Positions 1-64,000 of a stretch of DNA of 64,000 nucleotides are shown here, piece by piece. The notes below the pieces were generated by a model. The model ran no database searches. It had not been told where the DNA came from and saw nothing but the letters and a program-made list of their open reading frames with translations. Made by a program: the position numbers and the translations under genes. Location: NCBI GenBank assembly GCA_034440375.1, contig JAWXBZ010000105.1:2269-66268 (forward strand), read 5' to 3'. How positions within the stretch are numbered: the first letter of the stretch is position 1; each line of letters starts with the position of its first letter. The stretch comes from Candidatus Eiseniibacteriota bacterium (lineage in GTDB: Bacteria > Eisenbacteria > RBG-16-71-46 > JABDJR01 > JAWXBZ01).

Positions 1-1
1 C

Positions 2-2308
2 GATCTTGGCCCCGGCGAAGTCGTCGCGGTCGATGGCGGACGGATGTCGGTGCGGTTCCCCCGCAGCGATTCCGTCCTGCAGTTCGCCATCGAGGACCAC
101 GCCTTCGTCCCCCTTGTCCTCTCTCCCGGGGCCGATCCCGAGCGCTGGCATCTCGACTATTCCGATGATATTGCAGAACGGCTGATCCGCAAGGATGTCG
201 ATTCACTCCGTTCGTTTCGTAATCGTCTAGATTCGCTCCGCCTGCAGCGGATTCGGGAAGCGGGTGGCCTCGGCAGTTATCTCGGAGGCCGCATCGAGAT
301 TTTCCCGCACCAGCTTCACGTGGCCGAGTTGGCCTTCCGCGCCGACCCGGTGCGATGGCTCCTCGCCGACCAGGTCGGTCTCGGCAAGACGATCGAGGCC
401 TGCCTGATTCTTTCGCGCCTGCTGCGCGCCGGTCGCGCGGAGCGCGTCCTCATCGTGGCCCCCTCGACGCTGACGGTTCAGTGGCTCGGCGAGCTCTATC
501 GCAAGTTCCACCAGATTTTCGTGTTGCTCGATGTCGAACGACGTCAGGATGTTCGGAAGGATCATCCGGGCTTCAACGCGCTGGAAATTCATCCCCGCTC
601 CGTCATCGCGCTGGAGGATCTGGTATCCGACAACCAGGTCGGCAAGGAGGCCACCCTTGCAAATCTCGATTTGCTGGTTGTTGATGAGGCACACCGGCTG
701 GAACGCCGGCCGGGTCATCCTGGAAACGCCGCCTACCGGGCCATCGCACCGCTGGCCGCGGCCAGTCGTAATGTGCTGTTGCTCTCGGCCACGCCGCTCG
801 AAGCCGATGCGCACGGCTTCTATCGCCTGCTCGAGTTGCTCTGGCCGATTGAGTTTCCGTCGTGGGAACTGTTCGAAGCCAATCTCGCGGCCGGTGTGCC
901 GATCTACCCCTGCACCAGTTCGACGACCCGGGACGACATCGGTGGCTTGCCCCCGCGCGTGGCCGAGGCTGTTGACCTCCCTCCATGGCCGGCGCTCGAG
1001 GTGGCCGAAGCCGGGGCGCGGGCGATGCCGATTGGCAACGCCCTGGAAAAGAAGCGGCGCCTGGAAGCGCTGCAGGCTGCGCAGACCGAACCCCACGGCA
1101 CCCTGGACCCCCGGCTCCTCTGGATCGTGGAACGCGCGGCTCAATGGAAAAAACGCGGCGAGAAGAACCTGATTTTCGTCGCCAACCGGCCGGCGCTGGA
1201 CTTTCTGAAGCGCGAGCTGGAATTTCGCATCGGTCAGCGGGTGGCGGTGTTCCACGAGGACCTGACCCCCGGCCAGCGCGACATCGAAGTGGCCCAGTTC
1301 GCGCAGTCCGAGGGAGCGGGCCTCCTCATTTCAACCGAGTGTGGTGGCGAGGGGCGAAACTTCGAGTTCTGTCGGCGGCTGATCCTCTTTGACCTGCCGT
1401 GGAATCCGGCGCTGGTCGAACAACGGATCGGACGGCTTGACCGGATCAATCGGAAGCGCCCGGTGGAGATCGCCTACTTCCGCCCCGCCTCAGGCTTTGG
1501 CCGTCCGCTGGTGGAACTGTACGAGCACCTTGGCATGTTCCGTGAACCGCTCGGCGGCCTTGAGCGATCGCTCAGCCATGTCGAGGAAGCCATCGAAGCC
1601 GCCGCCCTCGGCGAGTCACCGCTCGACATTGATGCCGTGATTCGGGAAACCCTCGAAGCGCGGGAGCGGATGACGCGGGCCGTCTACCACCACCTTCACC
1701 AGAATCGCTACGGTCCGGAGTTGGCCCGATCGATCGTGGAACGCATTCCGCCGGAGCTCGAAAATTTGACCGAACAGGTCGTCGTATCCGCCTGCCAGCA
1801 GTTCGGCTTCGATGTGATCGACCGACCGGACCAGGACACCTGGTACGTCGAATTCGGCGGCACCGCCGTCATCGACCACCTGCCCGGTGCCAGCTCCGGC
1901 AGCCGCTGGCTCGGCACCTTCGACCGCGCCAACGCCGTTGCCAGGGAATCGATCGACTTCTTCGCCTCCGGCCACCCCCTCGTCGAGGGAATCCTGATGG
2001 AGCTGGAAGACGGCCACCGCGGCCAACTGGCGCTGCTCGAGGCCGCCGAAACAGGCCACTCGGCAATCGGCCTGATCGTCGTCCTGAAACGGGGACCCGA
2101 GTTCGACATTCACATCCTGGATGCCACAGGCCAGCCCCACCCGGAGTGGCACCGATTCCTCCTCGATGCGGGGGCCCGAGTCCGGGATCTGCACCCCGGC
2201 CACTGGGACCCACCCGAGGGGTACGACGACTGGGTGCGACAGGTTGTCCAGGTGGTTCGGCAGTCCGGAAAGCCGGTGGCGCTGGCGGGGTTTCAGCTGA
2301 CGGCTTGA
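2..2308 (+). CDS. rapA: Snf2-family helicase, RapA/HepA-like (5'-partial; reading frame is open to the window edge)
   Basis: Walker A DQVGLGKTIEA, DEAH box (LLVVDEAHRLE) and helicase C motifs (LISTECGGEGRNF, QRIGRLDR). The ORF has no in-frame stop upstream of the M at position 44. The layout resembles RNA-polymerase-associated RapA. Confidence 0.75.
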   Translation, partial: DLGPGEVVAVDGGRMSVRFPRSDSVLQFAIEDHAFVPLVLSPGADPERWHLDYSDDIAERLIRKDVDSLRSFRNRLDSLRLQRIREAGGLGSYLGGRIEIFPHQLHVAELAFRADPVRWLLADQVGLGKTIEACLILSRLLRAGRAERVLIVAPSTLTVQWLGELYRKFHQIFVLLDVERRQDVRKDHPGFNALEIHPRSVIALEDLVSDNQVGKEATLANLDLLVVDEAHRLERRPGHPGNAAYRAIAPLAAASRNVLLLSATPLEADAHGFYRLLELLWPIEFPSWELFEANLAAGVPIYPCTSSTTRDDIGGLPPRVAEAVDLPPWPALEVAEAGARAMPIGNALEKKRRLEALQAAQTEPHGTLDPRLLWIVERAAQWKKRGEKNLIFVANRPALDFLKRELEFRIGQRVAVFHEDLTPGQRDIEVAQFAQSEGAGLLISTECGGEGRNFEFCRRLILFDLPWNPALVEQRIGRLDRINRKRPVEIAYFRPASGFGRPLVELYEHLGMFREPLGGLERSLSHVEEAIEAAALGESPLDIDAVIRETLEARERMTRAVYHHLHQNRYGPELARSIVERIPPELENLTEQVVVSACQQFGFDVIDRPDQDTWYVEFGGTAVIDHLPGASSGSRWLGTFDRANAVARESIDFFASGHPLVEGILMELEDGHRGQLALLEAAETGHSAIGLIVVLKRGPEFDIHILDATGQPHPEWHRFLLDAGARVRDLHPGHWDPPEGYDDWVRQVVQVVRQSGKPVALAGFQLTA

Positions 2309-2330
2309 CAAAGTAGCTACCGGTAGCTAC
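2305..2330 (+). promoter_or_regulatory. Candidate TA promoter/operator: consensus -35 TTGACA followed by two copies of the self-complementary octamer GTAGCTAC
   Basis: TTGACA at 2305-2310; GTAGCTAC at 2313-2320 and again at 2323-2330, immediately before the antitoxin ATG at 2340. Read directly from the sequence; this is a typical autoregulatory operator arrangement for type II TA loci. Confidence 0.45.
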
Positions 2331-2339
2331 CTTAATTAC

Positions 2340-2630
2340 ATGAAGGCTGTCGGCATCAAGGTCCTCAAAAATCGACTCAGCGAGTACGTCAAGCAGGCGG
2401 CCGGCGGGGAGATCATCCTCGTGACCGATCGTGATCGCGTCGTCGCCGAGCTGGGTCCTCCTCGTGAGAACCGCCCTTCGCTCCTGACCGATGCGGTCCT
2501 CGCGGACGCGGCGCGTCGCGGGTTGTACACGCCCCCTGCGAACCCTGGTGGTATCCCGCCGGCAGGAATTCCGATCATGACGGCCGACGAGATGCTGAAG
2601 GGTCTGGATGAGGATCGGGAGGATCGCTGA
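2340..2630 (+). CDS. Phd/YefM-family type II antitoxin
   Basis: N-terminus MKAVGIKVLKNRLSEYVKQAAGGEIILVTDRDRVVAEL matches the Phd/YefM fold. It is 96 aa and sits immediately upstream of a PIN-domain gene. Confidence 0.7.
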   Translation: MKAVGIKVLKNRLSEYVKQAAGGEIILVTDRDRVVAELGPPRENRPSLLTDAVLADAARRGLYTPPANPGGIPPAGIPIMTADEMLKGLDEDREDR

Positions 2631-3019
2631 TCTATCTTGACACCTCGGTCGCCCTGGCGCATGTCCTCACGGAAGACCGGCGACCGCCGGCTTCCTTCTG
2701 GGCGAACAGCTTCGTCTCGAGCCGGCTGCTGCACTACGAGATCTGGACGAGGCTTCACCGGCTCGGACAGTCGAAGTCCAGCGGTCCTCGCACGCGCGCG
2801 CTTCTCGAAGTCGTAGGAATTCTGGAGATGACGCCGGAGATGCTGGAACCGGTTCTCGACGGCTTCGGTGACTCGGTAAGGACGCTGGACGCCATCCACC
2901 TCGCCAGCATGACCTGGATGCGCGATCAGCGCATGGCGTTCAAATTGGCCACGTATGACAAACGACTGGCCGCCGCAGCGGCAAAATTCGGGGTCGAGGT
3001 CATGTCGCCCGAGAGGTGA
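2627..3019 (+). CDS. vapC: VapC-like PIN-domain toxin, with no canonical start codon (possible CTG start overlapping the antitoxin TGA)
   Basis: Translation from 2627 gives LIYLDTSVALAHVL...DAIHLASMT..., a PIN fold with conserved acidic residues. An in-frame stop at 2609-2611 excludes any upstream ATG, so the only candidate start is CTG at 2627, overlapping the Phd stop as GCTGA. Confidence 0.55.
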   Translation: MIYLDTSVALAHVLTEDRRPPASFWANSFVSSRLLHYEIWTRLHRLGQSKSSGPRTRALLEVVGILEMTPEMLEPVLDGFGDSVRTLDAIHLASMTWMRDQRMAFKLATYDKRLAAAAAKFGVEVMSPER

Positions 3020-3099
3020 AATCCCGACCTTGGAGCAATCAGCTACCTACCGATTTACCTCGACAGAATCCCAGGCCGCCTGGATCGGCCCAACCGACC

Positions 3100-3489
3100 C
3101 TAAAAGATATTGAGCACGAGCTTCCCAGCCTCCGAGATCATTTCCTTGTCCCACGGCGGCTCCCACGTCAGTTCAACCGTGGCGCCGGCCAGGCCGGGGA
3201 TGGACCGGACCTTGGTTTCGACTTCGCCGGGGAGGCTGCCGGCCACGGGGCACATGGGTGAGGTAAGGGTCATCTGGACTTTGGCGGTGGCGTCGTCCTG
3301 GATGGCGATGTCGTAGATCATGCCGAGGTCGTAGATGTTGACGGGAATCTCGGGATCGTAAACCTCCTTGAGGAGGGCGACGACCTTCTCCTCGAGCACC
3401 TTCTTTTCGGCGGCGTCGAGCGGGGTCGTCACGACATCTGGCGTGGTCGGGTCGTTCGTGGTGACATTGGTGGGGGTTGGTTCGTTCAT
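3100..3489 (-). CDS. sufT: SufT / DUF59 (MIP18-family) Fe-S assembly protein
   Basis: EVYDPEIPVNIYDLGMIYDI...TLTSPMCPVAGSLP is characteristic of DUF59/SufT. GGAG lies 8 nt upstream of the ATG at 3489. It is the last gene of the suf operon. Confidence 0.7.
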   Translation of the reverse strand: MNEPTPTNVTTNDPTTPDVVTTPLDAAEKKVLEEKVVALLKEVYDPEIPVNIYDLGMIYDIAIQDDATAKVQMTLTSPMCPVAGSLPGEVETKVRSIPGLAGATVELTWEPPWDKEMISEAGKLVLNIF

Positions 3490-3493
3490 TTCG

Positions 3494-3943
3494 TCACTCC
3501 GTCGAAACGGGATCATTCTTCTGGTCGAGCGCGGCTTTCATGGTGTGCCAGGCCAACGTGGCGCACTTCACCCGCATCGGGAACTCGCGAACGCCGCCGA
3601 AGACGGCCAACTTGCCGAGTCCGGCAGAGTCCGGCTGGGGTCCCTGTTCCGTCACCAGGTCGTGAAACGTGGTGAAAAGGCGATTGGCTTCGTCGACTGT
3701 CTTTCCCTTGAGCGCCTCGGTCATGATCGAGGCGGAGGCCGTCGAGATGGCGCATCCCGAGCCTTCGAAAGCCACGTCGGTCACGACGCCGTCGGTCATC
3801 TTCAGGTAAACCTTCACCTTGTCGCCGCAGAGCGGGTTGTATCCATCGGCGTGTGCGGTGGCGTCCGGCAGATCGTGGAAGTTACGCGGCTTCTTATAGT
3901 GCTCCAGAATCGTGTCCTGGTATAGGTCGCGCAGATCGTTCAT
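3494..3943 (-). CDS. sufU: SufU / NifU-like Fe-S scaffold (IscU family)
   Basis: LYQDTILEHYKKPRNFH...YNPLCGDKV...GSGCAISTASASIMTE is the classic SufU/IscU signature with its three Cys residues. Confidence 0.85.
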   Translation of the reverse strand: MNDLRDLYQDTILEHYKKPRNFHDLPDATAHADGYNPLCGDKVKVYLKMTDGVVTDVAFEGSGCAISTASASIMTEALKGKTVDEANRLFTTFHDLVTEQGPQPDSAGLGKLAVFGGVREFPMRVKCATLAWHTMKAALDQKNDPVSTE

Positions 3944-5214
3944 CGAAACATCCGGACAACCTGGTCGAGTCCATGGACAAGATCATCGATGTCCTCGCGC
4001 GTGTTGTAGAGCGCCAGCGAGGCGCGGGCCGTGGCCGGCACCTTGAAGCGATCCATCACCGGCTGGGCGCAGTGGTGACCGGTCCGAATGGCGATGCCCG
4101 CCTGATCCAGGATCGTGCCGATGTCGTGCGGGTGGATGCCTTCCAGCGTGAACGACAGGACGCCGGCCTTGTGGCGGGCGGTGCCGATCAGCTTGAGCCC
4201 GGGCACCTTGAGGAGTTCGGCGGTGCCGTAGGCCAGCAGATCCTCCTCGTAGGCCGTCACCCTCTCGATGCCGACATTCTCAAGCCACTGGATGGCCGCG
4301 CCGAGACCGATTCCACCTTCGATGTTGGGCGTGCCGGCCTCGAACTTGAAGGGCGGCTTGTTGTAGACGGTGCCGTCGAACGAGACCGACAGGATCATGT
4401 CGCCGCCACCCTGCCAGGGCGGGAGCGAGTTCAGCCAGCTGGACTTGCCGTACAGGACACCGATGCCGGTGGGGCCGAACATCTTGTGACCGGAAAACGT
4501 ATAGAAGTCGACATCGAGGCTTTGCACATCCACCTTCATGTGCGGAACTGCCTGCGCGCCGTCCAGCAGCACCGGGATGCCGCGCGCGTGCGCCGTGGCC
4601 ACGATCTCACGAACCGGCATGATCGTGCCAAGCGCGTTCGAGACATGCGCCGTGGCCACGAGTCGTGTCCGCTCGTTCAGAAATCCAACATACTCGTCGA
4701 ACATGAACTCGCCGGCGTCGTTGATCGGAACGACCCGGAGCGTGGCACCGAGCTCGGCGCACAGAATCTGCCAGGGGACGATGTTCGAGTGGTGCTCGAG
4801 ATGGGAGATGACGATCTCGTCACCCTTGCCGATGCGTGTCCGGCCGTAGGTTTGCGCCACGAGGTTGATGGCCTCGGTCGTACCGCGGACGAAGACGATC
4901 TCTTCCAGGAACTCGGCATTGATGAAACGGCGGGCGGATTCACGGGCGGCTTCGTACTGACCGGTGGCCTGCTGGCTGAGCCAGTGGACGCCGCGGTGAA
5001 TGTTGGCGTTGATGTCGGTGTAGTAGCCGGTGATGGCGTCGATGACGGCCTGGGGTTTCTGGGACGTCGCGGCGTTGTCCAAATACACCAGGGGCCGACC
5101 GTTCACTGTTCTCGACAGGATCGGAAACTCGCGCTTGAGCGCGGCGGCGTCCAGCCCAGCCTGGCCCTTCGGGGATCCGGAATTGAGCGCGACGGTGGGC
5201 GCGGTGGAGGGCAC
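3940..5214 (-). CDS. sufS: Cysteine desulfurase SufS (class V aminotransferase)
   Basis: LDNAATSQKP, HLEHHSNIVPWQ, FSGHKMFGPTGIGVLYGK and RTGHHCAQP motifs. The likely GTG start at 5214 is preceded by GGAGGAGG and lies 3 bp after the sufD stop. The longer ORF reaching 5433 is a read-through artefact. Confidence 0.85.
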   Translation of the reverse strand: MPSTAPTVALNSGSPKGQAGLDAAALKREFPILSRTVNGRPLVYLDNAATSQKPQAVIDAITGYYTDINANIHRGVHWLSQQATGQYEAARESARRFINAEFLEEIVFVRGTTEAINLVAQTYGRTRIGKGDEIVISHLEHHSNIVPWQILCAELGATLRVVPINDAGEFMFDEYVGFLNERTRLVATAHVSNALGTIMPVREIVATAHARGIPVLLDGAQAVPHMKVDVQSLDVDFYTFSGHKMFGPTGIGVLYGKSSWLNSLPPWQGGGDMILSVSFDGTVYNKPPFKFEAGTPNIEGGIGLGAAIQWLENVGIERVTAYEEDLLAYGTAELLKVPGLKLIGTARHKAGVLSFTLEGIHPHDIGTILDQAGIAIRTGHHCAQPVMDRFKVPATARASLALYNTREDIDDLVHGLDQVVRMFR

Positions 5215-5216
5215 GG

Positions 5217-6557
5217 TCAGATAACCTCCTCCGTCACATCCTCTTCGCGCAGGCGGTGGACCAGGTAGTCGTTCAGGCGCTCGCGGAGGGCGGGTACCTG
5301 GATGCGGGCCACGATGTCGTTGGCGAAGGCATAAGTCAGCAGGTGTTGGGCCGCCACTTCGCCGATGCCGCGGGAACGGAGATAGAAGATCATGCTCTCG
5401 TCCAGCTGGCCGATGGTGGCGCCGTGCGTGCACTTGACGTCGTCGGCATAGATTTCGAGCTGGGGATTGGTGTTCACCAGCGCCGTGTTCGACAGCAACA
5501 GATTCTTGTTGGTCTGTTTGGAATCGGTCTTCTGGGCGTCCTTGCGGACCAGGATCCGGCCGTTGAACACGGTTTTGGAGTGATCATCCAGCACAGCCTT
5601 GTACATTTCGTGACTGGTGCAGTGAGGCACGGCGTGATCGATGCTGGTGTGGTTGTCGACCACCTGCCGACCCGTGATGACGGTGAGGCCGTTCATGGTC
5701 GAGTCGGCTCCTTCACCGCCAAGCACCACGCCCGTATCGTTGCGGGTCAGAAGGCCGCCAAACGTGACGGCGTGTGTGTTGGCCACGCCGGAACGACCCG
5801 CGTGCATGTCGACACGACCGGTGTGGAAGGATTCCTCGGATTCACGCTGGAGCCGGTAGTGATCCGCCAGCGCGTTGGGGCCGGCCACGATCTCGGTGAT
5901 GGAGTTGGTCCAGTACACGCCGCGCCGCCCGACGTAGCTTTCCACAACACGAACCTCGGCCGACTCCTCGGCTATGATCAGGTTCCGCAGGTGAACCACC
6001 GCCGGCTCCGTTCCGGAGGGCACCGTGACATGCAACAGGTGGACCGGCTTCTCCACGACAACACCCTTCGCCGCATGAACGACGAATCCGTCCTCGAAGA
6101 GCGCCGTATTGAGCGCCGCGAAGGCATGATTCTCCCAGCGGGCGTGACGGCCAAGGTGGGCCTCGATGAGCGCCGCGTGACTGGTGAGCGCCTCCGAAAG
6201 GGGAAGTACGGTAAGTCCGGCAGGCAGACCCGCCAGGTCCGACAGTTCGGGCGCCGGGCGGCCGTTGATGAACACCAGGCGGTGGACATCGCCTCCCAGG
6301 GTCAGGCGCTCGAGCGCCGACAGGTTCAATGACGCGCCGGCTGCTTCTTTCGCCGGTACGAAGTGGGTGCCATTCAGGACCTGCGTGTTGGTGAACCGCC
6401 AGTCCTCCTGGTGCGTCGTCGGCATGCCGAGTTCGGAGTAGCGGTCGATGGCCTTCTTCCGGAGGCCCGCCAGCCAATCCGGCATGCCTCCCTTTCGGGC
6501 CAACTCGTCGTGTCGGGTTCGGTAGTGATCGGTTTCGAGCGTCACTTCCATCATCAT
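5217..6557 (-). CDS. sufD: Fe-S cluster assembly protein SufD
   Basis: Position between sufC and sufS. The C-terminal SufB/SufD-type beta-helix region reads NTNPQLEIYADDVKCTHGATIGQLDE. Confidence 0.8.
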   Translation of the reverse strand: MMMEVTLETDHYRTRHDELARKGGMPDWLAGLRKKAIDRYSELGMPTTHQEDWRFTNTQVLNGTHFVPAKEAAGASLNLSALERLTLGGDVHRLVFINGRPAPELSDLAGLPAGLTVLPLSEALTSHAALIEAHLGRHARWENHAFAALNTALFEDGFVVHAAKGVVVEKPVHLLHVTVPSGTEPAVVHLRNLIIAEESAEVRVVESYVGRRGVYWTNSITEIVAGPNALADHYRLQRESEESFHTGRVDMHAGRSGVANTHAVTFGGLLTRNDTGVVLGGEGADSTMNGLTVITGRQVVDNHTSIDHAVPHCTSHEMYKAVLDDHSKTVFNGRILVRKDAQKTDSKQTNKNLLLSNTALVNTNPQLEIYADDVKCTHGATIGQLDESMIFYLRSRGIGEVAAQHLLTYAFANDIVARIQVPALRERLNDYLVHRLREEDVTEEVI

Positions 6558-6566
6558 TGCCCGCCC

Positions 6567-7322
6567 CTACCGTGCTGCCACGAGGTCGTCGAGCCAGCCG
6601 TACCCCTTGGCTTCGAGCTCGATGGCCAGGTTCTTGTCGCCCGACTTGATGATGCGGCCATCGGCCAGGACATGCACGAAGTCCGGCACGATGTAGTCGA
6701 GAAGACGCTGATAGTGCGTGATGACCAGGACGGCCCTGTCCGGACGACGGAGCGCATTCACCCCTTCGGCCACGATCTTCAGGGCATCAATGTCGAGGCC
6801 GGAATCCGTCTCATCGAGGATGGCCAGCTTTGGGTCGAGGACAGCCATCTGAAAGATTTCATTCCGCTTCTTCTCTCCGCCGGAGAACCCTTCGTTGACC
6901 GCGCGATTGATCAGCGCCTCGTCCATATGCACCAGGCGAGCCTTTTCCTTGACCATCGCCAGAAAATCCATGGCGTCGACGGCCGGCTCGCCACGGTACT
7001 TCTTCATGGCGTTCAACGCCGAGCGGAGGAAGTACGAGTTGGAAACGCCCGGAATTTCGACCGGGTACTGAAACGCGAGGAAGATGCCTTCACAGGCGCG
7101 GTCCTCGGGAGACATGTCCAGGAGGTCCTTGCCGAGGAAGCTCACTTCGCCCCCCTCGATGACGTAGCTGTCGCGGCCGGCCAGCACCTGGGCCAGCGTG
7201 CTCTTTCCCGAGCCGTTCGGGCCCATGATGGCATGAACCTCGCCCGGTTTCATGGTGAGGTTGATCCCCTTGAGGATGGTCTTGCCGCCAACCGAGGCGG
7301 AGAGGTTCTTGATCTCGAGCAT
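6567..7322 (-). CDS. sufC: Fe-S cluster assembly ATPase SufC
   Basis: MLEIKNLSASVGGKTILKGINL...GPNGSGKSTL Walker A, an LSGGEKKR signature and the ILDETDSGLD Walker B. Confidence 0.9.
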   Translation of the reverse strand: MLEIKNLSASVGGKTILKGINLTMKPGEVHAIMGPNGSGKSTLAQVLAGRDSYVIEGGEVSFLGKDLLDMSPEDRACEGIFLAFQYPVEIPGVSNSYFLRSALNAMKKYRGEPAVDAMDFLAMVKEKARLVHMDEALINRAVNEGFSGGEKKRNEIFQMAVLDPKLAILDETDSGLDIDALKIVAEGVNALRRPDRAVLVITHYQRLLDYIVPDFVHVLADGRIIKSGDKNLAIELEAKGYGWLDDLVAAR

Positions 7323-7354
7323 GATGGTCGATTCCCTTCGTAAACGGTGGCGGA

Positions 7355-8799
<1,445 letters not shown>

Positions 8800-8803
<4 letters not shown>

Positions 8804-9261
8804 GCGATCTCCCCGGTCAGCTTGCTTTCGGCCGACATCAGGTGCGGAAGGGGCACCGTCGGGCGGGCCATGTCCGCCAGGCTGATGCCACGAAGTGACT
8901 TGAGAACAGCGTTGTTGATACGACTCCAATTACCCCGCGAGGGGCACCGCTCCTCGTGGGCGCATTCACCAGCATGAACGCTGCAGGTGGTCAGCCCGAT
9001 CGGCCCGTCAATGGCCTCGATGATGGCCGCGACCGAAATGGACTCGGCCGGCCGGGCCAGGTGGTAACCACCATTGACCCCCCGGTGAGAAATCAGGAGC
9101 CCCCGATGAACCAGGGCCTTCAGGATTTTCCCGACCATGGGGAGGGAAATCCCGGTCTCGACCGACAGATCCCGGGCCGTGTAATCGCCTTCTATTGCGT
9201 CAGTTATGAAGTGACTCAACAAAACGATCGCGTAGTCGGCCTGCTTGGTGATGCGGAGCAA
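8800..9261 (-). CDS. Rrf2-family transcriptional regulator (IscR/SufR-like), putative suf operon repressor
   Basis: [17 protein letters not shown]... is an Rrf2 wHTH N-terminus, and the C-terminal Cys cluster [20 protein letters not shown] could bind Fe-S. A TTG at 9261 gives the canonical MRITKQ-type N-terminus. The alternative start is the ATG at 9348. Confidence 0.6.
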
Positions 9262-9311
9262 TCTGGCCTCCGTGAAACGATGGGCAACGGGACTAAAGTC
9301 AATATCAGACC

Positions 9312-9326
9312 AAAACAGTCTGTTTT
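9312..9326. promoter_or_regulatory. Perfect 7-1-7 inverted repeat AAAACAG-T-CTGTTTT, candidate Rrf2 operator
   Basis: Read directly from the sequence. It lies about 50 bp upstream of the proposed Rrf2 TTG start at the head of the rrf2-sufBCDSUT operon. Confidence 0.45.
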
Positions 9327-9401
9327 CAGAATAACAGTCGTCCCGCATCGGTTCAAGGTAAATTCTGGCGTGGAAAAGAGGTGGCCGGGCGTTATCTCCC
9401 G

Positions 9402-10013
9402 CTACTTGATCAGGCCCGCCTTCTCCAGTCGGGTCGTCAGCGTTTCGGACAGTTCAAGGATGTTTTCGTTCATGCTGCTGTGCTTGATCACCGGGGATCT
9501 GGCCGACCAGAGCAGCTTGCCCCCGGCATCGTACAGATTCGACTCGACCTGGACGGAGGTCTCCTTCGAGTAGTAGCCCGGTGCGGACACGGCCGAGGCG
9601 GCCGCGGAATAGAAATCCCAATAGCTGTAATAGTAGTTCGGCGGGGTGTAGTCGGTCATGCCCGGTCGGGTGACCGGCTCCTTGCCGACGGAGACGGCCC
9701 GGGTCGTCAGGATGCCGTCGAAGCCCTTCTCCCTGACCATCCCGGAAATGGCCACCTTGTCGGCCTCGTGGCCACCTGGAATGATTGGATGGCTCTGGGT
9801 CGCCACATTGCCATGAGCCGTCAGCGTGCTGGCGAAGGTGTCCTCGAAGCTGCGACGACTCGTCTGGTTATCGCTGACACCGATAATCAGGATATTTCCC
9901 AGGGGCCCGACGGCCGTTGGATCCTTCCAGTCATTCCTGACCTTGGTTCCGCCGCCGCAACCGACGAATCCGAGGAGGACGATCGCCGTGGCAATCAATC
10001 TGTCTACACGCAT
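9402..10013 (-). CDS. Hypothetical lipoprotein
   Basis: N-terminus MRVDRLIATAIVLLGFVGCGGG carries a lipobox. I see no recognisable catalytic motif. Confidence 0.5.
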   Translation of the reverse strand: MRVDRLIATAIVLLGFVGCGGGTKVRNDWKDPTAVGPLGNILIIGVSDNQTSRRSFEDTFASTLTAHGNVATQSHPIIPGGHEADKVAISGMVREKGFDGILTTRAVSVGKEPVTRPGMTDYTPPNYYYSYWDFYSAAASAVSAPGYYSKETSVQVESNLYDAGGKLLWSARSPVIKHSSMNENILELSETLTTRLEKAGLIK

Positions 10014-10139
10014 GGCCAGCCTGCCCTTCGGGTTGGATTTCAGGATAATGGCTCGAACGACACCATCGGGGTGAAATTTGACTTGAGACGACAGTATCAG
10101 ATGATCCATGAAGTCGGGAATCTTCGAGAATCCGGAGAT

Positions 10140-11840
10140 CTATCGGACCAGAACCACGCGCGTTGTCAGCGCTCCGAGCCGCGCGACGTACACCCCCGGC
10201 GAAAGGTCGTCCGACGGTCGCCATGTCCATCGGCCGTCGGCGTCCTTTTTTTCAACCCGGGCGACTCGTCGTCCGAGGACATCAAATATCTCCACCGGGC
10301 TTGCCGTTGGCGGAGCCTCGGACAGCTCGAATGCGAAAGGTCCCGGCGAGGGAGAATGCCAGGCCAGCAGCCGCGCCGGCCTCTGCGTCCCGGTCGGCGG
10401 CACGGCGCTCGGCAAGCTGAATTCGTAGGCACCCAGATCGATCGGACCCGAGATCGGCCGGGTCCGTGAGCCCTGGTGTTTCATGTAATGGCGAGCGATG
10501 GCATGTTCCGGCAGCGTCGCCGGAGCCGCCGCAATCCCCTGGTCGATGCCGGCGGATGTCGATGCCAGTTCGAAGTTGTCAAAGGCGGCATCCTGGAAGC
10601 CGGGATCGCTCCCCGTGATCTGACCGTTGTTGATGACGCTGGCGGCGGCGCTGTGGCTGTTGACCCAGCCGGTCTTGAACCAGTTCTGCGCGATCGTGAG
10701 CGTGCCGGTCTGGTCCAGCATGCCGAGGCGATTGCCGGTGGCGGTTACGGAGACAATGTTATTCCGTGCGTCAGCCGTTTCGGCACTGCTGGAGAGACGC
10801 AAGAGTGTGGTGTTGCCGCTCCGCCGGGAAACCACCGTGTTCTGAAAAAACCAGAGCGTCCCCTGTCGATAATGGCTCAGTATGCCGCTGTCCCCGCCGT
10901 AGTGGGCGATCTGGCTGTTGCCATCGCCATCCCGCTCGAGGAGCACGTTTCCATACACGAACGTATTGCGATAGTCCGGGTCGTCGTACACCTCGGGGAA
11001 ATCGGAATCGACCAGGTCAAGCTGGCGGTTGCCCCCTTCGATCCAGTTGTAGCGGATGACGCATCCGGCCGAGCGATCCTTGAGATTGTTGCCGCCGGCC
11101 CCGACCTTGAGCGGGCCGAACCAGTTGTACTGGAACGTGATGTTGTTGGTCTCCGTGTAGTTGTTGTGCTCAAAGATGGAGCTGACGTTGCCGTTGTCCT
11201 CGAACCGGCACCCCTCGACAAGCAGATCGGATGACAGGTAGGCACTGAAGAATCCGTTGGCGCAGTCATGAAATCGGCAACCGCGAATGACGAGGTGCTG
11301 CCCCTTTTCCACGTAGATGCCGGCGGCATTGCCGGCCCATGCGGTCAGGCCGCTTCGCCCGGTAAAGCTGTTCGGCGTGTGCGCCGCGCGAAGTTCCAAG
11401 TTTTCGATCACGATCCACGCCGGCATCGTGTCGGGAGGGTTGTTGGCCCCGCCGATCTTGATCAGACCGCGATTCTCCGACCAGAAATTGAGCTGGGTGC
11501 GCGTCGTGGCATTCAGTCCGGTGATGACCGGCAGATTACCCACCGCATCGGGAATGCCCGTCACGACGATGGGCTCTGCCTCGGTACCGACCCGGCAGAG
11601 AACCCACTTCTCCGCGTAGGGTGCGGGGCGGGCGTGAATCAGGACAGAGTCGCCGGGTGCGAGGCTCTCCCAGGGGACATCACCGATATTGAGGAATGGG
11701 TGGCCCGGTCCGACATGACGGGTGATTGCGGCAAGAGCGGAACTCACGATTCCCGCGGTCAGCATCAAGAGGCATGAGATCGAAAGTGAAAAACGAATCG
11801 AGCCGGGGCGGTTGCGAGTGGGCATGCTGCAAGAATGCAC
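10140..11840 (-). CDS. Secreted right-handed parallel beta-helix protein (pectate-lyase-fold) with a C-terminal T9SS type-A/FlgD-Ig-like sorting domain
   Basis: Signal peptide; beta-helix repeats (NNITFQYNWF, RYNWIEGGN, VYGNVLLE); C-terminal tail ...IFDVLGRRVARV...SPGVYVARL... Confidence 0.6.
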   Translation of the reverse strand: MHSCSMPTRNRPGSIRFSLSISCLLMLTAGIVSSALAAITRHVGPGHPFLNIGDVPWESLAPGDSVLIHARPAPYAEKWVLCRVGTEAEPIVVTGIPDAVGNLPVITGLNATTRTQLNFWSENRGLIKIGGANNPPDTMPAWIVIENLELRAAHTPNSFTGRSGLTAWAGNAAGIYVEKGQHLVIRGCRFHDCANGFFSAYLSSDLLVEGCRFEDNGNVSSIFEHNNYTETNNITFQYNWFGPLKVGAGGNNLKDRSAGCVIRYNWIEGGNRQLDLVDSDFPEVYDDPDYRNTFVYGNVLLERDGDGNSQIAHYGGDSGILSHYRQGTLWFFQNTVVSRRSGNTTLLRLSSSAETADARNNIVSVTATGNRLGMLDQTGTLTIAQNWFKTGWVNSHSAAASVINNGQITGSDPGFQDAAFDNFELASTSAGIDQGIAAAPATLPEHAIARHYMKHQGSRTRPISGPIDLGAYEFSLPSAVPPTGTQRPARLLAWHSPSPGPFAFELSEAPPTASPVEIFDVLGRRVARVEKKDADGRWTWRPSDDLSPGVYVARLGALTTRVVLVR

Positions 11841-11962
11841 CGGGCCACCCGGCCGTGTCCATGAACATCGACGGCCTCTCCTTGCGGGCCCGCCCCCCCT
11901 TTGGGTACCGTCCCGGTCGTTTCCTCCCGCCCGTCACGTCGCACTTCGCCCCGAGGTGATGA

Positions 11963-13378
11963 ATGCCGACCATTCCCGACTGGCTCACTCAACTCCTGGC
12001 AATTGGGATTCTCCTCGGAGCCATTGCCCTCGTCATCCTGAACCTTCCCAGGGTGGAGCTGGGCCACTCGCCCGCGTTCCTGAAACGGCGGTTCTGGAAT
12101 TGGTTTCCGCTTGGCCTGACCTACGCCTTTCTGTACATGGGTCGATATAACCTGACGGTCAGCAAGAATGCGCTCGGCGACCTGATGAGCACGGCGGATT
12201 TCGGGACTATTTTCTTCTGGGGAACGCTGACCTACGGGACGGCATTCGTCATCAACGGTCCCCTGACCGATCACTGGGGGGGGCGCCGCACCATTCTGAT
12301 CGCGGCAGCCGGCTCGGCTGTCTGCAATCTGTTGCTTGGCCTGGTCACCTGGCTGGTCATTGCCCGCGGATGGAATCCGCCGGGCGGCGGGCTCGTTCCG
12401 ATCTTTTCAGTGGTCTACGCCGCCAACATGTACTTCCAAAGCTTTGGGGCCGTATCGATCGTCAAGGTTAACGCCGCCTGGTTTCATGTTCGCGAGCGCG
12501 GGATCCTCGGGGGGCTTTTCGGCATCCTGATCTCGCTTGGACTCTATTTCGCCTACGACTGGAGCGGCTTCATCGTGAAGCATGCCCCGACCTACTGGGT
12601 CTTCATCGTGCCGGCCATCATCCTCACCGGCTTCTGGATCATCGACTACTTCATCATCCGCGACACGCCGGGCGAGGCCGGCCAGCCGGACTTTGATGTG
12701 GCCGATGCCTCTTCCTTCGATACCGGACCACCCCTGGGTTTGGCCGCGGTGGCGAAGAAGATGTTCACGAATCCGGTCATCGTCACGATTGCGCTGATCG
12801 AATTCTGCAGCGGCTTTCTCCGCAATGCCGTCATGCAGTGGTACATCATCTTTGCCAAGCAGGTCGGCATCGCCGAGTCATTCGTGCCGAAGAACTGGGG
12901 GCTGCTCCTCTGCGTGGCCGGCATCACCGGTGGCATGCTCGCGGGCGTCATCTCCGATTATGTTTTCCATTCACGACGCGGGCCGGTGGCCGCCTTCCTG
13001 TACGCCGGGCTGATGCTCGGCGCGGTCCTGGTCTATTTCATGTTGTCGAGCCCGCTGCTCGGCTTTGTCGCCGTCTTCATGTCGCTTTGCTTCATCGGGG
13101 TGCATGGCATGCTTTCCGGCACGGCCAGCATGGATTTCGGCGGGCGGAAGAACGCCGGGGTGGCGGTCGGGATCATTGACGGGCTGGTCTATCTCGGCAC
13201 GGCAATGCAGAGCCTGTTGCTCGGCAAGGTGCTTCCGCTGGGTGACGCCGCAAAGAATCCCGAAAATTGGAGGAACTGGCCACTGGCCATGATGCCGGTG
13301 GCCGTCATCGGGTTTCTTCTCTGCCTCCGCCTCTGGCACGCCCGGCCGAACAGCAGCAAGGCCGTCGCCGCTCACTGA
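11963..13378 (+). CDS. MFS transporter, organophosphate:Pi antiporter (GlpT/UhpT)-like
   Basis: About 12 predicted TM segments. The N-terminal motif YMGRYNLTVSKNALGD resembles the OPA-family YLTRKNF region. Confidence 0.55.
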   Translation: MPTIPDWLTQLLAIGILLGAIALVILNLPRVELGHSPAFLKRRFWNWFPLGLTYAFLYMGRYNLTVSKNALGDLMSTADFGTIFFWGTLTYGTAFVINGPLTDHWGGRRTILIAAAGSAVCNLLLGLVTWLVIARGWNPPGGGLVPIFSVVYAANMYFQSFGAVSIVKVNAAWFHVRERGILGGLFGILISLGLYFAYDWSGFIVKHAPTYWVFIVPAIILTGFWIIDYFIIRDTPGEAGQPDFDVADASSFDTGPPLGLAAVAKKMFTNPVIVTIALIEFCSGFLRNAVMQWYIIFAKQVGIAESFVPKNWGLLLCVAGITGGMLAGVISDYVFHSRRGPVAAFLYAGLMLGAVLVYFMLSSPLLGFVAVFMSLCFIGVHGMLSGTASMDFGGRKNAGVAVGIIDGLVYLGTAMQSLLLGKVLPLGDAAKNPENWRNWPLAMMPVAVIGFLLCLRLWHARPNSSKAVAAH

Positions 13379-14905
13379 CTAGGGCGTCGACAGGACGCCG
13401 AGCACCGCCTGCCGGATCTCCTCCTCGCCGATTGTCGGCGGCGGACCGCCCGTGCGAATGATCCGATAGATGAGCGTCCGCATCCCGCGGGCCGACTGCT
13501 CGAAGTAGATCGGGCGGAGCCGCGATTCGGCGGCCACCACGGCCGCATCACGGGCCAGGGGCAAGAGCTCGGGTCGGAAGCGTTCGGTGACCCAATCATG
13601 GACGACGAGGAAGTCACCACCCCTCGCCACGATCTCGTCCAGTATGGCGTCGTAGCCGCCGGCCGGCGTGAATCGCCCGATCGCCCCGGCGTAGTATGCG
13701 GTGTAGGGCTTCCGGTCGTAGACGATGGTGGCCGGTGTGCAAAGGGCCTTGAGCCAGGTCCCGGCCTCGACCAGTTCCGGGAAGTAGCCGTCTTCATTCA
13801 TCGTGTAGAGATCCCGGGAGAACCAGGCCGCGAACGTGATGGAGCCGACCAGCAGCAGGGTCAGGGCCAAACGTCCGGCCGGTCGCCGGACCCGTTCGAT
13901 CGTGACCAGGGAAAGAATCCAGAGGATCGGCAGGAACGGGAAAAGGTAGCGAACGCGCGCGCCGATGAACGTGAGCGGCAGGAGAATGATCTGCGACAGC
14001 CCCGCCAGCAGGAGCCATGTCGGGCCGAAAAGCCCGAGGGGTCCGAGCAGCAGCGGCAGGTACCCCGACTGCGCCCCCAGCTGGCGCAATACCTCGCCGG
14101 CCCTTTGAGGGTAGAGGCGGATGGTCTCGCCACCGAATCGTGCGAGTCGTTCGGAAACGCCCATGCCGACGACCTCGCCGCCGGCCTGTGCTTCGGCGGC
14201 TGTCCAGCTGCCGGCGGCGATGTTGAGTGACTTGGGAGAGAGCGTCCAACGGCCATCGGTGAGGCCCACGGCCACGACATACGGGATGACGATCAGCGCC
14301 GCGCCGGCCAGGAGGCGCACCCAACTCGCGGGGCGACGCCATTGCAGCAAGGCCACGATCAGGACGCCCAGGAGTCCTTCCGGCCGGATGACGTAGGACG
14401 CGCCGAACACCGCCCCGGCTGCCAGCCAGCGAGTGCGGGCCGAGAGGCCGATGCCCAGGAAGAAGAGCGCCAGGAAAGGCATGTCGGTCATCGTGGTCAG
14501 GGAGTAACGGATGGCCAGCGGGGTGACAGCCAGGGCCGCGGCCGGCAGAAGGCGCAACCGACGATCCCGGAGGAACGCGGCGCCCAGCCAGCCGGTGATC
14601 GGAATGAGCAGGGTGCCGGCCACGAGCGCCACGACGCGGGCCGCAAGCACCCAGTCCGGAATCAGGAAGTGCGCCAGCCAGATCAGCGCCGGGTAACCGT
14701 ACTGATGCACGGAGTCGATGCCCGGGCCACCCGCGAAAGCCTGAGCCATGCGGAGGTAGGCCGTACCATCGACGGATGGAATGGACTGGGTGGACCAGAG
14801 CGCCACTCGAATGGCGAGGCCGAGGAGCGCGACGGCGGCGAGGGCGAACCACTCCCTCCGATCGATGGATGGCGGGGGGACGGAATCAGTGCCTTTGGGC
14901 GTCAT
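13379..14905 (-). CDS. Glycosyltransferase family 39 (ArnT/PMT-like) integral membrane protein
   Basis: 508-aa polytopic membrane protein. The N-terminal region (DGTAYLRMAQAF...YGYPALIWL) is typical of GT-C/GT39 dolichyl/undecaprenyl-phosphate sugar transferases. Confidence 0.55.
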   Translation of the reverse strand: MTPKGTDSVPPPSIDRREWFALAAVALLGLAIRVALWSTQSIPSVDGTAYLRMAQAFAGGPGIDSVHQYGYPALIWLAHFLIPDWVLAARVVALVAGTLLIPITGWLGAAFLRDRRLRLLPAAALAVTPLAIRYSLTTMTDMPFLALFFLGIGLSARTRWLAAGAVFGASYVIRPEGLLGVLIVALLQWRRPASWVRLLAGAALIVIPYVVAVGLTDGRWTLSPKSLNIAAGSWTAAEAQAGGEVVGMGVSERLARFGGETIRLYPQRAGEVLRQLGAQSGYLPLLLGPLGLFGPTWLLLAGLSQIILLPLTFIGARVRYLFPFLPILWILSLVTIERVRRPAGRLALTLLLVGSITFAAWFSRDLYTMNEDGYFPELVEAGTWLKALCTPATIVYDRKPYTAYYAGAIGRFTPAGGYDAILDEIVARGGDFLVVHDWVTERFRPELLPLARDAAVVAAESRLRPIYFEQSARGMRTLIYRIIRTGGPPPTIGEEEIRQAVLGVLSTP

Positions 14906-15546
14906 GGTCGCGCATTATAGGCGGGCATCAGGGCCCGCGCCCTGATGGCGGCCGGCCGAACATGGCACCCATCGAGATGATCGTTGACCAGTCCCATGGC
15001 CTGCATGAAGGCATACATGGTCGTGGGTCCGACAAAACTCCACCCCCGTTTCTTGAGCTCTCGCGAGAGTGCCTTCGACTCATCGGACATCGTGACCTTG
15101 ACCAGCGCCGATCGTGTCAGGACGCTCGGTCGCGATGCGGGAGCGGGCTCGAACTGCCAGAAAAAGGGGGCGAGAGAGCCGCACTCTTCGGCCATCTCGA
15201 TGGCGCGGCGGGCATTGTTGATGGTGGATTCGATCTTGCCCCTGTGGCGGACAATGCCGGCGTTGGTGAGCAGCCGATCCACGCGACGCGGCGTGAAACG
15301 CGCGACGCGATTGAAGTCGAAGCCGTCGAAGGCTTCACGGAAGTTGTCGCGCTTCCTCAGGATTGTCAGCCAGGAGAGGCCCGCCTGAAATCCCTCCAGG
15401 CAGATCTTCTCAAAGAGACGCGTCTCGTCGGTAACCGGAAATCCCCACTCGCGGTCATGGTAGGCCGCGTAGTCCGGGCTTCCGGCACCCCACCAGCAGC
15501 GGGGCGCCCCATCCTCTCCCGTCACCAGGCCCCTGCTCTCGAACAC
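14902..15546 (-). CDS. tag: DNA-3-methyladenine glycosylase I
   Basis: RCWWGAGSPDYAAYHDREWGFPVTDETRLFEKICLEGFQAGLSW and the C-terminal FVGPTTMYAFMQAMGLVNDHLDGC match Tag closely. A GTG start after AGGAGGGGGG is proposed. Its stop region overlaps the GT39 gene by 4 bp. Confidence 0.8.
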   Translation of the reverse strand: MFESRGLVTGEDGAPRCWWGAGSPDYAAYHDREWGFPVTDETRLFEKICLEGFQAGLSWLTILRKRDNFREAFDGFDFNRVARFTPRRVDRLLTNAGIVRHRGKIESTINNARRAIEMAEECGSLAPFFWQFEPAPASRPSVLTRSALVKVTMSDESKALSRELKKRGWSFVGPTTMYAFMQAMGLVNDHLDGCHVRPAAIRARALMPAYNARP

Positions 15547-15731
15547 GCACCCCCCTCCTTTCTCTCTGCAATGGCCCGTATGCCGGTCCGCGTCGCGAAA
15601 GCCGGCGGACAATATCGTGTGAGTCACAAATCATTCAATCAGACTTAACTATTGACTCAAGCGGACCATCCCTCCGGACGATTACAAGGAGCAGATCCTC
15701 AGTACTGGCCATCGCCGGTCGATAAGATCGG

Positions 15732-16763
15732 GTGATGAGACCTCGCGAACCATTCGAGCTTTGGGGAGACCGTGTGAACCAATCACAGGCCCATTCCTCT
15801 GCGTCCGAGCGAACCGGACCCGCCATCGTGCTGAAGGCCGGCCGCCGGATCATGCGACAAAGCTGGGACAACTGGCTGCTGATGCTCATCACGCTCGTGA
15901 CGACGACGATCGGCCTTGGTGCCGCGGTCGGGAGCTTGCTGTTGGCGCGTGATCGGGCGCCGTGGCCCTGGAGCGGAAGCGAGTGGGTTCTGCTGGCCGG
16001 GCTGTCGATCATGGTTGGTCTGTTCGGATCGTACCTGACGGTACAGCGCCGCCGGCTCTTCAGCCTCCAGCTCGAACTCGAGGAGGCCCGCGAGGCCGCC
16101 ATTGGCTCCAAGTCACGCCACCATGCCCGGCTGATGGCCCTCAGCCGTGTCAGTCAGACGATGGCCAACGAGAACGACATCGAGTCGATCTTCGCCGGCA
16201 TGACCCAGCACTGCTTCAGCCTGTTCGAGTGCGATCGCGTGTCGGTGATGCTGGTCGACCGCCAGACCGGCGAACTTGTCGTGCGGGCTGCCATGGGACA
16301 CCAGGGCGCGTCGGAAATGATCGGAACGCGCCAGCAACCCGGCAAGGGTATCGCCGGCTGGGTGGCCCAGCATCGTGAATCCGTCATCCTGGGCCAGGTC
16401 GTCGAGCCGGGACGGTTCGAAGGCTTCGAACCGAGCAAGGGGGGTCTGACAGCGGCCATCGTGGTGCCCATCGTGGTCCGCGATGAACTGGTCGGCGTCA
16501 TGAGCCTTTCCAGTCGGAAGCCCGGCATTGAGTATTTCGATGAGGACCTGAAAGCTCTCGAGATATTCGCGGGGAACGCCGGGATCTGTCTGCGGCATAC
16601 GGAGCAGGCGGGGTGGCTGCTCCAGCGCGTCGAGCTATTGGAAAGTACGATCCGTCCGGCAGCGACAAGCCACGGGATCAGGTCGGTCAATTGTCTCCCG
16701 GCGGTGGGGACTGATAATGTCGAAGCGTGCGACACCGACGAACGGCTGCGACCGGCCTCCTGA
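15732..16763 (+). CDS. GAF-domain membrane protein
   Basis: Two N-terminal TM helices followed by a GAF-like region (ESIFAGMTQHCFSLFECDRVSVMLVD...GKGIAGWVA). Confidence 0.55.
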   Translation: MMRPREPFELWGDRVNQSQAHSSASERTGPAIVLKAGRRIMRQSWDNWLLMLITLVTTTIGLGAAVGSLLLARDRAPWPWSGSEWVLLAGLSIMVGLFGSYLTVQRRRLFSLQLELEEAREAAIGSKSRHHARLMALSRVSQTMANENDIESIFAGMTQHCFSLFECDRVSVMLVDRQTGELVVRAAMGHQGASEMIGTRQQPGKGIAGWVAQHRESVILGQVVEPGRFEGFEPSKGGLTAAIVVPIVVRDELVGVMSLSSRKPGIEYFDEDLKALEIFAGNAGICLRHTEQAGWLLQRVELLESTIRPAATSHGIRSVNCLPAVGTDNVEACDTDERLRPAS

Positions 16764-17284
16764 CGGCCGCCCTCTTCCTTATCCTCCAATCGCCGGGCGT
16801 AGCCACCTCCCCAGCCGCCCCCAGGCTAGAATCCTTCGGCAAGGTCCTGCAGCGTCATCGGGTCACACTCGGGCCGGATCAGCATGTCGTGATCGGCGAA
16901 ATCTTTCATGGACCCGGATCGGAACTTGAGTTTGGCCTGGTTGAAGGCCGCTGGCACGACCGCATCTACTATCGCGGCAGCCGCCGAATCCTGCAGGAGT
17001 GGGCAATTCCCGGACCCGGCCTTCCCGACAGCGCCCTCTCGTGGGGCCGGAGCTTCGCCGCCCTTTTCAGCACGCACGACACGCTCTTCGTCGAGCTCTA
17101 CCAGCCCGGTGACCCGGGCTGGGCCACGGGTGAGCGGGCCATGCGAATGGAAGCCCTTTTCCAGAAGTGGATTCGGGGCGACTTCAATCGGGGGGATTGG
17201 GCCGAAGCGGGGGCGCTGGGGATTCCTGCGCAGCGCTTCCAGGGGCCGCCGCCGGAACTTGTATGCCCCCTCGGCGGCGGGTGA
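16727..17284 (+). CDS. Hypothetical secreted protein
   Basis: ORF with an N-terminal signal peptide (TGLLTAALFLILQSPGVATSPAAP). No recognisable domain. Confidence 0.35.
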   Translation: MRHRRTAATGLLTAALFLILQSPGVATSPAAPRLESFGKVLQRHRVTLGPDQHVVIGEIFHGPGSELEFGLVEGRWHDRIYYRGSRRILQEWAIPGPGLPDSALSWGRSFAALFSTHDTLFVELYQPGDPGWATGERAMRMEALFQKWIRGDFNRGDWAEAGALGIPAQRFQGPPPELVCPLGGG

Positions 17285-17363
17285 TGAGGTCCCGTCCCGC
17301 CCGTGCGGCGGATTTCGGTCTTGATGGCAGAACCCGGTCTATACTGCCCGCCGGAGGAAACCC

Positions 17364-18584
17364 GTGGCCCGATCACTGCCATCACCATTTGAACCACCCT
17401 GTCGATTTCTGGTCACCACCGCGCTTGGTCTCGAGGGGTTGTTGCGCGAAGAGTTGATCGAGATGGGCTTTGCGCCGTCCGCCACGCCGGCCGGGGTGGC
17501 CGTTCTGACCGGCGACTGGGATACGGCGGCGCGGGTGTTGACCCGTTCGCGCATCGGCTCGCGCCTCCTTCTTTCGGTCCGCGAGTTTTCGGCGCGTACG
17601 GTCGACATGTTGTATGACCAGGTCCGGCGCATCGACTGGCCGGCTCTTTTTCCGCACACCCTGTCGATCGCGGTCAACGCGTACGGCACGACTGACAGCA
17701 CCGGATACAAGATTTCGTTTGCGCCGCTCAAGATCAAGGACGCCATCTGCGATGAATTCCGCAAGCATGGAGGGCCGCGCCCGGATGTCGACCGGATCAA
17801 TCCGGACGTCCGGCTGGCCGCCTTCTTTTTCAATGGGCGATGCGAACTGTCAATCGACGTGAGTGGCCAGCCGATGCATCGACGCGGCTACCGCGAGGAG
17901 GGCGCCGCCGCGCCGCTGCGCGAGAATCGAGCCGCCGGGCTTCTGCGCATGGCCGGTTATGACGGTTCGGCCCCGCTCTTCGATCCGTTTTGCGGCAGCG
18001 GCACCATTCCGATCGAAGCAGCGCTCATCGCGCGACGGCTGGCACCCGGCCTGCTCCGCCCCGTGGACAGCTATGCCGCGGTCCGATTCATTCCCGCGCT
18101 GACGACGGCCCTCGGAGCGGAACGGGCAGTGGCCACCGAAGAGAGTCTGCCCGCCGCCCCCCATCCAATCCTGGGCCGCGACATCGACGACAGCACGCTC
18201 TGCGTGGCGCGAAGCAACGCGCGAAAGGCCGGCGTGGACCGGGACGTCCGTTTCGAGCAAGGTGACGCACGCAACCTGAATGCCCGGGGCGGCTGGATCG
18301 TGAGCAATCCGCCGTATGGTGAACGACTGGCCGACCCGGAGGCCGCCAGGGCACTCATCTGCGAGTTCGTCCGGCGGGTCAAACACCATGGCACGGGAAC
18401 AAAGCTGGCGCTGGTGCTGCCGCGGGGGCCCCTTGAAAAGTCCGTCGGGCTGAAACCGGCCCGGCGCCTGCCGATCGAAAGCGGGCCGCTCGGGCTGCAG
18501 CTTCTTCTTTTCGACGTTTACGCGGGAACCCGTCGCGGCGGTTCTGTCGACGCCGCGACGGCGGAAACCACACAGGGAGACTGA
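17364..18584 (+). CDS. THUMP-domain class I SAM-dependent RNA methyltransferase (RlmL/RlmKL N-terminal-like)
   Basis: FDPFCGSGTIPIEAA (motif I) and SNPPYGERL (catalytic N/DPPY), with a THUMP-like N-terminal domain. Confidence 0.7.
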   Translation: MARSLPSPFEPPCRFLVTTALGLEGLLREELIEMGFAPSATPAGVAVLTGDWDTAARVLTRSRIGSRLLLSVREFSARTVDMLYDQVRRIDWPALFPHTLSIAVNAYGTTDSTGYKISFAPLKIKDAICDEFRKHGGPRPDVDRINPDVRLAAFFFNGRCELSIDVSGQPMHRRGYREEGAAAPLRENRAAGLLRMAGYDGSAPLFDPFCGSGTIPIEAALIARRLAPGLLRPVDSYAAVRFIPALTTALGAERAVATEESLPAAPHPILGRDIDDSTLCVARSNARKAGVDRDVRFEQGDARNLNARGGWIVSNPPYGERLADPEAARALICEFVRRVKHHGTGTKLALVLPRGPLEKSVGLKPARRLPIESGPLGLQLLLFDVYAGTRRGGSVDAATAETTQGD

Positions 18585-19291
18585 TGCCCGGGGAGCCGAT
18601 CGTCGCGGCGAGCGACGAATCGTTCCTGATCCGCCTTGGCGAGACCGTGACACCCGAAACGAATCGACGGGTTCAGGCGGTGACCGAACAACTCCTCCTG
18701 CAGGCACCGGGCTGGCTGCGCAACTGCCATCCCGGTTACGTCAATCTGCTGGTCGAGTTTGATTGCCTGGCGATTGATGCGGGAGAAGTGCGTCGTTACC
18801 TCTTGAAGCTCCTCGAGGCGACGACCAGCGCGACACCGCTCCCAGCGGCACGGCGCCTCGAAATCGCGGTCTTGTACGATGCCGAGTTCGGCCCGGACCT
18901 GGCCCACGTGGCCGCCCACCATGGCCTCACGACGGATGAGGTGATCCGGCGACACACGGCGCCCGACTACCATGTGCACTTTCTCGGATTCTGCCCCGGC
19001 TTCGCCTATCTCGGCGGACTCGATTCCGGCCTGGCAACCCCCCGACTGGCCTCGCCACGCATCCGCATCCCGGCAGGAAGCGTCGGAATCGGAGGCGAAC
19101 AGACCGGTGTCTACCCGGTGGCCTCCCCCGGCGGCTGGCGATTGATCGGCCGCACGCCGGTCAGGATTTTCGATCCGACGATCGAGCCGGCCGTCCTCCT
19201 CGCCATCGGCGACATCATCCGGTTTCGATCGATCACCAGGGTCGAGTTCAACGCGTGGCCCCCCGCTGCCGATCGTGGCACAGGGGGCTGA
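18584..19291 (+). CDS. pxpB: 5-oxoprolinase subunit B (PxpB/KipI, allophanate hydrolase subunit 1 family)
   Basis: GYVNLLVEFD, HFLGFCPGFAYLGGLD and PGGWRLIGRTP motifs. Confidence 0.8.
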   Translation: MPGEPIVAASDESFLIRLGETVTPETNRRVQAVTEQLLLQAPGWLRNCHPGYVNLLVEFDCLAIDAGEVRRYLLKLLEATTSATPLPAARRLEIAVLYDAEFGPDLAHVAAHHGLTTDEVIRRHTAPDYHVHFLGFCPGFAYLGGLDSGLATPRLASPRIRIPAGSVGIGGEQTGVYPVASPGGWRLIGRTPVRIFDPTIEPAVLLAIGDIIRFRSITRVEFNAWPPAADRGTGG

Positions 19292-20247
19292 TGATGAGTT
19301 TTCTTGTCGTGGAGCGGCCGGGAATCCTGACAACCATCCAGGATCCCGGGCGGCCCGGCCTGGCTCATCTCGGCATCTCGATGTCGGGTGCAGCAGACGA
19401 TTTATCGATGCGCCTGGCCAATCGGCTGGTCGGAAACGTTGATCGCGCCCCTGTCCTTGAGATGACGCTGATCGGCGGCCAGTACGCCTTTCACGGTCCG
19501 GCCCACATCGCCCTGACGGGAGCCCCGATGCCGCTCCGGCTGGCCGGAGCCCCCGTGCCCATGTGGCGAACGCTGGCCGTTCGCGCCGGCGAGCGACTGA
19601 CAATCGAAGGAACAGCCACCGGTGCCCGCGCCTACCTGGCTGTCCGGGGAGGCATCGACGTGACGCTCCTCTTTGGCAGTGCCTCGACACATCTCGTGAG
19701 CGGAGTGGGCGGCCTCGGCCGTGCCCTTCGGGCCGGCGACATGCTGGGCTTCGGCACCTCGGGTTTCGAGCGCCAGCCCCCGGCCGATGGCCCGCCCCCG
19801 GGCCTCGACCGGCTTATCGAGCGCCTGTCGGCGGATCGAGCGATCCGCATCACACCCGGCCCGCAGGCCGACTGGTTCACCGACGCGGCGCGGCAATCGA
19901 TGGCTCTCGATACCTGGACGGTTCACGACCACTCTGACCGAATGGGCATCCGCCTGATCGGGCGGGCGATCGAACGCCATCGGCTTGATGAGCTCCTGAC
20001 CGAGGGGGTGACGCTCGGGGCGATCCAGGTGCTGCCCGATGGCCAGACGGTTCTTCTCTTCGTGGAGCACCAGACCACCGGCGGCTACCCGAAGATCGCC
20101 AACCTCGCGGCCGTCGACCGGCACCGGGCCGGCCAGCTCCGGCCACAGGCCCGGGTTCGGTTCGAATGGATTGACTTTGGTAAGGCCAGGCAACAACTGC
20201 GGGAGCAGGAGGCGGCCCTCGAGGCCTGTCTTCCGGGGGTCGTGTGA
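19291..20247 (+). CDS. pxpC: 5-oxoprolinase subunit C (PxpC/KipA)
   Basis: The ATG at 19291 overlaps the pxpB stop (ATGA). The N-terminus MMSFLVVERPGILTTIQDPGRPG is typical of PxpC. Confidence 0.8.
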   Translation: MMSFLVVERPGILTTIQDPGRPGLAHLGISMSGAADDLSMRLANRLVGNVDRAPVLEMTLIGGQYAFHGPAHIALTGAPMPLRLAGAPVPMWRTLAVRAGERLTIEGTATGARAYLAVRGGIDVTLLFGSASTHLVSGVGGLGRALRAGDMLGFGTSGFERQPPADGPPPGLDRLIERLSADRAIRITPGPQADWFTDAARQSMALDTWTVHDHSDRMGIRLIGRAIERHRLDELLTEGVTLGAIQVLPDGQTVLLFVEHQTTGGYPKIANLAAVDRHRAGQLRPQARVRFEWIDFGKARQQLREQEAALEACLPGVV

Positions 20248-21047
20248 CGGCCAGCATGGATCTGAATGCCGACGTTGGCGAATCGCCATCCGCACTGGCG
20301 GACGGCTCGGAGGAGCGGCTGATCGCGATGGTCAGTTCGGTCAATGTCGCCTGCGGTGGTCATGCCGGCGATCACGCCTCGATGCACGCGGTGGTGATGC
20401 TGGCGATGCGTCACGGCGTCGCCGTCGGCGCACACCCGGCCTATCCGGATCGCCGGAACTTCGGCCGCCGCGAACTGGACATGAGCCACGTAGATCTCAC
20501 GGCATCGATCAAAAGGCAGGTGACCGACTTCGTGAACATCGCCGGCTCGCTGGGGACGACGATCCGACACATCAAGCCTCACGGGGCCCTCTACAACGCG
20601 GCGGCCCACGATCGGCCTGTGGCGGAATTGATCGGGCAGTGTCTCCTGCCGTGGCGCGGGCGTGTCCATCTGGTCGGCCTGGCCGGATCGATCATGCTCG
20701 AGGTCTGGGCATCCATGGGATTCCGGGTGGCCGCCGAGGCCTTCGCCGACCGTCGCTACGAGCCCGACGGCCGGCTGCGCTCGCGCGAGCATGACGATGC
20801 CCTGATCCACGACAAGGCGGATGCGGCGCGTCAGGCGATCCAGATTGCGGAGCAGGGCACCGTGCTTGCCCTCGACGGCTCGGTTCATGCGTGCCGCGCC
20901 GACACCATCTGCCTGCACGGTGACGCGGCGGGTGCGATGGAGCGGGTAATCGAAGTTCGGCGTGCCCTGGAAGCGGGGGGCATCCGAATCGCCGCGCCAT
21001 GGCCCGTATTCGGATCGCCCTTGAATACGCCCCCCGGTGTACCATGA
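20244..21047 (+). CDS. pxpA: 5-oxoprolinase subunit A (PxpA, LamB/YcsF family)
   Basis: DLNADVGES...VNVACGGHAGD...IKPHGALYN motifs. Either a GTG start at 20244 overlapping the pxpC stop, or the ATG at 20256. Confidence 0.8.
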   Translation: MTASMDLNADVGESPSALADGSEERLIAMVSSVNVACGGHAGDHASMHAVVMLAMRHGVAVGAHPAYPDRRNFGRRELDMSHVDLTASIKRQVTDFVNIAGSLGTTIRHIKPHGALYNAAAHDRPVAELIGQCLLPWRGRVHLVGLAGSIMLEVWASMGFRVAAEAFADRRYEPDGRLRSREHDDALIHDKADAARQAIQIAEQGTVLALDGSVHACRADTICLHGDAAGAMERVIEVRRALEAGGIRIAAPWPVFGSPLNTPPGVP

Positions 21048-21068
21048 CCTTCTCCCGGGGAGTACGCG

Positions 21069-24000
21069 ATGGCCGGAACACGTTTTAATGTCGTCGATGC
21101 GCGCCTGGCGCGCCCGAGATTGCCGCAGGTGCTGGAGCGTAGCCGGCTCCTCGATCAGATCCGTACCGGCCTTCTTGAATTTCCCCTGACACTGATCACG
21201 GCCGGCGCCGGCTACGGGAAAACCACCCTCATGGCGTCCGCGGCCGAACTCAACCCGGACGGCACCCTCTGGTACTCCCTCGGCGAGGAGGATGCCGACC
21301 TCACGCGATTCCTGCAGCACATCGCCGCGGCGCTCCAACGTCGCAATCGGCGGCATGGCCGGGGCTTGAGCGCCCTCCTGGGCGAAGGGGCGGTGGGTGC
21401 CCGATCGGCCACGGCCGCGGCCGGAGCGTTGCTGAACGACTTCGAGAGGATTCGCGAACCGCTGATCCTGGCCATCGACGATCTTCACCTGGTGAGCGGC
21501 TCGACCGAAATCAGCCAGTTCCTGGAAACGCTGGTCGAGAACAATCGCACCCTTGTCCACCTGATGCTGGCCACCCGGACCGAACCACCGCTTCCACTCG
21601 GCCGATTACGGGCAAGGCGAATGATATTCGAGCTGGGTTCCGCGGATCTGGCGTTCACGTCGGACGAGATGCGCTCACTTCTCGAGGAAGTCCATCATCG
21701 CCCCGTGTCCGAATCGGATCTGGAGTTTCTCACCCGATTCACGGAAGGATGGGTCACGCCGATCCAGCTGGCGCTTCAGGCGGGTCGCACGCTGGCTCCC
21801 CAGGACTTGCCGCGAGCGCTGGAGCGAGCCATGGCCTCCGGCGCGACGCTCCATGACTATCTGGCCGTCGAGATCCTGGATCGACAGTCGCCCGAATGGC
21901 GACGCTGGATCCTGGAGAGTTCGCCCTTCGAGGAGATCGAGCCCGATCTGCTTCGGTCGGTCCTTGGTGAGTCGGATCCGGAAGGACGCCTGCGCGAGCT
22001 GCTGCGAAAGAGCCTGATTCAGGCGTTTGAGAGTGATTCCGGGATCGTGTACCGGTACCACACGCTCCTGCGTGATCTGTTCATGCGGCGATTTCGCGCG
22101 GAGCTGCCGGAGGCCGATCGTGAAAAGCTCCACACGTCGGCAGCGGCCTGGTTTCGACGCCGGGGCGATCTGGTCGCGGCGGCACGGCAGCTGGCCTTCC
22201 TCGAGGATCGGACGGCGCTGGCGGAGTTTCTTCGCGCCGAGGCCCTGACGCTGCTCGACTCGGGGCAGTACCAGGCCCTGGCCCACTGGTTGGAACAGTT
22301 ACCCCCCGGGCTGCTTGACGAAGACCCCTGGCTCCGGTTGCGCCGGGGCGATGCCCGCCACTATCTCGGCGACTGGCCGGGCGCCGAGCTTGACTACGAA
22401 CGGGCCCAGGCCCTCTTCCAGGATCAGGGAGACACGAGCGGCGAAGCCTGGACGACCCTTGGCCTCGCGCGACTCTGGAATCTTCGGGGTCAATCCCGAC
22501 GGGCCGTGGAGGAAGGCGAGGCGGCTTTGGGCACGCTCACCGACTCGGGCGATCGCTCGTCGGAAGAGCTGGAGGTTCGGCTATTGAAGGTCGTTTCCGG
22601 TGCCCATTACTACCTGGGGCAGTATGCGGACGCCATTCGCCGACTCGATCGACTGGAGGAACTGGCACGAGGGCACGCGGAGCGACAGGCCGTCGTCTGG
22701 AACAATCGCGCGGTGGTGCACGCCAGCCAGGGCAACTTTCCGGCCGCTGCCGCGGCCTTTGAAAAGGGATTGCGGCGTCCCGGCGCCCGACAATCGCCGC
22801 GGGCCGCGCTTCACCTGTCGAATCTCGGACTCCTGCTGAACGAAATGGGGGATCCGGAGCGTGCCCGGCCGCTCTTCGATGAGGCGCTCCGTCGAGCCCG
22901 GCGCTGGCAGAATCGGAGTCACATCCTCTCGGCGCTGCTCGGGCAGGCGCACCTGAACTATCGGTTGGGAAACATGGAGGCGTGTCTTGCGCGCCTGCGG
23001 GAGGCGGATGAGCTCAACGAGGAGCTTCGGATCCCGCTCCTCAAGTCCGATGCCCTGGCCCTCCGATCGCGCGTCCTGGCAGAGGCCGGCCAGTTTGCGG
23101 CGGCGCGCGAGCTGCTGCGGAGCGGGCTTGCCGCCTACGGCCCGGCCACGCGCGATTCGCACTGGCTGCTGTACCGGGTGGAGGATGCCGTGCTCGACCT
23201 TCGTGCCGGACGGTTGGAGGAAGCCTATGCCGCCCTCACGGAACTGCGTCCAGTGGCCTTCGAACTCGAGGCACTCTTTCCCCGGATGCGACTTCTCTTC
23301 CACCGCGGCGAGGCGGCGCGCCAGCTGGGGCTCGATTCCGCCGAAGAGGAAATGTCCGAAGCCCTCGGCCTCGGCCGATCACTCGGATATGACGCCTTTC
23401 TGCGGGCCGAATTTCGGCGCGATACGGCGCCCTTCTTCTACCTTCTGCGGCGAGGCCGGGAATGCGAGTTCATCGCCCGGCTGGCAGCGGGCGCCGGCTC
23501 GACGCTCGAGCTGGAGATTCTCCAGATGGCCGGGGAGGAGTCGCTGCCGCCCGAAGCCGGACGCGCCATTCTTCAAATCCTGGGTGAAATCGGCGGTCCC
23601 TCAAGCCATCGGCGCATCAGTGCGTCCGCCTGGGCCGCGGACGGAGCGCTGGTCCGCTCGGCGCGCGCGGCCCTGGAGGCCATCGAACGGCGGCACCCCG
23701 AAAGCCGGACGCTGAAGTCCTCAGGCCTCCCTGGCCTGCGCCTGACAACGCTCGGCCCGCTGCACCTCTTTGGACCTCTCGGCGAGATCGAGCCGGCGCG
23801 GTGGCGGTCACAGCGGGCCCTGTCAATCTTCCTCTACCTGGCCATGCGGGGCGGGCGCGGGGTGCCCCGGGATCGCCTGGTCGAACTCTTCTGGCCGGGA
23901 CGGCAGCGGCGCAGTGCCCAGGGCAATTTTCATCCGACTCTCTCCTACATCCGGGGCGCCCTCCGCGACGTCAGCGAGGGTCAGGTCGTGGTCGTCCGGA

Positions 24001-24476
24001 ATGCGCTGTACCAGCTCGATCCCGACCTCCTCCTGACAATTGATGCCCATCGCTTCGAGGCCCTGGCTGTTGAAGGACGCACGAGGACCAAACCGGCGGA
24101 CCGGATCAAGACGCTGGAGGAGGCGGTAGCCCTGTATCAGGGCGATTTCCTGGATGGCCGCGATGAGCCCTGGACGGACGAAATCCGCACCCGACTGGCA
24201 CTTGGCTTCGAAAATGTGCTGGCGGCGCTGGCGGCGCTGCTGGTCCAGGGCAACGAGCCAGCCCGGGCCATTCCCGTCTGCCGGCGCCTCCTGGACCGGA
24301 GCCCCTACCGGGAAGAGGTTCACGTCCGCCTGATGGGGTGCTACAATCTGATTGGCGATCGTCATGCAATACTCGAGCATTACCGACGACTGACGCGCCT
24401 GCTTCGCGAGGACCTGGGATCCGAGCCGCTCCCGGAAACGACTCGCTCGTACGAATCCTTGATTGCCGCAACTTAA
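21069..24476 (+). CDS. Large ATP-dependent transcriptional regulator: MalT-like N-terminal P-loop ATPase, TPR-like repeat region and a C-terminal OmpR-type winged helix plus BTAD (SARP-type) module
   Basis: N-terminus RLARPRLPQVLERSRLLDQIRTGLLEFPLTLITAGAGYGKTTL resembles the MalT N-terminus, with a Walker B at LILAIDDLH. The C-terminal 250 aa has a wHTH (LRLTTLGPLHLFG...RALSIFLYLA...) followed by a BTAD (AVALYQGDFLDG...RLMGCYNLIGDRHAILEHYRRL). Confidence 0.7.
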   Translation: MAGTRFNVVDARLARPRLPQVLERSRLLDQIRTGLLEFPLTLITAGAGYGKTTLMASAAELNPDGTLWYSLGEEDADLTRFLQHIAAALQRRNRRHGRGLSALLGEGAVGARSATAAAGALLNDFERIREPLILAIDDLHLVSGSTEISQFLETLVENNRTLVHLMLATRTEPPLPLGRLRARRMIFELGSADLAFTSDEMRSLLEEVHHRPVSESDLEFLTRFTEGWVTPIQLALQAGRTLAPQDLPRALERAMASGATLHDYLAVEILDRQSPEWRRWILESSPFEEIEPDLLRSVLGESDPEGRLRELLRKSLIQAFESDSGIVYRYHTLLRDLFMRRFRAELPEADREKLHTSAAAWFRRRGDLVAAARQLAFLEDRTALAEFLRAEALTLLDSGQYQALAHWLEQLPPGLLDEDPWLRLRRGDARHYLGDWPGAELDYERAQALFQDQGDTSGEAWTTLGLARLWNLRGQSRRAVEEGEAALGTLTDSGDRSSEELEVRLLKVVSGAHYYLGQYADAIRRLDRLEELARGHAERQAVVWNNRAVVHASQGNFPAAAAAFEKGLRRPGARQSPRAALHLSNLGLLLNEMGDPERARPLFDEALRRARRWQNRSHILSALLGQAHLNYRLGNMEACLARLREADELNEELRIPLLKSDALALRSRVLAEAGQFAAARELLRSGLAAYGPATRDSHWLLYRVEDAVLDLRAGRLEEAYAALTELRPVAFELEALFPRMRLLFHRGEAARQLGLDSAEEEMSEALGLGRSLGYDAFLRAEFRRDTAPFFYLLRRGRECEFIARLAAGAGSTLELEILQMAGEESLPPEAGRAILQILGEIGGPSSHRRISASAWAADGALVRSARAALEAIERRHPESRTLKSSGLPGLRLTTLGPLHLFGPLGEIEPARWRSQRALSIFLYLAMRGGRGVPRDRLVELFWPGRQRRSAQGNFHPTLSYIRGALRDVSEGQVVVVRNALYQLDPDLLLTIDAHRFEALAVEGRTRTKPADRIKTLEEAVALYQGDFLDGRDEPWTDEIRTRLALGFENVLAALAALLVQGNEPARAIPVCRRLLDRSPYREEVHVRLMGCYNLIGDRHAILEHYRRLTRLLREDLGSEPLPETTRSYESLIAAT

Positions 24477-24488
24477 GGTGTCTAAAGG

Positions 24489-27062
24489 ATGAGATCGGGC
24501 AACGGCCGGACCGTGACCAGAATCCAGATTCCATTTCGCGCCATCGTCCTCCTGGCATGCGTCCTGCTGCCTGCTGCCCTTCCCGCCCCCGCAGTCGCCT
24601 CGGAACCCTGGATGTGGGATCAGGACGAGGACGGCATCGACGATCGACTGACGGCCACATTCCAGCAGGGGATTTCCGCCGCCTACGAGAATGGCGATCC
24701 GGAAGGCCGGCTGCGGTTCGACGTATCAACTCTGAACAACGCGCTCCAGTACGGCGGCTACATCCTGTATGACCACCCGCCGACCACGCTTGACAGCCTG
24801 GCCCTGGCAGGCGCCGGCGCCGAGGTCATCACGCGGTTCATCTCGGTGCCCTACATCCGCGTGCGGGCACTCTACCCGAGCCTGGTCGCCATTGCCGCCC
24901 AACCCGGCGTGGAGCGCGTCGAAGCGGTGACGCTGATGTTCCCCACCAACTGGAGGACCACCGGTGCCGTCGGCATCCGAGGTGGCGGAAGCGGCGCGGC
25001 TCCGGCACTTCACGAACTCGGTGGCCCCACCGGCAGTGGCTCGGTCGTGGCGATTCTCGATACGGGAATCAATGACACGCCGATCGGTGCCTATCCCGGC
25101 CATTCCGACATTGCCGGAAAAGTACTGGGGGGCAGCTCCTACTCCGGACCCGGCCCACTCGGTTACACGAACTGGGGATCCAGCGTCAATCCGGCCCAGT
25201 CGACGCCCGGCCTGTCGAGCTACCACGCCACCCACGTCGCGGGGACCATCGCCGGAGCCGGCCGCGACCGAACATTTGGCGGCATGGCGCCCGACGCGCG
25301 ACTGGTCGACGTCAAGGTGCTGGATGACTCTGGAACGGGGTACGGCCTGGCGGAGGGGCTTGAGTGGTGTCTCCAGAACCGGACCCGCGTCTGGGACCCC
25401 ACGCACACGGGCATCGACGTCATCAACCTGAGTCTCACCTCGATCGATCCCTCGGACGGTCAGGATTGTGTCTGCCGGCTGGTCAATGCCGCCGCCGCCA
25501 GTGGAATCGTTGTCGTGGCCGCCGCCGGCAATGATGGTCGTTGTAAATTCATCCCCGCGCCAGGTGCCGCGGATCAGGCCATCACCGTCGGTGCCCTCGA
25601 TCTGGATGTCGCATCGGCATCGAGCCGGCCGGCGCTCGCCACCTTTTCCAACGACGGTCCGCGAAACGACGACCTGGATGGCGGTCACGCCGACGAACTG
25701 AAACCCGACCTGGTGGCACCGGGCACCCAGATCGCCGCCGCCTGGGGCGCCCCGCTCGGCACGGGCCAGGGTTGGCGCCGGAGCAGCGGGACGAGCATGG
25801 CGGCTGCCACCGTTTCGGGCGTGGTGGCCCTGCTTCGCGAGACCAGCCCCACCGCGTCGCCCGATCAGATCCGAGAGATACTCCGCCGGACGGCCCGGCA
25901 CCGGACCGACACCACCCTCGGTTGTTCCATCGGCGCCGATCCGTACGGGATCGAGCCGGACTGGCGGGCCGGCTTCGGCTTCGGCGAACTGGATGCCCTC
26001 GCCGCCTGGGAAGAGCTGGTTCATGAGACAACCACCCAGTATGTAAACCTGTCAGCGGAGTTCCAGGCCGGTTCGGGTGAGATCGAATTCGCCTGGACCA
26101 CGCAGCGGGAGTCCGGAACCACCAGTTTCCTGGTCGAGCGGGCCGATGATCTGGGCGGCGCACCGGGAACATTCACGCCGGTTTCGCCGGCTGTTCCGGC
26201 GGTCGGCTTTTCCAATCTCGCCCTGGGCAACCGGACGACCTATCTCTGGTCCGACCCGGTGCCGGCCGGTCGCAAATTCTGGTACCGGGCGCGTACGCTG
26301 GGCGGCCCCACGACCATATCGTCGTCGATCCCGGCTCGAAGCGAGGACCCCATAGGGCGTGCGGAGATCACCTTCTGGCACAACCGCCCGGAACTCGATT
26401 GGACGATGCAGTTCGGTTCCGGTCCCTGGATTGCCCCGCCGGATTGGAGCTCACCCCTGGCGATCGACGCGGACCTGAACTCCGCAGCACCCTTGCCCAG
26501 CGCCGATCCCGAGGACAAGTACCAGGGGATCCTGGTTCGATCCCTCTATGCCAGCGACATCCCCGCGTGGCTCCTGCCTCCGTCTGCATCCCACCCCTGG
26601 TGGTTCGAAACCCTGGAAGGCAACTCGCCCGATCATTCGGGGCTGGTCACCGACTTCCGAATTGTGGTGGGGATGACTCTGTACCAGTCGTCAGACCCGA
26701 TGCCACAGTTGACCATCGAGGGTTCGCCCACCGTTGTTGTCATCCCGACGATCACCATCTCGGGGACGATGGCCAATGGGGCACCGGACGCCGGGCCCCG
26801 TTGGCTGCGCGTGCGGGTCAACCCGGCCCGTGGCCCGGTTCAACTGAACCTTCCGCCTGGCAGCGATGCCTCGACCCTGACCATTCTTGATATCCAGGGA
26901 CGCATCGTGCGCCGCTTGCCGATTCCGGCTACGGCTGGTGAGTCCGTCGTCACCTGGGACGGGAGCAATGAGTCCGGCGAGGAGACGCCCTCCGGCCGCT
27001 ATTTCGCTCGGCTCGACGATGGCACCACGCGACAGGTTGTGGGCGTGGTCCGGATTCGCTGA
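24489..27062 (+). CDS. Secreted S8-family serine peptidase (subtilisin-like) with a C-terminal T9SS type-A/FlgD-Ig-like domain
   Basis: Signal peptide; catalytic triad motifs VVAILDTGIND (Asp), HATHVAGTIAG (His) and SGTSMAAATVSGVVALL (Ser); C-terminal tail TLTILDIQGRIVRRL...SGRYFARL.... Confidence 0.8.
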   Translation: MRSGNGRTVTRIQIPFRAIVLLACVLLPAALPAPAVASEPWMWDQDEDGIDDRLTATFQQGISAAYENGDPEGRLRFDVSTLNNALQYGGYILYDHPPTTLDSLALAGAGAEVITRFISVPYIRVRALYPSLVAIAAQPGVERVEAVTLMFPTNWRTTGAVGIRGGGSGAAPALHELGGPTGSGSVVAILDTGINDTPIGAYPGHSDIAGKVLGGSSYSGPGPLGYTNWGSSVNPAQSTPGLSSYHATHVAGTIAGAGRDRTFGGMAPDARLVDVKVLDDSGTGYGLAEGLEWCLQNRTRVWDPTHTGIDVINLSLTSIDPSDGQDCVCRLVNAAAASGIVVVAAAGNDGRCKFIPAPGAADQAITVGALDLDVASASSRPALATFSNDGPRNDDLDGGHADELKPDLVAPGTQIAAAWGAPLGTGQGWRRSSGTSMAAATVSGVVALLRETSPTASPDQIREILRRTARHRTDTTLGCSIGADPYGIEPDWRAGFGFGELDALAAWEELVHETTTQYVNLSAEFQAGSGEIEFAWTTQRESGTTSFLVERADDLGGAPGTFTPVSPAVPAVGFSNLALGNRTTYLWSDPVPAGRKFWYRARTLGGPTTISSSIPARSEDPIGRAEITFWHNRPELDWTMQFGSGPWIAPPDWSSPLAIDADLNSAAPLPSADPEDKYQGILVRSLYASDIPAWLLPPSASHPWWFETLEGNSPDHSGLVTDFRIVVGMTLYQSSDPMPQLTIEGSPTVVVIPTITISGTMANGAPDAGPRWLRVRVNPARGPVQLNLPPGSDASTLTILDIQGRIVRRLPIPATAGESVVTWDGSNESGEETPSGRYFARLDDGTTRQVVGVVRIR

Positions 27063-27184
27063 TCAAACGAACCTGGCTGTTGCTACCCCTCCTGGATGCA
27101 TGAACGGATCCATGTTCAATCATTTTATGTAAGTTAATTGTTTTCAACAAGATGTGGCCTTCCGGCTTGAATTAAATCCCGGTT

Positions 27185-27206
27185 ACTCAATACCCACTCA
27201 ATACCC
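27185..27206 (+). promoter_or_regulatory. Perfect 11-bp tandem direct repeat ACTCAATACCC x2 in an AT-richer intergenic region
   Basis: Read directly from the sequence. It lies about 75 bp upstream of the ATG at 27282. Direct repeats with one-helical-turn periodicity are the usual binding-site architecture for OmpR/SARP-type winged-helix regulators, established for Streptomyces SARPs. Confidence 0.4.
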
Positions 27207-27281
27207 CCCCGACAAACTTCCTCCTGTCAGTCACCCAGAGCCGGATGGCTGGTCCGATGGCCCCACCGAGGAGGTTTCAAG

Positions 27282-27854
27282 ATGCATCGCTTGACGTGCA
27301 AGGCGAGTCGCGCCGCCCAAATCATCCCACTGGTCCTGGTGGCCGGGGCGATGGCGCTGTCGATTCAAGCATTTCGATCCGGATCAACCGACAACTCCGG
27401 AGTGACGCCCGCCCTTGTCACTCCGAATTACGAAGTCTCGACCTGCAACCTGCGTCATCCGATCGAAGCCCGGCTGGTGCCGCAGGGCGCAATGACCCGG
27501 GGCGGCACGGTGCGCGTGGCGCTCGAGGTTGAGGCCACGGTGTCCCTTTCCGCCGCCGAGGCCCGAATCCTCTCCAGCGGCGGGGCCACGATTCTCGGAC
27601 GTCAGCGGGCCGAACTCGGAACACTCGACGCCGGTGATGTCCGGCGCATCGAGTTCACCCTGCGTCTTCCGGAGAACGGCCGGCGGTTCGTTCTACAAGT
27701 TCTGACCACCGGCGAATCAACCACCGGCCCGATGAATCGTCTGGCGATGCTGAACATCCTGCCCGACGGCCCGGCCGATCCGGGGCAGGTCGTGACAACC
27801 CCCACCGGCGAATCGATCCGCCAGTACGCCTCGAGCGGGCGGAGGATCAACTGA
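27282..27854 (+). CDS. Hypothetical secreted protein
   Basis: Signal peptide (IIPLVLVAGAMALSIQA). The stop overlaps the downstream ATG (TGATG), indicating translational coupling with the large exoprotein gene. Confidence 0.45.
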   Translation: MHRLTCKASRAAQIIPLVLVAGAMALSIQAFRSGSTDNSGVTPALVTPNYEVSTCNLRHPIEARLVPQGAMTRGGTVRVALEVEATVSLSAAEARILSSGGATILGRQRAELGTLDAGDVRRIEFTLRLPENGRRFVLQVLTTGESTTGPMNRLAMLNILPDGPADPGQVVTTPTGESIRQYASSGRRIN

Positions 27855-30800
27855 TGCGCCTCCTCGATCGCCTCCGTCATGGGAAGGGCTGTCCGAACAA
27901 GTCCTTCGCCTACCTCATCGCCCTGATCATCCTGATCACGCTCGTCGCGACCCTCGTGCTCACCTCCTTCGTCACGTCCGCCGAGGCCGCCTTCACGGCC
28001 AGCGGCCGCTTCCTGTATGCCGACAAGCTCTGGGACAAGGACGGCTACACGGGTCAGGAACAGAACCTGCCCATCCGCCACGCGCGGGTCGAAATCGTCG
28101 ATGTTCCGTCGCTCCAGGTGATCGGATCCGGCGTTGCCGACGCCGACGGCAATTACTCGATCACGGTCACGCCACTGGCGCCGATCGTGCCGGTCAACGT
28201 GGTAGCTCGTGTCCTGACCGACGGGCGCACCGCCGGCTACGAAATTCGTATCGTCGACGAACTGACGCGCGGCCTGGGTGAGCCCGCCGTCATCGGCAAC
28301 ATTCACGCCGTCCTCAACGATCCGGTCCTGAATCACAACCAGGCCCAGCCGCTCAATTTCGGCACGTTTCTACTCGAGGATCCGGACGGCACGGGTGTGG
28401 CCCAGGCCTTCAACATCTTTGACTGTGCCGTGGATTACTTCGACTGGATGGCCCAGCCGGGCCTCTTGAACCGGCTGCCGAATGCCACCGAATACGTCAT
28501 TTTTGCGTGGTCGCCGACCAGCTCCAATGAGGGTTCCAACTACAGCGGCCACGCAATTCTTCTGGCATCCCCAGGCCAGGGGAACGACACGGACGCCTGG
28601 TCCGACACGGTCATCCTCCATGAAACCGGCCACTGGTTCGATGACTTTTTCTCGAGGTCGGACAATCCTGGCGGCCCGCACGGGATAGGTGACAACAACG
28701 CCAATGTGCTGCTGGCCTATGGTGAAGGTGTGGCCACGTTTCACTGCGCCAAGGTCCGCAAGCTCCGGGCCACCACCCGCCTGAACCTGATCGCACAGCC
28801 GATCGACAGCCACGTCAGCATCTACGGCGACCTGATGATTCCGCCCGATTCGATGATGGCCGGCGGCCTGTCGTTCTCCTACGACTTCGAGACCGGCGTC
28901 GTCTTCCAGCCGGGCCTGCCGCCGGGTGGCTTCTTTATCGGCCAGCGGGGCAGCGCCAACGAAACAAACGTTACCTCGGCCCAGTGGGACCTGGTGGACG
29001 ACGCAGGAACCCCGGATGAAACCCCGGGCGTCGACGACGATCAGGTTGGTGTCAACGATGCCATCCCGTTCGCGATCGAGCGCATCTGGTTGCCCGGCCT
29101 CCCAGCCGGCAATGCGGTCACGATCGAGGACTATTACCAGGGGTGGTACGCCCAGAACGGCGCCAATTTCATGCGCGCCGGCGTGGACGACATCTTCTTC
29201 AACCTGTCGCTGATGGAGTTCTACCCCGACTCGTACGAGCCGGATGGCACCGCGGCGCAGGCAACTTCGATTGCGCCACTGGCCTACTCCGTGACGACTG
29301 GCGCGCACCTGGTCATCAGCGAGATCGACCTCGGCGCCCAGGATGCCGTGGAGGTCTTCAACCCGTCCGACGCCGCGATCGACATGACCGGCTGGCAGAT
29401 CCAGGTGTACGTCAATGGCGACGCCGCCCCGGTGGTCAGCCGCATCTACACGTTTCCAGCCTTCACGCTCGATCCGGGTGAGGCCGTGGCGCTGCTCGAG
29501 CGCGGCGATCCGCTGAACAACGGCGCGCACCACCTCTACGGCGGCAGCACCGTGCCCAACTCGTGGAACGCCTCATGGAACTACGGCCTCGACGGGGCCG
29601 TCGTCCTGCGGGATGCGTCCAGCCAGGCCGTGGACTTTGTGAGCTGGCGACATGGGAACGGCACCCCGAACAGCACCCCGGTACCGTCGGGCACGGCCTT
29701 CACCGGCCTCCTCGACAGTCCCCCAGCGGCATCCAACCTGGCGCGTGACATCAACGGCACGGATACCGATGCCGCGGCCGATTTCACCCCAGAGGACGGC
29801 ACGCTGGCCTCGGCCAACGGCACCTTCTCACGGCATCAGACTCTGTTCGACCTGGGCGATGCCGACCTGATCCGTTTCGACGCCGTGGCCGGCATGCGCT
29901 ACGGCTTCGAGGTCCGGGCATTTTTCAGCGCCAGCGATCCGTTCGTCGAGCTCCTCTCACCGACGGGCGCGATCCTCGGGTCGAACGACAACTCGGACCC
30001 CGGCATCCGGGACGCCCGCATCGATCTCTTCGCCGGAACGACCGGCACTTACTATCTCAAAGTGCGCCACGTCGGTCCGCACACCGACTGGGCGGCCTAC
30101 AACGTGGCGGCCTTCCAGCGTCCGCCGAGCACGACGCTGCTGGCTCCTGGTGGCATCACGGCCACGGCCCAGAATGTCAACAACATCAACGATCCGGTCC
30201 ACCTGGACTGGCTGAACGGGGCGCCCTACGACTCGGTGCGGCTGTATCGCAACGGGGCGCTGCTCCAGACACTCCCGGGCTCCTCGACCAGCTACGACGA
30301 CCTGGCCGACCGCGGTGTGTATACCTATGAAGTTTCGGGTGTCGGCGGGTTGAGCGAAACCGCCAGGGCCTCGACCAACGAATACGCCGGTGTCATCGGC
30401 TGCTTTGTTTCCGAGGACTTCGAGCAGGGGAACGCCAACGACTGGATCAGCCCCCCCAACACATGGGGCGTCACGGCGCTGGCGGAGGGGGGCGTGTTCG
30501 GTTACACGGACAGCCCGGTCGGCACCTCTCGCGGTTGTGCCGGCGTCCTGGAAAGTTGCACCACCTCCACCCCGACCGTCCTCCGAGTCCCGGTTCGGCT
30601 CCCGCCCAATTCGCACCTCATGTTCGACCAGATCTGCATCACCGAACATTGCGCACCGACGCCATGCGATCTCGGCATCGTCGAGATCTCCACGGACGAG
30701 GGAACCAGCTGGACGGAAATCGCCCGCTACGATCAGGCCAGCGATCCGGCCTGGACCGACAATGTGGCTGATCCGACCGACTGGCGGCCCGCGGATCTCT

Positions 30801-31237
30801 CACTGGACGATTTCATCGGACAGCAGATCCTGGTCCGTTTCCGGGTTCAGACAGATCCGCTGGCGGAGCTGGACGGCTGGTATCTCGACAATGTCCGGGT
30901 CAACGAGGGTGATTGCACGCTGGCCGCCGTCGGGCCGGCGGCCGGTGCCGCGGGCCTCACCGGTTTGATGGCACCGTATCCCAATCCAATGACCGGCACC
31001 GCCCGGTTCGCGTTCCAACTGGCCACACCGGTGACAAACGTCTCGATGTCGGTTTATGACATCTCGGGTCGCCTCGTCCGCCGTGAGTCACTCGGCCATC
31101 TCGATACCGGCACGCACGCCTGGCTCTGGGACGGTCGCGGCGATTCCGGAAGCGAGACAGCCAACGGTGTCTACTTTGCCCGGCTCGAAGCCGCCGGCAA
31201 ATCGTTCACGCAGAAGGTTCTTAAAGTCACGCGGTAG
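27854..31237 (+). CDS. Large secreted multidomain protein: HExxH zincin-like segment, lamin-tail domain, pre-peptidase C-terminal domain and a C-terminal T9SS type-A/FlgD-Ig-like domain
   Basis: N-terminal TM/signal anchor. VILHETGHWFDD is an HExxH motif. HLVISEIDLGAQDAVEVFNPSDAAIDMTGWQIQV is a lamin-tail domain. DADLIRFDAVAGMRYGFEV...GTYYLKVRH is a PPC-like domain. C-terminal tail VSMSVYDISGRLVRR...NGVYFARL. Confidence 0.6.
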   Translation: MRLLDRLRHGKGCPNKSFAYLIALIILITLVATLVLTSFVTSAEAAFTASGRFLYADKLWDKDGYTGQEQNLPIRHARVEIVDVPSLQVIGSGVADADGNYSITVTPLAPIVPVNVVARVLTDGRTAGYEIRIVDELTRGLGEPAVIGNIHAVLNDPVLNHNQAQPLNFGTFLLEDPDGTGVAQAFNIFDCAVDYFDWMAQPGLLNRLPNATEYVIFAWSPTSSNEGSNYSGHAILLASPGQGNDTDAWSDTVILHETGHWFDDFFSRSDNPGGPHGIGDNNANVLLAYGEGVATFHCAKVRKLRATTRLNLIAQPIDSHVSIYGDLMIPPDSMMAGGLSFSYDFETGVVFQPGLPPGGFFIGQRGSANETNVTSAQWDLVDDAGTPDETPGVDDDQVGVNDAIPFAIERIWLPGLPAGNAVTIEDYYQGWYAQNGANFMRAGVDDIFFNLSLMEFYPDSYEPDGTAAQATSIAPLAYSVTTGAHLVISEIDLGAQDAVEVFNPSDAAIDMTGWQIQVYVNGDAAPVVSRIYTFPAFTLDPGEAVALLERGDPLNNGAHHLYGGSTVPNSWNASWNYGLDGAVVLRDASSQAVDFVSWRHGNGTPNSTPVPSGTAFTGLLDSPPAASNLARDINGTDTDAAADFTPEDGTLASANGTFSRHQTLFDLGDADLIRFDAVAGMRYGFEVRAFFSASDPFVELLSPTGAILGSNDNSDPGIRDARIDLFAGTTGTYYLKVRHVGPHTDWAAYNVAAFQRPPSTTLLAPGGITATAQNVNNINDPVHLDWLNGAPYDSVRLYRNGALLQTLPGSSTSYDDLADRGVYTYEVSGVGGLSETARASTNEYAGVIGCFVSEDFEQGNANDWISPPNTWGVTALAEGGVFGYTDSPVGTSRGCAGVLESCTTSTPTVLRVPVRLPPNSHLMFDQICITEHCAPTPCDLGIVEISTDEGTSWTEIARYDQASDPAWTDNVADPTDWRPADLSLDDFIGQQILVRFRVQTDPLAELDGWYLDNVRVNEGDCTLAAVGPAAGAAGLTGLMAPYPNPMTGTARFAFQLATPVTNVSMSVYDISGRLVRRESLGHLDTGTHAWLWDGRGDSGSETANGVYFARLEAAGKSFTQKVLKVTR

Positions 31238-31288
31238 GTTTCACCTCGCGACGTCGGGGGTCTGACGGTCACGGCTCTGGCCGGCAGG

Positions 31289-31309
31289 CCCCCGGCTCGC
31301 GGGGGTTTA
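31289..31309. terminator. GC hairpin (CCCCCG-GCTCG-CGGGGG) followed by TTTA, lying between convergent genes
   Basis: Read from the sequence. The hairpin has a 6-bp stem and the T tract is weak. Confidence 0.3.
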
Positions 31310-31924
31310 TCGAGATGGCGAAACTGGGTGGAAAACAAGGATGTCGGCGGCATCCCTGAGCAGGTCAATCCGTTGGACCTCGACCCGAAGCGCCGCCATT
31401 CCCGTTTTCAAATGGATGTCGGCCAGAAGCTTTGCCTCGTTGCCCGGCTGCAGCAATTCGAGATGGTCATAGATCATCGGCGTCGACTGCAGCGAGTCCT
31501 TCCAGGGGCGCAACTCGATGGCAGCCACCATCCCGACAACGACTCCGTTAACGACGAGTATCTCCATCATGCTGACACTACCGTTGGCAACCCCGTTAAG
31601 AAGGCCGAGTCCAATGACGATGAACAGGTAGGTGAGATCTCGAATGCGGATCTGTTCCGTGCGATATCGCAGGATGCCGAACACGCCGAACAGCGCCAGC
31701 GCAAAACCGAGCTCGGTCGGCACCTTGCGTAGCAGAAGACACAGGAAGAGCGTCACCACGTTGAACAGGTAGTAGGTGAATACGTACTCACGATTTCGGT
31801 ACAGGCGGTAGTAGATCAGGCGAATCACGACGCTCGCGAACGCAAGATCAAGCACAAACCGCACCAGCAACTTGCTCATTTCGGACCAATCCGCGAAAAT
31901 ATCACCACCAGGAATCGTGTTCAT
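31307..31924 (-). CDS. DUF4956-domain membrane protein
   Basis: Multi-TM protein (YVFTYYLFNVVTLFLCLLL, LGFALALFGVFGILRYRTE) with a C-terminal soluble region. It overlaps the VTC gene stop by 4 bp. Confidence 0.55.
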   Translation of the reverse strand: MNTIPGGDIFADWSEMSKLLVRFVLDLAFASVVIRLIYYRLYRNREYVFTYYLFNVVTLFLCLLLRKVPTELGFALALFGVFGILRYRTEQIRIRDLTYLFIVIGLGLLNGVANGSVSMMEILVVNGVVVGMVAAIELRPWKDSLQSTPMIYDHLELLQPGNEAKLLADIHLKTGMAALRVEVQRIDLLRDAADILVFHPVSPSR

Positions 31925-32733
31925 TCCGCTCGTCCTTCCAGTGCCCGGAGGCCGGGCAACAATGCGTTCAGGCGCACACCGGGATGGGTCAAGGCAATCC
32001 CGGTGCAGTACTTGCTCGTCCAGCCTGGCCGGCAACCGGACTCCCTCAGCGCCGACATGACCGGGGTTCCACGTCCGTATGGCCACTGCTTCACCTCAAC
32101 GATGACGATGCCGGACAGCGATGCGTGGCGCTGCCCCATTTCCATTCGTACATCGAAATCAAGGGTCACGCGCTCGCAAGTCTCAAGGCCCAGGAGTGTC
32201 AGCCGCCGAAAGTGAGTCCAGACCTGAGGGAGAACACCCCGGTCAATCCCGGTGTGGATGGCCACGAAGTCCTGGTCATCAGCGCTCAACTCGTTGCCGC
32301 CAAACGGATGCTCGCGGGAGAGCTTGGTCGTTTTCAATTTGCTCCGCCGTGTCTTGACTTCGAGCATCGTCAGGCTGCGATCCGGGTAGTGCCGAACGCG
32401 TGCCTTGTGCCGCACCCGGCGGCCGCGCCGATGCGCGTGGAAGAAATCGAGCTCCGGGGTGTCGAAGTACAGCGTCTGGTAAGTCGCGACGAGCTCGGTA
32501 CCGGCGGTCAGCACGGCGTAATCCCCCGTGATCGCGCGGACGAGGTCGGCCGCTGACGCCGGAGACAGGACAAACTTGGTGTCCGTCCGTCGCCGCAGCT
32601 CACGCCGGGCAATGAGTTCCGGCGTCGCCACCGGAAAACAGCTGAGCAGGGCCTGCCACTCCCCGCCTGCCATCGAAGCAGCCTTAGTATCTGACCTGGG
32701 TCCAGGCATAGAACTTGTCATCCTGTCGCGCAC
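31921..32733 (-). CDS. VTC-domain (CYTH-like, polyphosphate-polymerase-type) protein
   Basis: YFDTPELDFFHAHRRGRRVRHKARVRHY...LEVKTR...VIVEVK matches the bacterial VTC/CYTH tunnel-fold domain. The start is uncertain; the ATG at 32733 or an internal start are both possible. Confidence 0.6.
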   Translation of the reverse strand: MRDRMTSSMPGPRSDTKAASMAGGEWQALLSCFPVATPELIARRELRRRTDTKFVLSPASAADLVRAITGDYAVLTAGTELVATYQTLYFDTPELDFFHAHRRGRRVRHKARVRHYPDRSLTMLEVKTRRSKLKTTKLSREHPFGGNELSADDQDFVAIHTGIDRGVLPQVWTHFRRLTLLGLETCERVTLDFDVRMEMGQRHASLSGIVIVEVKQWPYGRGTPVMSALRESGCRPGWTSKYCTGIALTHPGVRLNALLPGLRALEGRAE

Positions 32734-33820
32734 CGTCCCTCAACTCGCGAAGCTCGTAGTTCAGCATCAGGCGCCATGGTTTCTTCGGAAGCCCGTAATA
32801 GGCGCCGAGAGTCCAGCGCTTGAAGTCATCATCAAGCGTGTCGTATCGAACGATGGGGCCGACCTGGGCCTCCGTCTTGCCGACCAGGTTCACGTAGTAA
32901 CCCGACGGATCGTTCATCTCGCCGGTCTCCACGATCTCGTCCGAGCCACGCACGTATTCGGCGCTGATGAAGAATCGCGGGTGGTCGAGTTCCACGTCGA
33001 CACCAAGTCGTTTGAACTTGATCTGCATTTTCTCCTCCCCCAGCAGAAGATCGGCCGGCTCAATGAAATCACCGGAAGCCCCGGAGACTCCGAACCTTGC
33101 CGTCAGGTTTTCCGGGTCGGATTTCCATCGAAGCCCGACGCGCCCCCACAGGCTCATGCGCGCCGTATTGTCCTCCTGCACATTCAATCCGGCGCCGTTG
33201 ACGATGGTGATGGTATCCTCAAAACGGAACCCTTTCGGCCCGAGTTTGACGTTGCCCATCAGGCCGATCCCAATATCCCGCAGATTGACACCGCGCGACA
33301 GGGCGTCGGACAGCTCCGTTCGATTCACCGCGTACAGATTGGTGGATGACTCCGTGTTTTCGTATCCGAACTGCGTTTTCTGCTGGCCGACCCGAATGTC
33401 GTGTCGGGGAATCACTTTGAAATCGACGTACGCATCCCGGAGTATTCCCGTGACTTCCGGAGCTCGTGGATCGATCTCGATGTTGTAGGAGAGCCACTCG
33501 GAAATGTCGCCCTTGACGCCGATACGGACCCTTTGAACACGATAATTGTCGTTGTCGACTAAGGGGTCGTCGCCGGTCATCAATGAATACTTGTAGTGAA
33601 TCTGCATGAACCCGAAAACTTCCGGAGGCTTCAACCCCCGTCGTTTCGATGACCTGGGCTGGTCCGCCGCGCCGGAAATCTTCGGGTCGACGCGGGTGGA
33701 ATCGACTGCGCCGACGGAACTGTCCATCTGCGCATGACCGACTCCGCACCACAACACGATCACGCTGGCCGCGATGGTCGCCGTCCTTCGCATTGGATTG
33801 ATCGAACGCGTCAAGGACAT
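32684..33820 (-). CDS. Phosphate-selective porin O/P family outer-membrane protein
   Basis: Signal peptide MSLTRSINPMRRTATIAASVIVLWCGVGHAQ, a beta-barrel pattern with a C-terminal aromatic residue (...YAWTQVRY), and similarity to the OprO/OprP family. Confidence 0.6.
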   Translation of the reverse strand: MSLTRSINPMRRTATIAASVIVLWCGVGHAQMDSSVGAVDSTRVDPKISGAADQPRSSKRRGLKPPEVFGFMQIHYKYSLMTGDDPLVDNDNYRVQRVRIGVKGDISEWLSYNIEIDPRAPEVTGILRDAYVDFKVIPRHDIRVGQQKTQFGYENTESSTNLYAVNRTELSDALSRGVNLRDIGIGLMGNVKLGPKGFRFEDTITIVNGAGLNVQEDNTARMSLWGRVGLRWKSDPENLTARFGVSGASGDFIEPADLLLGEEKMQIKFKRLGVDVELDHPRFFISAEYVRGSDEIVETGEMNDPSGYYVNLVGKTEAQVGPIVRYDTLDDDFKRWTLGAYYGLPKKPWRLMLNYELRELRDGARQDDKFYAWTQVRY

Positions 33821-34034
33821 GAAGCGCACCTCCGGAAAAGGACGACTGCCAGGCCATGTGTCACCGAACGACACCCCCGGAGGCTCGCAATCAATCTGCG
33901 GCCCGGCCGAAAAATCAACGCGAGCATGTGTCAGGGGCAAGAAAGGAACACACCGCCGCCCGGTTTGTGACATGGATGATTCCGCGGGTGAACCGGGGCC
34001 CCTGGTGCCGGAAGGGTGATACATTTGCCAGTCC

Positions 34035-34622
34035 ATGGTCACACGAACCCAACGGGGCCGGGAGGCCCGAGTCGAGCCCCCCTATCTCCGGGACGCCGAG
34101 CTTTTGAAAGCCTGCCGACTGGGAGATGACGCCGCGTGGCGTGAACTGATGCGTCGCTACCGCGATCTCATCTATTCGATCCCGAGGCGGTACGGGCTCG
34201 ATGCGGACGACACGGCCGATGTCTTTCAGATTGTCATTGCCGCCCTCTGGAAGGGTCTGGCCGAGCTCCGTTCGGAGAAGGCGCTGACGCGATGGATCCA
34301 GGTGACCACCCGGCGCCAGAGTCAGCGCCAGGCGGAAAAGATTCGGCGGCATGCCTCCGTGGACGTACTGGCTCGACAGCCGGACCCGGATTTGCTCGTG
34401 TCCGAGAGGCTCCATGCGGCCGAATCGGCCCACCGCGTCCGGCGGGAGCTGGATCGGCTTGGGAGTCGTTGTCGGGAGATCCTGACCCTCCTGTACATGG
34501 AAGAGCCTCCCATGGGATATGACGAGGTTGCGCGGCGCATGGGATTGCCCCGCGGTTCGATCGGCCCAACGCGGGGCCGTTGCCTGGACAAGCTTCGGGC
34601 ACTCATGGGAAAAGACTTGTGA
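34035..34622 (+). CDS. RNA polymerase ECF-type sigma-70 factor
   Basis: Region 2 (RELMRRYRDLIYSIPRRYGLDADDTADVFQ) and region 4 (ILTLLYMEEPPMGYDEVARRMGLPRGSIGPTRGRCLDKLR). Confidence 0.8.
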   Translation: MVTRTQRGREARVEPPYLRDAELLKACRLGDDAAWRELMRRYRDLIYSIPRRYGLDADDTADVFQIVIAALWKGLAELRSEKALTRWIQVTTRRQSQRQAEKIRRHASVDVLARQPDPDLLVSERLHAAESAHRVRRELDRLGSRCREILTLLYMEEPPMGYDEVARRMGLPRGSIGPTRGRCLDKLRALMGKDL

Positions 34623-34677
34623 GGAAGTATCCGATCGGGGGCCGGCGGTACCTTCCGGCTGGTAATGGGAGGAGACC

Positions 34678-35313
34678 ATGTCCGTGAAAAGGATTGACGT
34701 CGGCGCAAAGACCGGGCACCCGGAAACGGGTGAGCTGCTGGATCAGCTTGAAGGACGGCTGGCTTTGGACCGACTCCGGGAAGTTGCGACGCACGTGCTG
34801 GCCTGCCGACGCTGCCAAAGGTCGATTGAGGAGCTGAAGCGCGTAACCAACTCGCTCGGCGCATCGACACTGGAGTCGCCCCCGGAGTGGCTGGCGAACT
34901 GGGCGGACGATCGGCCGCGGGATCAGCCGAAAAAGGTTCCGAAGGGTCTGATGCCAATCCTGAGGCTGGTCCTCGATTCATGGCGTCTCGAACCGCTGGG
35001 GGCTCGCGGGGTCGCCCCTTCCAGCCGCCGTCTCCTCTATCGGGCCGGCTCGGTCGATCTGGATATTGAACTAGACCTGGGACGCGCGGGCCGGACGGCC
35101 ACGGTTCGGGGCCAGATTCTTGATGCCACCGTGACCGGTGGGCGACAGTTCTCGGAAGGGCACGTTCGGTTACTCGCCGGCCGGCGGCTCGTGGTCAAGG
35201 TGCCGCTCGGCACCCGGGGAGACTTCCGGCTGAGCGACGTGCCCCGCCGCGTCTACCACCTGAATATCGCGGCGGCCGGATTCCGGGTTCGAGTCGATTC
35301 ATTCGAGATATGA
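34678..35313 (+). CDS. Putative zinc-binding (ZAS-type) anti-sigma factor, soluble
   Basis: H-x3-C-x2-C motif (HVLACRRCQ) near the N-terminus, immediately downstream of the ECF sigma gene. No evident TM helix. The stop overlaps the next gene's start (ATGA). Confidence 0.55.
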   Translation: MSVKRIDVGAKTGHPETGELLDQLEGRLALDRLREVATHVLACRRCQRSIEELKRVTNSLGASTLESPPEWLANWADDRPRDQPKKVPKGLMPILRLVLDSWRLEPLGARGVAPSSRRLLYRAGSVDLDIELDLGRAGRTATVRGQILDATVTGGRQFSEGHVRLLAGRRLVVKVPLGTRGDFRLSDVPRRVYHLNIAAAGFRVRVDSFEI

Positions 35314-38111
35314 CCCTGTCCGTTCGCGTCGGCGCGCTGGAGCGCGACCTCTTGAACAGCCGGGGTGATGCCATCCGACCGGCCCATTTCAAAAAATACC
35401 TGGCCTCGCTCCAGCGGACCACGCGTCGCGATCCATTGAAAGCTGAGTCCGCATCGAGCCGGGCCATGCTGGTTGCCCGGGCCGTGGGCGATGGCGTCGC
35501 GCTGGCGCATCTGCAGCGGGCACGGGCCCACGCGCGTCGCGCGAGTAACCGATGGCCGGAGGCGGCCTCGGACTATCGCGCGGCTCTCAAGCGATTTCAG
35601 GATCTGGATCGGGCGGACGAATGCGCGTTCACCCGTATCGGCCTGATTGATGCCCTCATGTACCTCGGGCGCTACGAGGATGCCCTGTTTGAGGCGCACG
35701 CGGCGCGACGAACGGTCCAAAGGCTTGGCGATCCGATTCGCGGCGCCCGCATCGAAAACAACATCGGAAACATTCACCATCGGCGCGATGACCTCGAAAC
35801 GGCCATCCAATGGTATGACCGCGCGCGGCGGACATTTCGGCGGCGGCACGACGACTCCGCGCTGGCATTGGTTGAGTTCAACCGCGGAAACGTGCTCGGG
35901 CCGATGGGGCGCACCGCCGAGGCGCGGATCGCCTACGAAACCGCCGGGGCCATTTTTTCCCGGCAGGGCTTCACGGACCGGACGGCCCAGGTGCGGTACA
36001 ACCTGGCCTACCTTCGCTTTCTCGAAAACCGGTTGCCGGAGGCTCTCGAGGAGTTGGAGCAGGTCCGCGTGACCTTTCAGGCGACGGGCGATGAACGTCA
36101 CCTCGGCCTGACGCGACTCGATGAGTCTGAGATCCTTCTCCGCCTGAATCTTTGGGATGACGCCGGAGAAGCGGCTACCGAAGCCATCCGCCGGCTGAAG
36201 GCACTCGGTCTCGACTACGAGCGGGCGAAAGCCCTCACGTTCCTGGCCCTGGCCACGGCCCGTCGAGGCGATCCGTCGGAGGCGGCGGGCCTGCTGGACT
36301 CGGCCCGCGAACTTTTCAAGACGGAAAAAAACCGCTGGTGGGTCGGTGAGACCAGCCTTCAGCTGGCCCGATTGGCTGTCGGTCGAGGTGCCTGGTCAGA
36401 GGCACGGCTGGAAGCGCAGCGGGCACGCCGGACGTTCGCCCGAAGAATATCCAACGAAGCGCTGGGGCGGGCCCTGCTGATCGAAGCGGAGGCGGCCCGC
36501 GGAGCCGGCCGCAGGGCCCAAGCCGGGCGCACGCTGGAGGCGGCGCTTCAGGCCGCCCGGCGGAGTCGCTCGCCCTGGCTCACGGCGGAAGTTCGCGAGT
36601 TGGCGGGACTCCTGGCACTTGACCGGGGCGATGCTGCGACGGCACGGCGCCACTTCAACCAGGCCATCAAGGCCATTGAACAGCTTCGTGCATTGCTCTC
36701 CGGTGACGACCTCCGGGCGGGGTTTCTGCGCGAGCGGGATCGCCCCTATCTGGAATTGGCCCGTCTCGAACTCGTGGCCGGCCGGCCGCGACAGGCGTTC
36801 GAACTATTCGAACGCGGGCGGGCGCGGGCCCTGCTCGACCTCCTGACGGACATGCCGGCGGGAAAGCGGGCACCAGGCAAGGGTCGCAGGAAATTGGAGA
36901 CACGAGCCAGGCACCTGCTGTCGGAATTGGGGCGCCGTTATCACGAAGACGACGTCGCCGAATCGTCCGGCCAACGACAGTGGACCAGCGCCGGAATATC
37001 CGAAGCGCGGGAATCGCTCGAGGCGGAAGCGGCCCGGCTTCTGCGTCGCGTGGATCAAAGCCCTGGTTCGATCGCCGGGCGGCGTCCCGGTCTCGGCGAG
37101 GTGCAACGTCTCCTTCGTCCCGGCGAAACCCTTCTTTCTTTCCACGAAATCGGCGGCCGGGTCGGGGTATTTCGGATTACCCGGACCCGCTTCGACTCGG
37201 TGCCGGACCTGGCCGGCGCGGCCGACATCGAGAGGCTGGCGGAATCGCTGCGATTTCAGTGGGGGCGGTTCCGCTTCGATGCGGAATTACTGGCACGCCA
37301 CGGCGCTCAGTTGGAAAGCATGGCCCGGAGCGATCTTCGGCGCCTTCATGAGCTCTTGATCTCACCCTTTGATTCTCCCTCGGAGAAGGGGCCGCTGATC
37401 ATCGTTCCGACGGCTGGACTTCGCTCGGTCCCTTTTTCCGCACTCGACGACGGAACGGCGTGTCTGGCCCGGAGGCGGGCCATCGTCGTGTCGCCCAGTG
37501 CGGCGGTCTGGAGCCGTTGCCGGACCCACGAGACGGGCGATGGGGGCCTTGAGAGGGCCGTGCTCATTGGTATCCCCGACAAGCGGGCTCCGCAGGTTGC
37601 CGACGAAATACGGGAGTTGGCCGGGCGGCTACCGGGTGCCCGGGTATTCCTCGGTTCGGAGGCAACGGCGCACCAATTTCTGGCATCCCTGCCGAAGGCC
37701 TCGATCTTGCATGTAGCCACGCATGGCATGTTCCGTACCGATCGCCCGAACCTGTCGGGAGTCCGACTGTCCGATCGATGGGTCTACGGCTATGAAGTTG
37801 CCCGGGGAATGATGCGGGCCCGCCTGGTCGTGCTATCGGCCTGCGTGACCGGGCTTTCCGCCGCCTGGGCCGGCGGCGATTGGATGGGCCTGGCCCGATC
37901 CTTTCTGACCGCGGGAGCCCGCCGGGTTCTGGTAGGCCTCTGGGATGTCGATGACGATGCCACCCGGCAATTGATGGGACATTTTTACCGCTTTCTGATC
38001 AACGAAGGGCATCTGCCGGCGGAAGCGCTGGCCCGGGCCCAGGCCGAAATGGCGTCCAGCGGCTGGCACCCGTACTACTGGTCCGGCTTTTCGCTCATGG
38101 GAGATCTGTGA
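35310..38111 (+). CDS. TPR-repeat CHAT-domain protein (caspase-like His/Cys peptidase)
   Basis: About 600 aa of TPR-like repeats followed by a CHAT domain (LIIVPTAGLRSVPFSAL...ASILHVATHGMFR...ARLVVLSACVTGL...WSGF) with a His/Cys dyad. Confidence 0.75.
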   Translation: MTLSVRVGALERDLLNSRGDAIRPAHFKKYLASLQRTTRRDPLKAESASSRAMLVARAVGDGVALAHLQRARAHARRASNRWPEAASDYRAALKRFQDLDRADECAFTRIGLIDALMYLGRYEDALFEAHAARRTVQRLGDPIRGARIENNIGNIHHRRDDLETAIQWYDRARRTFRRRHDDSALALVEFNRGNVLGPMGRTAEARIAYETAGAIFSRQGFTDRTAQVRYNLAYLRFLENRLPEALEELEQVRVTFQATGDERHLGLTRLDESEILLRLNLWDDAGEAATEAIRRLKALGLDYERAKALTFLALATARRGDPSEAAGLLDSARELFKTEKNRWWVGETSLQLARLAVGRGAWSEARLEAQRARRTFARRISNEALGRALLIEAEAARGAGRRAQAGRTLEAALQAARRSRSPWLTAEVRELAGLLALDRGDAATARRHFNQAIKAIEQLRALLSGDDLRAGFLRERDRPYLELARLELVAGRPRQAFELFERGRARALLDLLTDMPAGKRAPGKGRRKLETRARHLLSELGRRYHEDDVAESSGQRQWTSAGISEARESLEAEAARLLRRVDQSPGSIAGRRPGLGEVQRLLRPGETLLSFHEIGGRVGVFRITRTRFDSVPDLAGAADIERLAESLRFQWGRFRFDAELLARHGAQLESMARSDLRRLHELLISPFDSPSEKGPLIIVPTAGLRSVPFSALDDGTACLARRRAIVVSPSAAVWSRCRTHETGDGGLERAVLIGIPDKRAPQVADEIRELAGRLPGARVFLGSEATAHQFLASLPKASILHVATHGMFRTDRPNLSGVRLSDRWVYGYEVARGMMRARLVVLSACVTGLSAAWAGGDWMGLARSFLTAGARRVLVGLWDVDDDATRQLMGHFYRFLINEGHLPAEALARAQAEMASSGWHPYYWSGFSLMGDL

Positions 38112-38204
38112 TGCGCCGTGACGATTGGGCTGGCCACCGGCCGGGGGGGGCCTGTACTCTTTGATTCCCGCCAAGGACTCATGCCGCCGAAAGGGAATTC
38201 TGTC

Positions 38205-39548
38205 ATGACATTCTCATTTCCCACCGCGCGGGCCGCGCTTTCGCTTGGCATCGGTCTGGCCCTGGCACTCCCGGGCTGCGGCCAGGACACTCTCGAGGAA
38301 TCGCCCCGGGTTGACAGTTACGCCGCCAGAACCGGCGGCCTCCTGACCGACGACTTCGACAGTGACGAAATCCTGGCGATCGTGGACCCAAATTTCGACC
38401 CCGGCACCATCGCCATCGAACACGGGCTGCTGCTGGTCGATGAACTGCCGGACGGACTCTCGACACGCTTTCGAGTGCCAGCCGGGGGCGTCCTGGCGCA
38501 GGAGGAAGCCGAACTGGCGCTCGATCCGCGCGTTCTCGGCGTCGACAGGAACCTCTTCGTCATCGACACCGAGACGCGACAATCGAGCATGGCCTTCGAC
38601 GAGGGCAATTTTGTGGAAGGCGCCGTCGGTGACCAGGGCTTTCTGCGCCTGCTCCACGTGGCCCGGGCGCACGATCGCACCCGGGGCGATGGGGTGGTCG
38701 TTGCCATTCTTGATACGGGAATAGACTTCAGCCATCCGGCCCTGGCCGGGCACATTCATCCGGCGAGTCGTGACTTCCTCGACGGCGACACCGACGCCTC
38801 CGAATCCCCCAACGGCATTGATGACGATGGCGATGGATTCATCGACGAGGCCCTGGGTCATGGCACGCATGTGGCCGGACTCGTCCGCCTGGTGGCCCCG
38901 GAAGCCAAAATCATGGTCCTTCGGGTCCTGGACGCCGATGGGCGGGGCCCGGCCTGGGGCGTAGCGCAGGCAATCGAATATGCCGCTGATCAGGGCGCGT
39001 CGATCATCAACATGAGCCTCGGCATGTTGAGCAAACCCGAGATCATGGATGAGGCTCTCAGCTACGCGGCCGACCGGGGTGTGATCATGGTCGGCTCGAT
39101 CGGCAACTGGGGGGCGGAGGATCCGGAGGAGTACCCTTCGTCCAGCAGCTCGGTCTGGGCTGTCGTCGCCACGGATCACGAGGATCGGGCCGCCACGTTC
39201 ACGAGCTATTCCAGCCACGCCGCGATCGCCGCCCCGGGAACCCTGATCCGCAGCGCCCACTATGGCGGCGGCTCGGCCGTCTGGAGCGGCACGTCGATGG
39301 CCTCACCGCTGGTGGCGGGCACTGCGGCGCTTCTCCTCTCCATTCACGCCGATTGGACGCCCGCCATGGTCCTGGCGCGTATCCAGTCCACCGCCCGGCC
39401 GGTTACTCCCCTGCATTCGGAACAGATTGGCGAACTGGGCGCCGGCCGGATCGACGTGGGAGCAGCCCTCGCGGCCGATCAGCACGACGGCACCGCAAAC
39501 GACGATGGCGAGGGCGAGGTGTACTGGAATCGTCGAACCCGGCGCTGA
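38205..39548 (+). CDS. S8-family serine peptidase lipoprotein
   Basis: Lipobox LALALPGCGQ; VVVAILDTGID (Asp), HGTHVAGLV (His), GTSMASPLVAGTAALL (Ser). It lies 7-90 bp downstream of the CHAT gene, depending on which start is used. Confidence 0.8.
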   Translation: MTFSFPTARAALSLGIGLALALPGCGQDTLEESPRVDSYAARTGGLLTDDFDSDEILAIVDPNFDPGTIAIEHGLLLVDELPDGLSTRFRVPAGGVLAQEEAELALDPRVLGVDRNLFVIDTETRQSSMAFDEGNFVEGAVGDQGFLRLLHVARAHDRTRGDGVVVAILDTGIDFSHPALAGHIHPASRDFLDGDTDASESPNGIDDDGDGFIDEALGHGTHVAGLVRLVAPEAKIMVLRVLDADGRGPAWGVAQAIEYAADQGASIINMSLGMLSKPEIMDEALSYAADRGVIMVGSIGNWGAEDPEEYPSSSSSVWAVVATDHEDRAATFTSYSSHAAIAAPGTLIRSAHYGGGSAVWSGTSMASPLVAGTAALLLSIHADWTPAMVLARIQSTARPVTPLHSEQIGELGAGRIDVGAALAADQHDGTANDDGEGEVYWNRRTRR

Positions 39549-39591
39549 GCCAGGGCGGGGGCTGACACCCCGCTGACCCCAATTTAGCAGG

Positions 39592-39620
39592 AGCCCGCTC
39601 CGGAGCGGGCTTTTTCTTGC
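39592..39620 (+). terminator. Rho-independent terminator
   Basis: AGCCCGCT-CCGG-AGCGGGCT hairpin followed by TTTTTCTT, directly after the subtilase stop. Confidence 0.7.
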
Positions 39621-39707
39621 CCGATTGTGTATCCCGTGTCCACCGGACCGTACCTTGCCTCCATGCATCGCAATGAGGCGTATCCGTTCCGGAACGGTGA
39701 CCGAAAA

Positions 39708-40919
39708 ATGGCACGGCGAATTGCCGCCTACTCGCACGATACCGTCGGACTCGGGCACCTGCGCCGCACCCTGACCATCACCCGCCATCTCGGGGCACGG
39801 CGCCCCGACTTGAACTCGCTCATCATCTCCGGTTCCCCATTCGTCCAGGCGATGGGTTCCTATGATCGAATCGATTTCCTCAAACTCCCCGCGGCGAAGA
39901 AAATTCGGAACGGGCACTACGAAGCCCGGTACCTCGGCCTCGACTTTGATCACTTCAACCGGTTTCGATCAGGCGTCATCGACGAGGGGCTCCGGGCTTT
40001 CGAGCCCGATCTCCTGATCATTGACAAGACGCCGGGGGGGATGAACGGCGAATTGCTTCCCTGTTTGCGGCGCCTTCGGGAGACCGGCGCGCGGACGCGG
40101 GTGGTCCTTGGTCTGCGCGATATCCTGGACGAGGCGCCGAACCAGCGTGCCGAGTGGACGGCCACCGGCGACTGGCAGACGCTCGACGAACTCTATGATG
40201 CGATCTGGATCTACGGCTCGGCGGACGTTTTCAACCCGGTTACCGAGTACGGCTTCAGCGATACCATGGCCGCGCGCACGTCTTTTCTGGGCTACCTCCC
40301 AAAGTACAACGGAATTCGGCCCGTCGAGGCCATCCGGGCTGAACTTGACGCAAAGGATCAGCCGCTCCTGGTCTTGAGCCCCGGCGGCGGCGAGGACGGT
40401 TACGAACTTCTGTCACTCTTTCTCGAAGCGAGGGACGGGGGCTTCCTTCCGACCGGACACCTGCCGGTCCTGGTCACCGGACCAGGCATGCCGGAAGCGC
40501 GCGTGGCCGAACTCCGGCATCGCCTCGGCGCCAACGGCCGATTGCTGGAGTTCAGCGATCATTTCACGTCAATTCTGGCGGCCGCCGACCTGGTGATCAC
40601 CATGGGTGGCTACAACACGCTCACCGAAGCGCTCTGCCTTGGCAAGCGGGTGGTCTCGGTTCCCCGCGTGCGCCCGAGGCGCGAGCAGTGGATACGGGCA
40701 CAGCGATTCGCCGAGCGCGGGCTGCTGACAATGGTCGAGCCGGACGGTGCCTCCCCGGCCACACTCGGCGCCGCGATCCGTCATGAACTCGGCCGCGACG
40801 TGAGCACCGGATGCCTCCCGCTCGATTTCGGGGGCCTGGAACGGCTGGACGACGAATATGCCCGCCTCTTCGACAATGAGATGCCGGCCCTTCAAAGCGA
40901 GTCCGGAGCAACGCGATGA
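39708..40919 (+). CDS. GT-B glycosyltransferase, GT28/MGDG-synthase-like (Glyco_tran_28_C-type)
   Basis: N-terminus RIAAYSHDTVGLGHLRRTLTI and C-terminal ADLVITMGGYNTLTEALCLGKRVVSVPR motif. The ATG at 39708 is preferred over the one at 39627. Confidence 0.55.
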   Translation: MARRIAAYSHDTVGLGHLRRTLTITRHLGARRPDLNSLIISGSPFVQAMGSYDRIDFLKLPAAKKIRNGHYEARYLGLDFDHFNRFRSGVIDEGLRAFEPDLLIIDKTPGGMNGELLPCLRRLRETGARTRVVLGLRDILDEAPNQRAEWTATGDWQTLDELYDAIWIYGSADVFNPVTEYGFSDTMAARTSFLGYLPKYNGIRPVEAIRAELDAKDQPLLVLSPGGGEDGYELLSLFLEARDGGFLPTGHLPVLVTGPGMPEARVAELRHRLGANGRLLEFSDHFTSILAAADLVITMGGYNTLTEALCLGKRVVSVPRVRPRREQWIRAQRFAERGLLTMVEPDGASPATLGAAIRHELGRDVSTGCLPLDFGGLERLDDEYARLFDNEMPALQSESGATR

Positions 40920-42244
40920 CGACGCCCGCGACAACACACGCTCCGCTTTGCGTGGCCTACCTCGTCAAGACCTGGCCGCGCCTCTCGGAGACATTTGTCC
41001 TGAACGAGATTCTGGCGCTGGAGGCGCGCGGCGCCATCGTCACGATCCTGGCCCTGAAGCGCCCGGCGGAGCGTCGCTTCCACGAGAAACTGGCGCGTGT
41101 GCGCGGGGACGTGTTGTACGCGCCGGAGGTACGGCCGAATCAAGTCCTTTCCTTCCTCGCATCGCAGCACAAACACCTGGCCGGGGCGGAAGTGCTTCTA
41201 TCGCGGCACTTCTGGACGTCCCTGGATCAGGCGGACGATGAGGGCCTGGAGTCGCTGATTCCCGCGATCGCATTTCTGCCGGTGGTTGTCGAACGGCAAA
41301 TCGACCACCTTCATGCCCATTTCGCCACCTCGGCCGCCGCCACGGCCATGCGGCTGGCATCGCTCGCCGGAATCGGTTGGTCAATGACGGCCCACGCCAA
41401 GGATATTTTCCACCAATCGGTTTCAAGTGACCGCCTGCGCGAGAAGGTGGCGTCGTCACGCTTCACCGTGGCCGTGAGCGACTGGAGCGCCGACTTCCTG
41501 CGCGACGTCGTCGGTCACCCGGCCGCATCAAACGTGCGGCGGCTGTACAACGGTCTCGATCTGACTGAATTTCCGACGCCGCGGTTCGGGGGGGCCGGCA
41601 CGGAAACAGCGGCCTGCCTGCCGGAACTCCCGGTCACTCCGGGGCGGATTCTTTCCGTGGGTCGCCTCGTGCCGAAGAAAGGCTTCGGCACTCTGCTTCT
41701 GGCGGCGCGTCGACTCATCGATCAAGGCCACGACATTCACGTCGACCTCGTTGGTGACGGCGAACTGCGCGTCGAACTGGAGCGTCGCATCCACGAGCTC
41801 AACCTCGACGCGAGAGTCCACCTGCTTGGCGCGCAGTCCCACGATGCCGTCCGGCAGCTCATGCAATCGTCGACGCTGTTCGCGCTCCCGGCCGAAGTGG
41901 CGGAGGACGGCAATCGTGATGGATTACCCGTCGTGGTCGTGGAGGCCATGGCATCGGGACTTCCGGTCCTCTCAACGCCAGTGGTCGGCATCCCCGAGGC
42001 GGTCCTCGATGGGATCACCGGCCGCCTTGTCCCGGAAAGGGATCCGATCGCCTTGGCCGGCGCAATAGCCGAACTCCTCGCCGATCGCGCGGGTGCCGCG
42101 CGGCTGGCGGAGGCCGGCCGGCGACGCGTGGACGAGCACTTCGACGGCGCGCGTTCGGCGGCCACGCTTCACGAGTGGTTCCAGGGGGCCGTACGACTGG
42201 AGGCGGCGAAACCGAAATCGATGATGGAGGCGGTCGGTCGATGA
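40916..42244 (+). CDS. Glycosyltransferase family 4
   Basis: GRLVPKKGFGTLLLA...EDGNRDGLPVVVVEAMASGLPVLST (GT4 E-x7-E region). The start overlaps the preceding gene's stop. Confidence 0.7.
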   Translation: MTTPATTHAPLCVAYLVKTWPRLSETFVLNEILALEARGAIVTILALKRPAERRFHEKLARVRGDVLYAPEVRPNQVLSFLASQHKHLAGAEVLLSRHFWTSLDQADDEGLESLIPAIAFLPVVVERQIDHLHAHFATSAAATAMRLASLAGIGWSMTAHAKDIFHQSVSSDRLREKVASSRFTVAVSDWSADFLRDVVGHPAASNVRRLYNGLDLTEFPTPRFGGAGTETAACLPELPVTPGRILSVGRLVPKKGFGTLLLAARRLIDQGHDIHVDLVGDGELRVELERRIHELNLDARVHLLGAQSHDAVRQLMQSSTLFALPAEVAEDGNRDGLPVVVVEAMASGLPVLSTPVVGIPEAVLDGITGRLVPERDPIALAGAIAELLADRAGAARLAEAGRRRVDEHFDGARSAATLHEWFQGAVRLEAAKPKSMMEAVGR

Positions 42245-43410
42245 ACTGGCTCGTCCTCGCAAACGACTTCGGCGTCCCATGGCACGGCACCAAGGGGGCC
42301 TCGATTCACCTCCGATCGATGGCCGAAGCCCTGGCCACCGGCGTCGACTCCGTCGAGGTGGCGGTGCGGCGCCTCGGCCGGCCGACCGCCGGAAATCCTG
42401 GCCATGGGCGAGTCATTCTGACCGGGCTCGCAACCACGGAACCGCCGACCAATCCGGCGTTCGATCCCGATCGGATGAACGCGGAATTGCTTGCGTGGAT
42501 CCTGGAGCGGCATCGCCACTCTCCGTTCGATGCCATCTACGAGCGCTATGCCCTTTGGACGGTGGCGGGACTCGATGCCGCCCGAAAGCTCGGCATTCCC
42601 CATCTACTTGAAGTCAACGCGCCGCTGGTGGACGAGGCCTCCCGCTGGCGGAACCTGGAACTCACGGTGACCGCCCGGGCGGCGGAACATCGCCTGGCCA
42701 TGGACGGTGATCATCTTCTGGCGGTGTCGTCACCGATCGCACGACATCTGCTCCGACTTGGCGCCAATCCCGACCGAATTCATGTTGAAGGCAACGGCGT
42801 GGCAGATGCGTTCCTCCGCGTGGAACGGCGCCACGAAGCCGGTACCTCTCCTTTCGTGGTGGGATTCGCCGGCAGTTTGAAACCATGGCACGGACTGTCG
42901 ACGCTGGTTTCGGCATTCGATCGACTCGGCGGCGCCGCCTCGGGTTGGCGGCTCCGCATCGTCGGCGAGGGTCCCATGGCAGAATGGCTGCGCGCGGCTG
43001 CAGAGACGCGTGAGGGGGTCGTCCTCACCGGCCCAATGCCGCACGAGTCGATTCCCGGCGAACTGGCCCGAATGGATGCCGGCGCCGCGCTCTACGAAGA
43101 GGTCGGCGAGGGGTACTTCTCGCCGCTCAAGGTGGCCGAGTACCAGGCGGCAGGGCTCCCCGTGGTGGCCTCGGGCGGCGCCGGGGTCCGTGAGATGATC
43201 ACGCATGGCAACGACGGCCTCCTGGTCCAGGAAGGCGATGTGGCCGGGGCCGCCACGGCCTTCGAACGGATTCGCTTCGAATCAAACCTTTCGGCCACGC
43301 TCGCGGCGGCCGGCCGATGCCGCGCGGCGGCCCGCACCTGGTCTGCCATCGCCGCACGTTGTCGCACACTGGCCTCGGGTCAGTCGCCCTGCGCAGAGAT
43401 CGGTCGATGA
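42241..43410 (+). CDS. Glycosyltransferase family 4
   Basis: FVVGFAGSLKPWHGL...SPLKVAEYQAAGLPVVAS motifs; ATGA overlap with the preceding gene. Confidence 0.65.
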   Translation: MNWLVLANDFGVPWHGTKGASIHLRSMAEALATGVDSVEVAVRRLGRPTAGNPGHGRVILTGLATTEPPTNPAFDPDRMNAELLAWILERHRHSPFDAIYERYALWTVAGLDAARKLGIPHLLEVNAPLVDEASRWRNLELTVTARAAEHRLAMDGDHLLAVSSPIARHLLRLGANPDRIHVEGNGVADAFLRVERRHEAGTSPFVVGFAGSLKPWHGLSTLVSAFDRLGGAASGWRLRIVGEGPMAEWLRAAAETREGVVLTGPMPHESIPGELARMDAGAALYEEVGEGYFSPLKVAEYQAAGLPVVASGGAGVREMITHGNDGLLVQEGDVAGAATAFERIRFESNLSATLAAAGRCRAAARTWSAIAARCRTLASGQSPCAEIGR

Positions 43411-46025
43411 CGACCAGAGCGGCCCTGTCGAAGCCTTCCAGGACGCTCGTTGAAGACCGGCTGTCACACCTCGAGGAAGTCCTTGATGCGGGAGCCGTCG
43501 GGCGTGCCCTCTTCGATCACCTCGGAGGAGCCGGGTTCAAACCCAATGGGGCCCGCGTCACCTATCTGAATCACAAACCGGCGGTCGGGGCCCTGATCGG
43601 GTATCAATTCGACTTGATCGGGCGCGATGAACCGCTGCGGGCGGCCGGCCGGCTCGTTCCGGCGGCGCGGCTTGGCGCGGTACGGATTGCACTCGAAAGC
43701 TGGGCCCTTCGCCACCCGGGGGCACAGGTCATCCACCTTCATCCGTGGCCACTGGTGGTCACACTCTATCCGCATGACCGACACCTTCCGGGACTTTCCG
43801 TGCTGGGCCAGAAGGGAAAGTTCAAGCGCCATGTGGACGCGATGGGGATCGGCGCCGGCTTTGAAGGGGGCCGCGTCAGCGGCGGGCGGACGACACGCCG
43901 GCTTCTCACCTGGAAACCCGGGCGCCGGGCCGTCCTCTGCGCCGACCTCGTCTTCGTGGACAGTACGGGTCGGCACCTGGGCGAACGGGCCGTCATCGTC
44001 AAAGCCTACGCGGACAGCACCGGGCGCGAAACACGCGAGTGGATGACGGCGCTTCAGGCCATCGGCGACCTGCCGAAGCCGCTCAGGCTGGCCATTCCGC
44101 TGGCCTGGGACGATTCCCGAAAGATCCTCTATCAGGAACGACTGGCCGGCGAGCCGCTCCTGGAATCGACAACAGCTGTGGAGGCGGCGCGAACCGCGGG
44201 GCGATGCCTTGGCGGGCTTCATGGGATTTCGCCCATGAGGGGTGCACCCGGATCGACAAGACAAGTCCGGTCGGCACCCAGCGTTCTCGGTCAGGTGCGC
44301 GCCGTCTCCTGTCATTTTTCGGAGATCCTTCGGGAGATTGGAGCAGGAGCTGGCGGCCGACTCGGTCAACAACTGGACGGACTGGTAACGCGCCTCGATC
44401 AAACGATCGGCGACACCGAATGCGGTTCCCCTGACGATCTCAGAGTCATCCACGGCGATTTCCACGCCGGACAGATTCTGATCGAGAAGGATCGAATCGG
44501 CCTCATCGATCTGGACGAGATGCGGGCCGGGGATCCCCGCCTCGATCTGGCCACGTTTCGGGCCCATCTCACGTCCCAGGCGCTGGCGGGGCTGATGCCG
44601 ATGGAGCGGGCGACAGCCATCGACAACGCCTTCCGGGACGGGTACCGCGACGGGTGCGGCACTCTTCGGGGTCAGGGCTGGTTCGATGCCGCCGGGTTGG
44701 CGCTCCTGACGCTGGAACCGTATCGTCGGCGCGATCCGAACTGGGAGGCGACAACGGCAAGGATCATCGAATCAGCCGAGGCACTCGTGGCGCCGACCCC
44801 GGCTCGTCGACCCCGGGCGCCGCACGATGCCGAATCAATGGTCGAGCGGCTTCTGGATCGAGACGGGGCCCTTTCCCTCCTGAACGGTCTCCTCGAGGCT
44901 CGTGGTTCCACTACCCGGCTTCTCGAGGTTCGAAAAGGGGGGCTCAAGGTCAAGAATGAACGGCTGGAAGGAACCTTTGACGTTGTCGTCAAGACGGCCG
45001 CGACTGGAAATGGACACCGGCCGATCACCCATCTCGGCATCGCATTGCCACACGACCATCAAGGTTCGGACGATCAGTTGAGCCTCCATCTCTCGCCCGA
45101 GGATCCGGCCCTGCCGATGTCATGGATCGAGTCGCCCCAAACACGGTTCCGCACGGCGACTCTTCTCGGTCCTGGCCGCCCGGAGTTCCGGCTCGTGCGC
45201 CATCGACACGGCTCTCGCGCGGCCTGGCAGGCGGTTGCGCCGGGCCCGGGCAGGCCGGCCGTTGCCCTCAAGCTGCGACGCCGCTCTCCGCGTTGGTTCG
45301 TAACCGGGGCGGATGAACTTGTTCCGTGGACAGTCCGGCTGCCGTCGCCGCGCAGAACCTTTGCCACGGCACAGGAGTGGGTCGGCGGCCCTTCGCTGCA
45401 CGAACGGATCATGACCGTCGGGGCCACCTCGTCGGAACTGGGCCGGGTGGGTCAGCTCGTCGGTCGTTTTCACCGCGAGGCGCGACTCGTCCCCGCCGGC
45501 CGAACGGGCGTGGTGAACACGAGGACGCTCGGCAACGAGCTCGAATCGCTTGCACGTCAACTGGCCACGATGCCGGTGGCGCCCGATGAGTTGATCAACG
45601 GCGTCGCCTCCCGGCTGGATCAGGCTCGTAAACGGTTACCAGGAGCGGTCCGATCCATCGCCGCCCTGCATGGCGATCTACACGATCGGCAGGTGTTACT
45701 CGAGGGGGATCGACCGGTTGTCATCGACTGCGACATGGCCTCTCCCGGGGAGGCGGAACTGGACGTTGGCAATTTTCTGGCTCACCTCGTGCTCCGGGCC
45801 GTGCAGCTCGGGAAGGATCCGACTCACATTTCCAGCGGGGCCGGTGTCTTTCGCCGGGCCGCGGAGGATGCCTCGCTCCGCCCGCTGGACAGGGACAGAC
45901 TCATCGCACATGTCGCCTGCTCCCTCCTTCGCCTGGTGCTTCTCTATCGACTCAGGATCGGGGGACGCCGTTTCGGCCCGGCGCTCCTGGCGGCGCACGA
46001 CGTAGCCGGAGATTGGGTGACATGA
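43407..46025 (+). CDS. Tandem double phosphotransferase (two APH/choline-kinase-like protein kinase-fold domains)
   Basis: Two Brenner-type motifs: VIHGDFHAGQILIEKDRIGLIDLDEMRAGDPRLDLA and ALHGDLHDRQVLLEGDRPVVIDCDMASPGEAELDVGNFLAHL. ATGA overlap with the upstream GT4 gene. Confidence 0.6.
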   Translation: MTTRAALSKPSRTLVEDRLSHLEEVLDAGAVGRALFDHLGGAGFKPNGARVTYLNHKPAVGALIGYQFDLIGRDEPLRAAGRLVPAARLGAVRIALESWALRHPGAQVIHLHPWPLVVTLYPHDRHLPGLSVLGQKGKFKRHVDAMGIGAGFEGGRVSGGRTTRRLLTWKPGRRAVLCADLVFVDSTGRHLGERAVIVKAYADSTGRETREWMTALQAIGDLPKPLRLAIPLAWDDSRKILYQERLAGEPLLESTTAVEAARTAGRCLGGLHGISPMRGAPGSTRQVRSAPSVLGQVRAVSCHFSEILREIGAGAGGRLGQQLDGLVTRLDQTIGDTECGSPDDLRVIHGDFHAGQILIEKDRIGLIDLDEMRAGDPRLDLATFRAHLTSQALAGLMPMERATAIDNAFRDGYRDGCGTLRGQGWFDAAGLALLTLEPYRRRDPNWEATTARIIESAEALVAPTPARRPRAPHDAESMVERLLDRDGALSLLNGLLEARGSTTRLLEVRKGGLKVKNERLEGTFDVVVKTAATGNGHRPITHLGIALPHDHQGSDDQLSLHLSPEDPALPMSWIESPQTRFRTATLLGPGRPEFRLVRHRHGSRAAWQAVAPGPGRPAVALKLRRRSPRWFVTGADELVPWTVRLPSPRRTFATAQEWVGGPSLHERIMTVGATSSELGRVGQLVGRFHREARLVPAGRTGVVNTRTLGNELESLARQLATMPVAPDELINGVASRLDQARKRLPGAVRSIAALHGDLHDRQVLLEGDRPVVIDCDMASPGEAELDVGNFLAHLVLRAVQLGKDPTHISSGAGVFRRAAEDASLRPLDRDRLIAHVACSLLRLVLLYRLRIGGRRFGPALLAAHDVAGDWVT

Positions 46026-47797
46026 CCGGCCGGCGCGCGCGCACAATCATGCCCATCATCGCCCGGACCACCGGCTTCCTCTACCTGGTTGGTGGAGCGT
46101 GCGTCTCGATCGCATCCGGGCCGGCTCCTTCGTTGAGCGACCTCCGGCCGGGTGACTGGGTCGAAGTCAGTGTGACACCCGCTGCCTCTGGCGGCTGGCA
46201 GGGCAACGAGGTCGATCTGAAGGATCACAGCGGAATAGCCGGAGGGTCACTGACCGGCACACTCCAAACGATGGCGGACGGCAGACGGTCGATCCTGGGT
46301 CACCCCATGGCCATTTCGGCCAGTACAGCGATCAAGGACACCGCGGGCCTGAACATCGCCGCGAGCGCCCTGCTCGACGGGCTCATCGTCGAAGCGCAAA
46401 TCCAGTCGGAAGGCGACGGATGGAGCGCGCTGAAGCTCAAAGTAAGGCCCGACGATGTCGAATGGGAAATAGAGGGGTCCCTGGAGGCCGTGGTTCCAGG
46501 TGATCCGACGGTGCTGCGTGTCCTCGGCTTCGACATTCGCACCACACCCGACACGATTGTCCGGCGTCGTGCCCGGAAGGCGACTCAAATCCCGGGCGTC
46601 GATGACGACGATGTCCGACCATCCCGCGCGATTGCCGTGGGGCCGTACCAGGTCGGAATGGTGGCTGGCCTGGAATTCGACCCGCGCCGCAACTATGACA
46701 TCAACAGCGCCCGCGACCGCAATCTCTCGCTGCTCGACATGTCGGCCCTGATCGAGGCGACCGCCCGTTCGGGTGACCGTTGGCGGTCCTTCATCAAAGG
46801 GGGTTACCGCCGACAGGAGGTGTTGCTCGACGAGCGCGGTACCCGAGCCGGCAGCCAGCGCTGGCAACTCGAGGAGGCCTGGATTGCCCGATCCGGGTTC
46901 CTCCACCCGGACCTGGCAATCCAGGTTGGGCGGCAGGACTTCGACGAGGCCCACGAGTGGCTCTACGACGAAAACCTGGATGCGATTCGACTCCACTGGC
47001 TTCCCGTCGGAGCTCACGCCACCGCGTCTCTGAGCACGCGACTCGATGACAATGACCCGACTTCCCACGATCTCTGGAACGGGTTGGTCACACTTGACTG
47101 GACCATGAATCCTGACCGGGCCTTCGGCCTGGTGGTGCTATCGAGGTACCCCATCGCCGGCGCGCCATTGCCCACGCGGACGTGGATTGGGGCCCGGGCC
47201 CTCCGGATTCGAATTGGCCGATTCCGGGGATGGGGCGATGTCTCCGTCCTGCGAGGCCATGCGGGTGTCTCGAAGATCCGCGCCCAGGCCGCTCATCTGT
47301 CGACCAGCTTTCTCCTGTCCCGGGCGGGCCGGTTGACCCTCAACGCGGCCTGGGCACGCGGTTCCGGGGACAACGATCCGGCCGACGGGATCGACGGCAC
47401 GTATCGCCAGACGGGCTTTCATGACAACAATGATCGATTCGGCGGTGTGACCGGCTTTCGCTACTACGGGGAGATGCTGAGGCCGGAGCTGTCAAATCTT
47501 TCCGTTGTCACACTCGGCTTCGGGAGTCGCCCAACGCCGAGCAGCTCCATCGACCTCGTCTATCACCACTACCGACAGGTTCATGCGGCTCCCTACCTGT
47601 CCGAGTCGAACCTCGATGCGAATCCTCTTGGCCTCAACCCCGATCTCGGACACGAAATCGACCTGATCATCGGTATCCGGGAGTTTTCGAATATGCGCCT
47701 GGAGGGGGTGATAGCTGCCTTCTTCGCGGGCCCTGCCTTTCTTGTCGACTCGGAGACGGCCGTCAACAGCCGCCTCCAGGTCGATGTGAGTTTCTGA
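46013..47797 (+). CDS. Putative outer-membrane beta-barrel protein
   Basis: N-terminal signal-like segment, amphipathic beta pattern, and a C-terminal ...LQVDVSF ending in Phe, which is an OMP signature. No identifiable family. Confidence 0.4.
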   Translation: MGDMTGRRARTIMPIIARTTGFLYLVGGACVSIASGPAPSLSDLRPGDWVEVSVTPAASGGWQGNEVDLKDHSGIAGGSLTGTLQTMADGRRSILGHPMAISASTAIKDTAGLNIAASALLDGLIVEAQIQSEGDGWSALKLKVRPDDVEWEIEGSLEAVVPGDPTVLRVLGFDIRTTPDTIVRRRARKATQIPGVDDDDVRPSRAIAVGPYQVGMVAGLEFDPRRNYDINSARDRNLSLLDMSALIEATARSGDRWRSFIKGGYRRQEVLLDERGTRAGSQRWQLEEAWIARSGFLHPDLAIQVGRQDFDEAHEWLYDENLDAIRLHWLPVGAHATASLSTRLDDNDPTSHDLWNGLVTLDWTMNPDRAFGLVVLSRYPIAGAPLPTRTWIGARALRIRIGRFRGWGDVSVLRGHAGVSKIRAQAAHLSTSFLLSRAGRLTLNAAWARGSGDNDPADGIDGTYRQTGFHDNNDRFGGVTGFRYYGEMLRPELSNLSVVTLGFGSRPTPSSSIDLVYHHYRQVHAAPYLSESNLDANPLGLNPDLGHEIDLIIGIREFSNMRLEGVIAAFFAGPAFLVDSETAVNSRLQVDVSF

Positions 47798-47815
47798 AGT
47801 TGTCCACACATCAAG

Positions 47816-49576
47816 ATGAGGATTCCGACCATGCCCGCTGAAATGACTCGAATCGGACGCCGCACGCCAGCGGCCCTTCTGTGCTTCGGAACGGCTCTGA
47901 TTTTGTCCGTCGGTCCGGCCTCGGCCTGGACGATTTCCGGGCATGTCACGAACTCCAACGGTCAGAACGCCGTGGATGTCGACCTCGACTTTGAGGATCG
48001 AAGCACCGGAACGATCCTCGACACACCGGGCGACAGGACGGACGCATTCGGCAACTACAGCGTGACCGTTCCAACCGGTGACTACCGGATCTACTTCAAT
48101 GCCACGCCGGCCTCACACCTGTTCGACGGCAGTGTGGACGCGACAATCACCTCAGATAGGACGATTGACATGGTCTTGAATGTTGGGACGTACGTCAGTG
48201 GCGACGTGGTCGACATGGATGGCTTCGGCCTCGCCTTCGTCGACCTGAATTTCTACGATGTTTCCAGTGGCGCCAACCTCGGGTACGCGGGCGACGACTC
48301 CGACGCTTTTGGAAACTTCGCGGTGCTGGTCGATCCGGGCCTGACCTTCGACATCCTCTTCCGGCCGGCGATCGGCGACCCGCATTGCGCGCGCCAGATC
48401 GAGAACGTCGCGGTCGGCACGTCGGACATCGTTCTGCCCCCGGTGGTCCTGGAAAGCGGCGCGTTTGTCTCAGGAAGCGTCCACCGCACGGACAACGGCA
48501 ACCCGGTGGTCGATGCCGATATCGACGCCACGAATACTCTGACTGGTGAACGTCGGACCCGGCTCGGCTTAGACAACACGGACGGATCAGGAGCCTTTCA
48601 GGTCGTGCTGCCCGCCGGCACCTGGGACATCACAGCCACTCCCCCGGCCGGGCAGGGGCTGGCGGCGGAAATCGTTCCCGCTGTGGTCGTCAGCGGCTCC
48701 GTCTCGACCGGCACGATCCAGCTGCCCGTCGGCTACAGCATCACGGGCACCGTCCTTGGCCCGGGGAACGCGCCGCAGTCGGATGCCAACGTCGATCCTG
48801 TGCATGTCGTGCGCCGTATCGAGATGCCGACGTCAGGCGACCACACGACCCCCTCCGGGCAGTACGCCATGATCCTGGCGGCGGCGACGTACGATTTCCT
48901 GGTCTGGCCGCCCCCGGGAGCGCCGCTGGCGGTCGGTGTTCTGCGCAATCGAAGCGTGACCGGGGCTGCCACCCTGCCGACCGTCAACTTGTCCGGCGGT
49001 GTCGTCATCCAGGGCACCGCGAAGACCCCCTCGGGTCTGCCGGTCCGCGATGCCGACATCAACGCCGAGCAGCTGGCCGATGCGTTCGTTTACCCCACCC
49101 GTGACGACAATACCAACGGGTCCGGGGTCTACGCGATCCGTGTGCCGGCGGGATCGTATCGACTCATCGCCCGTCCCCCCGTCGGGAGCGGGCTGGTGGC
49201 CGATACGGTTGTCGTGGCTGCGACATCAAACCAGACGGTCCACTTCACGTTCGGCGTGACGACGCCCAGTGGCGTCGGGGACAGCCGCCCTCCGTCCCGC
49301 CTGGCGCTGGCCACGGAACACGATATCGCCGCCGGAGCCGTGGCCTTCCGGTTCTCACTGCCACCGGGCCAGGCCATGCCGACAACCCTCCGGATCTACT
49401 CCGCTGATGGCCGCCTGCGCCGGACACTGATCGACGAAGTTATGGACGGCGGATCCCACCTCACAAGGTGGGACGGGCGGGACGGCTCCGGTCGTCGCCT
49501 CCCGTCGGGAATGTACTTCGTCCGACTGGCATCGGCTTCCGACGCAGTTAACGCCCGGGCTGTCCTGGTGGAATGA
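47816..49576 (+). CDS. Secreted protein with repeated CarboxypepD_reg-like (transthyretin-fold) domains and a C-terminal T9SS type-A/FlgD-Ig-like domain
   Basis: Signal peptide, then four or more repeats of the form GxV.D..G.P...A.VD........T.DGNY.V.VP.G.Y.I. C-terminal tail TLRIYSADGRLRRTL...SGMYFVRL. Confidence 0.6.
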   Translation: MRIPTMPAEMTRIGRRTPAALLCFGTALILSVGPASAWTISGHVTNSNGQNAVDVDLDFEDRSTGTILDTPGDRTDAFGNYSVTVPTGDYRIYFNATPASHLFDGSVDATITSDRTIDMVLNVGTYVSGDVVDMDGFGLAFVDLNFYDVSSGANLGYAGDDSDAFGNFAVLVDPGLTFDILFRPAIGDPHCARQIENVAVGTSDIVLPPVVLESGAFVSGSVHRTDNGNPVVDADIDATNTLTGERRTRLGLDNTDGSGAFQVVLPAGTWDITATPPAGQGLAAEIVPAVVVSGSVSTGTIQLPVGYSITGTVLGPGNAPQSDANVDPVHVVRRIEMPTSGDHTTPSGQYAMILAAATYDFLVWPPPGAPLAVGVLRNRSVTGAATLPTVNLSGGVVIQGTAKTPSGLPVRDADINAEQLADAFVYPTRDDNTNGSGVYAIRVPAGSYRLIARPPVGSGLVADTVVVAATSNQTVHFTFGVTTPSGVGDSRPPSRLALATEHDIAAGAVAFRFSLPPGQAMPTTLRIYSADGRLRRTLIDEVMDGGSHLTRWDGRDGSGRRLPSGMYFVRLASASDAVNARAVLVE

Positions 49577-51312
49577 TGTCGAGACCCCGGCACTACCTCT
49601 TTGAACTGTTTCTGGCAGCCATGATCGTGGCCGGCGGTAACTCGTTTGCCCTGGCCGGTGACCCGGAGGCGCCGAGGCTTCGTGGCACGGTCGTGGACCA
49701 CAACGGCGCCCCGATCTACAAGGCGGATCTGGACTTTTACGAACCGGGTACCCGCAACCGTGTCGACCCGACTCCGCCGGGCCGCGATCCGGACTCGGAC
49801 AAGACCGACCTGGACGGGCAATACTCGATAAAGGTGGCTCCTGCCACCTACGACATCCGATACCAACCACCGTTGGGCCGTTCCGACCTGGCCACGGTCG
49901 TCGTCGAGGGTGTCCGCATCACGGCAGACACGACACTCGACGTGAGGCTCCCGCGAGGCCATGTCGTGACCGGCCGCATCACCACCCGTGGCGGTGAGGC
50001 GGTCGAAGGGGTCGACATCGACGTCCTCGACCCGATTACCGGACGGCATCTGCCAACGCCCGGCGACAAGACCGGCACGGGCGGTGCCTACCGGGTGATC
50101 ATCGTTCCAGGCACCTACACTTTCACCTTTACACCGCCGTCCGGAGCCCGCCTGGTCGCCGTCGTCCTGACGCGCGTGGCGATCACGGCCGCCACGCGGC
50201 TCGATGCCGCCCTTCCACCCGGGTATTTTCTGGTTGGGCGACTCCTTGGACCGGACGGCGCGCCGGTCACCGGCGCTGACCTCGACGTCGATGACTCGAC
50301 AAGCGGGGAGCGGATCCGGACACCGGATGACAGCACCGATCCGAACGGCCGCTTCCGAATCGTCGTTCCCGCCGGCCCGATCGATCTGATCCTCAATCCG
50401 CCGCCGGGCCGGGAAATGGCGGCAAACATCGTGAGAAGTATCATTCTGACCGGAGACCGTGATCTCGGGGATCTCAGCTTCGAGACTGGAGCAAACCTAT
50501 CGGCGATCATACTCGGCCCCGACGGCCTGCCCCTTTCGGGCGCGCGCGCGCTGTTCCACGAGGAAAGCACCGGCCTCCGTTACCCGGCCCCGGGCTCCAC
50601 CAGCGGTTTGGATGGACGACTGAGCGTCCGCCTGCCTCTCGGCTCGTGGATCGTCCGCGTCGCGCCACCGATTGGAGCGGCGTTCGACACTCTCGACGCC
50701 GGTACGCTGCGGCTCGACCGACCCGGGGAAGCCATCTGGCAGTTCGACGCCGGCGAGTTCCGCCGGCTGACCATCGGCCTCCTCAACGCCTTGACTCGGC
50801 TCGAAGGAACAGTTGAGCTCTGGCGATCGCCACGGTCGGGCAGACCACTCGTGGCCCTGTCGGTGGGCGGTGACCGACCCGCCGAACTGACGCTGTCTCC
50901 CGGTCGATACGATCTGGTGGCCCGTGCCGGGTCCGCCTACCTTCCGGATTCAATAACGATAGTCGATCTATCAATTTCGGCTGACACCACGCTGACGTTC
51001 GACTTTCTGGCTCGGACGCCCCCACCCACGCCGCAAACCGCGGTCGCTCTCGGCCGATCAACACCAAGCCCATTCGCGAGTACCACGCGCATGACGGCGA
51101 TGGCGACATCCGGGACCCGGGCAACCCTCTTCGTTTTCGACGTATCCGGGCGGCTGGTTCGTGAATTCCCTCTCGAATTCGCCACCACAAGTCAGGATGT
51201 CGAATGGAACGGCCGCGATATGAGTGGCGCACCGGTCCCGGCCGGTGTTTACTTCCTTCGACTGTTCACTCCCACCTCCGTGGCCATCGGCCGCGTGGTC
51301 AAACGTCCATGA
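49573..51312 (+). CDS. Paralog of the preceding gene: CarboxypepD_reg-repeat secreted protein with the same C-terminal domain
   Basis: Same repeat architecture (GTVVDHNGAPIYKADLDFYE..., TGRITTRGGEAVEGVDIDVLD...). C-terminal tail TLFVFDVSGRLVREF...AGVYFLRL. Its start overlaps the upstream gene's stop. Confidence 0.6.
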   Translation: MMSRPRHYLFELFLAAMIVAGGNSFALAGDPEAPRLRGTVVDHNGAPIYKADLDFYEPGTRNRVDPTPPGRDPDSDKTDLDGQYSIKVAPATYDIRYQPPLGRSDLATVVVEGVRITADTTLDVRLPRGHVVTGRITTRGGEAVEGVDIDVLDPITGRHLPTPGDKTGTGGAYRVIIVPGTYTFTFTPPSGARLVAVVLTRVAITAATRLDAALPPGYFLVGRLLGPDGAPVTGADLDVDDSTSGERIRTPDDSTDPNGRFRIVVPAGPIDLILNPPPGREMAANIVRSIILTGDRDLGDLSFETGANLSAIILGPDGLPLSGARALFHEESTGLRYPAPGSTSGLDGRLSVRLPLGSWIVRVAPPIGAAFDTLDAGTLRLDRPGEAIWQFDAGEFRRLTIGLLNALTRLEGTVELWRSPRSGRPLVALSVGGDRPAELTLSPGRYDLVARAGSAYLPDSITIVDLSISADTTLTFDFLARTPPPTPQTAVALGRSTPSPFASTTRMTAMATSGTRATLFVFDVSGRLVREFPLEFATTSQDVEWNGRDMSGAPVPAGVYFLRLFTPTSVAIGRVVKRP

Positions 51313-53051
51313 AGTCGCCACCGGGATTGCCCCTCACCACCCTCATCGACACGATTCGCCCACCAGCCCGCCGGGCCTGGAAAATTATCCTGGCCGGCAT
51401 GGTAGCCATGCTCGGTGTCTCGGCCATGAAGCTTTTGATCCCCTGGCCAATGAAGCTGATCGTCGATCAGGTCCTCATTCCCACCGCCGGCCGATCCCGG
51501 CTGGATTGGCTTCCGGCCGACGCAACTTCGTCCCTCACGGTGCTCTGTCTCGGGCTCATCGCCATCTACCTCGTCAAGGGGTGGCTCTTCTCACGGCAGG
51601 AAATCGCCATGGCCCGGGCGGGGCGGGTGATGATCCTGGCTCTTCGCTCCCGGCTATTCGGGAAAATTCTCGAGCTGCCTCCCGCTTTCCATTACCGGCG
51701 AAAATCCGGTGACCTTCTCACTCGATTGATGACCGATGTGAACCAGATCAAGGATCTGGTTTTCGGCGTCGGGTTCAACGCGATCGGTGACGTGGTCACC
51801 GTCATCGGGATGCTGGCCATCCTGACCTGGTATGACCCGATCCTTGCCCTGGTGGCGATGGTCGCCGGACCGATCGTCCTGATTCCCTCGCGAGTCTTCT
51901 CGCGCAGGATCCGTGGCGTGGCGCGCGAACAAAGAAAGCGGCAGGGCGAGTTGGCCGGATCCGTCAACGAAGTCCTCCGCTCCCTGCGCGTCGTGCAAAC
52001 CTTCGATCGGGCGGATGCCCACCAGAGGGCCTTCGATCAAAAAGATGCGGGGCAATTGGATGCCGATGTTCGGATGACGCGTCTTCAGACCAATCTCTTC
52101 CGGGTCGTTGAGATGGGTGTTGCCGTCGGATCGGCGCTGATCCTCTGGCTCGGCGCCCGTCGGGTACTGGCCGGGCAGCTGAGCCCGGGTGACCTGATCG
52201 TCTTCACGCAATACGTCCGCACCATGTACCGGCCGTTTCAGGACATGGCCAAGCTGGCCGGCCGGTGGAACAAGGCATTGGCCTCGGCCGAACGAATCGC
52301 CGACATCCTGGTCACGCCCGACACCCTCCCCGACCCGGTTCGGCCAACGCCTCTCGGGCGCGCCCGCGGTGATGTTGAATTCCAGAACGTCACGTTCGCC
52401 TACGAGGGTCGCACGGCCGTCCTGAACAACCTCAATTTCACCGTGGCGGCGGGTGAATCCGTGGCTCTCGTCGGTCCCAGCGGCATTGGCAAATCAACGA
52501 TGTCGAGCCTGATCCTTCGCCTTCATGATCCCCAGGCAGGCTCGGTACGACTCGATGGCGTTGACGTCCGCCACTACCTCAAGGCGGATCTTCGACGCCA
52601 GGTGGCCGTGGTCTTCCAGGAGCCCTGGCTCTTTGGAGTCAGCGTCCGGGACAACATCGCGTACGGGCGCGAGGGAGCAACTGAAACCGAAATCGAGGCT
52701 GCCGCCCGTGCCGCGCGTGCCCACGACTTCATCCTTGACCTCCCGGAAGGATATGACTCGGTGCTGGGAGAACATGGCGCCACATTGTCCGCCGGGCAGC
52801 GACAGCGGCTGGCCATCGCGCGGGCCCTGCTCCGGGATGCGCCGATCCTGATCCTCGACGAGCCGATGACCGGACTCGACGAGGGAAGCCGGCGGGAGGT
52901 TGCCGATGCGCTTGGCACACTGCGTCGCGGGCGGACGACGATCCTGATCACGCACGATCTGGAGGACCTCGACGGCATCGACCGGATCCTCCGCCTTGAC
53001 GGGGCGAACGGCCTCCACGAAACGGAAAGCTACGCTTTCAACCGCTCGTAA
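51309..53051 (+). CDS. ABC transporter, fused permease/ATP-binding exporter (MsbA-like)
   Basis: Six-TM N-terminal domain; Walker A GPSGIGKST, signature LSAGQRQRLAIARAL, Walker B ILILDEP. ATGA overlap with the preceding exoprotein gene. Confidence 0.8.
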   Translation: MKSPPGLPLTTLIDTIRPPARRAWKIILAGMVAMLGVSAMKLLIPWPMKLIVDQVLIPTAGRSRLDWLPADATSSLTVLCLGLIAIYLVKGWLFSRQEIAMARAGRVMILALRSRLFGKILELPPAFHYRRKSGDLLTRLMTDVNQIKDLVFGVGFNAIGDVVTVIGMLAILTWYDPILALVAMVAGPIVLIPSRVFSRRIRGVAREQRKRQGELAGSVNEVLRSLRVVQTFDRADAHQRAFDQKDAGQLDADVRMTRLQTNLFRVVEMGVAVGSALILWLGARRVLAGQLSPGDLIVFTQYVRTMYRPFQDMAKLAGRWNKALASAERIADILVTPDTLPDPVRPTPLGRARGDVEFQNVTFAYEGRTAVLNNLNFTVAAGESVALVGPSGIGKSTMSSLILRLHDPQAGSVRLDGVDVRHYLKADLRRQVAVVFQEPWLFGVSVRDNIAYGREGATETEIEAAARAARAHDFILDLPEGYDSVLGEHGATLSAGQRQRLAIARALLRDAPILILDEPMTGLDEGSRREVADALGTLRRGRTTILITHDLEDLDGIDRILRLDGANGLHETESYAFNRS

Positions 53052-53563
53052 AACTCCTTCCGAAGCTTCGCCACCTTGGGTGCAATGACCGCCTGGCAGT
53101 AGGGCTGATTGCTGTTCCGGGCGTAGTAGTCCTGGTGAGTCTCCTCGGCCTTGTAAAACGTTTCGAGCGGCTCGATCGTGGTGACGATCGGATCCGGCCA
53201 GAGACGCCGGGCCTCGATATCCTTCCGGACACGGTCTGCCGTGGCCCGCTGCGTCTCGTCGCGATACAGGATGATCGAACGGTACTGGGTTCCCGTGTCG
53301 TGCCCCTGGCGGTTCAAGGTTGTCGGGTCGTGCAGCGTGAAGAAAATGACAAGGAGGTCCGTAAGTTCGATCACCAGAGGATCGAACGACACATCGACAA
53401 CCTCGGCGTGGCCGGTTGTCCCCTCGCAGACCTCGCGATAGCCCGGATTCCTGACCTGACCGCCGGCATAGCCCGATTCGACCCGCTCAACGCCCTTCAA
53501 GTCCTTGAAGACCGCCTCAAGGCACCAGAAGCAGCCGCCGCCAAGTGTGATTCGCTCGCTCAT
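53030..53563 (-). CDS. msrA: Peptide methionine sulfoxide reductase MsrA
   Basis: ITLGGGCFWCLEAVF...GYAGG...GHAEVV...HDPTTLNRQGHDTGTQYRS matches MsrA closely. Confidence 0.9.
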   Translation of the reverse strand: MSERITLGGGCFWCLEAVFKDLKGVERVESGYAGGQVRNPGYREVCEGTTGHAEVVDVSFDPLVIELTDLLVIFFTLHDPTTLNRQGHDTGTQYRSIILYRDETQRATADRVRKDIEARRLWPDPIVTTIEPLETFYKAEETHQDYYARNSNQPYCQAVIAPKVAKLRKEFYERLKA

Positions 53564-53587
53564 CCTTGTCCTCCCCAGGTTGGTTCA

Positions 53588-55234
53588 ATGGTAGAGTCTA
53601 ACCCGTTTCCTTCTTCACCCCCGACACGACCTGTCCCGAACGGAGAACCGTTGTCCGACGTAACACTACCCCTGTTCGCAGGGCGACTGGCCGATCCGGA
53701 ACAGGTGCTGCAGCAAGTCTTCGGTTTTACCGAGTTTCGGCCGGGCCAGCGCCGGATCATCGATGCGGTTCTGGCGGGCCGGGATGCCATCGGCGTCATG
53801 CCCACCGGCGCCGGCAAGTCACTCACGTTTCAGGTTCCGGCCCGCATCCTGCCCGGCGCCGTTCTGGTCGTCTCCCCGTTGATCTCGCTGATGAAGGATC
53901 AGGTCGACGCGATGATCCGATACGGATACTCGGCAGCGGTCCTCAATTCCAGCATCGACTTTGATGCCCGCCGCGAGGTTCTGGCGCGTCTTCGCCGGGG
54001 GGAACTGCATCTTTTGTACGTGGCCCCGGAGGGAATCGAGGGATCGCTCCGCCAATTGATCGCCGAGTGCCACATTTCCCTGGTGGTCGTTGACGAAGCG
54101 CACTGCATCAGCCACTGGGGACACGAGTTCCGGCCGGCCTATCGCAAGTTGAAGGGATTGAAGGAACAGCTCGGCAACATCCCGGTCCTGGCCCTGACGG
54201 CCACCGCCACGCGCCGGGTGGCGGCCGATATCCTGGCCCAGCTTGGCATGTCCAGGCCCGACGGGTTCCGCGGGTCGTTCTTCCGACCCAATCTCAAGAT
54301 CACCGCCCAGAAGAAAGGCGAGGGGCGCAACACACGCCAGGACATCCTGGGGATCATCCGTCGCCACGACGGCATGAGCGGCATCGTCTACTGCCTCAGC
54401 CGCAAGGGCGTGGACGCCCTGACCGCCTGGCTGCGCGAACAGGGGATCCGTGCCCTGCCGTACCACGCCGGCCTGCCGGACGACGAGCGCCGCCGGAGCC
54501 AGGACGCCTTCGCTCGGGATGAGGCGGATGTCATCGTGGCCACGGTCGCGTTCGGCATGGGGATCGACAAGAGCAACATCCGCTTCGTCATCCACCGCGA
54601 CATGCCCAAGAGCGTCGAAGCCTGGTACCAGGAAATGGGACGCGCCGGCCGCGACGGCCTGCCGAGCGATTGCGTCCTCATGTACTCCTGGTCGGACGTG
54701 ATCGGCTACGAGTCATTTCTCAATAACGTCGAGGACGAAACGCTCCGCGAGGAAACGCGCAGGAAGACCGTGGAGATGTTCCGCCTCGTCGACCAGGGGG
54801 GCTGTCGTCATCAGAAGCTGGTGGCCTGCTTCGAGGACTCCATCGATCCCTGCGGGGATTCGTGCGATGTCTGCAAGGGGGGCACGGTGGCCGACCTCAT
54901 CACGCAAGGTCCAGTGCGTACAGGGCGCAAGGTCCAGGCGGTCCGATCGGGCCCGTCGATCGACGGCCGATCAACCGGGGCCGCCACCCCCCGCTCCACC
55001 CTGCCCACCGATGTCGACCCCGGGCTCTTCGAGCGCCTCCGCGCCCTCCGTCGCCGCATCGCCGACCGCGAAAACGTGCCGGCCTATATCGTCTTCAGCG
55101 ACGCCGTGCTCACCGCCCTGGCCGACCGCCGGCCCGCCACCCCGGAGGAGATGCTGGCAACGCCCGGCATCGGCCCGGCCAAGCTGGCTCGCTATGGCGG
55201 GGAGTTCCTGGAGTTGTTGAACGGGGCGGAATAA
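53588..55234 (+). CDS. recQ: ATP-dependent DNA helicase RecQ
   Basis: FGFTEFRPGQRRIIDAVLAGRDAIGVMPTGAGKSL, DEAHCISHWGHEFRPAY, a zinc-binding Cys cluster (CRHQKLVACFED...CGDSCDVC) and a C-terminal HRDC-like region. The start at 53588 is tentative. Confidence 0.8.
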   Translation: MVESNPFPSSPPTRPVPNGEPLSDVTLPLFAGRLADPEQVLQQVFGFTEFRPGQRRIIDAVLAGRDAIGVMPTGAGKSLTFQVPARILPGAVLVVSPLISLMKDQVDAMIRYGYSAAVLNSSIDFDARREVLARLRRGELHLLYVAPEGIEGSLRQLIAECHISLVVVDEAHCISHWGHEFRPAYRKLKGLKEQLGNIPVLALTATATRRVAADILAQLGMSRPDGFRGSFFRPNLKITAQKKGEGRNTRQDILGIIRRHDGMSGIVYCLSRKGVDALTAWLREQGIRALPYHAGLPDDERRRSQDAFARDEADVIVATVAFGMGIDKSNIRFVIHRDMPKSVEAWYQEMGRAGRDGLPSDCVLMYSWSDVIGYESFLNNVEDETLREETRRKTVEMFRLVDQGGCRHQKLVACFEDSIDPCGDSCDVCKGGTVADLITQGPVRTGRKVQAVRSGPSIDGRSTGAATPRSTLPTDVDPGLFERLRALRRRIADRENVPAYIVFSDAVLTALADRRPATPEEMLATPGIGPAKLARYGGEFLELLNGAE

Positions 55235-55285
55235 GGCCGACAGGGGGCGCCGCCTCGTTGACGGATCCGCCATGCCTTTGATCCA

Positions 55286-55834
55286 TCAGTTCGTCGCTCC
55301 GCCGGCCCTCGTCCAGACCCACTCCTCCGAGGCCGGCTTGCCGTTCATGGTCCCCTCGATACGGGCATGCAATCGCTTCTCGTCGTCCAGCCAGTAGAGT
55401 ATCCGTTGCGGAAAGTCATGTTCGAGATTCTCGAACACCACCCGGGTGACGCCCATGTCCTTGACGGCAAAGGCTGTCTGCGGTGCGCCGCGCGGACTGG
55501 AGAAATAGGTCACACGGCCGTCGGGGCCGATTCCTATGCGCAGGAACTCGAACGACACCATTCGATTGCCCTTGACGTCCTTGTGCATGCCGACCAGCCC
55601 GCCACCCCCGGTTCCGGTCCAGTGCTCCTCGCTTGTCATGCCTCCGTCCGTGCCAACCCAGTAACCGGTCATCCAGCCAAGCGCGTCAATTCCCCACGAG
55701 ACGCCCTCCCGCGGTGGCGCCGTCGGCTTGGTAGCCTCGGCTGCCCGGCCGGCCCACATCATCGCGACCACTCCGAAAACTGCCATCGCCAGCCGTGCGC
55801 CCGGCCCGATCACTTTCGAGTTCCTCATCATCAC
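55286..55834 (-). CDS. Hypothetical secreted protein (DUF-type, no catalytic motif)
   Basis: Signal peptide MMMRNSKVIGPGARLAMAVFGVVAMMWA; 182 aa. Confidence 0.4.
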   Translation of the reverse strand: MMMRNSKVIGPGARLAMAVFGVVAMMWAGRAAEATKPTAPPREGVSWGIDALGWMTGYWVGTDGGMTSEEHWTGTGGGGLVGMHKDVKGNRMVSFEFLRIGIGPDGRVTYFSSPRGAPQTAFAVKDMGVTRVVFENLEHDFPQRILYWLDDEKRLHARIEGTMNGKPASEEWVWTRAGGATN

Positions 55835-55842
55835 TCCCCCCT

Positions 55843-56547
55843 CTAGAACGGATTGGTGGCGAACACCGAAAATTCGGGGATAAAGCCCCGATCGTCGATC
55901 TCGAGGGCCCCCACGATGGCCCGGGCGATTTCCTCGCTGCGAAGTTTTTTCTCATTGTAAGGGCGCCCTGCACCACCCGCGGCCACGCTGAAGTTGGTCT
56001 GGACTTCGCTTGGATTGACCAGCGTGACCCGGATGTTGTGACGGCGCAATTCGTCGCGCCAGCAGTCGGTCATGCCGCGCAGGGCGAACTTGGTGCCGCA
56101 GTAGGTCGTGCCGTTGGCAAATCCCTTCAGTCCGGCGGTAGAGGCGATGTTGATGATATTGCCGGAAGCCTGGCGGATCATGTGCGGCGCCACGGCCTGC
56201 GTCATGAGCAGGACCCCCGTCACATTGGTGGCAAACGTCCGCTCGAAGTCTTCGAGCCGGATCTCGATCAACGGGCCAAACGTACCGAAGCCCGCATTGT
56301 TCACGAGCAGGTCGATACCCCCGAATTCAGCCATGACCGAATCAACCACGCGTTGTACGTCCCCTGGCTTCGATACGTCGCCGGCAAAAGGCGTCGCCCC
56401 GATCTCACGGGCCGCCACCTGCAGCTTTTCGATATTGCGCGCCATGAGGGTCACGCGGGCCCCCTTGTCAATCAACAGCCGGCCAAGCGCCAGCCCGATT
56501 CCATCGCTTCCGCCCGTGATGAGCGCGCGAGCTCCCTTCAAGTCCAT
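55843..56547 (-). CDS. SDR-family short-chain dehydrogenase/reductase
   Basis: TGGSDGIGLALG (NAD(P)-binding), NNAG, and the catalytic ...S...YCGTKFAL (YxxxK). Confidence 0.85.
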   Translation of the reverse strand: MDLKGARALITGGSDGIGLALGRLLIDKGARVTLMARNIEKLQVAAREIGATPFAGDVSKPGDVQRVVDSVMAEFGGIDLLVNNAGFGTFGPLIEIRLEDFERTFATNVTGVLLMTQAVAPHMIRQASGNIINIASTAGLKGFANGTTYCGTKFALRGMTDCWRDELRRHNIRVTLVNPSEVQTNFSVAAGGAGRPYNEKKLRSEEIARAIVGALEIDDRGFIPEFSVFATNPF

Positions 56548-56757
56548 GCTCTTCTCCCTGGAAAGTGCCCTGATACATTCAGTTCGCCAGATTACGCCCC
56601 GAAGCCGCCAGGCTCAATGCGGTATATCGCAAAATCACACTATAATGAGCGGCTCACGCGGGGTGGACCGGTCACCCGTGTCGAGAAAATTTCCATTCTT
56701 GACCATAAGATCAAGTGGATAATAGGGTTAGATTGCAACAGGCTAACAGATTAGTCG

Positions 56758-56787
56758 TTGCCACGCCCGGTCAGATGCACGTATAAT
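56758..56787 (+). promoter_or_regulatory. Candidate sigma-70 promoter (TTGCCA-N18-TATAAT) for the downstream NHL-repeat gene
   Basis: The hexamers were read from an AT-richer 320-bp intergenic region. The ATG at 56870 is about 80 bp downstream. Confidence 0.35.
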
Positions 56788-56869
56788 AAGTGACCGGCTG
56801 GTTGTATCTCCTGGTTCCGGCCGATAATCCACAAGTAATGAGCTGATAACAATCGTTCGCGGAGGATCC

Positions 56870-58057
56870 ATGCCCGACTGGCGCCTGCTGAACAACATTC
56901 GGTGCAACATCCTTTGGGGCGTCCCGGCAAGCCTTCTCCTTTTTTCAGCGCTGGTCGGCGGCGGTTGCTCTTCCGACGACACCCCCGGCGTCGAACCGGG
57001 CCTGGATGGCGTCGCCTACGTCGTCGCCGGCACAGCCGGCGAAAGCGGTAACGTGGGTGATGGTGGCCCCGCCACCGAGGCCCTCCTGTACTGGCCGATC
57101 GACGTGGCTGTTCTCCCGGCTGGCGAACTCGTTGTCGTGGACTGGAACAATCATTGCCTGCGTAGGATCGATGCCAACGGGATCATCCATCTCTTCATCG
57201 GTTCCGGCCGCCTGGGTGACTCCAAAACGGGCCAGATGCTCGAGATCAAGTTCAACCACCCCACCGATTTCAAGATTGGGCCGGACGGGACCTACTACGT
57301 AGCCGCCTTCCATAACTGGGCCGTCCGTCGGATCGATCCGACCACCGGTCAGGCCACCACGCCCATCGGCAACTCCATCAAGGGCTTCGGTGGTGACGGC
57401 GGGCCGGCCAACGCGGCGCAGTTCAACCTCCCCGGCAGCCTCGTCTTCGATCCGACCGGGAACCTTTACATCACCGACCAGGGAAACATGCGGATCCGCA
57501 TGGTCAATGCCGGTGGCACCGTATCGACGATCGCCGGCTCAACGTTCGGATTCGAGGACGGCCAGGGCAGCAACGCCAAGTTCGGCTTCGAGGGGGATCA
57601 GGCCACGACCGGTTCGGGGCCCCGAAGTGGCTGCATCGATATTTCGGCCGACGGCCTGTATCTCTACGTGGCGGACACCCTGAACAACCGCATCCGGCGC
57701 ATCGAACTCAGCACCGGCATGGTGTCCACCATCGCCGGAACTGGCGCCACCGGCAACCTGGGCGATAACGGACCGGCGCTTGCGGCCACGCTGAACGGCC
57801 CCAGTGACGTCACCTGTGCGGCGAATGGCGACATCTACTTCTCCGACCGGTACAGCCACGTCATCCGCAAGATCAACACCGCCGGGACGATCACCCGGGT
57901 GGTCGGTACCGGCGCGAAGGGTGTCTCTCCGAACGGAACGCCGGCCCTGGAGACAAAGCTCAACGAACCACTCGGCCTGACGTTCGACAACGCCACCAAC
58001 ACGCTCTACATCGCCGACCAGTACAACCACCAGGTATTGAAGGTGAAAAATCCATGA
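56870..58057 (+). CDS. NHL-repeat (six-bladed beta-propeller) lipoprotein
   Basis: Lipobox LVGGGCSSDD. Repeated NHL-type blades (LYWPIDVAV...GELVVVDWNNHCLRRID; LPGSLVFDPTGNLYITDQGNMRIRMV; NGPSDVTCAANGDIYFSDRYSHVIRKI). Confidence 0.7.
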   Translation: MPDWRLLNNIRCNILWGVPASLLLFSALVGGGCSSDDTPGVEPGLDGVAYVVAGTAGESGNVGDGGPATEALLYWPIDVAVLPAGELVVVDWNNHCLRRIDANGIIHLFIGSGRLGDSKTGQMLEIKFNHPTDFKIGPDGTYYVAAFHNWAVRRIDPTTGQATTPIGNSIKGFGGDGGPANAAQFNLPGSLVFDPTGNLYITDQGNMRIRMVNAGGTVSTIAGSTFGFEDGQGSNAKFGFEGDQATTGSGPRSGCIDISADGLYLYVADTLNNRIRRIELSTGMVSTIAGTGATGNLGDNGPALAATLNGPSDVTCAANGDIYFSDRYSHVIRKINTAGTITRVVGTGAKGVSPNGTPALETKLNEPLGLTFDNATNTLYIADQYNHQVLKVKNP

Positions 58058-59184
58058 TGACTCGATACGCGATTGCCTTGATGACCGCGGCGATTCTCGT
58101 CGGCTGCGGCAGTGACACGTCGACCGGCCCACGGGTCGAGATGGACGGCGTCCTCTACAACGTGGCCGGCGTCGCCGGTGAACCGGGCGGCGGCCGTGAT
58201 GGTGTCCAGGCGACGGCGTCGCGCCTTTATTGGCCTCAGGACCTGGTTGTCGATGCTGCCGGCGAGATCATCGTGGCCGACTGGAACAACCATGTGATCC
58301 GCGCCATCAGCACCGACGGCAAAATTCGCCGAATCATGGGTTCGGGAATTCACGGTGATGACAGCAACGGTGCGGCACTCGAGGTCAACCTGAACCATCC
58401 CGACGGAGTCGCCATCGGACCCGACGGTAACGTCTACATTTCGGGGTGGCACAACTGGAAGATCAAGATGTGGGATGTCGCGACGGGCCTCATCTCGTCG
58501 GTTGTCGGCAGCGACAATGGCTTCAGCGGTGATGGCGGACTGGCTACCGAGGCCGCCATCTCGCTTCCGAGCAGCGTCGTCTGGGACCACAGCCATAACA
58601 TGTACATCTCGGACCAGGGGAACAACCGGATCCGCAAGATCAATACCAATGGCATCATCCGGACATTTGCGGGGGCCGGCAGGGGTTTCACTGACGGCGT
58701 CGGCCCGGGGGTGAAGTTCGCCTTCCCGAATGGAACCGACGCCTATCCGGGCGGCCGTATCGACGTCAGCGCGGACGGGCGCTATCTCTACGTTGCCGAT
58801 ACCGAGAACCACCGGGTTCGCCGCATCGAGCTCGCCACACAGGTCGTCACGACCATCGGCGGCGACGGCAGCGGCGCGTACACCGGCGACGGTGGCCAGG
58901 CCACTCTGGCCCGATTCAACTACCCCACCGATATTGCCTGCACGCCGGAAGGGGACATTTTCGTGGCCGACGCCAGGAACCATGCCGTCCGAATGATTGC
59001 GGCTGACGGCCAGGTGACCACGGTGGCCGGCACCGGCATCCGCGGTGTTTCGGGTGACGCTACCCTGGCCACGGAGGCCAATCTGGATACCCCGTCAGCC
59101 CTCTACTATCACGTGGCAACGAGGACCCTCTACATCTCCGACACCTACAATTGCCAGATCAAGAAGGTGAGGTTCCCCGCTTAG
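58054..59184 (+). CDS. NHL-repeat lipoprotein, paralog of the preceding gene
   Basis: Lipobox LVGCGSD. Blades LYWPQDLVVDAAGEIIVADWNNHVIRAIS and NYPTDIACTPEGDIFVADARNHAVRMI. ATGA overlap with the upstream paralog. Confidence 0.7.
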   Translation: MMTRYAIALMTAAILVGCGSDTSTGPRVEMDGVLYNVAGVAGEPGGGRDGVQATASRLYWPQDLVVDAAGEIIVADWNNHVIRAISTDGKIRRIMGSGIHGDDSNGAALEVNLNHPDGVAIGPDGNVYISGWHNWKIKMWDVATGLISSVVGSDNGFSGDGGLATEAAISLPSSVVWDHSHNMYISDQGNNRIRKINTNGIIRTFAGAGRGFTDGVGPGVKFAFPNGTDAYPGGRIDVSADGRYLYVADTENHRVRRIELATQVVTTIGGDGSGAYTGDGGQATLARFNYPTDIACTPEGDIFVADARNHAVRMIAADGQVTTVAGTGIRGVSGDATLATEANLDTPSALYYHVATRTLYISDTYNCQIKKVRFPA

Positions 59185-59204
59185 CACTTCAGAGTTCCAG
59201 CATC

Positions 59205-59243
59205 GGGCCGGCGGCGACTTCGATCGCGCCGGCCCTTTTTCTT
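59205..59243 (+). terminator. Rho-independent terminator
   Basis: GGGCCGGCG...CGCCGGCCC stem (9 bp) followed by TTTTTCTT, 20 bp after the NHL gene's stop. Confidence 0.55.
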
Positions 59244-59254
59244 GGCCTGCGGCA

Positions 59255-59725
59255 CTACCGGGCGCCCTCAATGATCCAGGTCCGGACCAGTTCCAGATCG
59301 CCCGGCGTCAGAGAGGCGCGATTGTCCGGCATCCGATCGCCACGGATGCCCCCTCGCCCCTCCAGCTTCCAGAAGAGATAGCTGGAGTCGGGCAGCCCCG
59401 GTTTGATGGCGCAGATACGGAGGGCGGTGGCCTCTTCCCCCGCCTCGAACAGATCGGCATGCGTGCCGGTCAAGTACCGGGAGCGGGTCCCGAGACGGCT
59501 GTGGCATCCCGCGGTGTTGCACGAGTAGCGATCGATCAACGGCGCGATATCCGCCGCGTAGGTCACGGAGGCCGGAAGGCTGGTGTCGGCCACGCTTGTG
59601 CAATCGGGGGGCGGGCCGGGTGTCGTGGAGCCGGAACCGCACGACTGGAATGCCAGCGCGAGGCCGAGCATCGCCGCGGCACTCAAGAAAAACGGGGTCC
59701 GGTGGGAGTGAATCAGAAGCGGCAA
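59255..59725 (-). CDS. Small lipoprotein with a PSCyt1-like (planctomycete-type cytochrome c-like) domain carrying a C-x4-CH motif
   Basis: Lipobox LAFQSCGSG. ...DIAPLIDRYSCNTAGCHS...RMPDN...LTPGDLELVRTWIIEGA resembles the PSCyt1 pattern (F..DI.PIL...C..CH ... L..WI..GA), but with two extra residues between the Cys pair. Confidence 0.45.
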   Translation of the reverse strand: MPLLIHSHRTPFFLSAAAMLGLALAFQSCGSGSTTPGPPPDCTSVADTSLPASVTYAADIAPLIDRYSCNTAGCHSRLGTRSRYLTGTHADLFEAGEEATALRICAIKPGLPDSSYLFWKLEGRGGIRGDRMPDNRASLTPGDLELVRTWIIEGAR

Positions 59726-60804
59726 ACGCGGACGCGGTTGTTGTACGTATCGGCAATCCAGAGATCACCGCTGGCATCGAATGCCAGGGCCGAGGGGTAA
59801 TCAAGTTCCGCCTCGAGCGCCGGCCCGCCATCACCGCCAAAGCCCCGCAGGCCGGTGCCGGCAACGGTCGTTATCACGCCATCGGACGCCACACGCCGGA
59901 TCCGGTTGTTGCCCGAATCGGCGATGTAAATCGCACCGTCCGGTCCAGGAATCGCGTCGTAGGGATCGGAGAGTCCGGCTGCGGCGCCCGGGCCACCATC
60001 CCCCTCTGAGCCCGGCTGGCCGGTGCCCGCCACGGCATGAATGATGCCGGCGGCATCGATACGCCGCACCGCATGATTGCCTGTGTCGCAGATGTAAAGA
60101 TCGCCCGTGGCCTGGTTCAGGCGAAGTCGATAAGGGTGCCGGAGTCTGGCCGCCGCCGCCGGACCGCCGTCGCCGGCATGGCCCGCAAGGCCGGTGCCGG
60201 CGATGGTCGTTACGCGGCCATTCGCATCGATCCGTCGAATCCGGTGATTGCTGGTATCGGCCACGTAAATCGGGCTGCCGCCGGTGGCCACCGCCACGCC
60301 GCACGGCTCGTCGAATGAGGCTTCCAGCGCGGGGACGTTTTCGTCGCCTACGCCGTGCTCGGCCCGTCCGGCCACGATGAAGGCCCGCCCGTTGGGGTTG
60401 CAATAAAGGATTCGGGGCTCGTGGTTACCGGCCAGGTAAAAGCCGCCGAGCCCATCGCGGGCCATCGAGAAGGTGTGGTGCAAGGGTGTCTCGAGGGCGG
60501 GCCGGTCATCGATGACCGCGGCCTCGGCCCCCGTTCCCATGATCGTGCGGAGGCGATTGTCCGAGTCCAGCCGGCGGATCCGGAAGTTGTTCCAATCGAG
60601 GATGAGCAGTCGCCCGCTCTCGTCAAACCCAAGGTCAATCGGCAGAAAGAGCGCCGCCTGATGGGGAGGGGCGCCTTCGCCGCGATAGGCCGGCACACCC
60701 GTTCCCACGACGCTGCAGATCGAGCCGGGGTCCGTGCATGTGACCTGTTCGACGCCGGCCGGATCCTTGCCGCAGCCACTGGCCAGGAGAAGAACCAGCG
60801 CCAT
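59713..60804 (-). CDS. NHL-repeat lipoprotein
   Basis: Lipobox MALVLLLASGCGKD. Blades LFLPIDLGFDESGRLLILDWNNFRIRRLD and LSDPYDAIPGPDGAIYIADSGNNRIRRV. The start at 60804 avoids overlap with the upstream gene. Confidence 0.65.
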   Translation of the reverse strand: MALVLLLASGCGKDPAGVEQVTCTDPGSICSVVGTGVPAYRGEGAPPHQAALFLPIDLGFDESGRLLILDWNNFRIRRLDSDNRLRTIMGTGAEAAVIDDRPALETPLHHTFSMARDGLGGFYLAGNHEPRILYCNPNGRAFIVAGRAEHGVGDENVPALEASFDEPCGVAVATGGSPIYVADTSNHRIRRIDANGRVTTIAGTGLAGHAGDGGPAAAARLRHPYRLRLNQATGDLYICDTGNHAVRRIDAAGIIHAVAGTGQPGSEGDGGPGAAAGLSDPYDAIPGPDGAIYIADSGNNRIRRVASDGVITTVAGTGLRGFGGDGGPALEAELDYPSALAFDASGDLWIADTYNNRVRVCRF

Positions 60805-60845
60805 GACTCGTGGCAGGATCGGCCATTGCGATAAATGAAATTCCC

Positions 60846-61376
60846 TCACTCCGGCGCCCCGTTCGTGATCCATTCCTCGATGACATCGATCTCGCCGTCC
60901 GAGAGGTAAGGCCCGCCATTCGGCATTCGACGCCCCTTGGTCGCCGGCACGCCCCGAAGCTTTTGAATCAGGAAACTGTTGTCGGGATCATTGGGATCGA
61001 CCCGGAGCAGCCCCTCGAGCTGGGCATCGCGCGTCGTTGGGACCACACCCACGAGATTCTGGTGGGACATGCCGGCCTCGAGGACAAGTCCGGCCTCACC
61101 CTGCGCCGAACTGTGGCAATTGCTGGTGGCGCAGGTCGGCGTGAAAATCTCGGCCTGGATACTGGCCATGGTCGGCTCGACCGTCACCGGTGGGGGTTTG
61201 CTGTCCCCGCCGCAGGCGGCCAGTGCAATACTGATGAGCAATCCGACCGCCACCACAACCTGTTGCCATGAAACAATTTGAGAGAGAGAGCGAGGCAAGA
61301 TCCGATCCTCCGCAGCCAACTGGTGATGCCCCCCTTGAGGACTTACCGTCTGTAATGATAGCTGAAGTCGCCGCAC
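60846..61376 (-). CDS. Small lipoprotein with a PSCyt1-like domain (C-x4-CH), paralog of the 59255-59725 protein
   Basis: LAACGGDS lipobox; ...IQAEIFTPTCATSNCHS...RRMPNG...LSDGEIDVIEEWITNGAPE. The exact start is uncertain. Confidence 0.45.
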   Translation of the reverse strand: MRRLQLSLQTVSPQGGHHQLAAEDRILPRSLSQIVSWQQVVVAVGLLISIALAACGGDSKPPPVTVEPTMASIQAEIFTPTCATSNCHSSAQGEAGLVLEAGMSHQNLVGVVPTTRDAQLEGLLRVDPNDPDNSFLIQKLRGVPATKGRRMPNGGPYLSDGEIDVIEEWITNGAPE

Positions 61377-61411
61377 CCCGGAATCATTGGCTCAGACGTT
61401 GTTGCCGGCCG

Positions 61412-61897
61412 TCAATCGGAAGCACCAGGTCCGGGGGCTTGTCCCAGGCGTCTCGTCAACACGCGATCCAGCGCATTGGCAAAGGCCTGCCGGTCCCGCG
61501 AATGAAAGGATGGCGGGCCCCCCGTAATCTGGCCGGCTCCCCGCAGGTCATACATCAGATCCCGCGACGACAGGATCTCTCCCACATTTTCGGGCGTGTA
61601 CTCCCGCCCCCGCGGGTCGATCACCGCCAGCCCACGGCCAACCAGGAGCGCCGCCAGCGGGATGTCGGCCGTGATGGCGATGTCCGCCGCTTCGGCATGA
61701 TCCACGATGTACTGATCGGCCACATCCGCCCCGCCCTCAACGAGGACGCTCGTGACCATGGGGCTGGCGGCGGGAAGCGGCATTCCCTGATTGGCTACCA
61801 GGATCGTCTGCAGTCCGATGCGTTTCGCCGCCCGGAAGATGACATCCTTGACCTCGCGGGGCATGGCATCGGCGTCGATCCAGAGTTTCAGCGGCAC
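61412..61897 (-). CDS. YaiI/UPF0178 (DUF188) family protein
   Basis: The N-terminus MPLKLWIDADAMPREVKDVI matches the UPF0178 signature (IWVDADACP). It overlaps the upstream M13 peptidase gene's stop. Confidence 0.7.
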   Translation of the reverse strand: MPLKLWIDADAMPREVKDVIFRAAKRIGLQTILVANQGMPLPAASPMVTSVLVEGGADVADQYIVDHAEAADIAITADIPLAALLVGRGLAVIDPRGREYTPENVGEILSSRDLMYDLRGAGQITGGPPSFHSRDRQAFANALDRVLTRRLGQAPGPGASD

Positions 61898-63960
61898 TAC
61901 CAGATGCGGACCCGTTCCTCCGGCGCCAGGAACATCGCATCGCCCGACTTCAGGTTGAATGCCTCGTAGAAGGCGTCGACATTGCGGAGGGTGCCGTTGA
62001 CGCGGAATTCGTTGGGGCTGTGGGGGTCCGAGGTGATGACCGTGGCCATCAGGGCGTCCCGCATCTTTCCCTGCCAGATCTGGGCGTAGCCGAGGAAGAA
62101 GCGCTGGTCGCCGGTCAGTCCGTCGATCACCGGCGCCTCCTTTCCCTTCAGGCTGAGATGGTAGGCGTGGTAGGCGATTTCGAGTCCGCCCAGGTCGCCG
62201 ATGTTTTCCCCCAGGGTCAGTTCACCATTGACGTTCATGCCTTCGAGCGGGCTGAAGGCTGAGTACTGCTTGACCAGCATGTCGGCGCGCTGCTTGAAGC
62301 GCTCGGCGTCGGCCTCGGTCCACCAGTCGGTCAGGACACCGTTTCCGTCCGATTTGCGCCCCTGATCGTCGAATCCGTGGCCGATCTCATGGCCGATGAC
62401 GGCCCCGATACCACCGTAATTGACGGCATCATCCGCGACGGCATCGAAGAAGGGGGGCTGCAGAATCGCGGCCGGGAAAACAATCTCGTTCATCGAGGGA
62501 TTGTAGTAGGCGTTGACCGTTTGAGGCGTGAGAAACCACTCATCGAGATCGACCGGCTTGTCGAGTTTGGACAGTTCAAAATCATAGTCGAGTTCGCGCG
62601 ACCGGTTCACGTTACCGAGCAAGTCGCCTTTCCGGACGTCCAGGGCGAAGTAGTCACGCCACTTCTTCGGGTAACCGATCTTGACGTTGAACTTGGCCAG
62701 CTTTTCATGCGCCTTGACCTTGGTTTCGGCGCTCATCCACTCGAGCGTGTCGATTCGCTCGGCCATGGCCGCGATGAGATTGTTGACCAGTTCGTCCACC
62801 CGGGACTTGGCCTCCGGCGTGAAGTGCCGCTCGACATACAGTCGACCGACCGCTTCCCCAAGGGTGCCGTTGATGAGCTGGGTTCCACGGCGCCACCGCT
62901 CCCGTTTCTGCTTTGCTCCGGTCACGGCGGTGGAGAAGAACGTGAAGTTGGCGTCATCGACCGACTCGGGCAAAAAGGCGGCATTGTTCCGCAGCAGGGC
63001 GGTGGCCACGAAGTCCTGCCACACCTCGACCGGGGTTTCGGAGAATACCTTTCCCATGCCGGCTATCGCGCTTGGCATCATGACGATGTAGTCGGGCTGC
63101 TGATCTAGCTCAAGTCCGGCCAGATAGGGCGCCCAGGGAAATTTCGGGGCGAGTACTTCCATTTCCTTCCGGCTCATCTTGTTGTAGGTCTTTTCGACGT
63201 CGCGGGTTTCCTCCGCGGGCCAGTGCGCCTTGGCCAGCGCCGTTTCAAGCGTCAGGATGGCCCCGGCACGACGCGCCGGCTCGGACCGACCGGCAAAGGT
63301 CAGCAGCTTGACCAGGTAAGCCTGATACGCCTCGCGCGCATTCGCGAAACGGGGATTCTCCCTGTCCAGGTAGTAGTCACGATCCGGCAGCGCCAGCCCA
63401 CCCTGCCCCAGATGGGGCCGATAGTGGGCTGGATCCTTCGAATCCTGTTGGATGGAAAAATTGAACGGCGTCGTGGCACCGAGCCGGGAGAACTCCGCCA
63501 GGAGTGCCGCCACATCGTCATGCGACTTTGCCTTCTTGATCTTTTCCAGGTCCGCGGACATCGGTTCGAGCCCCCTGGCTTCCCGCGTCTTGTCGTCGAC
63601 GAAGTCGTTGTACATGTCACCGATTTTCTGCGACAAGCTTCCGGGCTTCACATCCGGCATCGCCGCCGCCTCGGATACGATGGCCTTCACGTTGTTTTCC
63701 GACCGAAGAAAGAGATGCACGAACGGACCGTAGCTCGCCAGGTCGGCCGGGATCTCAAAAGTGTCGAGCCACTGCCCGTTGGCATGACGAAAGAAGTCGT
63801 CCTGCGGGCGGACCGATGTTTTCCGGTTCTTGAGATCAACTCCGAATTCGCCCAGTTCAGGGGTGGCGGCGGAGGCGGCGTGATTCGGGGCCATGAGAAC
63901 GGTCAGTCCGAGCAGCGCCGACAAGTGACGGACACGAGATGGATGGGACAAATTGAACAT
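61897..63960 (-). CDS. M13-family zinc metallopeptidase (neprilysin/PepO-like), secreted
   Basis: Signal peptide; VIGHEIGHGFDDQGRKSDGNG (HExxH), a downstream E (third zinc ligand) and a C-terminal ...NVDAFYEAFNLKSGDAMFLAPEERVRIW typical of the M13 family. Confidence 0.85.
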   Translation of the reverse strand: MFNLSHPSRVRHLSALLGLTVLMAPNHAASAATPELGEFGVDLKNRKTSVRPQDDFFRHANGQWLDTFEIPADLASYGPFVHLFLRSENNVKAIVSEAAAMPDVKPGSLSQKIGDMYNDFVDDKTREARGLEPMSADLEKIKKAKSHDDVAALLAEFSRLGATTPFNFSIQQDSKDPAHYRPHLGQGGLALPDRDYYLDRENPRFANAREAYQAYLVKLLTFAGRSEPARRAGAILTLETALAKAHWPAEETRDVEKTYNKMSRKEMEVLAPKFPWAPYLAGLELDQQPDYIVMMPSAIAGMGKVFSETPVEVWQDFVATALLRNNAAFLPESVDDANFTFFSTAVTGAKQKRERWRRGTQLINGTLGEAVGRLYVERHFTPEAKSRVDELVNNLIAAMAERIDTLEWMSAETKVKAHEKLAKFNVKIGYPKKWRDYFALDVRKGDLLGNVNRSRELDYDFELSKLDKPVDLDEWFLTPQTVNAYYNPSMNEIVFPAAILQPPFFDAVADDAVNYGGIGAVIGHEIGHGFDDQGRKSDGNGVLTDWWTEADAERFKQRADMLVKQYSAFSPLEGMNVNGELTLGENIGDLGGLEIAYHAYHLSLKGKEAPVIDGLTGDQRFFLGYAQIWQGKMRDALMATVITSDPHSPNEFRVNGTLRNVDAFYEAFNLKSGDAMFLAPEERVRIW

Positions 63961-64000
63961 GAGATCAAGGCTCCTTCTGGGGCGCGATGCTGTCCACAGG

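Follow-up and report, generated by a model that had tools for sequence, protein, structure and literature searches.

Within the 64-kb stretch of DNA analysed here (the window), which derives from an uncultured member of the Eisenbacteria, positions 31307–33820 are filled exactly by three minus-strand open reading frames encoding a porin, a VTC-domain protein and a DUF4956 membrane protein (Table 1). An earlier note on this DNA had described a VTC and DUF4956 pair beside a Porin_O_P gene, and Pfam bears out this composition, with all three proteins scoring above the gathering cut-offs. The sequence GGAGG lies 8 nt ahead of the porin ATG (33833–33829, minus strand), and the VTC and DUF4956 genes overlap by 4 bp (ATGA), as the note had read from the sequence. 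Its placement of the porin gene 50 bp upstream of VTC, however, has to be corrected: the porin stop codon is separated from the VTC ATG at 32673 by 10 nt, and the figure of 50 nt is the overlap of the porin gene with the longest, GTG-started VTC reading frame (31921–32733). We place the VTC start at 32673 because it is also used by a 250-residue NCBI protein of 100% identity ('polyphosphate polymerase domain-containing protein', Candidatus Eisenbacteria), because independent calls by JGI and Logan, made on other contigs from this organism, likewise yield proteins of 378, 250 and 205 residues with the same 10-nt gap and 4-nt overlap, and because the N-termini of VTC homologues match it.

Table 1. 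Genes and flanking features of the three-gene locus (positions in the 64-kb window)
Feature	Position	Strand	Size or remark
Porin_O_P porin gene	33820..32684	minus	378 aa
VTC-domain gene	32673..31921	minus	250 aa
DUF4956 gene	31924..31307	minus	205 aa
Region upstream of porin	33821..34034	minus	214 bp; common to divergent ECF sigma gene; presumed promoter location
TGACACATG 9-mer	33863-33855 and 33933-33925	minus	two copies, upstream of porin
Stem-loop	31244..31304	minus	directly after DUF4956 stop; RNA fold -34.2 kcal/mol, z -2.6 vs shuffles

The two copies of the 9-mer upstream of the porin are its only occurrences in the window, and a sigma-70 promoter scan of the same region found no consensus site. 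The divergent ECF sigma and anti-sigma genes (34035–35313) were considered as regulators and rejected as unsupported, since they are not orthologous to the pair that precedes other triads and are lacking from the closest relative. On the downstream side, the stem-loop occupies the 69-bp gap between DUF4956 and a convergent gene (27854–31237); with no T-run behind it, it does not qualify as a canonical intrinsic terminator, and it is the probable transcription end of the operon. Rfam gave no match across positions 30500–35000. Nowhere in the window did we find a regulator or phosphate gene tying the operon to a signal, nor DUF4832, and HMMs for CotH (built from related loci), PPDK_N, DUF2490, two-component systems and TonB receptors had no match there, the sole HMM signal being that of the ECF-sigma model, which hit the divergent sigma gene weakly.

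The protein encoded by the second gene matches Pfam VTC (PF09359; E = 6.8e-20, 72.1 bits against a cut-off of 23), which is its sole Pfam family at E ≤ 0.01, the CYTH model giving no match. When its AF2 model (pLDDT 92.6) was compared with the PDB in Foldseek, the top nine matches were all Vtc4 entries (E 1.5e-11 to 1.5e-9, TM 0.53–0.62), led by 3g3r (E 1.5e-11, TM 0.61), with ygiF (E 9.3e-9) and other tunnel enzymes ranking below. The fold-score margin of Vtc4 over ygiF is modest. Both searches agree with the earlier assignment to the VTC family and not to another CYTH subfamily. At the sequence level, the single VTC protein retrieved nothing from the PDB and a first subfamily profile only a weak match to Vtc2; an alignment to Vtc4 was obtained only with a broader profile (A4).

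Onto this alignment we mapped the Vtc4 residues listed in the VTC cryo-EM paper (10.1101/2023.01.27.525886). The ATP/triphosphate-binding residues K200, R264, R266, K281, R361 and S457 correspond to K33, R92, R94, K107, R157 and S220 of the bacterial protein, and K458, the lysine that separates active Vtc4 from the inactive Vtc2/3 lacking it, corresponds to K221 (10.1101/2023.01.27.525886). Seven of the nine key Vtc4 residues are thus kept, K458 included, and all seven are invariant or at least 90% conserved among homologues, in keeping with the conserved tunnel Lys/Arg residues expected in the earlier note. Y359 aligns to F155, a position that is Phe or Tyr across the clade and usually Phe, and a Y359F mutant of Vtc4 shows reduced polyphosphate (polyP) output (10.1101/2023.01.27.525886). 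For the metal-binding Glu426 (10.1101/2023.01.27.525886), E193-x-K195 fits Vtc4 E426-x-K428 by order and pattern only, since HMMER left this stretch unaligned. The protein comprises the tunnel domain alone, with neither SPX nor a transmembrane (DUF202) domain in Pfam or the AF2 model, and by fold and residue conservation it is a putative soluble Vtc4-like polyphosphate polymerase.

Hydrolases make up the majority of tunnel enzymes. The chemistry could run the other way, with the porin admitting pyrophosphate (PPi) or polyP, DUF4956 importing it and VTC cleaving it as a tripolyphosphatase or polyphosphatase. Triphosphatases are known among the bacterial tunnel enzymes, the E. coli CYTH/TTM protein YgiF for example, and these are also significant fold matches, sharing with bacterial VTC the tunnel fold and an acidic/basic strand motif; the tyrosine required for full polymerase output is usually replaced; and TonB receptors occur in the uptake-type neighbourhoods described below. 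YgiF-type enzymes are soluble hydrolases that come without a membrane partner. Against the hydrolase reading, VTC/Vtc4 outranks the CYTH hydrolases in Pfam as well as in the fold search, and the K458-equivalent lysine, the mark of the polymerising subunit, is conserved. Breakdown would moreover require import of a long polyanion into the cytoplasm, for which we know of no precedent. We consider this reading unlikely.

The third protein matches DUF4956 over nearly the whole model (PF16316; E = 1.7e-42, 145.4 bits against 30.6, profile positions 1–168 of 169). It has five predicted transmembrane helices, modelled by AF2 at a pLDDT of about 70, followed by a small soluble C-terminal alpha/beta domain (approximately residues 145–200). 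The membrane core and an Arg-rich loop, GILRYRTEQIRIRD, are extremely conserved, the family alignment containing 41 invariant columns. Loop K+R counts of 7.0 on the presumed cytoplasmic side against 3.5 on the opposite side favour an N-out/C-in topology, which would put the C-terminal domain on the cytoplasmic side together with R86, R88, R93 and R95. In-frame DUF4956–CotH and DUF4956–DUF2490 proteins retain a signal peptide between their two parts, and this fits a cytoplasmic C-terminus of DUF4956. Fold and sequence searches of the PDB with DUF4956 gave no match, and it shows no detectable sequence or fold similarity to the transmembrane domains (DUF202) of Vtc1, Vtc3 and Vtc4; a relationship to Vtc1 or to a known channel was rejected on these grounds.

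The pair resembles the yeast VTC complex (Vtc4/Vtc3/Vtc1) in its tunnel-fold catalytic domain, in the residues retained there and in the obligate pairing of the catalytic protein with a membrane partner. It differs in lacking the SPX sensor and the fused three-helix DUF202 domain, in a partner unrelated to Vtc1, in the Phe at Y359, and in belonging to a two-membrane envelope with a porin gene alongside.

The porin matches Porin_O_P (PF07396) at E = 3.4e-14 (53.3 bits against 20.9), although the match covers only residues 73–187, the N-terminal third, and profile positions 6–128 of 370. All 32 of its aligned homologues match the same family with similar scores. A Sec signal peptide (...VLWCGVGHAQ) opens the sequence and ...WTQVRY closes it, and the subfamily alignment contains 20 invariant Arg/Lys columns, which are sequence positions rather than mapped pore positions. 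OprP and OprO, the phosphate- and pyrophosphate/polyphosphate-selective porins of Pseudomonas aeruginosa, share with it the Porin_O_P family, a signal peptide, an aromatic residue at the C-terminus and numerous conserved arginines. In contrast, the triad porin fits the family model in its N-terminal third only and its gene lies outside a pst/pho context. A profile of 32 porin sequences run against PDB sequences retrieved neither OprP nor OprO, yielding chance matches only (E > 0.9), so that a close relationship to either was rejected at the sequence level; in NCBIfam the only match was to the ExtI porin, below threshold. The earlier description as an OprO/OprP-type porin is therefore supported less strongly than it was put: the porin is a remote member of Porin_O_P, and selectivity for phosphate or polyphosphate is a family label rather than a result.

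Nor is this porin a dedicated component, since porins 53–55% identical to it also occur without VTC or DUF4956, beside a TonB receptor with ECF sigma and FecR genes, beside cytochromes, or alone. Look-ups starting from the porin found VTC at two loci and not at three others, a further locus lying at a contig end, and after them the idea of a subfamily reserved for VTC was rejected. Such VTC-less contexts are as compatible with a general uptake porin as with an exporter.

To place the triad among its relatives, we assembled 69 non-redundant loci from Eisenbacteria, Gemmatimonadota, Acidobacteriota, Myxococcota, Gammaproteobacteria and Bacteroidota. DUF4956 adjoins VTC in 62 of them, in agreement with the earlier statement that the two are almost always paired. 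An outer-membrane barrel gene lies within 4 kb in 54 of the 69 (39 of Porin_O_P type, 15 DUF2490) and is directly adjacent on the same strand in 39 (24 porin, 15 DUF2490). The order porin–VTC–DUF4956 recurs with different flanking genes at 24 non-redundant loci; the arrangement is not due to chance, and the linkage of the porin to VTC–DUF4956 is conserved across phyla. CotH accompanies the core in 14 loci. Together with the other recurrent neighbours, a lipoprotein with a PPDK_N domain and PAP2, it belongs to the exported or envelope phosphoryl-transfer enzymes, and their recurrence points to phosphate chemistry outside the cytoplasm. Genes for phosphate handling also appear: PhoU_div directly follows DUF4956 in one related locus (L005), and PiT and PhoU_div lie approximately 3–5 kb from the triad of the closest relative. 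In Gram-positive bacteria, CotH/VTC/DUF4956 sets flank pel polysaccharide loci, with no outer-membrane barrel partner listed (PMC7112168). These sets share the VTC ('poly-phosphate polymerase')–DUF4956 core with our triad, whereas the window has neither CotH nor DUF4832, carries a porin instead, and its pair is not contiguous with pel. Literature searches found no experimental study or activity data for any bacterial VTC/DUF4956 pair, consistent with the earlier description of its function as experimentally undefined.

Two further readings were considered. If polyP were stored and not exported, it would stay on the cytoplasmic face, DUF4956 would do no more than anchor or regulate the enzyme and the porin would import orthophosphate, making the triad a phosphate acquisition-and-storage unit comparable to the PHO-regulated yeast VTC genes. 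The porin's family is named after the phosphate-uptake porins OprP/OprO, and relatives of the porin occupy uptake-type loci in which a TonB receptor is combined with ECF sigma and FecR. Two related triads have PiT and PhoU_div nearby, and DUF4956 has no recognisable channel fold. This account nevertheless leaves unexplained why DUF4956 is retained in the Gram-positive sets, why exported CotH/PPDK_N enzymes and a second barrel type, DUF2490, recur, and why the DUF4956 core and Arg-rich loop are so extremely conserved; in addition, cytoplasmic polyP is, as is generally known, already covered by the bacterial PPK enzymes. We regard storage as somewhat unlikely.

Alternatively, VTC–DUF4956 polyP could serve a specific envelope job, possibly the binding of toxic metals in the periplasm or phosphoryl donation for surface-polymer modification, with the porin incidental or co-regulated. 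At five tested loci the triad adjoins two-component systems whose best match is the heavy-metal sensor subfamily, and one porin relative has a P-type ATPase and a CDF exporter as neighbours. The Gram-positive sets flank pel loci (PMC7112168), and a polysaccharide-type cluster with a kinase lies approximately 6 kb from the triad in the window. The kinases of those systems, however, reach 210–244 bits against TIGR01386, below its curated cut-off of 292.55, and the two response regulators tested 237–239 bits against TIGR01387, below 279.2. The Kofleriaceae response regulators are generic OmpR types, the window holds no heavy-metal-type sensor, and four unrelated genes set its polysaccharide cluster off from the triad. 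We judge such a specialised role very unlikely. No claim of PhoB/PhoR-type regulation can be made for the triad; the adjacent sensors in relatives resemble heavy-metal types, at scores below the curated cut-offs.

Our tentative reading is that porin, VTC and DUF4956 form one operon encoding an envelope-spanning phosphate/polyphosphate module, which we take as a serious possibility short of probable. In this module, cytoplasmic VTC would act as a Vtc4-type tunnel enzyme that converts the gamma-phosphate of ATP to polyP while docked on DUF4956, an inner-membrane protein of five helices that is probably oligomeric. In DUF4956, the Arg-rich loops and the C-terminal domain, both predicted to be cytoplasmic, would take over the chain as it grows and move it into the inner membrane or through to the other side, so that DUF4956 would be a functional analogue, not a homologue, of the yeast Vtc1/3/4 channel. 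The Porin_O_P barrel would then provide an outer-membrane route for anionic Pi, PPi or polyP. Among the readings considered, this division of labour, in which VTC would make polyP at the inner membrane, DUF4956 would receive it and the porin would pass phosphate species across the outer membrane, is the likeliest. The Vtc4 fold match, the catalytic residues, the coupling and topology of DUF4956, the barrel partner, the exported neighbours and the nearby PhoU_div and PiT favour the envelope module; the Phe at Y359, the prevalence of hydrolases among tunnel enzymes, the modest lead over ygiF, the dissimilarity of DUF4956 to channels, the remoteness of the porin and the occurrence of its close homologues without VTC weaken it, as does a window in which no regulator or phosphate gene links the operon to a signal.

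A more far-reaching version, which we hold to be doubtful, is a polyphosphate secretion system of two-membrane bacteria: a third polyP route unrelated to PPK, leading from the Vtc4-like polymerase through DUF4956, as an inner-membrane conduit of a new kind, to the periplasm and through a dedicated barrel (of a Porin_O_P subfamily or DUF2490) to the cell surface. Surface polyP could then bind metals or donate phosphoryl groups or energy to the exported CotH and PPDK_N-type enzymes. Bacterial polyP is currently credited to cytoplasmic PPK1 and PPK2. These enzymes share with VTC the predicted product, polyP from nucleotide triphosphate, but their fold is unrelated, their polyP is cytoplasmic and they have no dedicated membrane or porin partner. 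To our knowledge, the route by which polyP reaches the periplasm or cell surface lacks an explanation, and the triad is a compact three-gene candidate, combining a Vtc4-matching catalytic domain with an unrelated membrane partner and a porin. Were export confirmed, coupled polyP synthesis and translocation would have evolved twice with different channels, and the exported CotH/PPDK_N-type enzymes would gain a plausible phosphoryl source. Even with VTC as a hydrolase or as an enzyme of storage, the operon would represent a new phosphate-acquisition unit, one belonging to soil and sediment phyla that have been little studied. At least six bacterial groups carry related sets, and if the pair does synthesise and export polyP, a function would be gained for DUF4956, a family of about 1,800 sequence clusters.

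The porin, VTC and DUF4956 genes of the window (listed in the table) look like a self-contained three-gene operon, judging by their spacing, a stable hairpin 3' of the DUF4956 stop within the 69-bp gap to the convergent gene (-34 kcal/mol, z -2.6) and a separate 214-bp region 5' of the porin. The 4-bp overlap of VTC and DUF4956 claimed in the earlier note is present (ATGA). Its placing of the porin 50 bp upstream was mistaken: the porin stop lies 10 nt from the VTC start, and 50 bp is the overlap that results when the VTC ORF is read at its greatest length, from a GTG start. The three lengths, the gap and the overlap are the same in gene calls made independently by JGI and Logan for contigs of this organism. 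The window belongs to a metagenome-assembled genome of Candidatus Eisenbacteria: NCBI entries from this lineage match its VTC and DUF4956 proteins at 100% identity, and a JGI/Logan database entry does so for the porin. The window has a G+C of ~64%, with 0.60-0.62 at 30001-34000, slightly below most of it (~0.64-0.68), and the GC3 of the triad genes (0.70-0.75) is at the low end of the window range (0.70-0.84). In the 214-bp region a promoter scan found no sigma-70 consensus site, and there was no Rfam match. The 9-mer TGACACATG occurs in the 64-kb window only as two copies within this region, and is absent 5' of the porin in L081, the closest relative. The genes flanking the triad are different ones in that relative, and the module may thus be mobile between genomes.

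Features of the triad and its surroundings in the window
Feature	Position	Strand	Description
Two large secreted proteins	24489-31237	+	convergent to triad; 857-aa S8 subtilase and 1127-aa protein with Lamin-tail and MAM-like domains
DUF4956 protein	31924..31307	-	205 aa
VTC-domain protein	32673..31921	-	250 aa
Porin	33820..32684	-	378 aa; GGAGG 8 nt 5' of ATG; Sec signal peptide
9-mer copies	33855-33863, 33925-33933	-	35 and 105 nt before porin start
ECF sigma factor, 211-aa putative anti-sigma factor (weak CarboxypepD_reg match), 933-aa TPR-CHAT protein	34035-38111	+	divergent from triad
Subtilase	38118-39548		after TPR-CHAT gene
Polysaccharide-type cluster	39627-53051	+	begins ~6 kb from triad; GT28-like and two GT4 glycosyltransferases, 902-aa protein with two APH-type phosphotransferase domains, Alginate_exp outer-membrane barrel, two CarboxypepD_reg/FlgD_ig proteins, ABC exporter
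Three NHL-repeat (teneurin-like beta-propeller) proteins	56870-60873	both	clustered

The assignment to the VTC family, rather than to another CYTH subfamily, was borne out by a Pfam VTC match above the gathering score (6.8e-20) and by fold; neither the VTC nor the DUF4956 protein is covered by an NCBIfam model. For the AlphaFold model, which is based on 32 homologues and confident (pLDDT 92.6), the best PDB match is the catalytic domain of yeast Vtc4 (3g3r, E 1.5e-11, TM 0.61), the other top matches being Vtc4 chains of cryo-EM complexes, followed by Vtc2/3 and then by E. coli ygiF and other tunnel enzymes. At the sequence level the likeness to the yeast proteins is faint, and alignment to Vtc4 needed a broadened profile, with native numbering checked at R264, R266, K281, Y359, R361, S457 and K458. 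The tunnel Lys/Arg residues expected by the earlier note are present in this alignment: K33, R92, R94, K107, R157, R168 and S220-K221 correspond to Vtc4 K200, R264, R266, K281, R361, R373 and S457-K458, and all are invariant or nearly so across the bacterial VTC clade. According to the VTC cryo-EM study, exactly these Vtc4 residues are the triphosphate ligands needed for polyphosphate synthesis, and the inactive subunits Vtc2/3 differ in K458 alone, where they have I or L (10.1101/2023.01.27.525886). Two correspondences are weaker: Vtc4 Y359 aligns with Phe155 (F or Y across the clade), and the metal-binding Vtc4 E426 was paired with E193-x-K195 by order and pattern only. A hydrolase/uptake role for the system, with which the prevalence of hydrolases among tunnel enzymes and the Tyr-to-Phe change would agree, is distinctly unlikely in our estimate; the conserved counterpart of K458, the mark of the polymerising subunit, speaks against it.

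The DUF4956 protein (Pfam 1.7e-42, above gathering score) is very conserved, with 58-74% identity among 120 listed homologues and 41 invariant columns in an alignment of 37 sequences. Its model comprises five transmembrane helices (pLDDT ~70) and a C-terminal alpha/beta domain (pLDDT >93). Lys+Arg counts (7.0 on loops 1-2 and 3-4 vs 3.5 on the opposite side) favour a predicted N-out/C-in topology, in which the C-terminal domain and the signature loop GILRYRTEQIRIRD would both be cytoplasmic, like the VTC protein. An exhaustive profile search gave 1,821 cluster representatives, and among the best 150 are four in-frame fusions, one DUF4956-CotH and three DUF4956-DUF2490 (P0382, P0435, P0469, P0510), each retaining, between its two parts, a signal peptide or a lipoprotein signal (lipobox). 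They could be genuine fusions or the product of read-through in gene calling; if they are real proteins, the DUF4956 C-terminus must be cytoplasmic. No sequence or fold relative was found among solved structures, the Vtc1/3/4 channel included. DUF4956 does not belong to the VTC-channel family, but may still work like that channel.

To survey conservation, we combined one genome-collection scan and several contig look-ups into 74 loci, window included, annotated with HMMs built for this analysis and collapsed at 90% identity to 69 VTC genes. DUF4956 adjoins VTC in 62/69, in agreement with the near-constant pairing previously asserted, and most exceptions lie at contig ends; in L030 (Myxococcales, 7959-9500), a possible natural exception, a DUF2490 barrel gene directly follows VTC and DUF4956 was not detected. 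A Porin_O_P gene is directly adjacent on the same strand in 24 of the 69 and within 4 kb in a further 15, a DUF2490 barrel gene is adjacent in 15, and neither barrel type occurs in 15 (four on short contigs, five with CotH adjacent or nearby). With few exceptions, the loci of Eisenbacteria, Gemmatimonadota and Acidobacteriota are arranged as porin-VTC-DUF4956 or VTC-DUF4956-porin. Two layouts predominate in Myxococcota (Pfam of representatives): VTC, DUF4956, DUF3108-like lipoprotein, PPDK_N lipoprotein and porin; or CotH or DUF3108-like gene, VTC, DUF4956 and DUF2490. Bacteroidota have VTC-DUF4956-DUF2490 in 2/3 loci, and Cellvibrionaceae CotH-VTC-DUF4956. Since flanking genes vary among loci, the linkage is under selection and not a chance inheritance. 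The PPDK_N lipoprotein (~660-900 aa, ATP/AMP-binding domain C-terminal) lies between DUF4956 and porin in nine loci of Kofleriaceae and relatives (L033, L041, L043, L045, L046, L053, L054, L056, L059), an unusual case of an apparently exported ATP-grasp-type enzyme. In Eisenbacteria GCA_013140805 (L005, 8001-14922) the module is duplicated: the first copy has a DUF4096 transposase-like gene after porin-VTC instead of DUF4956, and the second is complete, followed by PhoU_div and a third porin gene.

The porin matches Pfam Porin_O_P above the gathering score (3.4e-14, residues 73-187 only), as do 32/32 aligned subfamily members with similar modest scores; NCBIfam gave only a sub-threshold ExtI match. 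The subfamily alignment has 20 invariant Arg/Lys and an aromatic residue at the C-terminal end. Of the OprO/OprP-type label, family membership stood and sequence-level likeness to OprP/OprO did not, neither being retrieved from the PDB by the subfamily profile; phosphate selectivity is therefore no more than a family label. When loci were chosen by porin homologues instead of VTC, two contained VTC-DUF4956 and three did not (ECF sigma, FecR, TonB receptor and porin beside metal transporters; porin alone; porin beside multihaem cytochromes), and one look-up stopped at a contig edge. The subfamily is therefore common to other systems, often in uptake-type contexts. A specialised use of the VTC pair with an incidental porin is in our estimate very unlikely. 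Cytoplasmic polyphosphate storage with porin-mediated Pi uptake would suit the uptake-type contexts; we consider it rather unlikely.

The best-supported mechanism is a membrane-coupled polyphosphate polymerase, in which polyphosphate made from ATP by VTC would be taken over by DUF4956 at the inner membrane, the porin serving as a putative outer-membrane passage for phosphate species. Coupling of synthesis to export is possible, and we put it forward tentatively. It is favoured by the obligate membrane partner of VTC, by exported phosphoryl-transfer enzymes encoded alongside, and by the barrel partner, which is common in two-membrane lineages whereas no barrel gene is listed for the Gram-positive sets, consisting of cotH, 'poly-phosphate polymerase', DUF4956 and DUF4832 beside pel (PMC7112168). 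Against it stand the lack of a channel-like fold match for DUF4956, the change at the Y359 position, the hydrolytic activity of most tunnel enzymes and a porin not exclusive to VTC-DUF4956. The triad is a variation on the VTC polymerase theme, with a membrane partner that is not homologous and a component in the outer membrane. Database names for the three proteins, and a VTC-DUF4956-CotH association noted in passing, are already known; a full-text literature search retrieved no functional study of VTC-DUF4956, in line with the earlier note, and no account of the porin-linked triad.

Some relatives' triads are preceded by a TonB-receptor-like protein, an ECF sigma factor and a zf-HC2 anti-sigma factor, and others adjoin a two-component system; PAP2 phosphatase, PhoU_div and a nearby PiT + PhoU_div pair were seen as well. 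The window's divergent ECF sigma/anti-sigma pair was rejected as a counterpart, not being orthologous to the pair preceding the triad elsewhere. Metal-responsive control of some triads is hinted at by the adjacent two-component systems of five tested loci (L003, L011, L019, L022, L040), whose best NCBIfam matches, all below the curated cut-off, are heavy-metal (Czc/Sil/Cop) sensor kinase/regulator subfamilies. HMM search found no CotH, PPDK_N, DUF2490 or sensor gene within the 64-kb window, and its remaining genes are housekeeping or unrelated. The closeness of the polysaccharide-type cluster to the triad may or may not be meaningful, given that the Gram-positive sets flank pel. Both large secreted proteins have C-terminal sorting domains (FlgD_ig/Por_Secre_tail), which suggests type IX-like secretion in this lineage.

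What the first reader, a model, noticed from the sequence alone, without database searches (positions are those of the whole stretch)
34035..39548. Operon of ECF sigma factor, ZAS anti-sigma factor, TPR-CHAT caspase-like protease and S8 subtilase
Four co-directional genes are tightly linked, with ATGA coupling between the anti-sigma and CHAT genes. The S8 gene follows the CHAT gene by 7 bp from the ORF start, or 94 bp from my preferred lipoprotein start, and the operon ends at a clean terminator. The anti-sigma factor carries a ZAS (H-x3-C-x2-C) motif but no transmembrane helix. This suggests it is not released by the usual RIP membrane proteases and could instead be controlled by the adjacent cytoplasmic CHAT peptidase. 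CHAT/TPR proteins and subtilases also recur together in bacterial conflict and programmed-cell-death modules, for example the protease partners of bacterial gasdermins, but no gasdermin-like effector is present here. The operon is therefore either a proteolysis-gated sigma-factor switch or a protease-cascade system with an unidentified target.
Basis: partly seen in the sequence, partly recalled or inferred. Interest (0 to 1): 0.8.

Follow-up and report, generated by a model that had tools for sequence, protein, structure and literature searches.

The report
Sigma factor, anti-sigma, caspase-like protease, subtilase cassette
This is a real four-gene cassette, inherited as a unit in at least nine bacterial phyla, in which a caspase-like protease probably controls a transcription switch that turns on a secreted protease; the gene association was already published (ECF54 group), but nobody has shown how it works.

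Summary
All four genes, the ATGA overlap, the HxxxCxxC motif, the lack of a TM helix and the terminator are present as described.

The window comes from a Candidatus Eisenbacteria MAG. The quartet is not incidental:
- 51 of 80 loci recovered through the CHAT protein carry all four genes on one strand.
- These loci span Eisenbacteria, Acidobacteriota, Planctomycetota, Chloroflexota, Zixibacteria, TA06, Ignavibacteria and Actinobacteria.
- Gene order is sometimes permuted.
- The genes' divergences track each other (r = 0.74-0.80).

The 211-aa protein is a soluble two-domain class I anti-sigma factor. It has a ChrR/RslA-like zinc-type domain plus a CarboxypepD_reg-like beta-sandwich. The 933-aa protein is a cytoplasmic separase/Csx29/DdvA-type TPR-CHAT with an intact His-Cys dyad. 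The S8 enzyme has an intact triad and is exported.

Best reading (inferred, about 0.45): TPR-CHAT inactivates the anti-sigma factor and frees the ECF sigma, and the exported subtilase is the output.

The sigma + "carboxypeptidase-domain" + CHAT + subtilase neighbourhood is already recorded as the signature of ECF group ECF54. Craspase/Csx30/CASP-sigma and DdvA/DdvS are mechanistic precedents. The new points are the cryptic anti-sigma domain, the breadth across phyla, and an invariant Arg motif. I score interest as moderate.

The parts
34035..34622 (+). ECF (group IV) sigma-70 factor, 195 aa
   Evidence: Matches Sigma70_r2 and Sigma70_r4, and TIGR02937 at 6e-22. Homologues lie next to the CHAT gene in 57 of 62 loci. 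They score 1e-26 to 1e-71 against this protein, while an unrelated ECF sigma in L040 scores 1e-5.
34627..34653 (-). Bipartite DNA motif AGGTA-N17-GATAC, read on the minus strand, in the sigma/anti-sigma intergenic region. It is a candidate promoter or operator of unresolved orientation.
   Evidence: The same motif with the same spacing lies at the sigma stop in 21 of 68 loci, all of Eisenbacteria type and including L001, L002, L081 and L082. Background is 0.033 hits per kb.
34678..35313 (+). Soluble two-domain anti-sigma factor, 211 aa. It comprises an N-terminal class I anti-sigma domain with H14/H39/C43/C46, helix 4, a disordered linker (79-87), the invariant D100...R110 segment, and a C-terminal CarboxypepD_reg-like beta-sandwich (105-210).
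   Evidence: The family profile A3 hits RslA 3hug_B (1.2e-5), ChrR 2q1z_B (8.5e-5), RsiW (2.5e-4) and DdvA 8rlz_A (5.9e-4). Among 27 family members, zf-HC2 hits 8 and CarboxypepD_reg hits 10. The AF2 model has pLDDT 71.6 and its top Foldseek hit is ChrR. There is no TM helix. A GGGAGGAG ribosome-binding site lies 5 nt before the ATG.
35310..38111 (+). Cytoplasmic TPR-CHAT caspase-like cysteine protease, 933 aa. It has about 24 TPR-type helices (24-583) and a CHAT domain (about 607-931) with catalytic H805 and C845.
   Evidence: CHAT PF12770 at 2.6e-53. H805 is kept in 75/76 homologues and C845 in 76/76. The AF2 model has pLDDT 89 and pTM 0.86. Its best PDB matches are separase (5e-17), Csx29 (2e-16) and DdvA (1e-15). 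No signal peptide or TM helix.
38205..39548 (+). Exported (lipoprotein-type) subtilase S8 with an N-terminal propeptide-like region. The longest ORF starts at the GTG at 38118.
   Evidence: Peptidase_S8 at 1.7e-46. It is thermitase/subtilisin-like at 1e-35 and carries DTG, HGTH and GTSMASP. The signal peptide and LALPGC lipobox are in the sequence. Nearly all of 70 homologues have a signal peptide or lipobox.
39587..39620 (+). Intrinsic terminator closing the operon
   Evidence: A hairpin followed by a U-run, with dG -20 kcal/mol and z = -3.1; 0 of 200 shuffles fold as well.

Best explanation
This is a self-contained four-gene signalling cassette that is inherited as a unit.

Shown:
- The ECF sigma factor is encoded next to a soluble class I (zinc-type) anti-sigma factor. 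That protein carries a C-terminal beta-sandwich domain.
- The next gene is translationally coupled to it. It encodes a cytoplasmic separase/Craspase-type TPR-CHAT protease with an intact His-Cys dyad.
- The last gene encodes an exported subtilase.

Inferred:
- In the resting state the anti-sigma domain sequesters the sigma factor.
- An unknown cytoplasmic signal, probably a protein, is read by the long TPR array and activates the CHAT domain.
- CHAT then cleaves the anti-sigma factor. The likely site is in or next to the segment between the sigma-binding domain and the beta-sandwich, where D100 and R110 are invariant.
- The remaining fragment is degraded and the sigma factor is freed.
- The sigma factor drives the operon, so the exported subtilase is the output rather than a regulator.
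For: Cassette conservation:
- 79 genome loci were found through the CHAT family.
- 44 of 57 loci with both flanks pass strict quartet criteria, and 51 of 80 hold all four genes at E<1e-20 on one strand.
- The close relatives L001 and L081-L083, Caldilinea L085 and Microlunatus L084 all carry the genes.
- Gene order is permuted in some lineages but the components are kept: sigma-CHAT-anti-S8 in Acidobacteria and S8-sigma-X-CHAT in Microlunatus.
- Pairwise divergences correlate: sigma-CHAT 0.80, sigma-S8 0.77, CHAT-S8 0.74.

Anti-sigma identity:
- Profile hits to solved anti-sigma domains and a ChrR-like fold.

Compartments:
- CHAT and the anti-sigma factor lack signal peptides and TM helices.
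- S8 has an export signal in nearly all homologues.
- S8 is duplicated or triplicated in some loci, which fits a payload.

CHAT competence:
- H805 is kept in 75/76 homologues and C845 in 76/76.
- The fold matches separase, Csx29 and DdvA.

Candidate site:
- R110 is kept in 72/72 and D100 in 68/72 members of an otherwise fast-evolving protein.

Precedent:
- The TPR-CHAT protein Csx29 cleaves Csx30 and relieves inhibition of the ECF-like CASP-sigma (PMC10028731).
- DdvA is an anti-sigma factor fused to a TPR-CHAT domain (PMC11506125).
Against: - No cleavage, binding or expression data exist for any member of this family.
- In the AF2 model R110 sits in the first beta-strand of the sandwich at pLDDT about 58-68. 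It may therefore be structural rather than a scissile site.
- Three relatives have a 168-169 aa middle protein that lacks the sigma-binding domain but keeps the rest: L081 and L082 (49% identical CHAT) and Microlunatus L084. The universally conserved function of this protein is therefore not sigma binding as such.
- The ECF literature proposes that the proteases act on the sigma factor itself (PMC8999054).
- No sigma-type promoter could be assigned upstream of the window's sigma gene.
- No complex prediction could be run.
Confidence: 0.45

Rival explanations
1. The proteases act on the sigma factor itself. CHAT (and/or S8) keeps the system off by degrading the ECF sigma, as proposed for ECF54. 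The middle protein would then be an adaptor or substrate-presenting factor rather than a true anti-sigma factor.
For: - The review PMC8999054 (section 3.3) states this hypothesis for ECF54 on the basis of the same gene neighbourhood.
- Short forms of the middle protein that lack the anti-sigma domain exist in L081, L082 and Microlunatus L084.
- The part of that protein conserved everywhere is the C-terminal region.
Against: - 70 of 71 middle proteins from genome loci align over the anti-sigma domain.
- The family profile hits four solved anti-sigma domains.
- A positive, anti-sigma-cleaving logic has direct precedent for TPR-CHAT (PMC10028731).
- S8 is exported and cannot reach a cytoplasmic sigma factor.
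Confidence: 0.15
2. This is a thiol/zinc redox switch. The ZAS anti-sigma factor senses oxidative or electrophile stress itself, as RsrA and ChrR do. CHAT and S8 would simply be members of the regulon, for example for protein turnover.
For: - The H14/H39/C43/C46 pattern has ChrR-like spacing.
- The profile and the fold are both similar to ChrR.
- The protein is soluble and has two domains, like ChrR.
Against: - The zinc ligands are absent in 0/18 planctomycetal and 0/3 actinobacterial members and in about 8 of 18 Eisenbacteria members. All of these keep the full cassette.
- The tight coupling of CHAT to the anti-sigma gene (ATGA overlap), its near-universal co-occurrence and its preserved dyad argue for a regulatory role rather than a cargo role.
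Confidence: 0.15
3. This is a conflict or abortive-infection protease cascade. Invader-activated CHAT would activate the subtilase, or another effector, which then destroys cellular targets. This would resemble the protease partners of bacterial gasdermins or the SAVED-CHAT/PCaspase cascade.
For: - CHAT proteases do take part in defence cascades (bioRxiv 10.1101/2023.06.23.546230; PMC10028731).
- The cassette sits in different genomic contexts, like a mobile module.
- There are weak PADLOC hits to a generic 'subtilase' model (3e-19) and to BovA (5e-4).
Against: - S8 carries an export signal in almost all homologues, so it is outside the cytoplasm.
- There is no gasdermin, CRISPR array or Cas7-11-sized ORF in the window.
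- No defence-system match was found.
- The flanks are porin/VTC and glycosyltransferase genes.
- The only other family that recurs in the flanks is an Opp-type peptide ABC transporter, in Acidobacteria.
Confidence: 0.07
4. The four genes are adjacent by chance and are functionally unrelated.
For: None found.
Against: - Linkage is conserved across at least nine phyla, with permuted gene order and correlated divergence.
- The cassette recurs in unrelated flanking contexts.
Confidence: 0.01

Closest known systems
ECF54 group of ECF sigma factors (Huang et al. 2015, J Bacteriol 197:2517; summarised in PMC8999054 and PMC7826278). The planctomycetal group ECF58 is its neighbour in the ECF tree.
   Same: - The conserved neighbourhood is the same: an ECF sigma with a 'carboxypeptidase(-regulatory-like)' domain protein, a CHAT protein and a subtilase.
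- Proteolytic control has been proposed for the group.
- Actinobacterial (L051, L074, L075, L084) and planctomycetal loci belong to the same cassette family as the window.
   Different: - The window is from Candidatus Eisenbacteria, not Actinobacteria.
- The literature says these groups have no anti-sigma factor. Here the 'carboxypeptidase-domain' protein has an N-terminal class I/ZAS anti-sigma domain.
- Membership of the window's sigma factor in the ECF54 clade could not be tested, because no ECF Hub models were available.
- Huang 2015 could not be read, so the description rests on the review.
Type III-E CRISPR Craspase: Csx29 (TPR-CHAT) - Csx30 - CASP-sigma (PMC10028731)
   Same: - A cytoplasmic TPR-CHAT protease of the same fold (Foldseek 2e-16 to 8eey_B).
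- It is encoded with an ECF-type sigma factor and a soluble sigma inhibitor.
- Cleavage of the inhibitor relieves inhibition.
   Different: - There is no Cas7-11 or crRNA and no CRISPR array here, so the activating signal cannot be target RNA.
- The TPR part is much longer here (about 580 aa).
- The inhibitor here is a canonical class I anti-sigma domain plus a beta-sandwich, unrelated to Csx30.
- An exported subtilase is part of the unit.
DdvA-DdvS of Myxococcus xanthus (PMC11506125)
   Same: - A zinc-type class I anti-sigma domain (the profile hits 8rlz_A at 5.9e-4).
- It is functionally tied to a separase-like TPR-CHAT module (Foldseek 1e-15 to 8rw5) and an ECF sigma factor.
   Different: - In DdvA the two modules are fused in one transmembrane protein and the TPR-CHAT part is periplasmic.
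- DdvA is followed by RseP-type intramembrane proteolysis.
- Here they are two separate cytoplasmic proteins without a TM helix.
- The DdvS regulon is a CBASS/CRISPR island. Here the linked output is a subtilase.
ChrR-sigmaE (Rhodobacter sphaeroides) type soluble two-domain ZAS anti-sigma factors
   Same: - A soluble protein with an N-terminal HxxxCxxC anti-sigma domain and a C-terminal beta-rich domain.
- It is the best fold and sequence match among solved structures.
   Different: - The C-terminal domain is a CarboxypepD_reg/NOMO-like sandwich, not a cupin.
- A dedicated protease gene is coupled to it.
- The zinc ligands are dispensable in whole phyla.
CalpL-CalpT-CalpS (type III-B CRISPR; described in bioRxiv 10.1101/2023.06.23.546230)
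   Same: The logic is the same: a signal-activated cytoplasmic protease cleaves a soluble anti-sigma-like protein bound to an ECF-like sigma factor.
   Different: - The protease there is a Lon-SAVED protein activated by cyclic oligoadenylate.
- There is no homology to the proteins here.

Membership tests
ECF (group IV) sigma-70 factors | Has sigma2 and sigma4 domains only and matches ECF family models | tested here: met
   Matches Sigma70_r2 (2.3e-7), Sigma70_r4 (4.5e-6) and TIGR02937 (6.2e-22, 78 bits against a cutoff of 42.9). The protein is 195 aa.
ECF54 group | The sigma sequence falls in the ECF54 clade or matches the ECF Hub group HMM | not testable with these tools
   No ECF Hub models or reference ECF54 sequences were available. 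Huang 2015 (PMC4518836) is not held.
ECF54 group | Conserved neighbourhood of a carboxypeptidase-regulatory-like domain protein, a CHAT protein and a subtilase | tested here: met
   CarboxypepD_reg matches the window protein weakly (0.006) and 10 of 27 family members. CHAT and Peptidase_S8 are present. The description is taken from PMC8999054.
ECF54 group | No recognisable anti-sigma factor; actinobacterial distribution | tested here: not met
   An anti-sigma domain is present here. The organism is Candidatus Eisenbacteria. Actinobacterial relatives lack the zinc motif, or in Microlunatus the whole domain.
Class I anti-sigma factors (ASD), ZAS subgroup | H-x3-C-x2-C plus an upstream His or Cys ligand in an N-terminal helical bundle | tested here: met
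   H14, H39, C43 and C46 are present. The AF2 model has helices at 17-24, 30-42 and 44-60. Across the family, H39 is kept in 53/72, C43 in 50/72 and C46 in 51/72.
Class I anti-sigma factors (ASD), ZAS subgroup | Sequence or fold homology to solved anti-sigma domains | tested here: met
   Profile A3 hits RslA (1.2e-5), ChrR (8.5e-5), RsiW (2.5e-4) and DdvA (5.9e-4). The top Foldseek hit is ChrR 2q1z_B at 7.8e-4.
Class I anti-sigma factors (ASD), ZAS subgroup | Binds and inhibits the cognate sigma factor; binds zinc | not testable with these tools
   This needs a complex prediction or biochemistry. The structure tool takes single chains only.
CHAT / clan CD caspase-like peptidases (separase-Craspase type TPR-CHAT) | CHAT domain with a conserved catalytic His-Cys dyad | tested here: met
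   PF12770 at 2.6e-53. H805 is kept in 75/76 homologues and C845 in 76/76. Both are invariant in A1.
CHAT / clan CD caspase-like peptidases (separase-Craspase type TPR-CHAT) | A helical-repeat (TPR) array followed by a caspase-like alpha/beta fold | tested here: met
   The AF2 model has pLDDT 89. Foldseek gives separase 4.7e-17, Csx29 2.3e-16 and DdvA 9.5e-16.
CHAT / clan CD caspase-like peptidases (separase-Craspase type TPR-CHAT) | Proteolytic activity and substrate | not testable with these tools
   Biochemistry is required.
Type III-E Craspase system | Association with Cas7-11/gRAMP, a CRISPR array, and Csx30/Csx31 | tested here: not met
   There is no tandem or CRISPR-like array, and no ORF above 1135 aa in the 64-kb window. 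No Cas-like family recurs in the flanks of the homologous loci surveyed.
DdvA-type anti-sigma factors | A single polypeptide with a cytoplasmic ASD, a TM helix and a periplasmic TPR-CHAT | tested here: not met
   These are two separate ORFs. Neither has a TM helix or signal peptide (maximum KD19 of 0.73 and 1.42).
Subtilases (peptidase S8) | Asp-His-Ser triad in the subtilisin fold | tested here: met
   PF00082 at 1.7e-46. The alignment to AK.1 protease/thermitase (1e-35) covers the DTG and GTSMASP motifs, and HGTH is visible in the sequence.
Bacterial gasdermin-protease systems | An adjacent gasdermin-like pore-forming effector cleaved by the protease | tested here: not met
   There is no such ORF in the operon. 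The neighbours are Porin_O_P, VTC, DUF4956 and glycosyltransferases. PADLOC gives no system hit.

The most novel reading that the evidence does not exclude
A widespread, CRISPR-independent 'bacterial separase/caspase to sigma factor' pathway. A stand-alone cytoplasmic TPR-CHAT protease would sense an intracellular protein signal and cleave a soluble class I anti-sigma factor at or near an invariant Arg (the FDS-x6-AGxR motif). This would release an ECF sigma factor that switches on an exported subtilase.

If true, ECF54 and ECF58 would be unified as one cassette family with a previously overlooked anti-sigma factor; both are currently described as lacking any regulator. Craspase-like sigma control would also predate, or exist independently of, CRISPR.
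Probability: 0.35. Interest if true: 0.65.

Novelty: new member of a known kind. Interest (0 to 1): 0.5.

Why it matters
ECF sigma factors are the largest class of alternative sigma factors. Several groups, including ECF54 and ECF58, still have no known regulator.

This locus and its roughly 80 relatives point to a concrete answer that can be tested:
- The neighbouring "carboxypeptidase-domain" protein is a cryptic soluble anti-sigma factor.
- The adjacent separase-like TPR-CHAT protease is its likely inactivator.

If confirmed, this would be a cytoplasmic, caspase-type route to sigma activation. It would be independent of membrane proteolysis and of CRISPR, and present in many poorly studied phyla. 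It would also provide a natural protease-to-transcription switch that could be engineered.

If CHAT does not cleave the anti-sigma factor, the cassette is still an unexplained and very well conserved association of three proteolysis-related proteins with a sigma factor.

Tried and rejected
1. An ECF-type GGAAC...CGT promoter upstream of the sigma gene. One GGAAC-N17-GTGAC string lies at about 33946, but it has no counterpart in the close relatives L001 and L002, so I dropped it.

2. De novo bipartite motif search over 67 sigma upstream regions.
- It found AGGTG-N17-GATAC upstream of sigma in only one Eisenbacteria subclade.
- The window has only the GATACAT half at the right place.
- The antisense copy at the sigma/anti-sigma junction is conserved in the window, but I could not decide its orientation or function.

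3. Searches that fell short.
- The search for related loci with the 30-sequence CHAT alignment failed because no conserved stretch was found. An 11-sequence alignment worked.
- Word-indexed searches with the anti-sigma protein or its profile returned only 3 and 7 proteins. The exhaustive profile search was needed to see the family.

A 7-sequence alignment gave only a moderate model with pLDDT 71.6.

5. Complex prediction (anti-sigma with sigma, or anti-sigma with CHAT) is not possible with the tools.

6. PADLOC gave no defence-system assignment. Rfam gave no hit in the window.

7. Huang 2015, Jogler 2012 and Wiegand 2020 could not be read. The supplement of Casas-Pastor 2021 is not held.

8. 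A Streptomyces lividans paper that appeared to mention CHAT was a false match to an author name.

Full report
**1. What is in the sequence**

- a 195-aa ECF sigma factor (Sigma70_r2/r4; TIGR02937 at 6e-22);
- a 211-aa protein with H39-x3-C43-x2-C46;
- a 933-aa TPR-CHAT protein (PF12770 at 2.6e-53);
- a subtilase (PF00082 at 1.7e-46).

The junction details also hold.
- The anti-sigma stop and the CHAT start overlap as ATGA.
- The longest S8 ORF starts 7 nt after the CHAT stop.
- The ATG at 38205 is the better S8 start. It has an AAGGGAA upstream and gives a signal peptide ending in the lipobox LALPGC.
- A hairpin plus U-run follows the S8 stop, with dG -20 kcal/mol and z = -3.1.

The CHAT protein is 100% identical to one annotated from a Candidatus Eisenbacteria MAG. 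There is no paralogous module elsewhere in the window.

**2. The adjacency is not incidental**

A scan of 185,579 species-representative genomes with an alignment of the CHAT family returned 79 loci. I searched their six-frame ORFs with the window proteins, and for the anti-sigma factor with an iterated profile.
- The sigma gene lies upstream in 57 of 62 loci that have enough upstream DNA.
- An S8 gene lies downstream in 59 of 67 loci that have enough downstream DNA.
- A strict quartet is present in 44 of 57 loci with both flanks. Several of the misses are ORF-calling artefacts.
- 51 of 80 loci hold all four genes at E<1e-20 on one strand.

The loci come from Eisenbacteria, Acidobacteriota, Planctomycetota, Chloroflexota, Zixibacteria, TA06, Ignavibacteria, Actinobacteria and one Verrucomicrobia-labelled contig.

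Further points support a functional unit.
- Metagenomic relatives at 41-60% identity (L001, L081-L083), Caldilinea (L085) and the cultured actinobacterium Microlunatus panaciterrae (L084) also carry the genes.
- Gene order is permuted while the content is kept. Several Acidobacteria have sigma-CHAT-anti-S8, and Microlunatus has S8-sigma-X-CHAT with overlapping genes.
- Flanking genes differ between lineages.
- Pairwise divergences of sigma, CHAT and S8 correlate at r = 0.74-0.80.
- S8 is duplicated or triplicated in some loci (L002, L023, L052, L054).

**3. The 211-aa protein**

Pfam gives the window protein only a weak CarboxypepD_reg match.

A 27-member family alignment (A3) has an N-terminal half that matches solved class I anti-sigma domains:
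- RslA 3hug_B at 1.2e-5;
- ChrR 2q1z_B at 8.5e-5;
- RsiW at 2.5e-4;
- DdvA 8rlz_A at 5.9e-4.

Its C-terminal half matches NOMO/CarboxypepD_reg-type beta-sandwiches. Among the 27 members, zf-HC2 hits 8 and CarboxypepD_reg hits 10.

The AF2 model has pLDDT 71.6 and these elements:
- a three-helix bundle (17-60) with the ligands at the helix 2/3 junction;
- a fourth helix (70-78);
- a disordered basic/proline linker (79-87);
- a helix (89-101);
- a nine-strand sandwich (105-210).

Its top Foldseek hit in the PDB is ChrR. There is no hydrophobic segment: the maximum KD19 is 0.73 in the window protein and the family median is 1.04.

The zinc ligands are kept in Acidobacteria, Chloroflexota and about half of the Eisenbacteria. 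They are absent from all 18 planctomycetal and 3 actinobacterial members, although the domain still aligns.

Two positions are essentially invariant in this otherwise fast-evolving protein. D100 is kept in 68/72 members and R110 in 72/72, within the motif FDS-x6-AG(V)R at the entry to the sandwich.

An exhaustive profile search of 1.84 billion representatives shows roughly 100 full-length proteins of about 200-230 aa among the best 150 hits. The family is therefore large.

**4. The proteases**

The CHAT dyad is conserved. H805 is kept in 75/76 homologues and C845 in 76/76, and E766, H801 and W878 are invariant.

The AF2 model has pLDDT 89 and pTM 0.86. It shows about 24 TPR-type helices followed by the caspase-like domain. 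The best PDB matches are human separase (4.7e-17), Csx29 of Craspase (2.3e-16) and DdvA (9.5e-16). Neither the window protein nor 29 homologues have a signal peptide or TM helix.

The S8 enzyme is thermitase/subtilisin-like and has the DTG, HGTH and GTSMASP motifs. Of 70 homologues, almost all have an N-terminal signal peptide. Eisenbacteria relatives have lipoboxes such as SSC, AGC or GGC. Acidobacteria and Planctomycetota have signal-peptidase-I type signals.

So sigma, anti-sigma and CHAT are cytoplasmic, and the subtilase is exported. S8 can therefore neither cleave the anti-sigma factor nor be a cytoplasmic executioner. It is best read as the output.

**5. Mechanism**

The best-supported model has four steps.
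- The anti-sigma domain sequesters the sigma factor.
- A cytoplasmic signal read by the TPR array activates CHAT.
- CHAT cleaves the anti-sigma factor.
- The sigma factor is freed and drives the operon, including the exported subtilase.

The shown parts are domain identities, compartments, conservation of the catalytic residues, co-inheritance and translational coupling. The inferred parts are sigma binding, cleavage, the cleavage site and the regulon.

Three points count against the model.
- R110 may be structural, because it lies in a beta-strand at pLDDT about 60.
- Three relatives have a 168-169 aa middle protein without the anti-sigma domain (L081, L082, L084).
- I could not assign a sigma-dependent promoter upstream of the window's sigma gene.

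The rivals are as follows.
- Degradation of the sigma factor itself, which is the literature's proposal for ECF54.
- A ZAS redox switch with CHAT and S8 as cargo. This is weakened by the loss of the zinc ligands in whole phyla.
- A defence-type protease cascade. This is weakened by S8 export, by the absence of PADLOC system hits, by the absence of a CRISPR array or gasdermin, and by housekeeping-type flanks.

**6. What is already known**

[quoted passage not shown] 2015, which I could not read.

Casas-Pastor et al. 2021 (PMC7826278) place actinobacterial ECF54 next to planctomycetal ECF58 in the ECF tree. [quoted passage not shown]

In my survey, actinobacterial and planctomycetal loci carry the same cassette as the window. 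Their middle proteins have anti-sigma domains without the zinc motif, which may explain why they were missed. Whether these sigma factors are formally ECF54 and ECF58 could not be tested.

There are mechanistic precedents.
- Csx29 (TPR-CHAT) cleaves Csx30 and relieves inhibition of the ECF-like CASP-sigma (PMC10028731).
- CalpL cleaves CalpT, which is bound to CalpS.
- DdvA is a transmembrane ZAS anti-sigma factor fused to a periplasmic TPR-CHAT, and its authors call it the only characterised one (PMC11506125).

I found no paper in the held library that characterises the stand-alone cytoplasmic cassette.

**7. Verdict**

The association itself is published, so the locus is a new member, in a new phylum, of a known but experimentally uncharacterised kind.

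The added value here consists of:
- the evidence that the "carboxypeptidase-domain" protein is a soluble class I anti-sigma factor;
- the compartment argument that makes S8 the output;
- the breadth and co-inheritance of the cassette;
- the invariant D/R motif as a candidate cleavage or recognition site.

I score interest at 0.5.

Noticed in passing
window 34627-34653 (minus strand); also L001, L002, L081, L082 and 16 other loci: A bipartite motif AGGT[G/A]-N17-GATAC with fixed spacing lies on the antisense strand at the sigma/anti-sigma junction in 21 of 68 loci, all of Eisenbacteria type. Background is 0.033 hits per kb. It could be an antisense promoter over the sigma gene. Read on the plus strand (GTATC-N17-TACCT), it could instead be a promoter or operator for anti-sigma-CHAT-S8.
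   Followed up: partly
L023, L031, L035, L039, L060, L069, L071, L072, L078, L079, L080 (upstream of sigma); window 34018-34025: The same motif in sense orientation (CCAGAGGTG-N16-CTGATACAT) lies 14-140 nt upstream of the sigma start in one Eisenbacteria subclade. It is a likely autoregulated promoter. The window keeps only the TGATACAT half, 10 nt before the ATG and with no ribosome-binding site, which hints at a near-leaderless sigma mRNA.
   Followed up: partly
L081:912-1418, L082:3290-3796, L084:4484-4993: In two close relatives (49% identical CHAT) and in Microlunatus panaciterrae, the middle protein is only 168-169 aa and lacks the whole N-terminal anti-sigma domain. It keeps helix 4, the conserved Arg segment and the beta-sandwich. 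The universally conserved part of this protein is therefore not the sigma-binding domain.
   Followed up: partly
window 34975-35007 (anti-sigma residues 100-110); alignment A3: D100 (68/72) and R110 (72/72) are essentially invariant in the motif FDS-x6-AG(V)R, although the protein averages only about 27% identity across the family. This may be a cleavage or recognition site for CHAT, or a structural salt bridge.
   Followed up: partly
L084:2239-7586 (Microlunatus panaciterrae); L008, L011, L013, L016, L017, L050 (Acidobacteria): Gene order is permuted. Microlunatus has S8-sigma-X-CHAT with overlapping genes, and its S8 has no obvious signal peptide. Several Acidobacteria have sigma-CHAT-anti-S8. 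L008 also has a second CHAT+S8 pair in tandem.
   Followed up: partly
L002, L023, L052, L054, L056: The subtilase gene is present in two or three tandem copies downstream of CHAT in several loci. This fits a payload or output gene.
   Followed up: no
L003, L012, L045, L064 and about 10 other mostly Acidobacteria loci, 0.6-5 kb upstream of sigma: An Opp/Dpp-type peptide ABC transporter lies upstream of the cassette, with an ATPase, two permeases and a substrate-binding protein of about 600 aa. This may link the exported protease to peptide uptake, or it may only reflect shared ancestry of these loci.
   Followed up: no
window 39627-46025; L081:5992-10317; L082:8329-11539: The gene cluster downstream of the terminator is syntenic with the clusters that follow S8 in L081 and L082. 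It comprises a GT28-like gene, two GT4 glycosyltransferases and a 902-aa double APH-type kinase-like protein.
   Followed up: no
window 27854-34042: The upstream neighbours are a 1127-aa T9SS-sorted protein (LTD, InhA-like MAM, Por_Secre_tail) and a divergent cluster of DUF4956, a VTC-domain protein and a phosphate-selective porin. The longest reading of the porin ORF (start 34042) overlaps the sigma start. Its real start is probably the internal Met before the signal peptide (MSLTRSINPMRRTATIAASVIV...).
   Followed up: no

What the first reader, a model, noticed from the sequence alone, without database searches (positions are those of the whole stretch)
43407..46025. 870-aa protein with two complete APH/choline-kinase-like phosphotransferase domains in tandem
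Both halves carry the HGD...N...D (Brenner) catalytic motif of the protein-kinase-like fold (VIHGDFHAGQILIEKDRIGLIDLDE and ALHGDLHDRQVLLEGDRPVVIDCD). The duplicated kinase is embedded between glycosyltransferases and an OM barrel gene and is translationally coupled on both sides. It may be a kinase for a sugar, lipid or surface protein, analogous to Kdo, heptose or CotH-type kinases. One domain could be a pseudokinase, but both retain the catalytic Asp.
Basis: partly seen in the sequence, partly recalled or inferred. Interest (0 to 1): 0.5.

Follow-up and report, generated by a model that had tools for sequence, protein, structure and literature searches.

The report
Paired sugar-type kinases in glycan-export operon
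The 872-residue protein is a real end-to-end fusion of two intact small-molecule (APH-type) kinases, and it belongs to a large, uncharacterised family that in more than ten bacterial phyla sits in the same gene cassette with three sugar-adding enzymes and a membrane exporter, which points to an undescribed pathway for a phosphorylated surface sugar compound.

Summary
ORF 43407-46025 encodes 872 aa, not 870. Each half passes Pfam APH on its own, folds as a whole bilobal kinase, and keeps the beta3 Lys, the HGDxHxxQ catalytic loop and the DxD metal loop.

The protein is not a singleton. A profile search finds 4,599 cluster representatives at E<1e-30, and the best 150 all match along essentially the whole two-module profile. 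In 55 of 57 genome loci with enough flank, the kinases follow a MurG-like glycosyltransferase, two GT4 glycosyltransferases and an MsbA-like ABC exporter. Many diderm loci add an AlgE-like outer-membrane barrel.

The N-type and C-type modules are distinct paralogues. They are fused in 35 loci, separate adjacent genes in 16, and present as three or more modules in about 10. Fusions to the ABC exporter, a GT4 and a sulfotransferase also occur.

The best inference is that the pair phosphorylates the glycosyltransferase product in the cytoplasm, at two sites or in two steps. This would make an anionic glycoconjugate that is then exported. The substrate is unknown, and I found no paper on the family or the cassette. 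The kinase fold is known; the paired family and its cassette look undescribed.

The parts
43407..46025 (+). Two-module APH-fold kinase gene (872 aa plus stop)
   Evidence: Translation. Pfam APH hits in both halves. Identical deposited protein P0001.
43407..44795 (+). N-type module, aa 1-463. It has an N-terminal cap (about aa 17-120: three long strands plus helices) and a kinase core.
   Evidence: AF2 confidence (pLDDT) is high over aa 17-463. All single-module relatives of 380-500 aa align to this module, cap included.
44451..44474 (+). N-module catalytic loop H349-G-D351-F-H353-A-G-Q356
   Evidence: H349, G350 and D351 are invariant and Q356 is at least 90% conserved in 36 tandem proteins. 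An ungapped match to GlcN kinase 296-320 puts D351, H353 and Q356 on D300, H302 and Q305 (PMC6520443).
44508..44516 (+). N-module metal-binding D368-L-D370 loop (the DFG/DFD equivalent)
   Evidence: D368 is invariant and D370 is at least 90% conserved. D368 aligns to D317 of GlcN kinase.
44796..45149 (+). Linker, aa 464-581. It is probably a degenerate cap of the second module.
   Evidence: pLDDT is below 50. The window's C half aligns to the free-standing C-type gene of L010 with residue 559 on L010-C residue 111, so that gene's N-terminus projects to about aa 449. The DPALP motif at about aa 564-568 repeats the HDRHLP motif at about aa 123-128 of the N module.
45150..46022 (+). C-type module kinase core, aa 582-872
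   Evidence: Pfam APH scores 38.9 bits on the C half alone. AF2 plus Foldseek match choline kinases and APHs. hhalign to the N-module profile gives E 1.4e-31.
45669..45692 (+). C-module catalytic loop H755-G-D757-L-H759-D-R-Q762
   Evidence: H755 and D757 are at least 90% conserved. Most orthologues read HRDFYxDQ; the window has the HGDLHD[KR]Q subtype.
45726..45734 (+). C-module metal-binding D774-C-D776 loop
   Evidence: D774 is invariant and D776 is at least 90% conserved.
39627..40919 (+). MurG-like GT-B glycosyltransferase, first gene of the cassette
   Evidence: Pfam Glyco_tran_28_C. A profile of 24 orthologues has MurG as best solved relative (E 3e-10), then YjiC and UGTs. Present in 57 of 57 loci with enough flank.
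40916..42244 (+). GT4 glycosyltransferase a
   Evidence: Pfam Glycos_transf_1 and Glyco_transf_4. Nearest solved relatives are PimB', sucrose-phosphate synthase, BshA and MshA. Its start makes an ATGA overlap with the upstream gene.
42241..43410 (+). GT4 glycosyltransferase b. The likely start is ATG 42241; the ORF opens at GTG 42175.
   Evidence: Pfam. In-frame ATG 42241 makes an ATGA overlap with the GT4a stop.
46022..47797 (+). AlgE-like outer-membrane beta-barrel. The likely start is ATG 46022; the ORF opens at TTG 46013.
   Evidence: Pfam Alginate_exp scores 65 bits. PDB AlgE matches at E 8e-8. An ATGA overlap joins it to the kinase stop. It follows the kinases in 19 of 66 loci with enough downstream sequence.
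47816..49576 (+). Secreted CarboxypepD_reg-repeat protein with a FlgD_ig C-terminal domain (CPDa)
   Evidence: Pfam. Homologues follow the barrel in 12 loci.
49573..51312 (+). Second CarboxypepD_reg / FlgD_ig protein (CPDb)
   Evidence: Pfam. ATGA overlap with CPDa.
51309..53051 (+). MsbA-like ABC exporter (transmembrane plus ATPase half-transporter). The likely start is ATG 51309; the ORF opens at 51204.
   Evidence: Pfam ABC_membrane and ABC_tran. NCBIfam MsbA_rel scores 420 bits and MsbA 404 bits, both below their cut-offs. ATGA overlap with CPDb. In other loci this gene lies directly upstream of the kinases.

Best explanation
The gene encodes a cytoplasmic fusion of two paralogous ATP-dependent kinases of the aminoglycoside/choline-kinase (APH) fold. 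I call them the N-type and the C-type module. Both have intact active sites of the sugar-kinase-like variant, with catalytic loop D-x-H-x2-Q and a DxD metal loop.

The gene is the kinase component of a conserved operon. A MurG-like glycosyltransferase and two GT4 glycosyltransferases would build a short glycan on a still unknown, probably lipid-linked, acceptor at the inner face of the membrane. The two kinase modules would then phosphorylate that product at two positions or in two successive steps. An MsbA-like ABC exporter would move the now anionic glycoconjugate across the inner membrane. In diderms such as this Eisenbacteria genome, an AlgE-like barrel with two CarboxypepD_reg proteins would take it through or onto the outer membrane.

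Shown: the two-kinase anatomy, conservation of the motifs, the family size, the cassette and the fusions. Inferred: the substrate, the order of steps and the purpose of the phosphate.
For: Anatomy:
- Each half passes Pfam APH on its own.
- The halves match profile-to-profile over 293 columns at E 1.4e-31, with K199 aligned to K622.

Conservation:
- In 36 tandem orthologues H349, G350, D351, D368, D380, D774 and D786 are invariant. Q356, D370, H755, D757 and D776 are at least 90% conserved.
- In 153 modules from 77 loci the H[GR]Dx4[QNH] motif is present in 147, with Q in 138.

Sugar-kinase-like loop:
- An ungapped match puts D351, H353, Q356 and D368 on D300, H302, Q305 and D317 of glucosamine kinase. 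There Q305 and D317 bind the two Mg ions and D300-x-H302 contacts the sugar (PMC6520443).

Family size:
- 4,599 representatives at E<1e-30; the best 150 all match along essentially the whole two-module profile (most 709-842 aa; a few are longer fusion proteins).

Context:
- 55 of 57 loci with at least 7 kb upstream carry the MurG-like GT, two GT4s and the ABC exporter on the same strand.
- The loci span Planctomycetota, Zixibacteria, Ignavibacteria, Gemmatimonadota, Acidobacteriota, Chloroflexota, Actinomycetota, Rhodobacteraceae and others.
- Gene calls with Pfam in L002 and L004 show the same order.

Fusions and associates that tie the kinases to glycan making, decoration and export:
- ABC exporter plus kinases (P0094, P0012), GT4 plus kinases (P0166), sulfotransferase plus kinases (P0073).
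- A sulfotransferase gene lies between the ABC and kinase genes in 7 loci. A periplasmic sulfatase-family protein occurs in 10 loci.
- The AlgE-like barrel is related to a pore known to pass a polyanionic polysaccharide.

Other points:
- The protein has no signal peptide or membrane segment (sequence), so it acts where ATP is available, before export.
- Six ATGA start/stop overlaps link the eight genes in the window.
Against: - No substrate is identified, and no family member is characterised in any source I could search.
- Macrolide kinases also depart from Asn at this position, using His.
- The beta3 Lys is Arg in about 30% of N modules. A conserved alphaC Glu could not be located.
- The cassette has no priming phosphoglycosyltransferase and no nucleotide-sugar genes, so the acceptor is open.
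- The AF2 confidence of the C module is only moderate, and the inter-module orientation is unknown (pTM 0.55).
Confidence: 0.5

Rival explanations
1. Donor activation. The modules are anomeric sugar-1-kinases, like maltokinase, NahK or AmgK. They would supply sugar-1-phosphates, directly or after nucleotidylation, to the neighbouring glycosyltransferases rather than decorating the finished product.
For: The catalytic loop is of the maltokinase/GlcN-kinase type (PMC6520443). NahK, MTR kinase and maltokinase are among the structural neighbours. A GT4-kinase fusion exists. GT4 includes enzymes that use sugar-1-phosphates (GlgM hit; family knowledge).
Against: No nucleotidyltransferase or GlgE-like transferase is conserved in the cassette. 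The fusions to the ABC exporter and to a sulfotransferase, and the anion-type barrel, fit product decoration better. NCBIfam maltokinase and GlcN-kinase scores lie far below their cut-offs.
Confidence: 0.15
2. Only one module is catalytic. The other would be a scaffold, a substrate-binding module or an allosteric (pseudo)kinase in an obligate heterodimer.
For: The two module types are distinct paralogues that co-occur in most loci, fused (35 loci) or as tightly coupled adjacent genes (16 loci). This suggests a complex. One homologue, P0009, has lost the HxD in its C module, reading FSTLDPRQ. The window's C-module Gly-loop motif is degenerate, RHGSRA against the consensus KPGRRA.
Against: The catalytic Asp, the Gln and the DxD loop are conserved in both module types across phyla: 147 of 153 modules keep the motif. 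The beta3 Lys is present in both halves of the window protein. Single-module variants of either type exist.
Confidence: 0.15
3. Protein or peptide kinase. The pair would phosphorylate a protein, for example the exporter, a glycosyltransferase or a secreted CarboxypepD_reg protein precursor, or a ribosomal peptide. It would regulate export or mature a peptide, as LxmK or TvaE do.
For: The best NCBIfam hit is the class V lanthionine synthetase kinase LxmK, at 56.8 bits against a cut-off of 315. LxmK, TvaE, and the corramycin, capreomycin and viomycin kinases are close structural or sequence neighbours. The ABC-kinase fusion could be regulatory.
Against: No precursor peptide, dehydratase or cyclase partner is conserved in the cassette. 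The constant partners are three glycosyltransferases. All of these scores are generic APH-family similarity.
Confidence: 0.1
4. Self-resistance or prodrug kinase of a glycoside natural-product cluster. This would resemble the antibiotic kinases that inactivate a compound before export.
For: The nearest solved sequences are antibiotic kinases: corramycin E 5e-13, capreomycin, viomycin and macrolide. The cassette has its own exporter.
Against: The same gene order is kept across more than ten phyla, with no scaffold genes such as PKS, NRPS, terpene or aminocyclitol enzymes. In diderms it comes with an envelope barrel and often with a two-component system. This looks like an envelope function rather than a secondary metabolite.
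Confidence: 0.07

Closest known systems
Maltokinase (Mak/Pep2) and actinobacterial glucosamine kinase (SjGlcNK), APH-fold sugar kinases
   Different: Here there are two modules per protein or per locus. The sugar-binding alpha12 motif of GlcN kinase was not detected. NCBIfam scores are far below the cut-offs: 25 against 375 bits and 24 against 550 bits. There is no TreS/GlgE context; instead there is a glycosyltransferase/ABC-export cassette. Homology of the cap was not shown by superposition.
LPS inner-core heptose kinases WaaP and WaaY with GT4 WaaG and the flippase MsbA (established knowledge of E. coli/Pseudomonas core assembly)
   Same: The logic matches. Two different protein-kinase-like enzymes each phosphorylate a sugar of a lipid-linked oligosaccharide. 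That oligosaccharide is built in the cytoplasm by GT-B glycosyltransferases and is then flipped by an MsbA-type ABC exporter. The phosphates give the surface its negative charge.
WbdD kinase/methyltransferase of the E. coli O9a O-antigen pathway (established knowledge)
   Same: A kinase-fold enzyme modifies the glycan in the cytoplasm, and the modification is coupled to export by an ABC transporter.
   Different: WbdD has a protein-kinase-type domain joined to a methyltransferase and a coiled coil, and it works with a Wzm/Wzt-type transporter. None of these is present here.
Antibiotic O-phosphotransferases: corramycin (8agy), capreomycin/viomycin (Cph/Vph), macrolide (Mph)
   Same: They are the best sequence matches among solved structures, at E 5e-13 to 1e-8. 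They share the xIDxDxxxxGDPxxDLA C-lobe signature.
   Different: They are single-domain proteins of about 290-360 aa, with Asn or His rather than Gln in the catalytic loop. They sit in resistance or biosynthetic clusters, not in this cassette.
AlgE / alginate export
   Same: The downstream barrel matches Pfam Alginate_exp and solved AlgE. AlgE is a pore for a polyanionic sugar polymer.
   Different: No alginate polymerase (Alg8/Alg44), AlgK or AlgX is present. The inner-membrane step here is an ABC exporter.

Membership tests
APH / choline-kinase phosphotransferase family (Pfam PF01636, protein-kinase-like fold) | Profile match above the curated threshold, for each half separately | tested here: met
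   N half 57.6 bits and C half 38.9 bits, against a cut-off of 23.2.
APH / choline-kinase phosphotransferase family (Pfam PF01636, protein-kinase-like fold) | Bilobal kinase fold: beta-rich N-lobe plus helical C-lobe | tested here: met
APH / choline-kinase phosphotransferase family (Pfam PF01636, protein-kinase-like fold) | Brenner catalytic loop H-x-D-x4-N | tested here: met
   HGD351FHAGQ356 and HGD757LHDRQ762. The His and Asp are present and conserved. The Asn is replaced by Gln, as in maltokinase and GlcN kinase.
APH / choline-kinase phosphotransferase family (Pfam PF01636, protein-kinase-like fold) | Metal-binding Asp of the DFG-equivalent loop | tested here: met
   D368 and D774 are invariant in 36 orthologues.
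APH / choline-kinase phosphotransferase family (Pfam PF01636, protein-kinase-like fold) | ATP-anchoring beta3 Lys paired with an alphaC Glu | tested here: inconclusive
   K199 and K622 align to each other and to the beta3 Lys of corramycin kinase. Among orthologues the N-module position is Lys or Arg. No conserved alphaC Glu could be assigned from the alignments.
Maltokinase / glucosamine kinase subgroup | Catalytic loop D-x-H-x2-Q and a DFD loop 12 residues later | tested here: met
   An ungapped match to SjGlcNK 296-320. Residue roles are taken from PMC6520443.
Maltokinase / glucosamine kinase subgroup | Curated family score (TIGR02457 TreS_Cterm; NF041273 GlcN_kinase) | tested here: not met
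   25.1 bits against 375 and 23.9 bits against 550.
Maltokinase / glucosamine kinase subgroup | Sugar-binding alpha12 motif Q-x2-RE-x2-YA-x3-LP-x-W, or E/Y/W in Mak | tested here: inconclusive
   The family has a conserved P-[FY]-R-x-R-x-P-x-W motif (R440, W446) in a C-terminal helix. It could not be aligned to the Mak/GlcNK motif by sequence, and no coordinates were available for superposition.
Maltokinase / glucosamine kinase subgroup | N-terminal cap subdomain | tested here: inconclusive
LPS kinases Kdo/WaaP/WaaY (PF06293, PF06176) | Profile match or closest fold | tested here: not met
CotH kinases (PF08757) and HipA | Profile match | tested here: not met
   Absent from the Pfam and NCBIfam results and from the fold-search lists.
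Known anti-phage defence systems (PADLOC) | Any model match for the kinase or the glycosyltransferases | tested here: not met
   No hit for the kinase, the GTs, the barrel or CPDa, the one CarboxypepD_reg protein scanned. There were only generic ATPase hits for the ABC protein.

The most novel reading that the evidence does not exclude
The cassette (MurG-like GT, two GT4s, MsbA-like exporter, paired N/C kinases; in diderms also an AlgE-like barrel; often a two-component system, a sulfotransferase or a sulfatase-family protein) would be an undescribed envelope pathway spread across more than ten phyla. It would make a doubly phosphorylated, or phospho-/sulfo-, glycolipid or oligosaccharide. The two kinase paralogues would form an obligate heteromer, each marking a different sugar. 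The anionic marks would serve as the export signal read by the ABC transporter and by the anion-type outer-membrane pore.
Probability: 0.3. Interest if true: 0.75.

Novelty: new variant of a known kind. Interest (0 to 1): 0.55.

Why it matters
The fold and chemistry are familiar. What is new is a kinase pair with thousands of relatives that is locked, from Arthrobacter to Planctomycetota to Eisenbacteria, to the same three glycosyltransferases and an MsbA-like exporter. That pattern indicates a widespread surface glycoconjugate whose structure and role are unknown.

It is directly testable, because culturable carriers exist: Celeribacter, Roseovarius, Roseobacter, Paracoccus, Granulosicoccus and Arthrobacter.

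If the phosphates prove to be the export or charge determinant, the system would be a compact, portable analogue of LPS-core phosphorylation. It would also supply a new set of regiospecific sugar kinases. At the least, the generic label 'phosphotransferase' on these genes could be replaced by a family and cassette definition.

Tried and rejected
1. Pseudokinase half. Rejected because the catalytic His, Asp, Gln and DxD residues are conserved in both module types.

2. Membership in the Kdo/WaaP, CotH or HipA families. There were no profile hits, and the fold match to WaaP is weak.

3. Defence system. PADLOC gave nothing for the kinase or the GTs.

4. Plasmid-borne or mobile trait. There was no tblastn hit in 72,556 plasmids.

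5. Deeper alignment for structure prediction. The second and third word-indexed homologue searches returned only the same roughly 20 proteins. The C module was therefore modelled from 9-10 sequences, and its confidence is only moderate.

6. Look-up of the source contig by exact protein. It was not on record.

7. Literature. Six full-text searches were run in all. The five aimed at the family or cassette found no paper on it. The sixth only retrieved the glucosamine-kinase paper. Their keywords were tandem or dual APH; APH with GT, MsbA and glycolipid; GT families with ABC; and MurG-like with MsbA-like.

8. A link to the upstream CHAT-TPR and subtilase genes. They are not conserved next to the cassette in other loci and were treated as a separate module.

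9. A promoter and terminator scan of the operon gave nothing above chance.


Full report
**1. Observation**

The + strand ORF from ATG 43407 to TGA 46023-46025 translates to 872 residues. A longer in-frame ATG lies at 43317, but the N-termini of homologues align to the 43407 start. The identical protein is deposited as 'MAG: phosphotransferase [Candidatus Eisenbacteria bacterium]' on a 130-kb contig.

ATG 43407 overlaps the stop of the upstream GT4 gene as ATGA. The kinase stop overlaps an in-frame ATG at 46022 of the downstream barrel gene, again as ATGA. The same 4-nt overlap occurs at 40916, 42241, 49573 and 51309. The eight genes from 39627 to 53051 therefore form one tightly coupled operon. 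A promoter and terminator scan added nothing above chance.

**2. Are both halves kinases?**

- Scanned separately, the N half (aa 1-470) scores 57.6 bits and the C half (aa 471-872) scores 38.9 bits against Pfam APH, whose cut-off is 23.2.
- BLASTP of one half against the other aligns the catalytic and metal loops at 36% identity over 73 residues, E 4e-10.
- A profile of single-module relatives plus the N half matches a profile of C halves with probability 99.9% and E 1.4e-31 over 293 columns. N residues 121-462 align to C-half residues 93-399. The match covers a shared P-x-D-P-x-L-P motif, the KPGRRA hairpin, the beta3 Lys (K199 to K622), the catalytic loop, the DxD loop and the C-terminal helices.
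- AlphaFold2 of the whole protein gives mean pLDDT 76. The N module (aa 17-463) is confident and the C module (aa 582-872) is moderate to high. Both show the same order of strands and helices. Residues 464-581 are disordered.
- The C half modelled alone (pLDDT 64) still matches whole choline kinase and APH chains over 330-380 columns at E about 1e-7.

**3. Conservation in orthologues**

In 36 two-module proteins from many phyla, H349, G350, D351, D368, D380, D774 and D786 are invariant. Q356, D370, H755, D757 and D776 are at least 90% conserved (blocks).

Across 153 modules in 77 genome loci, the motif H[GR]Dx4[QNH] is present in 147, with Gln in 138. The beta3 position is Lys in most proteins, and Lys or Arg in N modules. 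The window protein has Lys in both modules.

The second refutation test, that the motifs are not conserved, also fails. A pseudokinase half is unlikely, though one homologue (P0009) has lost the HxD of its C module.

**4. The kind of active site**

Both modules replace the Asn of the Brenner motif with Gln and carry His two residues after the catalytic Asp.

An ungapped match to glucosamine kinase residues 296-320 puts D351, H353, Q356 and D368 on D300, H302, Q305 and D317. In the glucosamine kinase structure, Q305 and D317 coordinate the two Mg ions, and D300-x-H302 is part of the sugar site shared with maltokinase (PMC6520443). NCBIfam gives weak hits to the maltokinase and GlcN-kinase models, far below their cut-offs.

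The most similar solved sequences are antibiotic kinases, led by corramycin kinase at E 5e-13. Macrolide kinases carry His at the Gln position. The sugar-kinase-like loop is therefore a lead, not a membership.

**5. A large family of paired paralogues**

A profile of ten tandem proteins, searched against 1.84 billion representatives, finds 29,055 proteins at E up to 0.001 and 4,599 at E up to 1e-30. The best 150 all match along essentially the whole two-module profile (most 709-842 aa; a few are longer fusion proteins), each at E<1e-167.

Longer members are fusions (P0012):
- ABC exporter plus two modules (P0094, 1,379 aa).
- ABC exporter plus one module (P0012).
- GT4 plus two modules (P0166).
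- Sulfotransferase plus two modules (P0073).
- Three APH modules (P0149).

Typing modules with HMMs in 77 genome loci gives the following architectures:
- N-C fused: 35 loci.
- N and C as separate adjacent genes: 16 loci, several with 4-nt overlaps.
- Three or more modules: about 10 loci, mostly Zixibacteria, Krumholzibacteriota and Arthrobacter.
- A single C-type module: 8 loci, in a Binatia/Myxococcales variant with a different gene order.
- A single N-type module: 5 loci.

All free-standing single-module proteins retrieved by the homologue search align to the N module, cap included.

The window's C half aligns to the free-standing C gene of locus L010 with window residue 559 on L010-C residue 111. 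That gene's N-terminus therefore projects to about window residue 449, close to the end of the N module. The window protein is thus an end-to-end fusion of two full-length genes. The disordered stretch 464-581 is the decayed cap of the second gene. Its C module belongs to the HGDLHD[KR][QN] subtype rather than the commoner HRDFYxDQ subtype.

**6. The conserved cassette**

A scan of one genome per GTDB species found 350 relatives, and the 80 best loci were fetched. tblastn of the window's proteins against them shows, on the kinase strand and directly upstream, a MurG-like GT, GT4a, GT4b and an ABC exporter. All four are present in 55 of 57 loci that have at least 7 kb upstream.

Independent gene calls with Pfam show the same order in a Chloroflexota-type locus and a metagenome locus. 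The lineages include Planctomycetota, Zixibacteria, Ignavibacteria, Gemmatimonadota, Acidobacteriota, Nitrospirota, Myxococcota, Chloroflexota, Actinomycetota (Arthrobacter), Rhodobacteraceae (Celeribacter, Roseovarius, Roseobacter, Paracoccus), Granulosicoccus and Deinococcota.

In 19 of 66 loci with enough downstream sequence, all diderms, an AlgE-like barrel follows the kinases. In 12 loci CarboxypepD_reg proteins follow as well. The window has the same set, with the ABC gene moved to the end.

Clustering all ORFs of the loci and scanning the recurrent extras found three further associates:
- A two-component system: the sensor in 22 loci, and OmpR-type or NtrC-type regulators in 16 and 10 loci. 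It was confirmed next to the cassette in Roseovarius and Arthrobacter.
- A periplasmic sulfatase-family protein with DUF5666, in 10 loci.
- A sulfotransferase between the ABC and kinase genes, in 7 loci.

No priming phosphoglycosyltransferase, nucleotide-sugar gene, polymerase, PKS/NRPS gene or precursor peptide recurs.

**7. The partners**

- The first GT hits only the Glyco_tran_28_C domain. A profile of 24 orthologues has MurG as its best solved relative (E 3e-10), then YjiC and other UDP-glycosyltransferases, with a faint hit to a processive diacylglycerol glucosyltransferase. These enzymes glycosylate lipid-linked or hydrophobic acceptors.
- GT4a resembles PimB', sucrose-phosphate synthase, BshA, MshA and PglA-type enzymes.
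- The ABC protein is a TMD-NBD half-transporter closest to MsbA_rel and MsbA, at 420 and 404 bits, both below their cut-offs. Glucan exporters, HepA and PglK are also listed.
- The barrel matches Pfam Alginate_exp at 65 bits and solved AlgE at E 8e-8.

**8. Mechanism**

*Shown:* a cytoplasmic protein with no signal peptide or membrane segment; two intact kinase sites; constant genetic coupling to three GTs and an exporter; and fusions to each kind of partner.

*Inferred:* the GTs assemble a short glycan on a lipid or other hydrophobic acceptor at the inner face of the membrane. The N and C kinases add phosphate at two positions or in two steps. In some lineages a sulfotransferase adds sulfate. 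The MsbA-like exporter flips or exports the anionic product. In diderms the AlgE-like pore and the CarboxypepD_reg proteins pass or hold it at the outer membrane.

This resembles LPS inner-core assembly, in which WaaG acts first, WaaP and WaaY phosphorylate, and MsbA flips. It also resembles WbdD-marked O-antigen export. Both comparisons rest on my knowledge of those systems, and the enzymes there are of different families.

I put about 0.5 on product decoration before export. The rivals are:
- Anomeric sugar-1-kinases that feed the GTs (0.15).
- One catalytic module plus one scaffold module (0.15).
- A protein or peptide kinase (0.1).
- A self-resistance kinase of a glycoside natural product (0.07).

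**9. Novelty and verdict**

The fold and chemistry are known. No curated model names the family: no NCBIfam model reaches its cut-off, and Pfam gives only the generic APH family. PADLOC has nothing and the plasmid collection has nothing. Six full-text searches were run in all: the five aimed at the family or cassette found no paper on it, and the sixth only retrieved the glucosamine-kinase paper. The searchable library lacks most subscription journals, so a prior description cannot be excluded.

I rate the finding a new variant of a known kind, with interest 0.55. It is ordinary as a fold. It is notable as the signature enzyme of a widespread, apparently undescribed glycoconjugate export cassette that can be tested in culturable bacteria.

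Noticed in passing
window 35310-39548 (+): A CHAT-domain protein with TPR repeats (933 aa) is followed 7 nt later by a mycosin-like S8 subtilase (476 aa), directly upstream of the cassette. The pair is not conserved next to the cassette in other loci, so it looks like a separate protease/caspase-like module.
   Followed up: partly
window 21069-27062 (+): A second, similar pairing lies here. A 1,135-aa AAA/TPR/BTAD (STAND-like) protein is followed by an 857-aa S8 subtilase with a C-terminal FlgD_ig domain. It echoes the CHAT-TPR plus subtilase pair downstream.
   Followed up: no
window 24489-31237 and 47816-51312 (+): At least four large secreted proteins end in a FlgD_ig / Por_Secre_tail-like domain: the S8 protease, an LTD+MAM protein of 1,127 aa, and the two CarboxypepD_reg proteins. 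This suggests type IX secretion-style C-terminal sorting domains in this Eisenbacteria genome.
   Followed up: no
window 31310-34042 (-): A phosphate-selective porin (Porin_O_P) and a DUF4956 protein lie on the opposite strand upstream of the operon. Any link to phosphate supply for the kinases is pure speculation.
   Followed up: no
window 53135-55234 (+): The RecQ helicase has an extra N-terminal extension of about 185 residues. The RecQ models match only from residue 186.
   Followed up: no
window 56870-60873: Three paralogous NHL / teneurin-NHL beta-propeller proteins of about 380 aa, two on the + strand and one on the - strand.
   Followed up: no
L007, L008, L027, L030, L038 (Zixibacteria / Krumholzibacteriota); L056, L072, L073, L081 (Arthrobacter): These loci carry three kinase modules as separate adjacent genes instead of two. 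L060 (Thermoleophilaceae) has five modules. The number of kinase paralogues varies from 1 to 5 while the number of glycosyltransferases stays at three.
   Followed up: partly
L026, L029, L034, L043, L045, L077 (Binatia, Myxococcales, other Proteobacteria): This is a variant cassette with the order ABC-GT4a-GT4b-kinase-GT28. It has a single C-type kinase (HRDFYDKQ) and a further GT4 a few kb downstream.
   Followed up: no
L004 12455-13306; L085 1103-2260: A cis-prenyltransferase (UPPS-like) gene lies just downstream of the cassette in L004. A WecA/MraY-type Glycos_transf_4 gene lies near it in L085. These are isolated hints that the acceptor could be a polyprenyl phosphate, but they do not recur across loci.
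   Followed up: partly
L001 3950-13139: In one metagenome contig the tandem kinase is followed by a complete type VI secretion gene set: TssA, VipA/B, Hcp, TssE/F/G and ClpV. This is probably coincidental adjacency.
   Followed up: no
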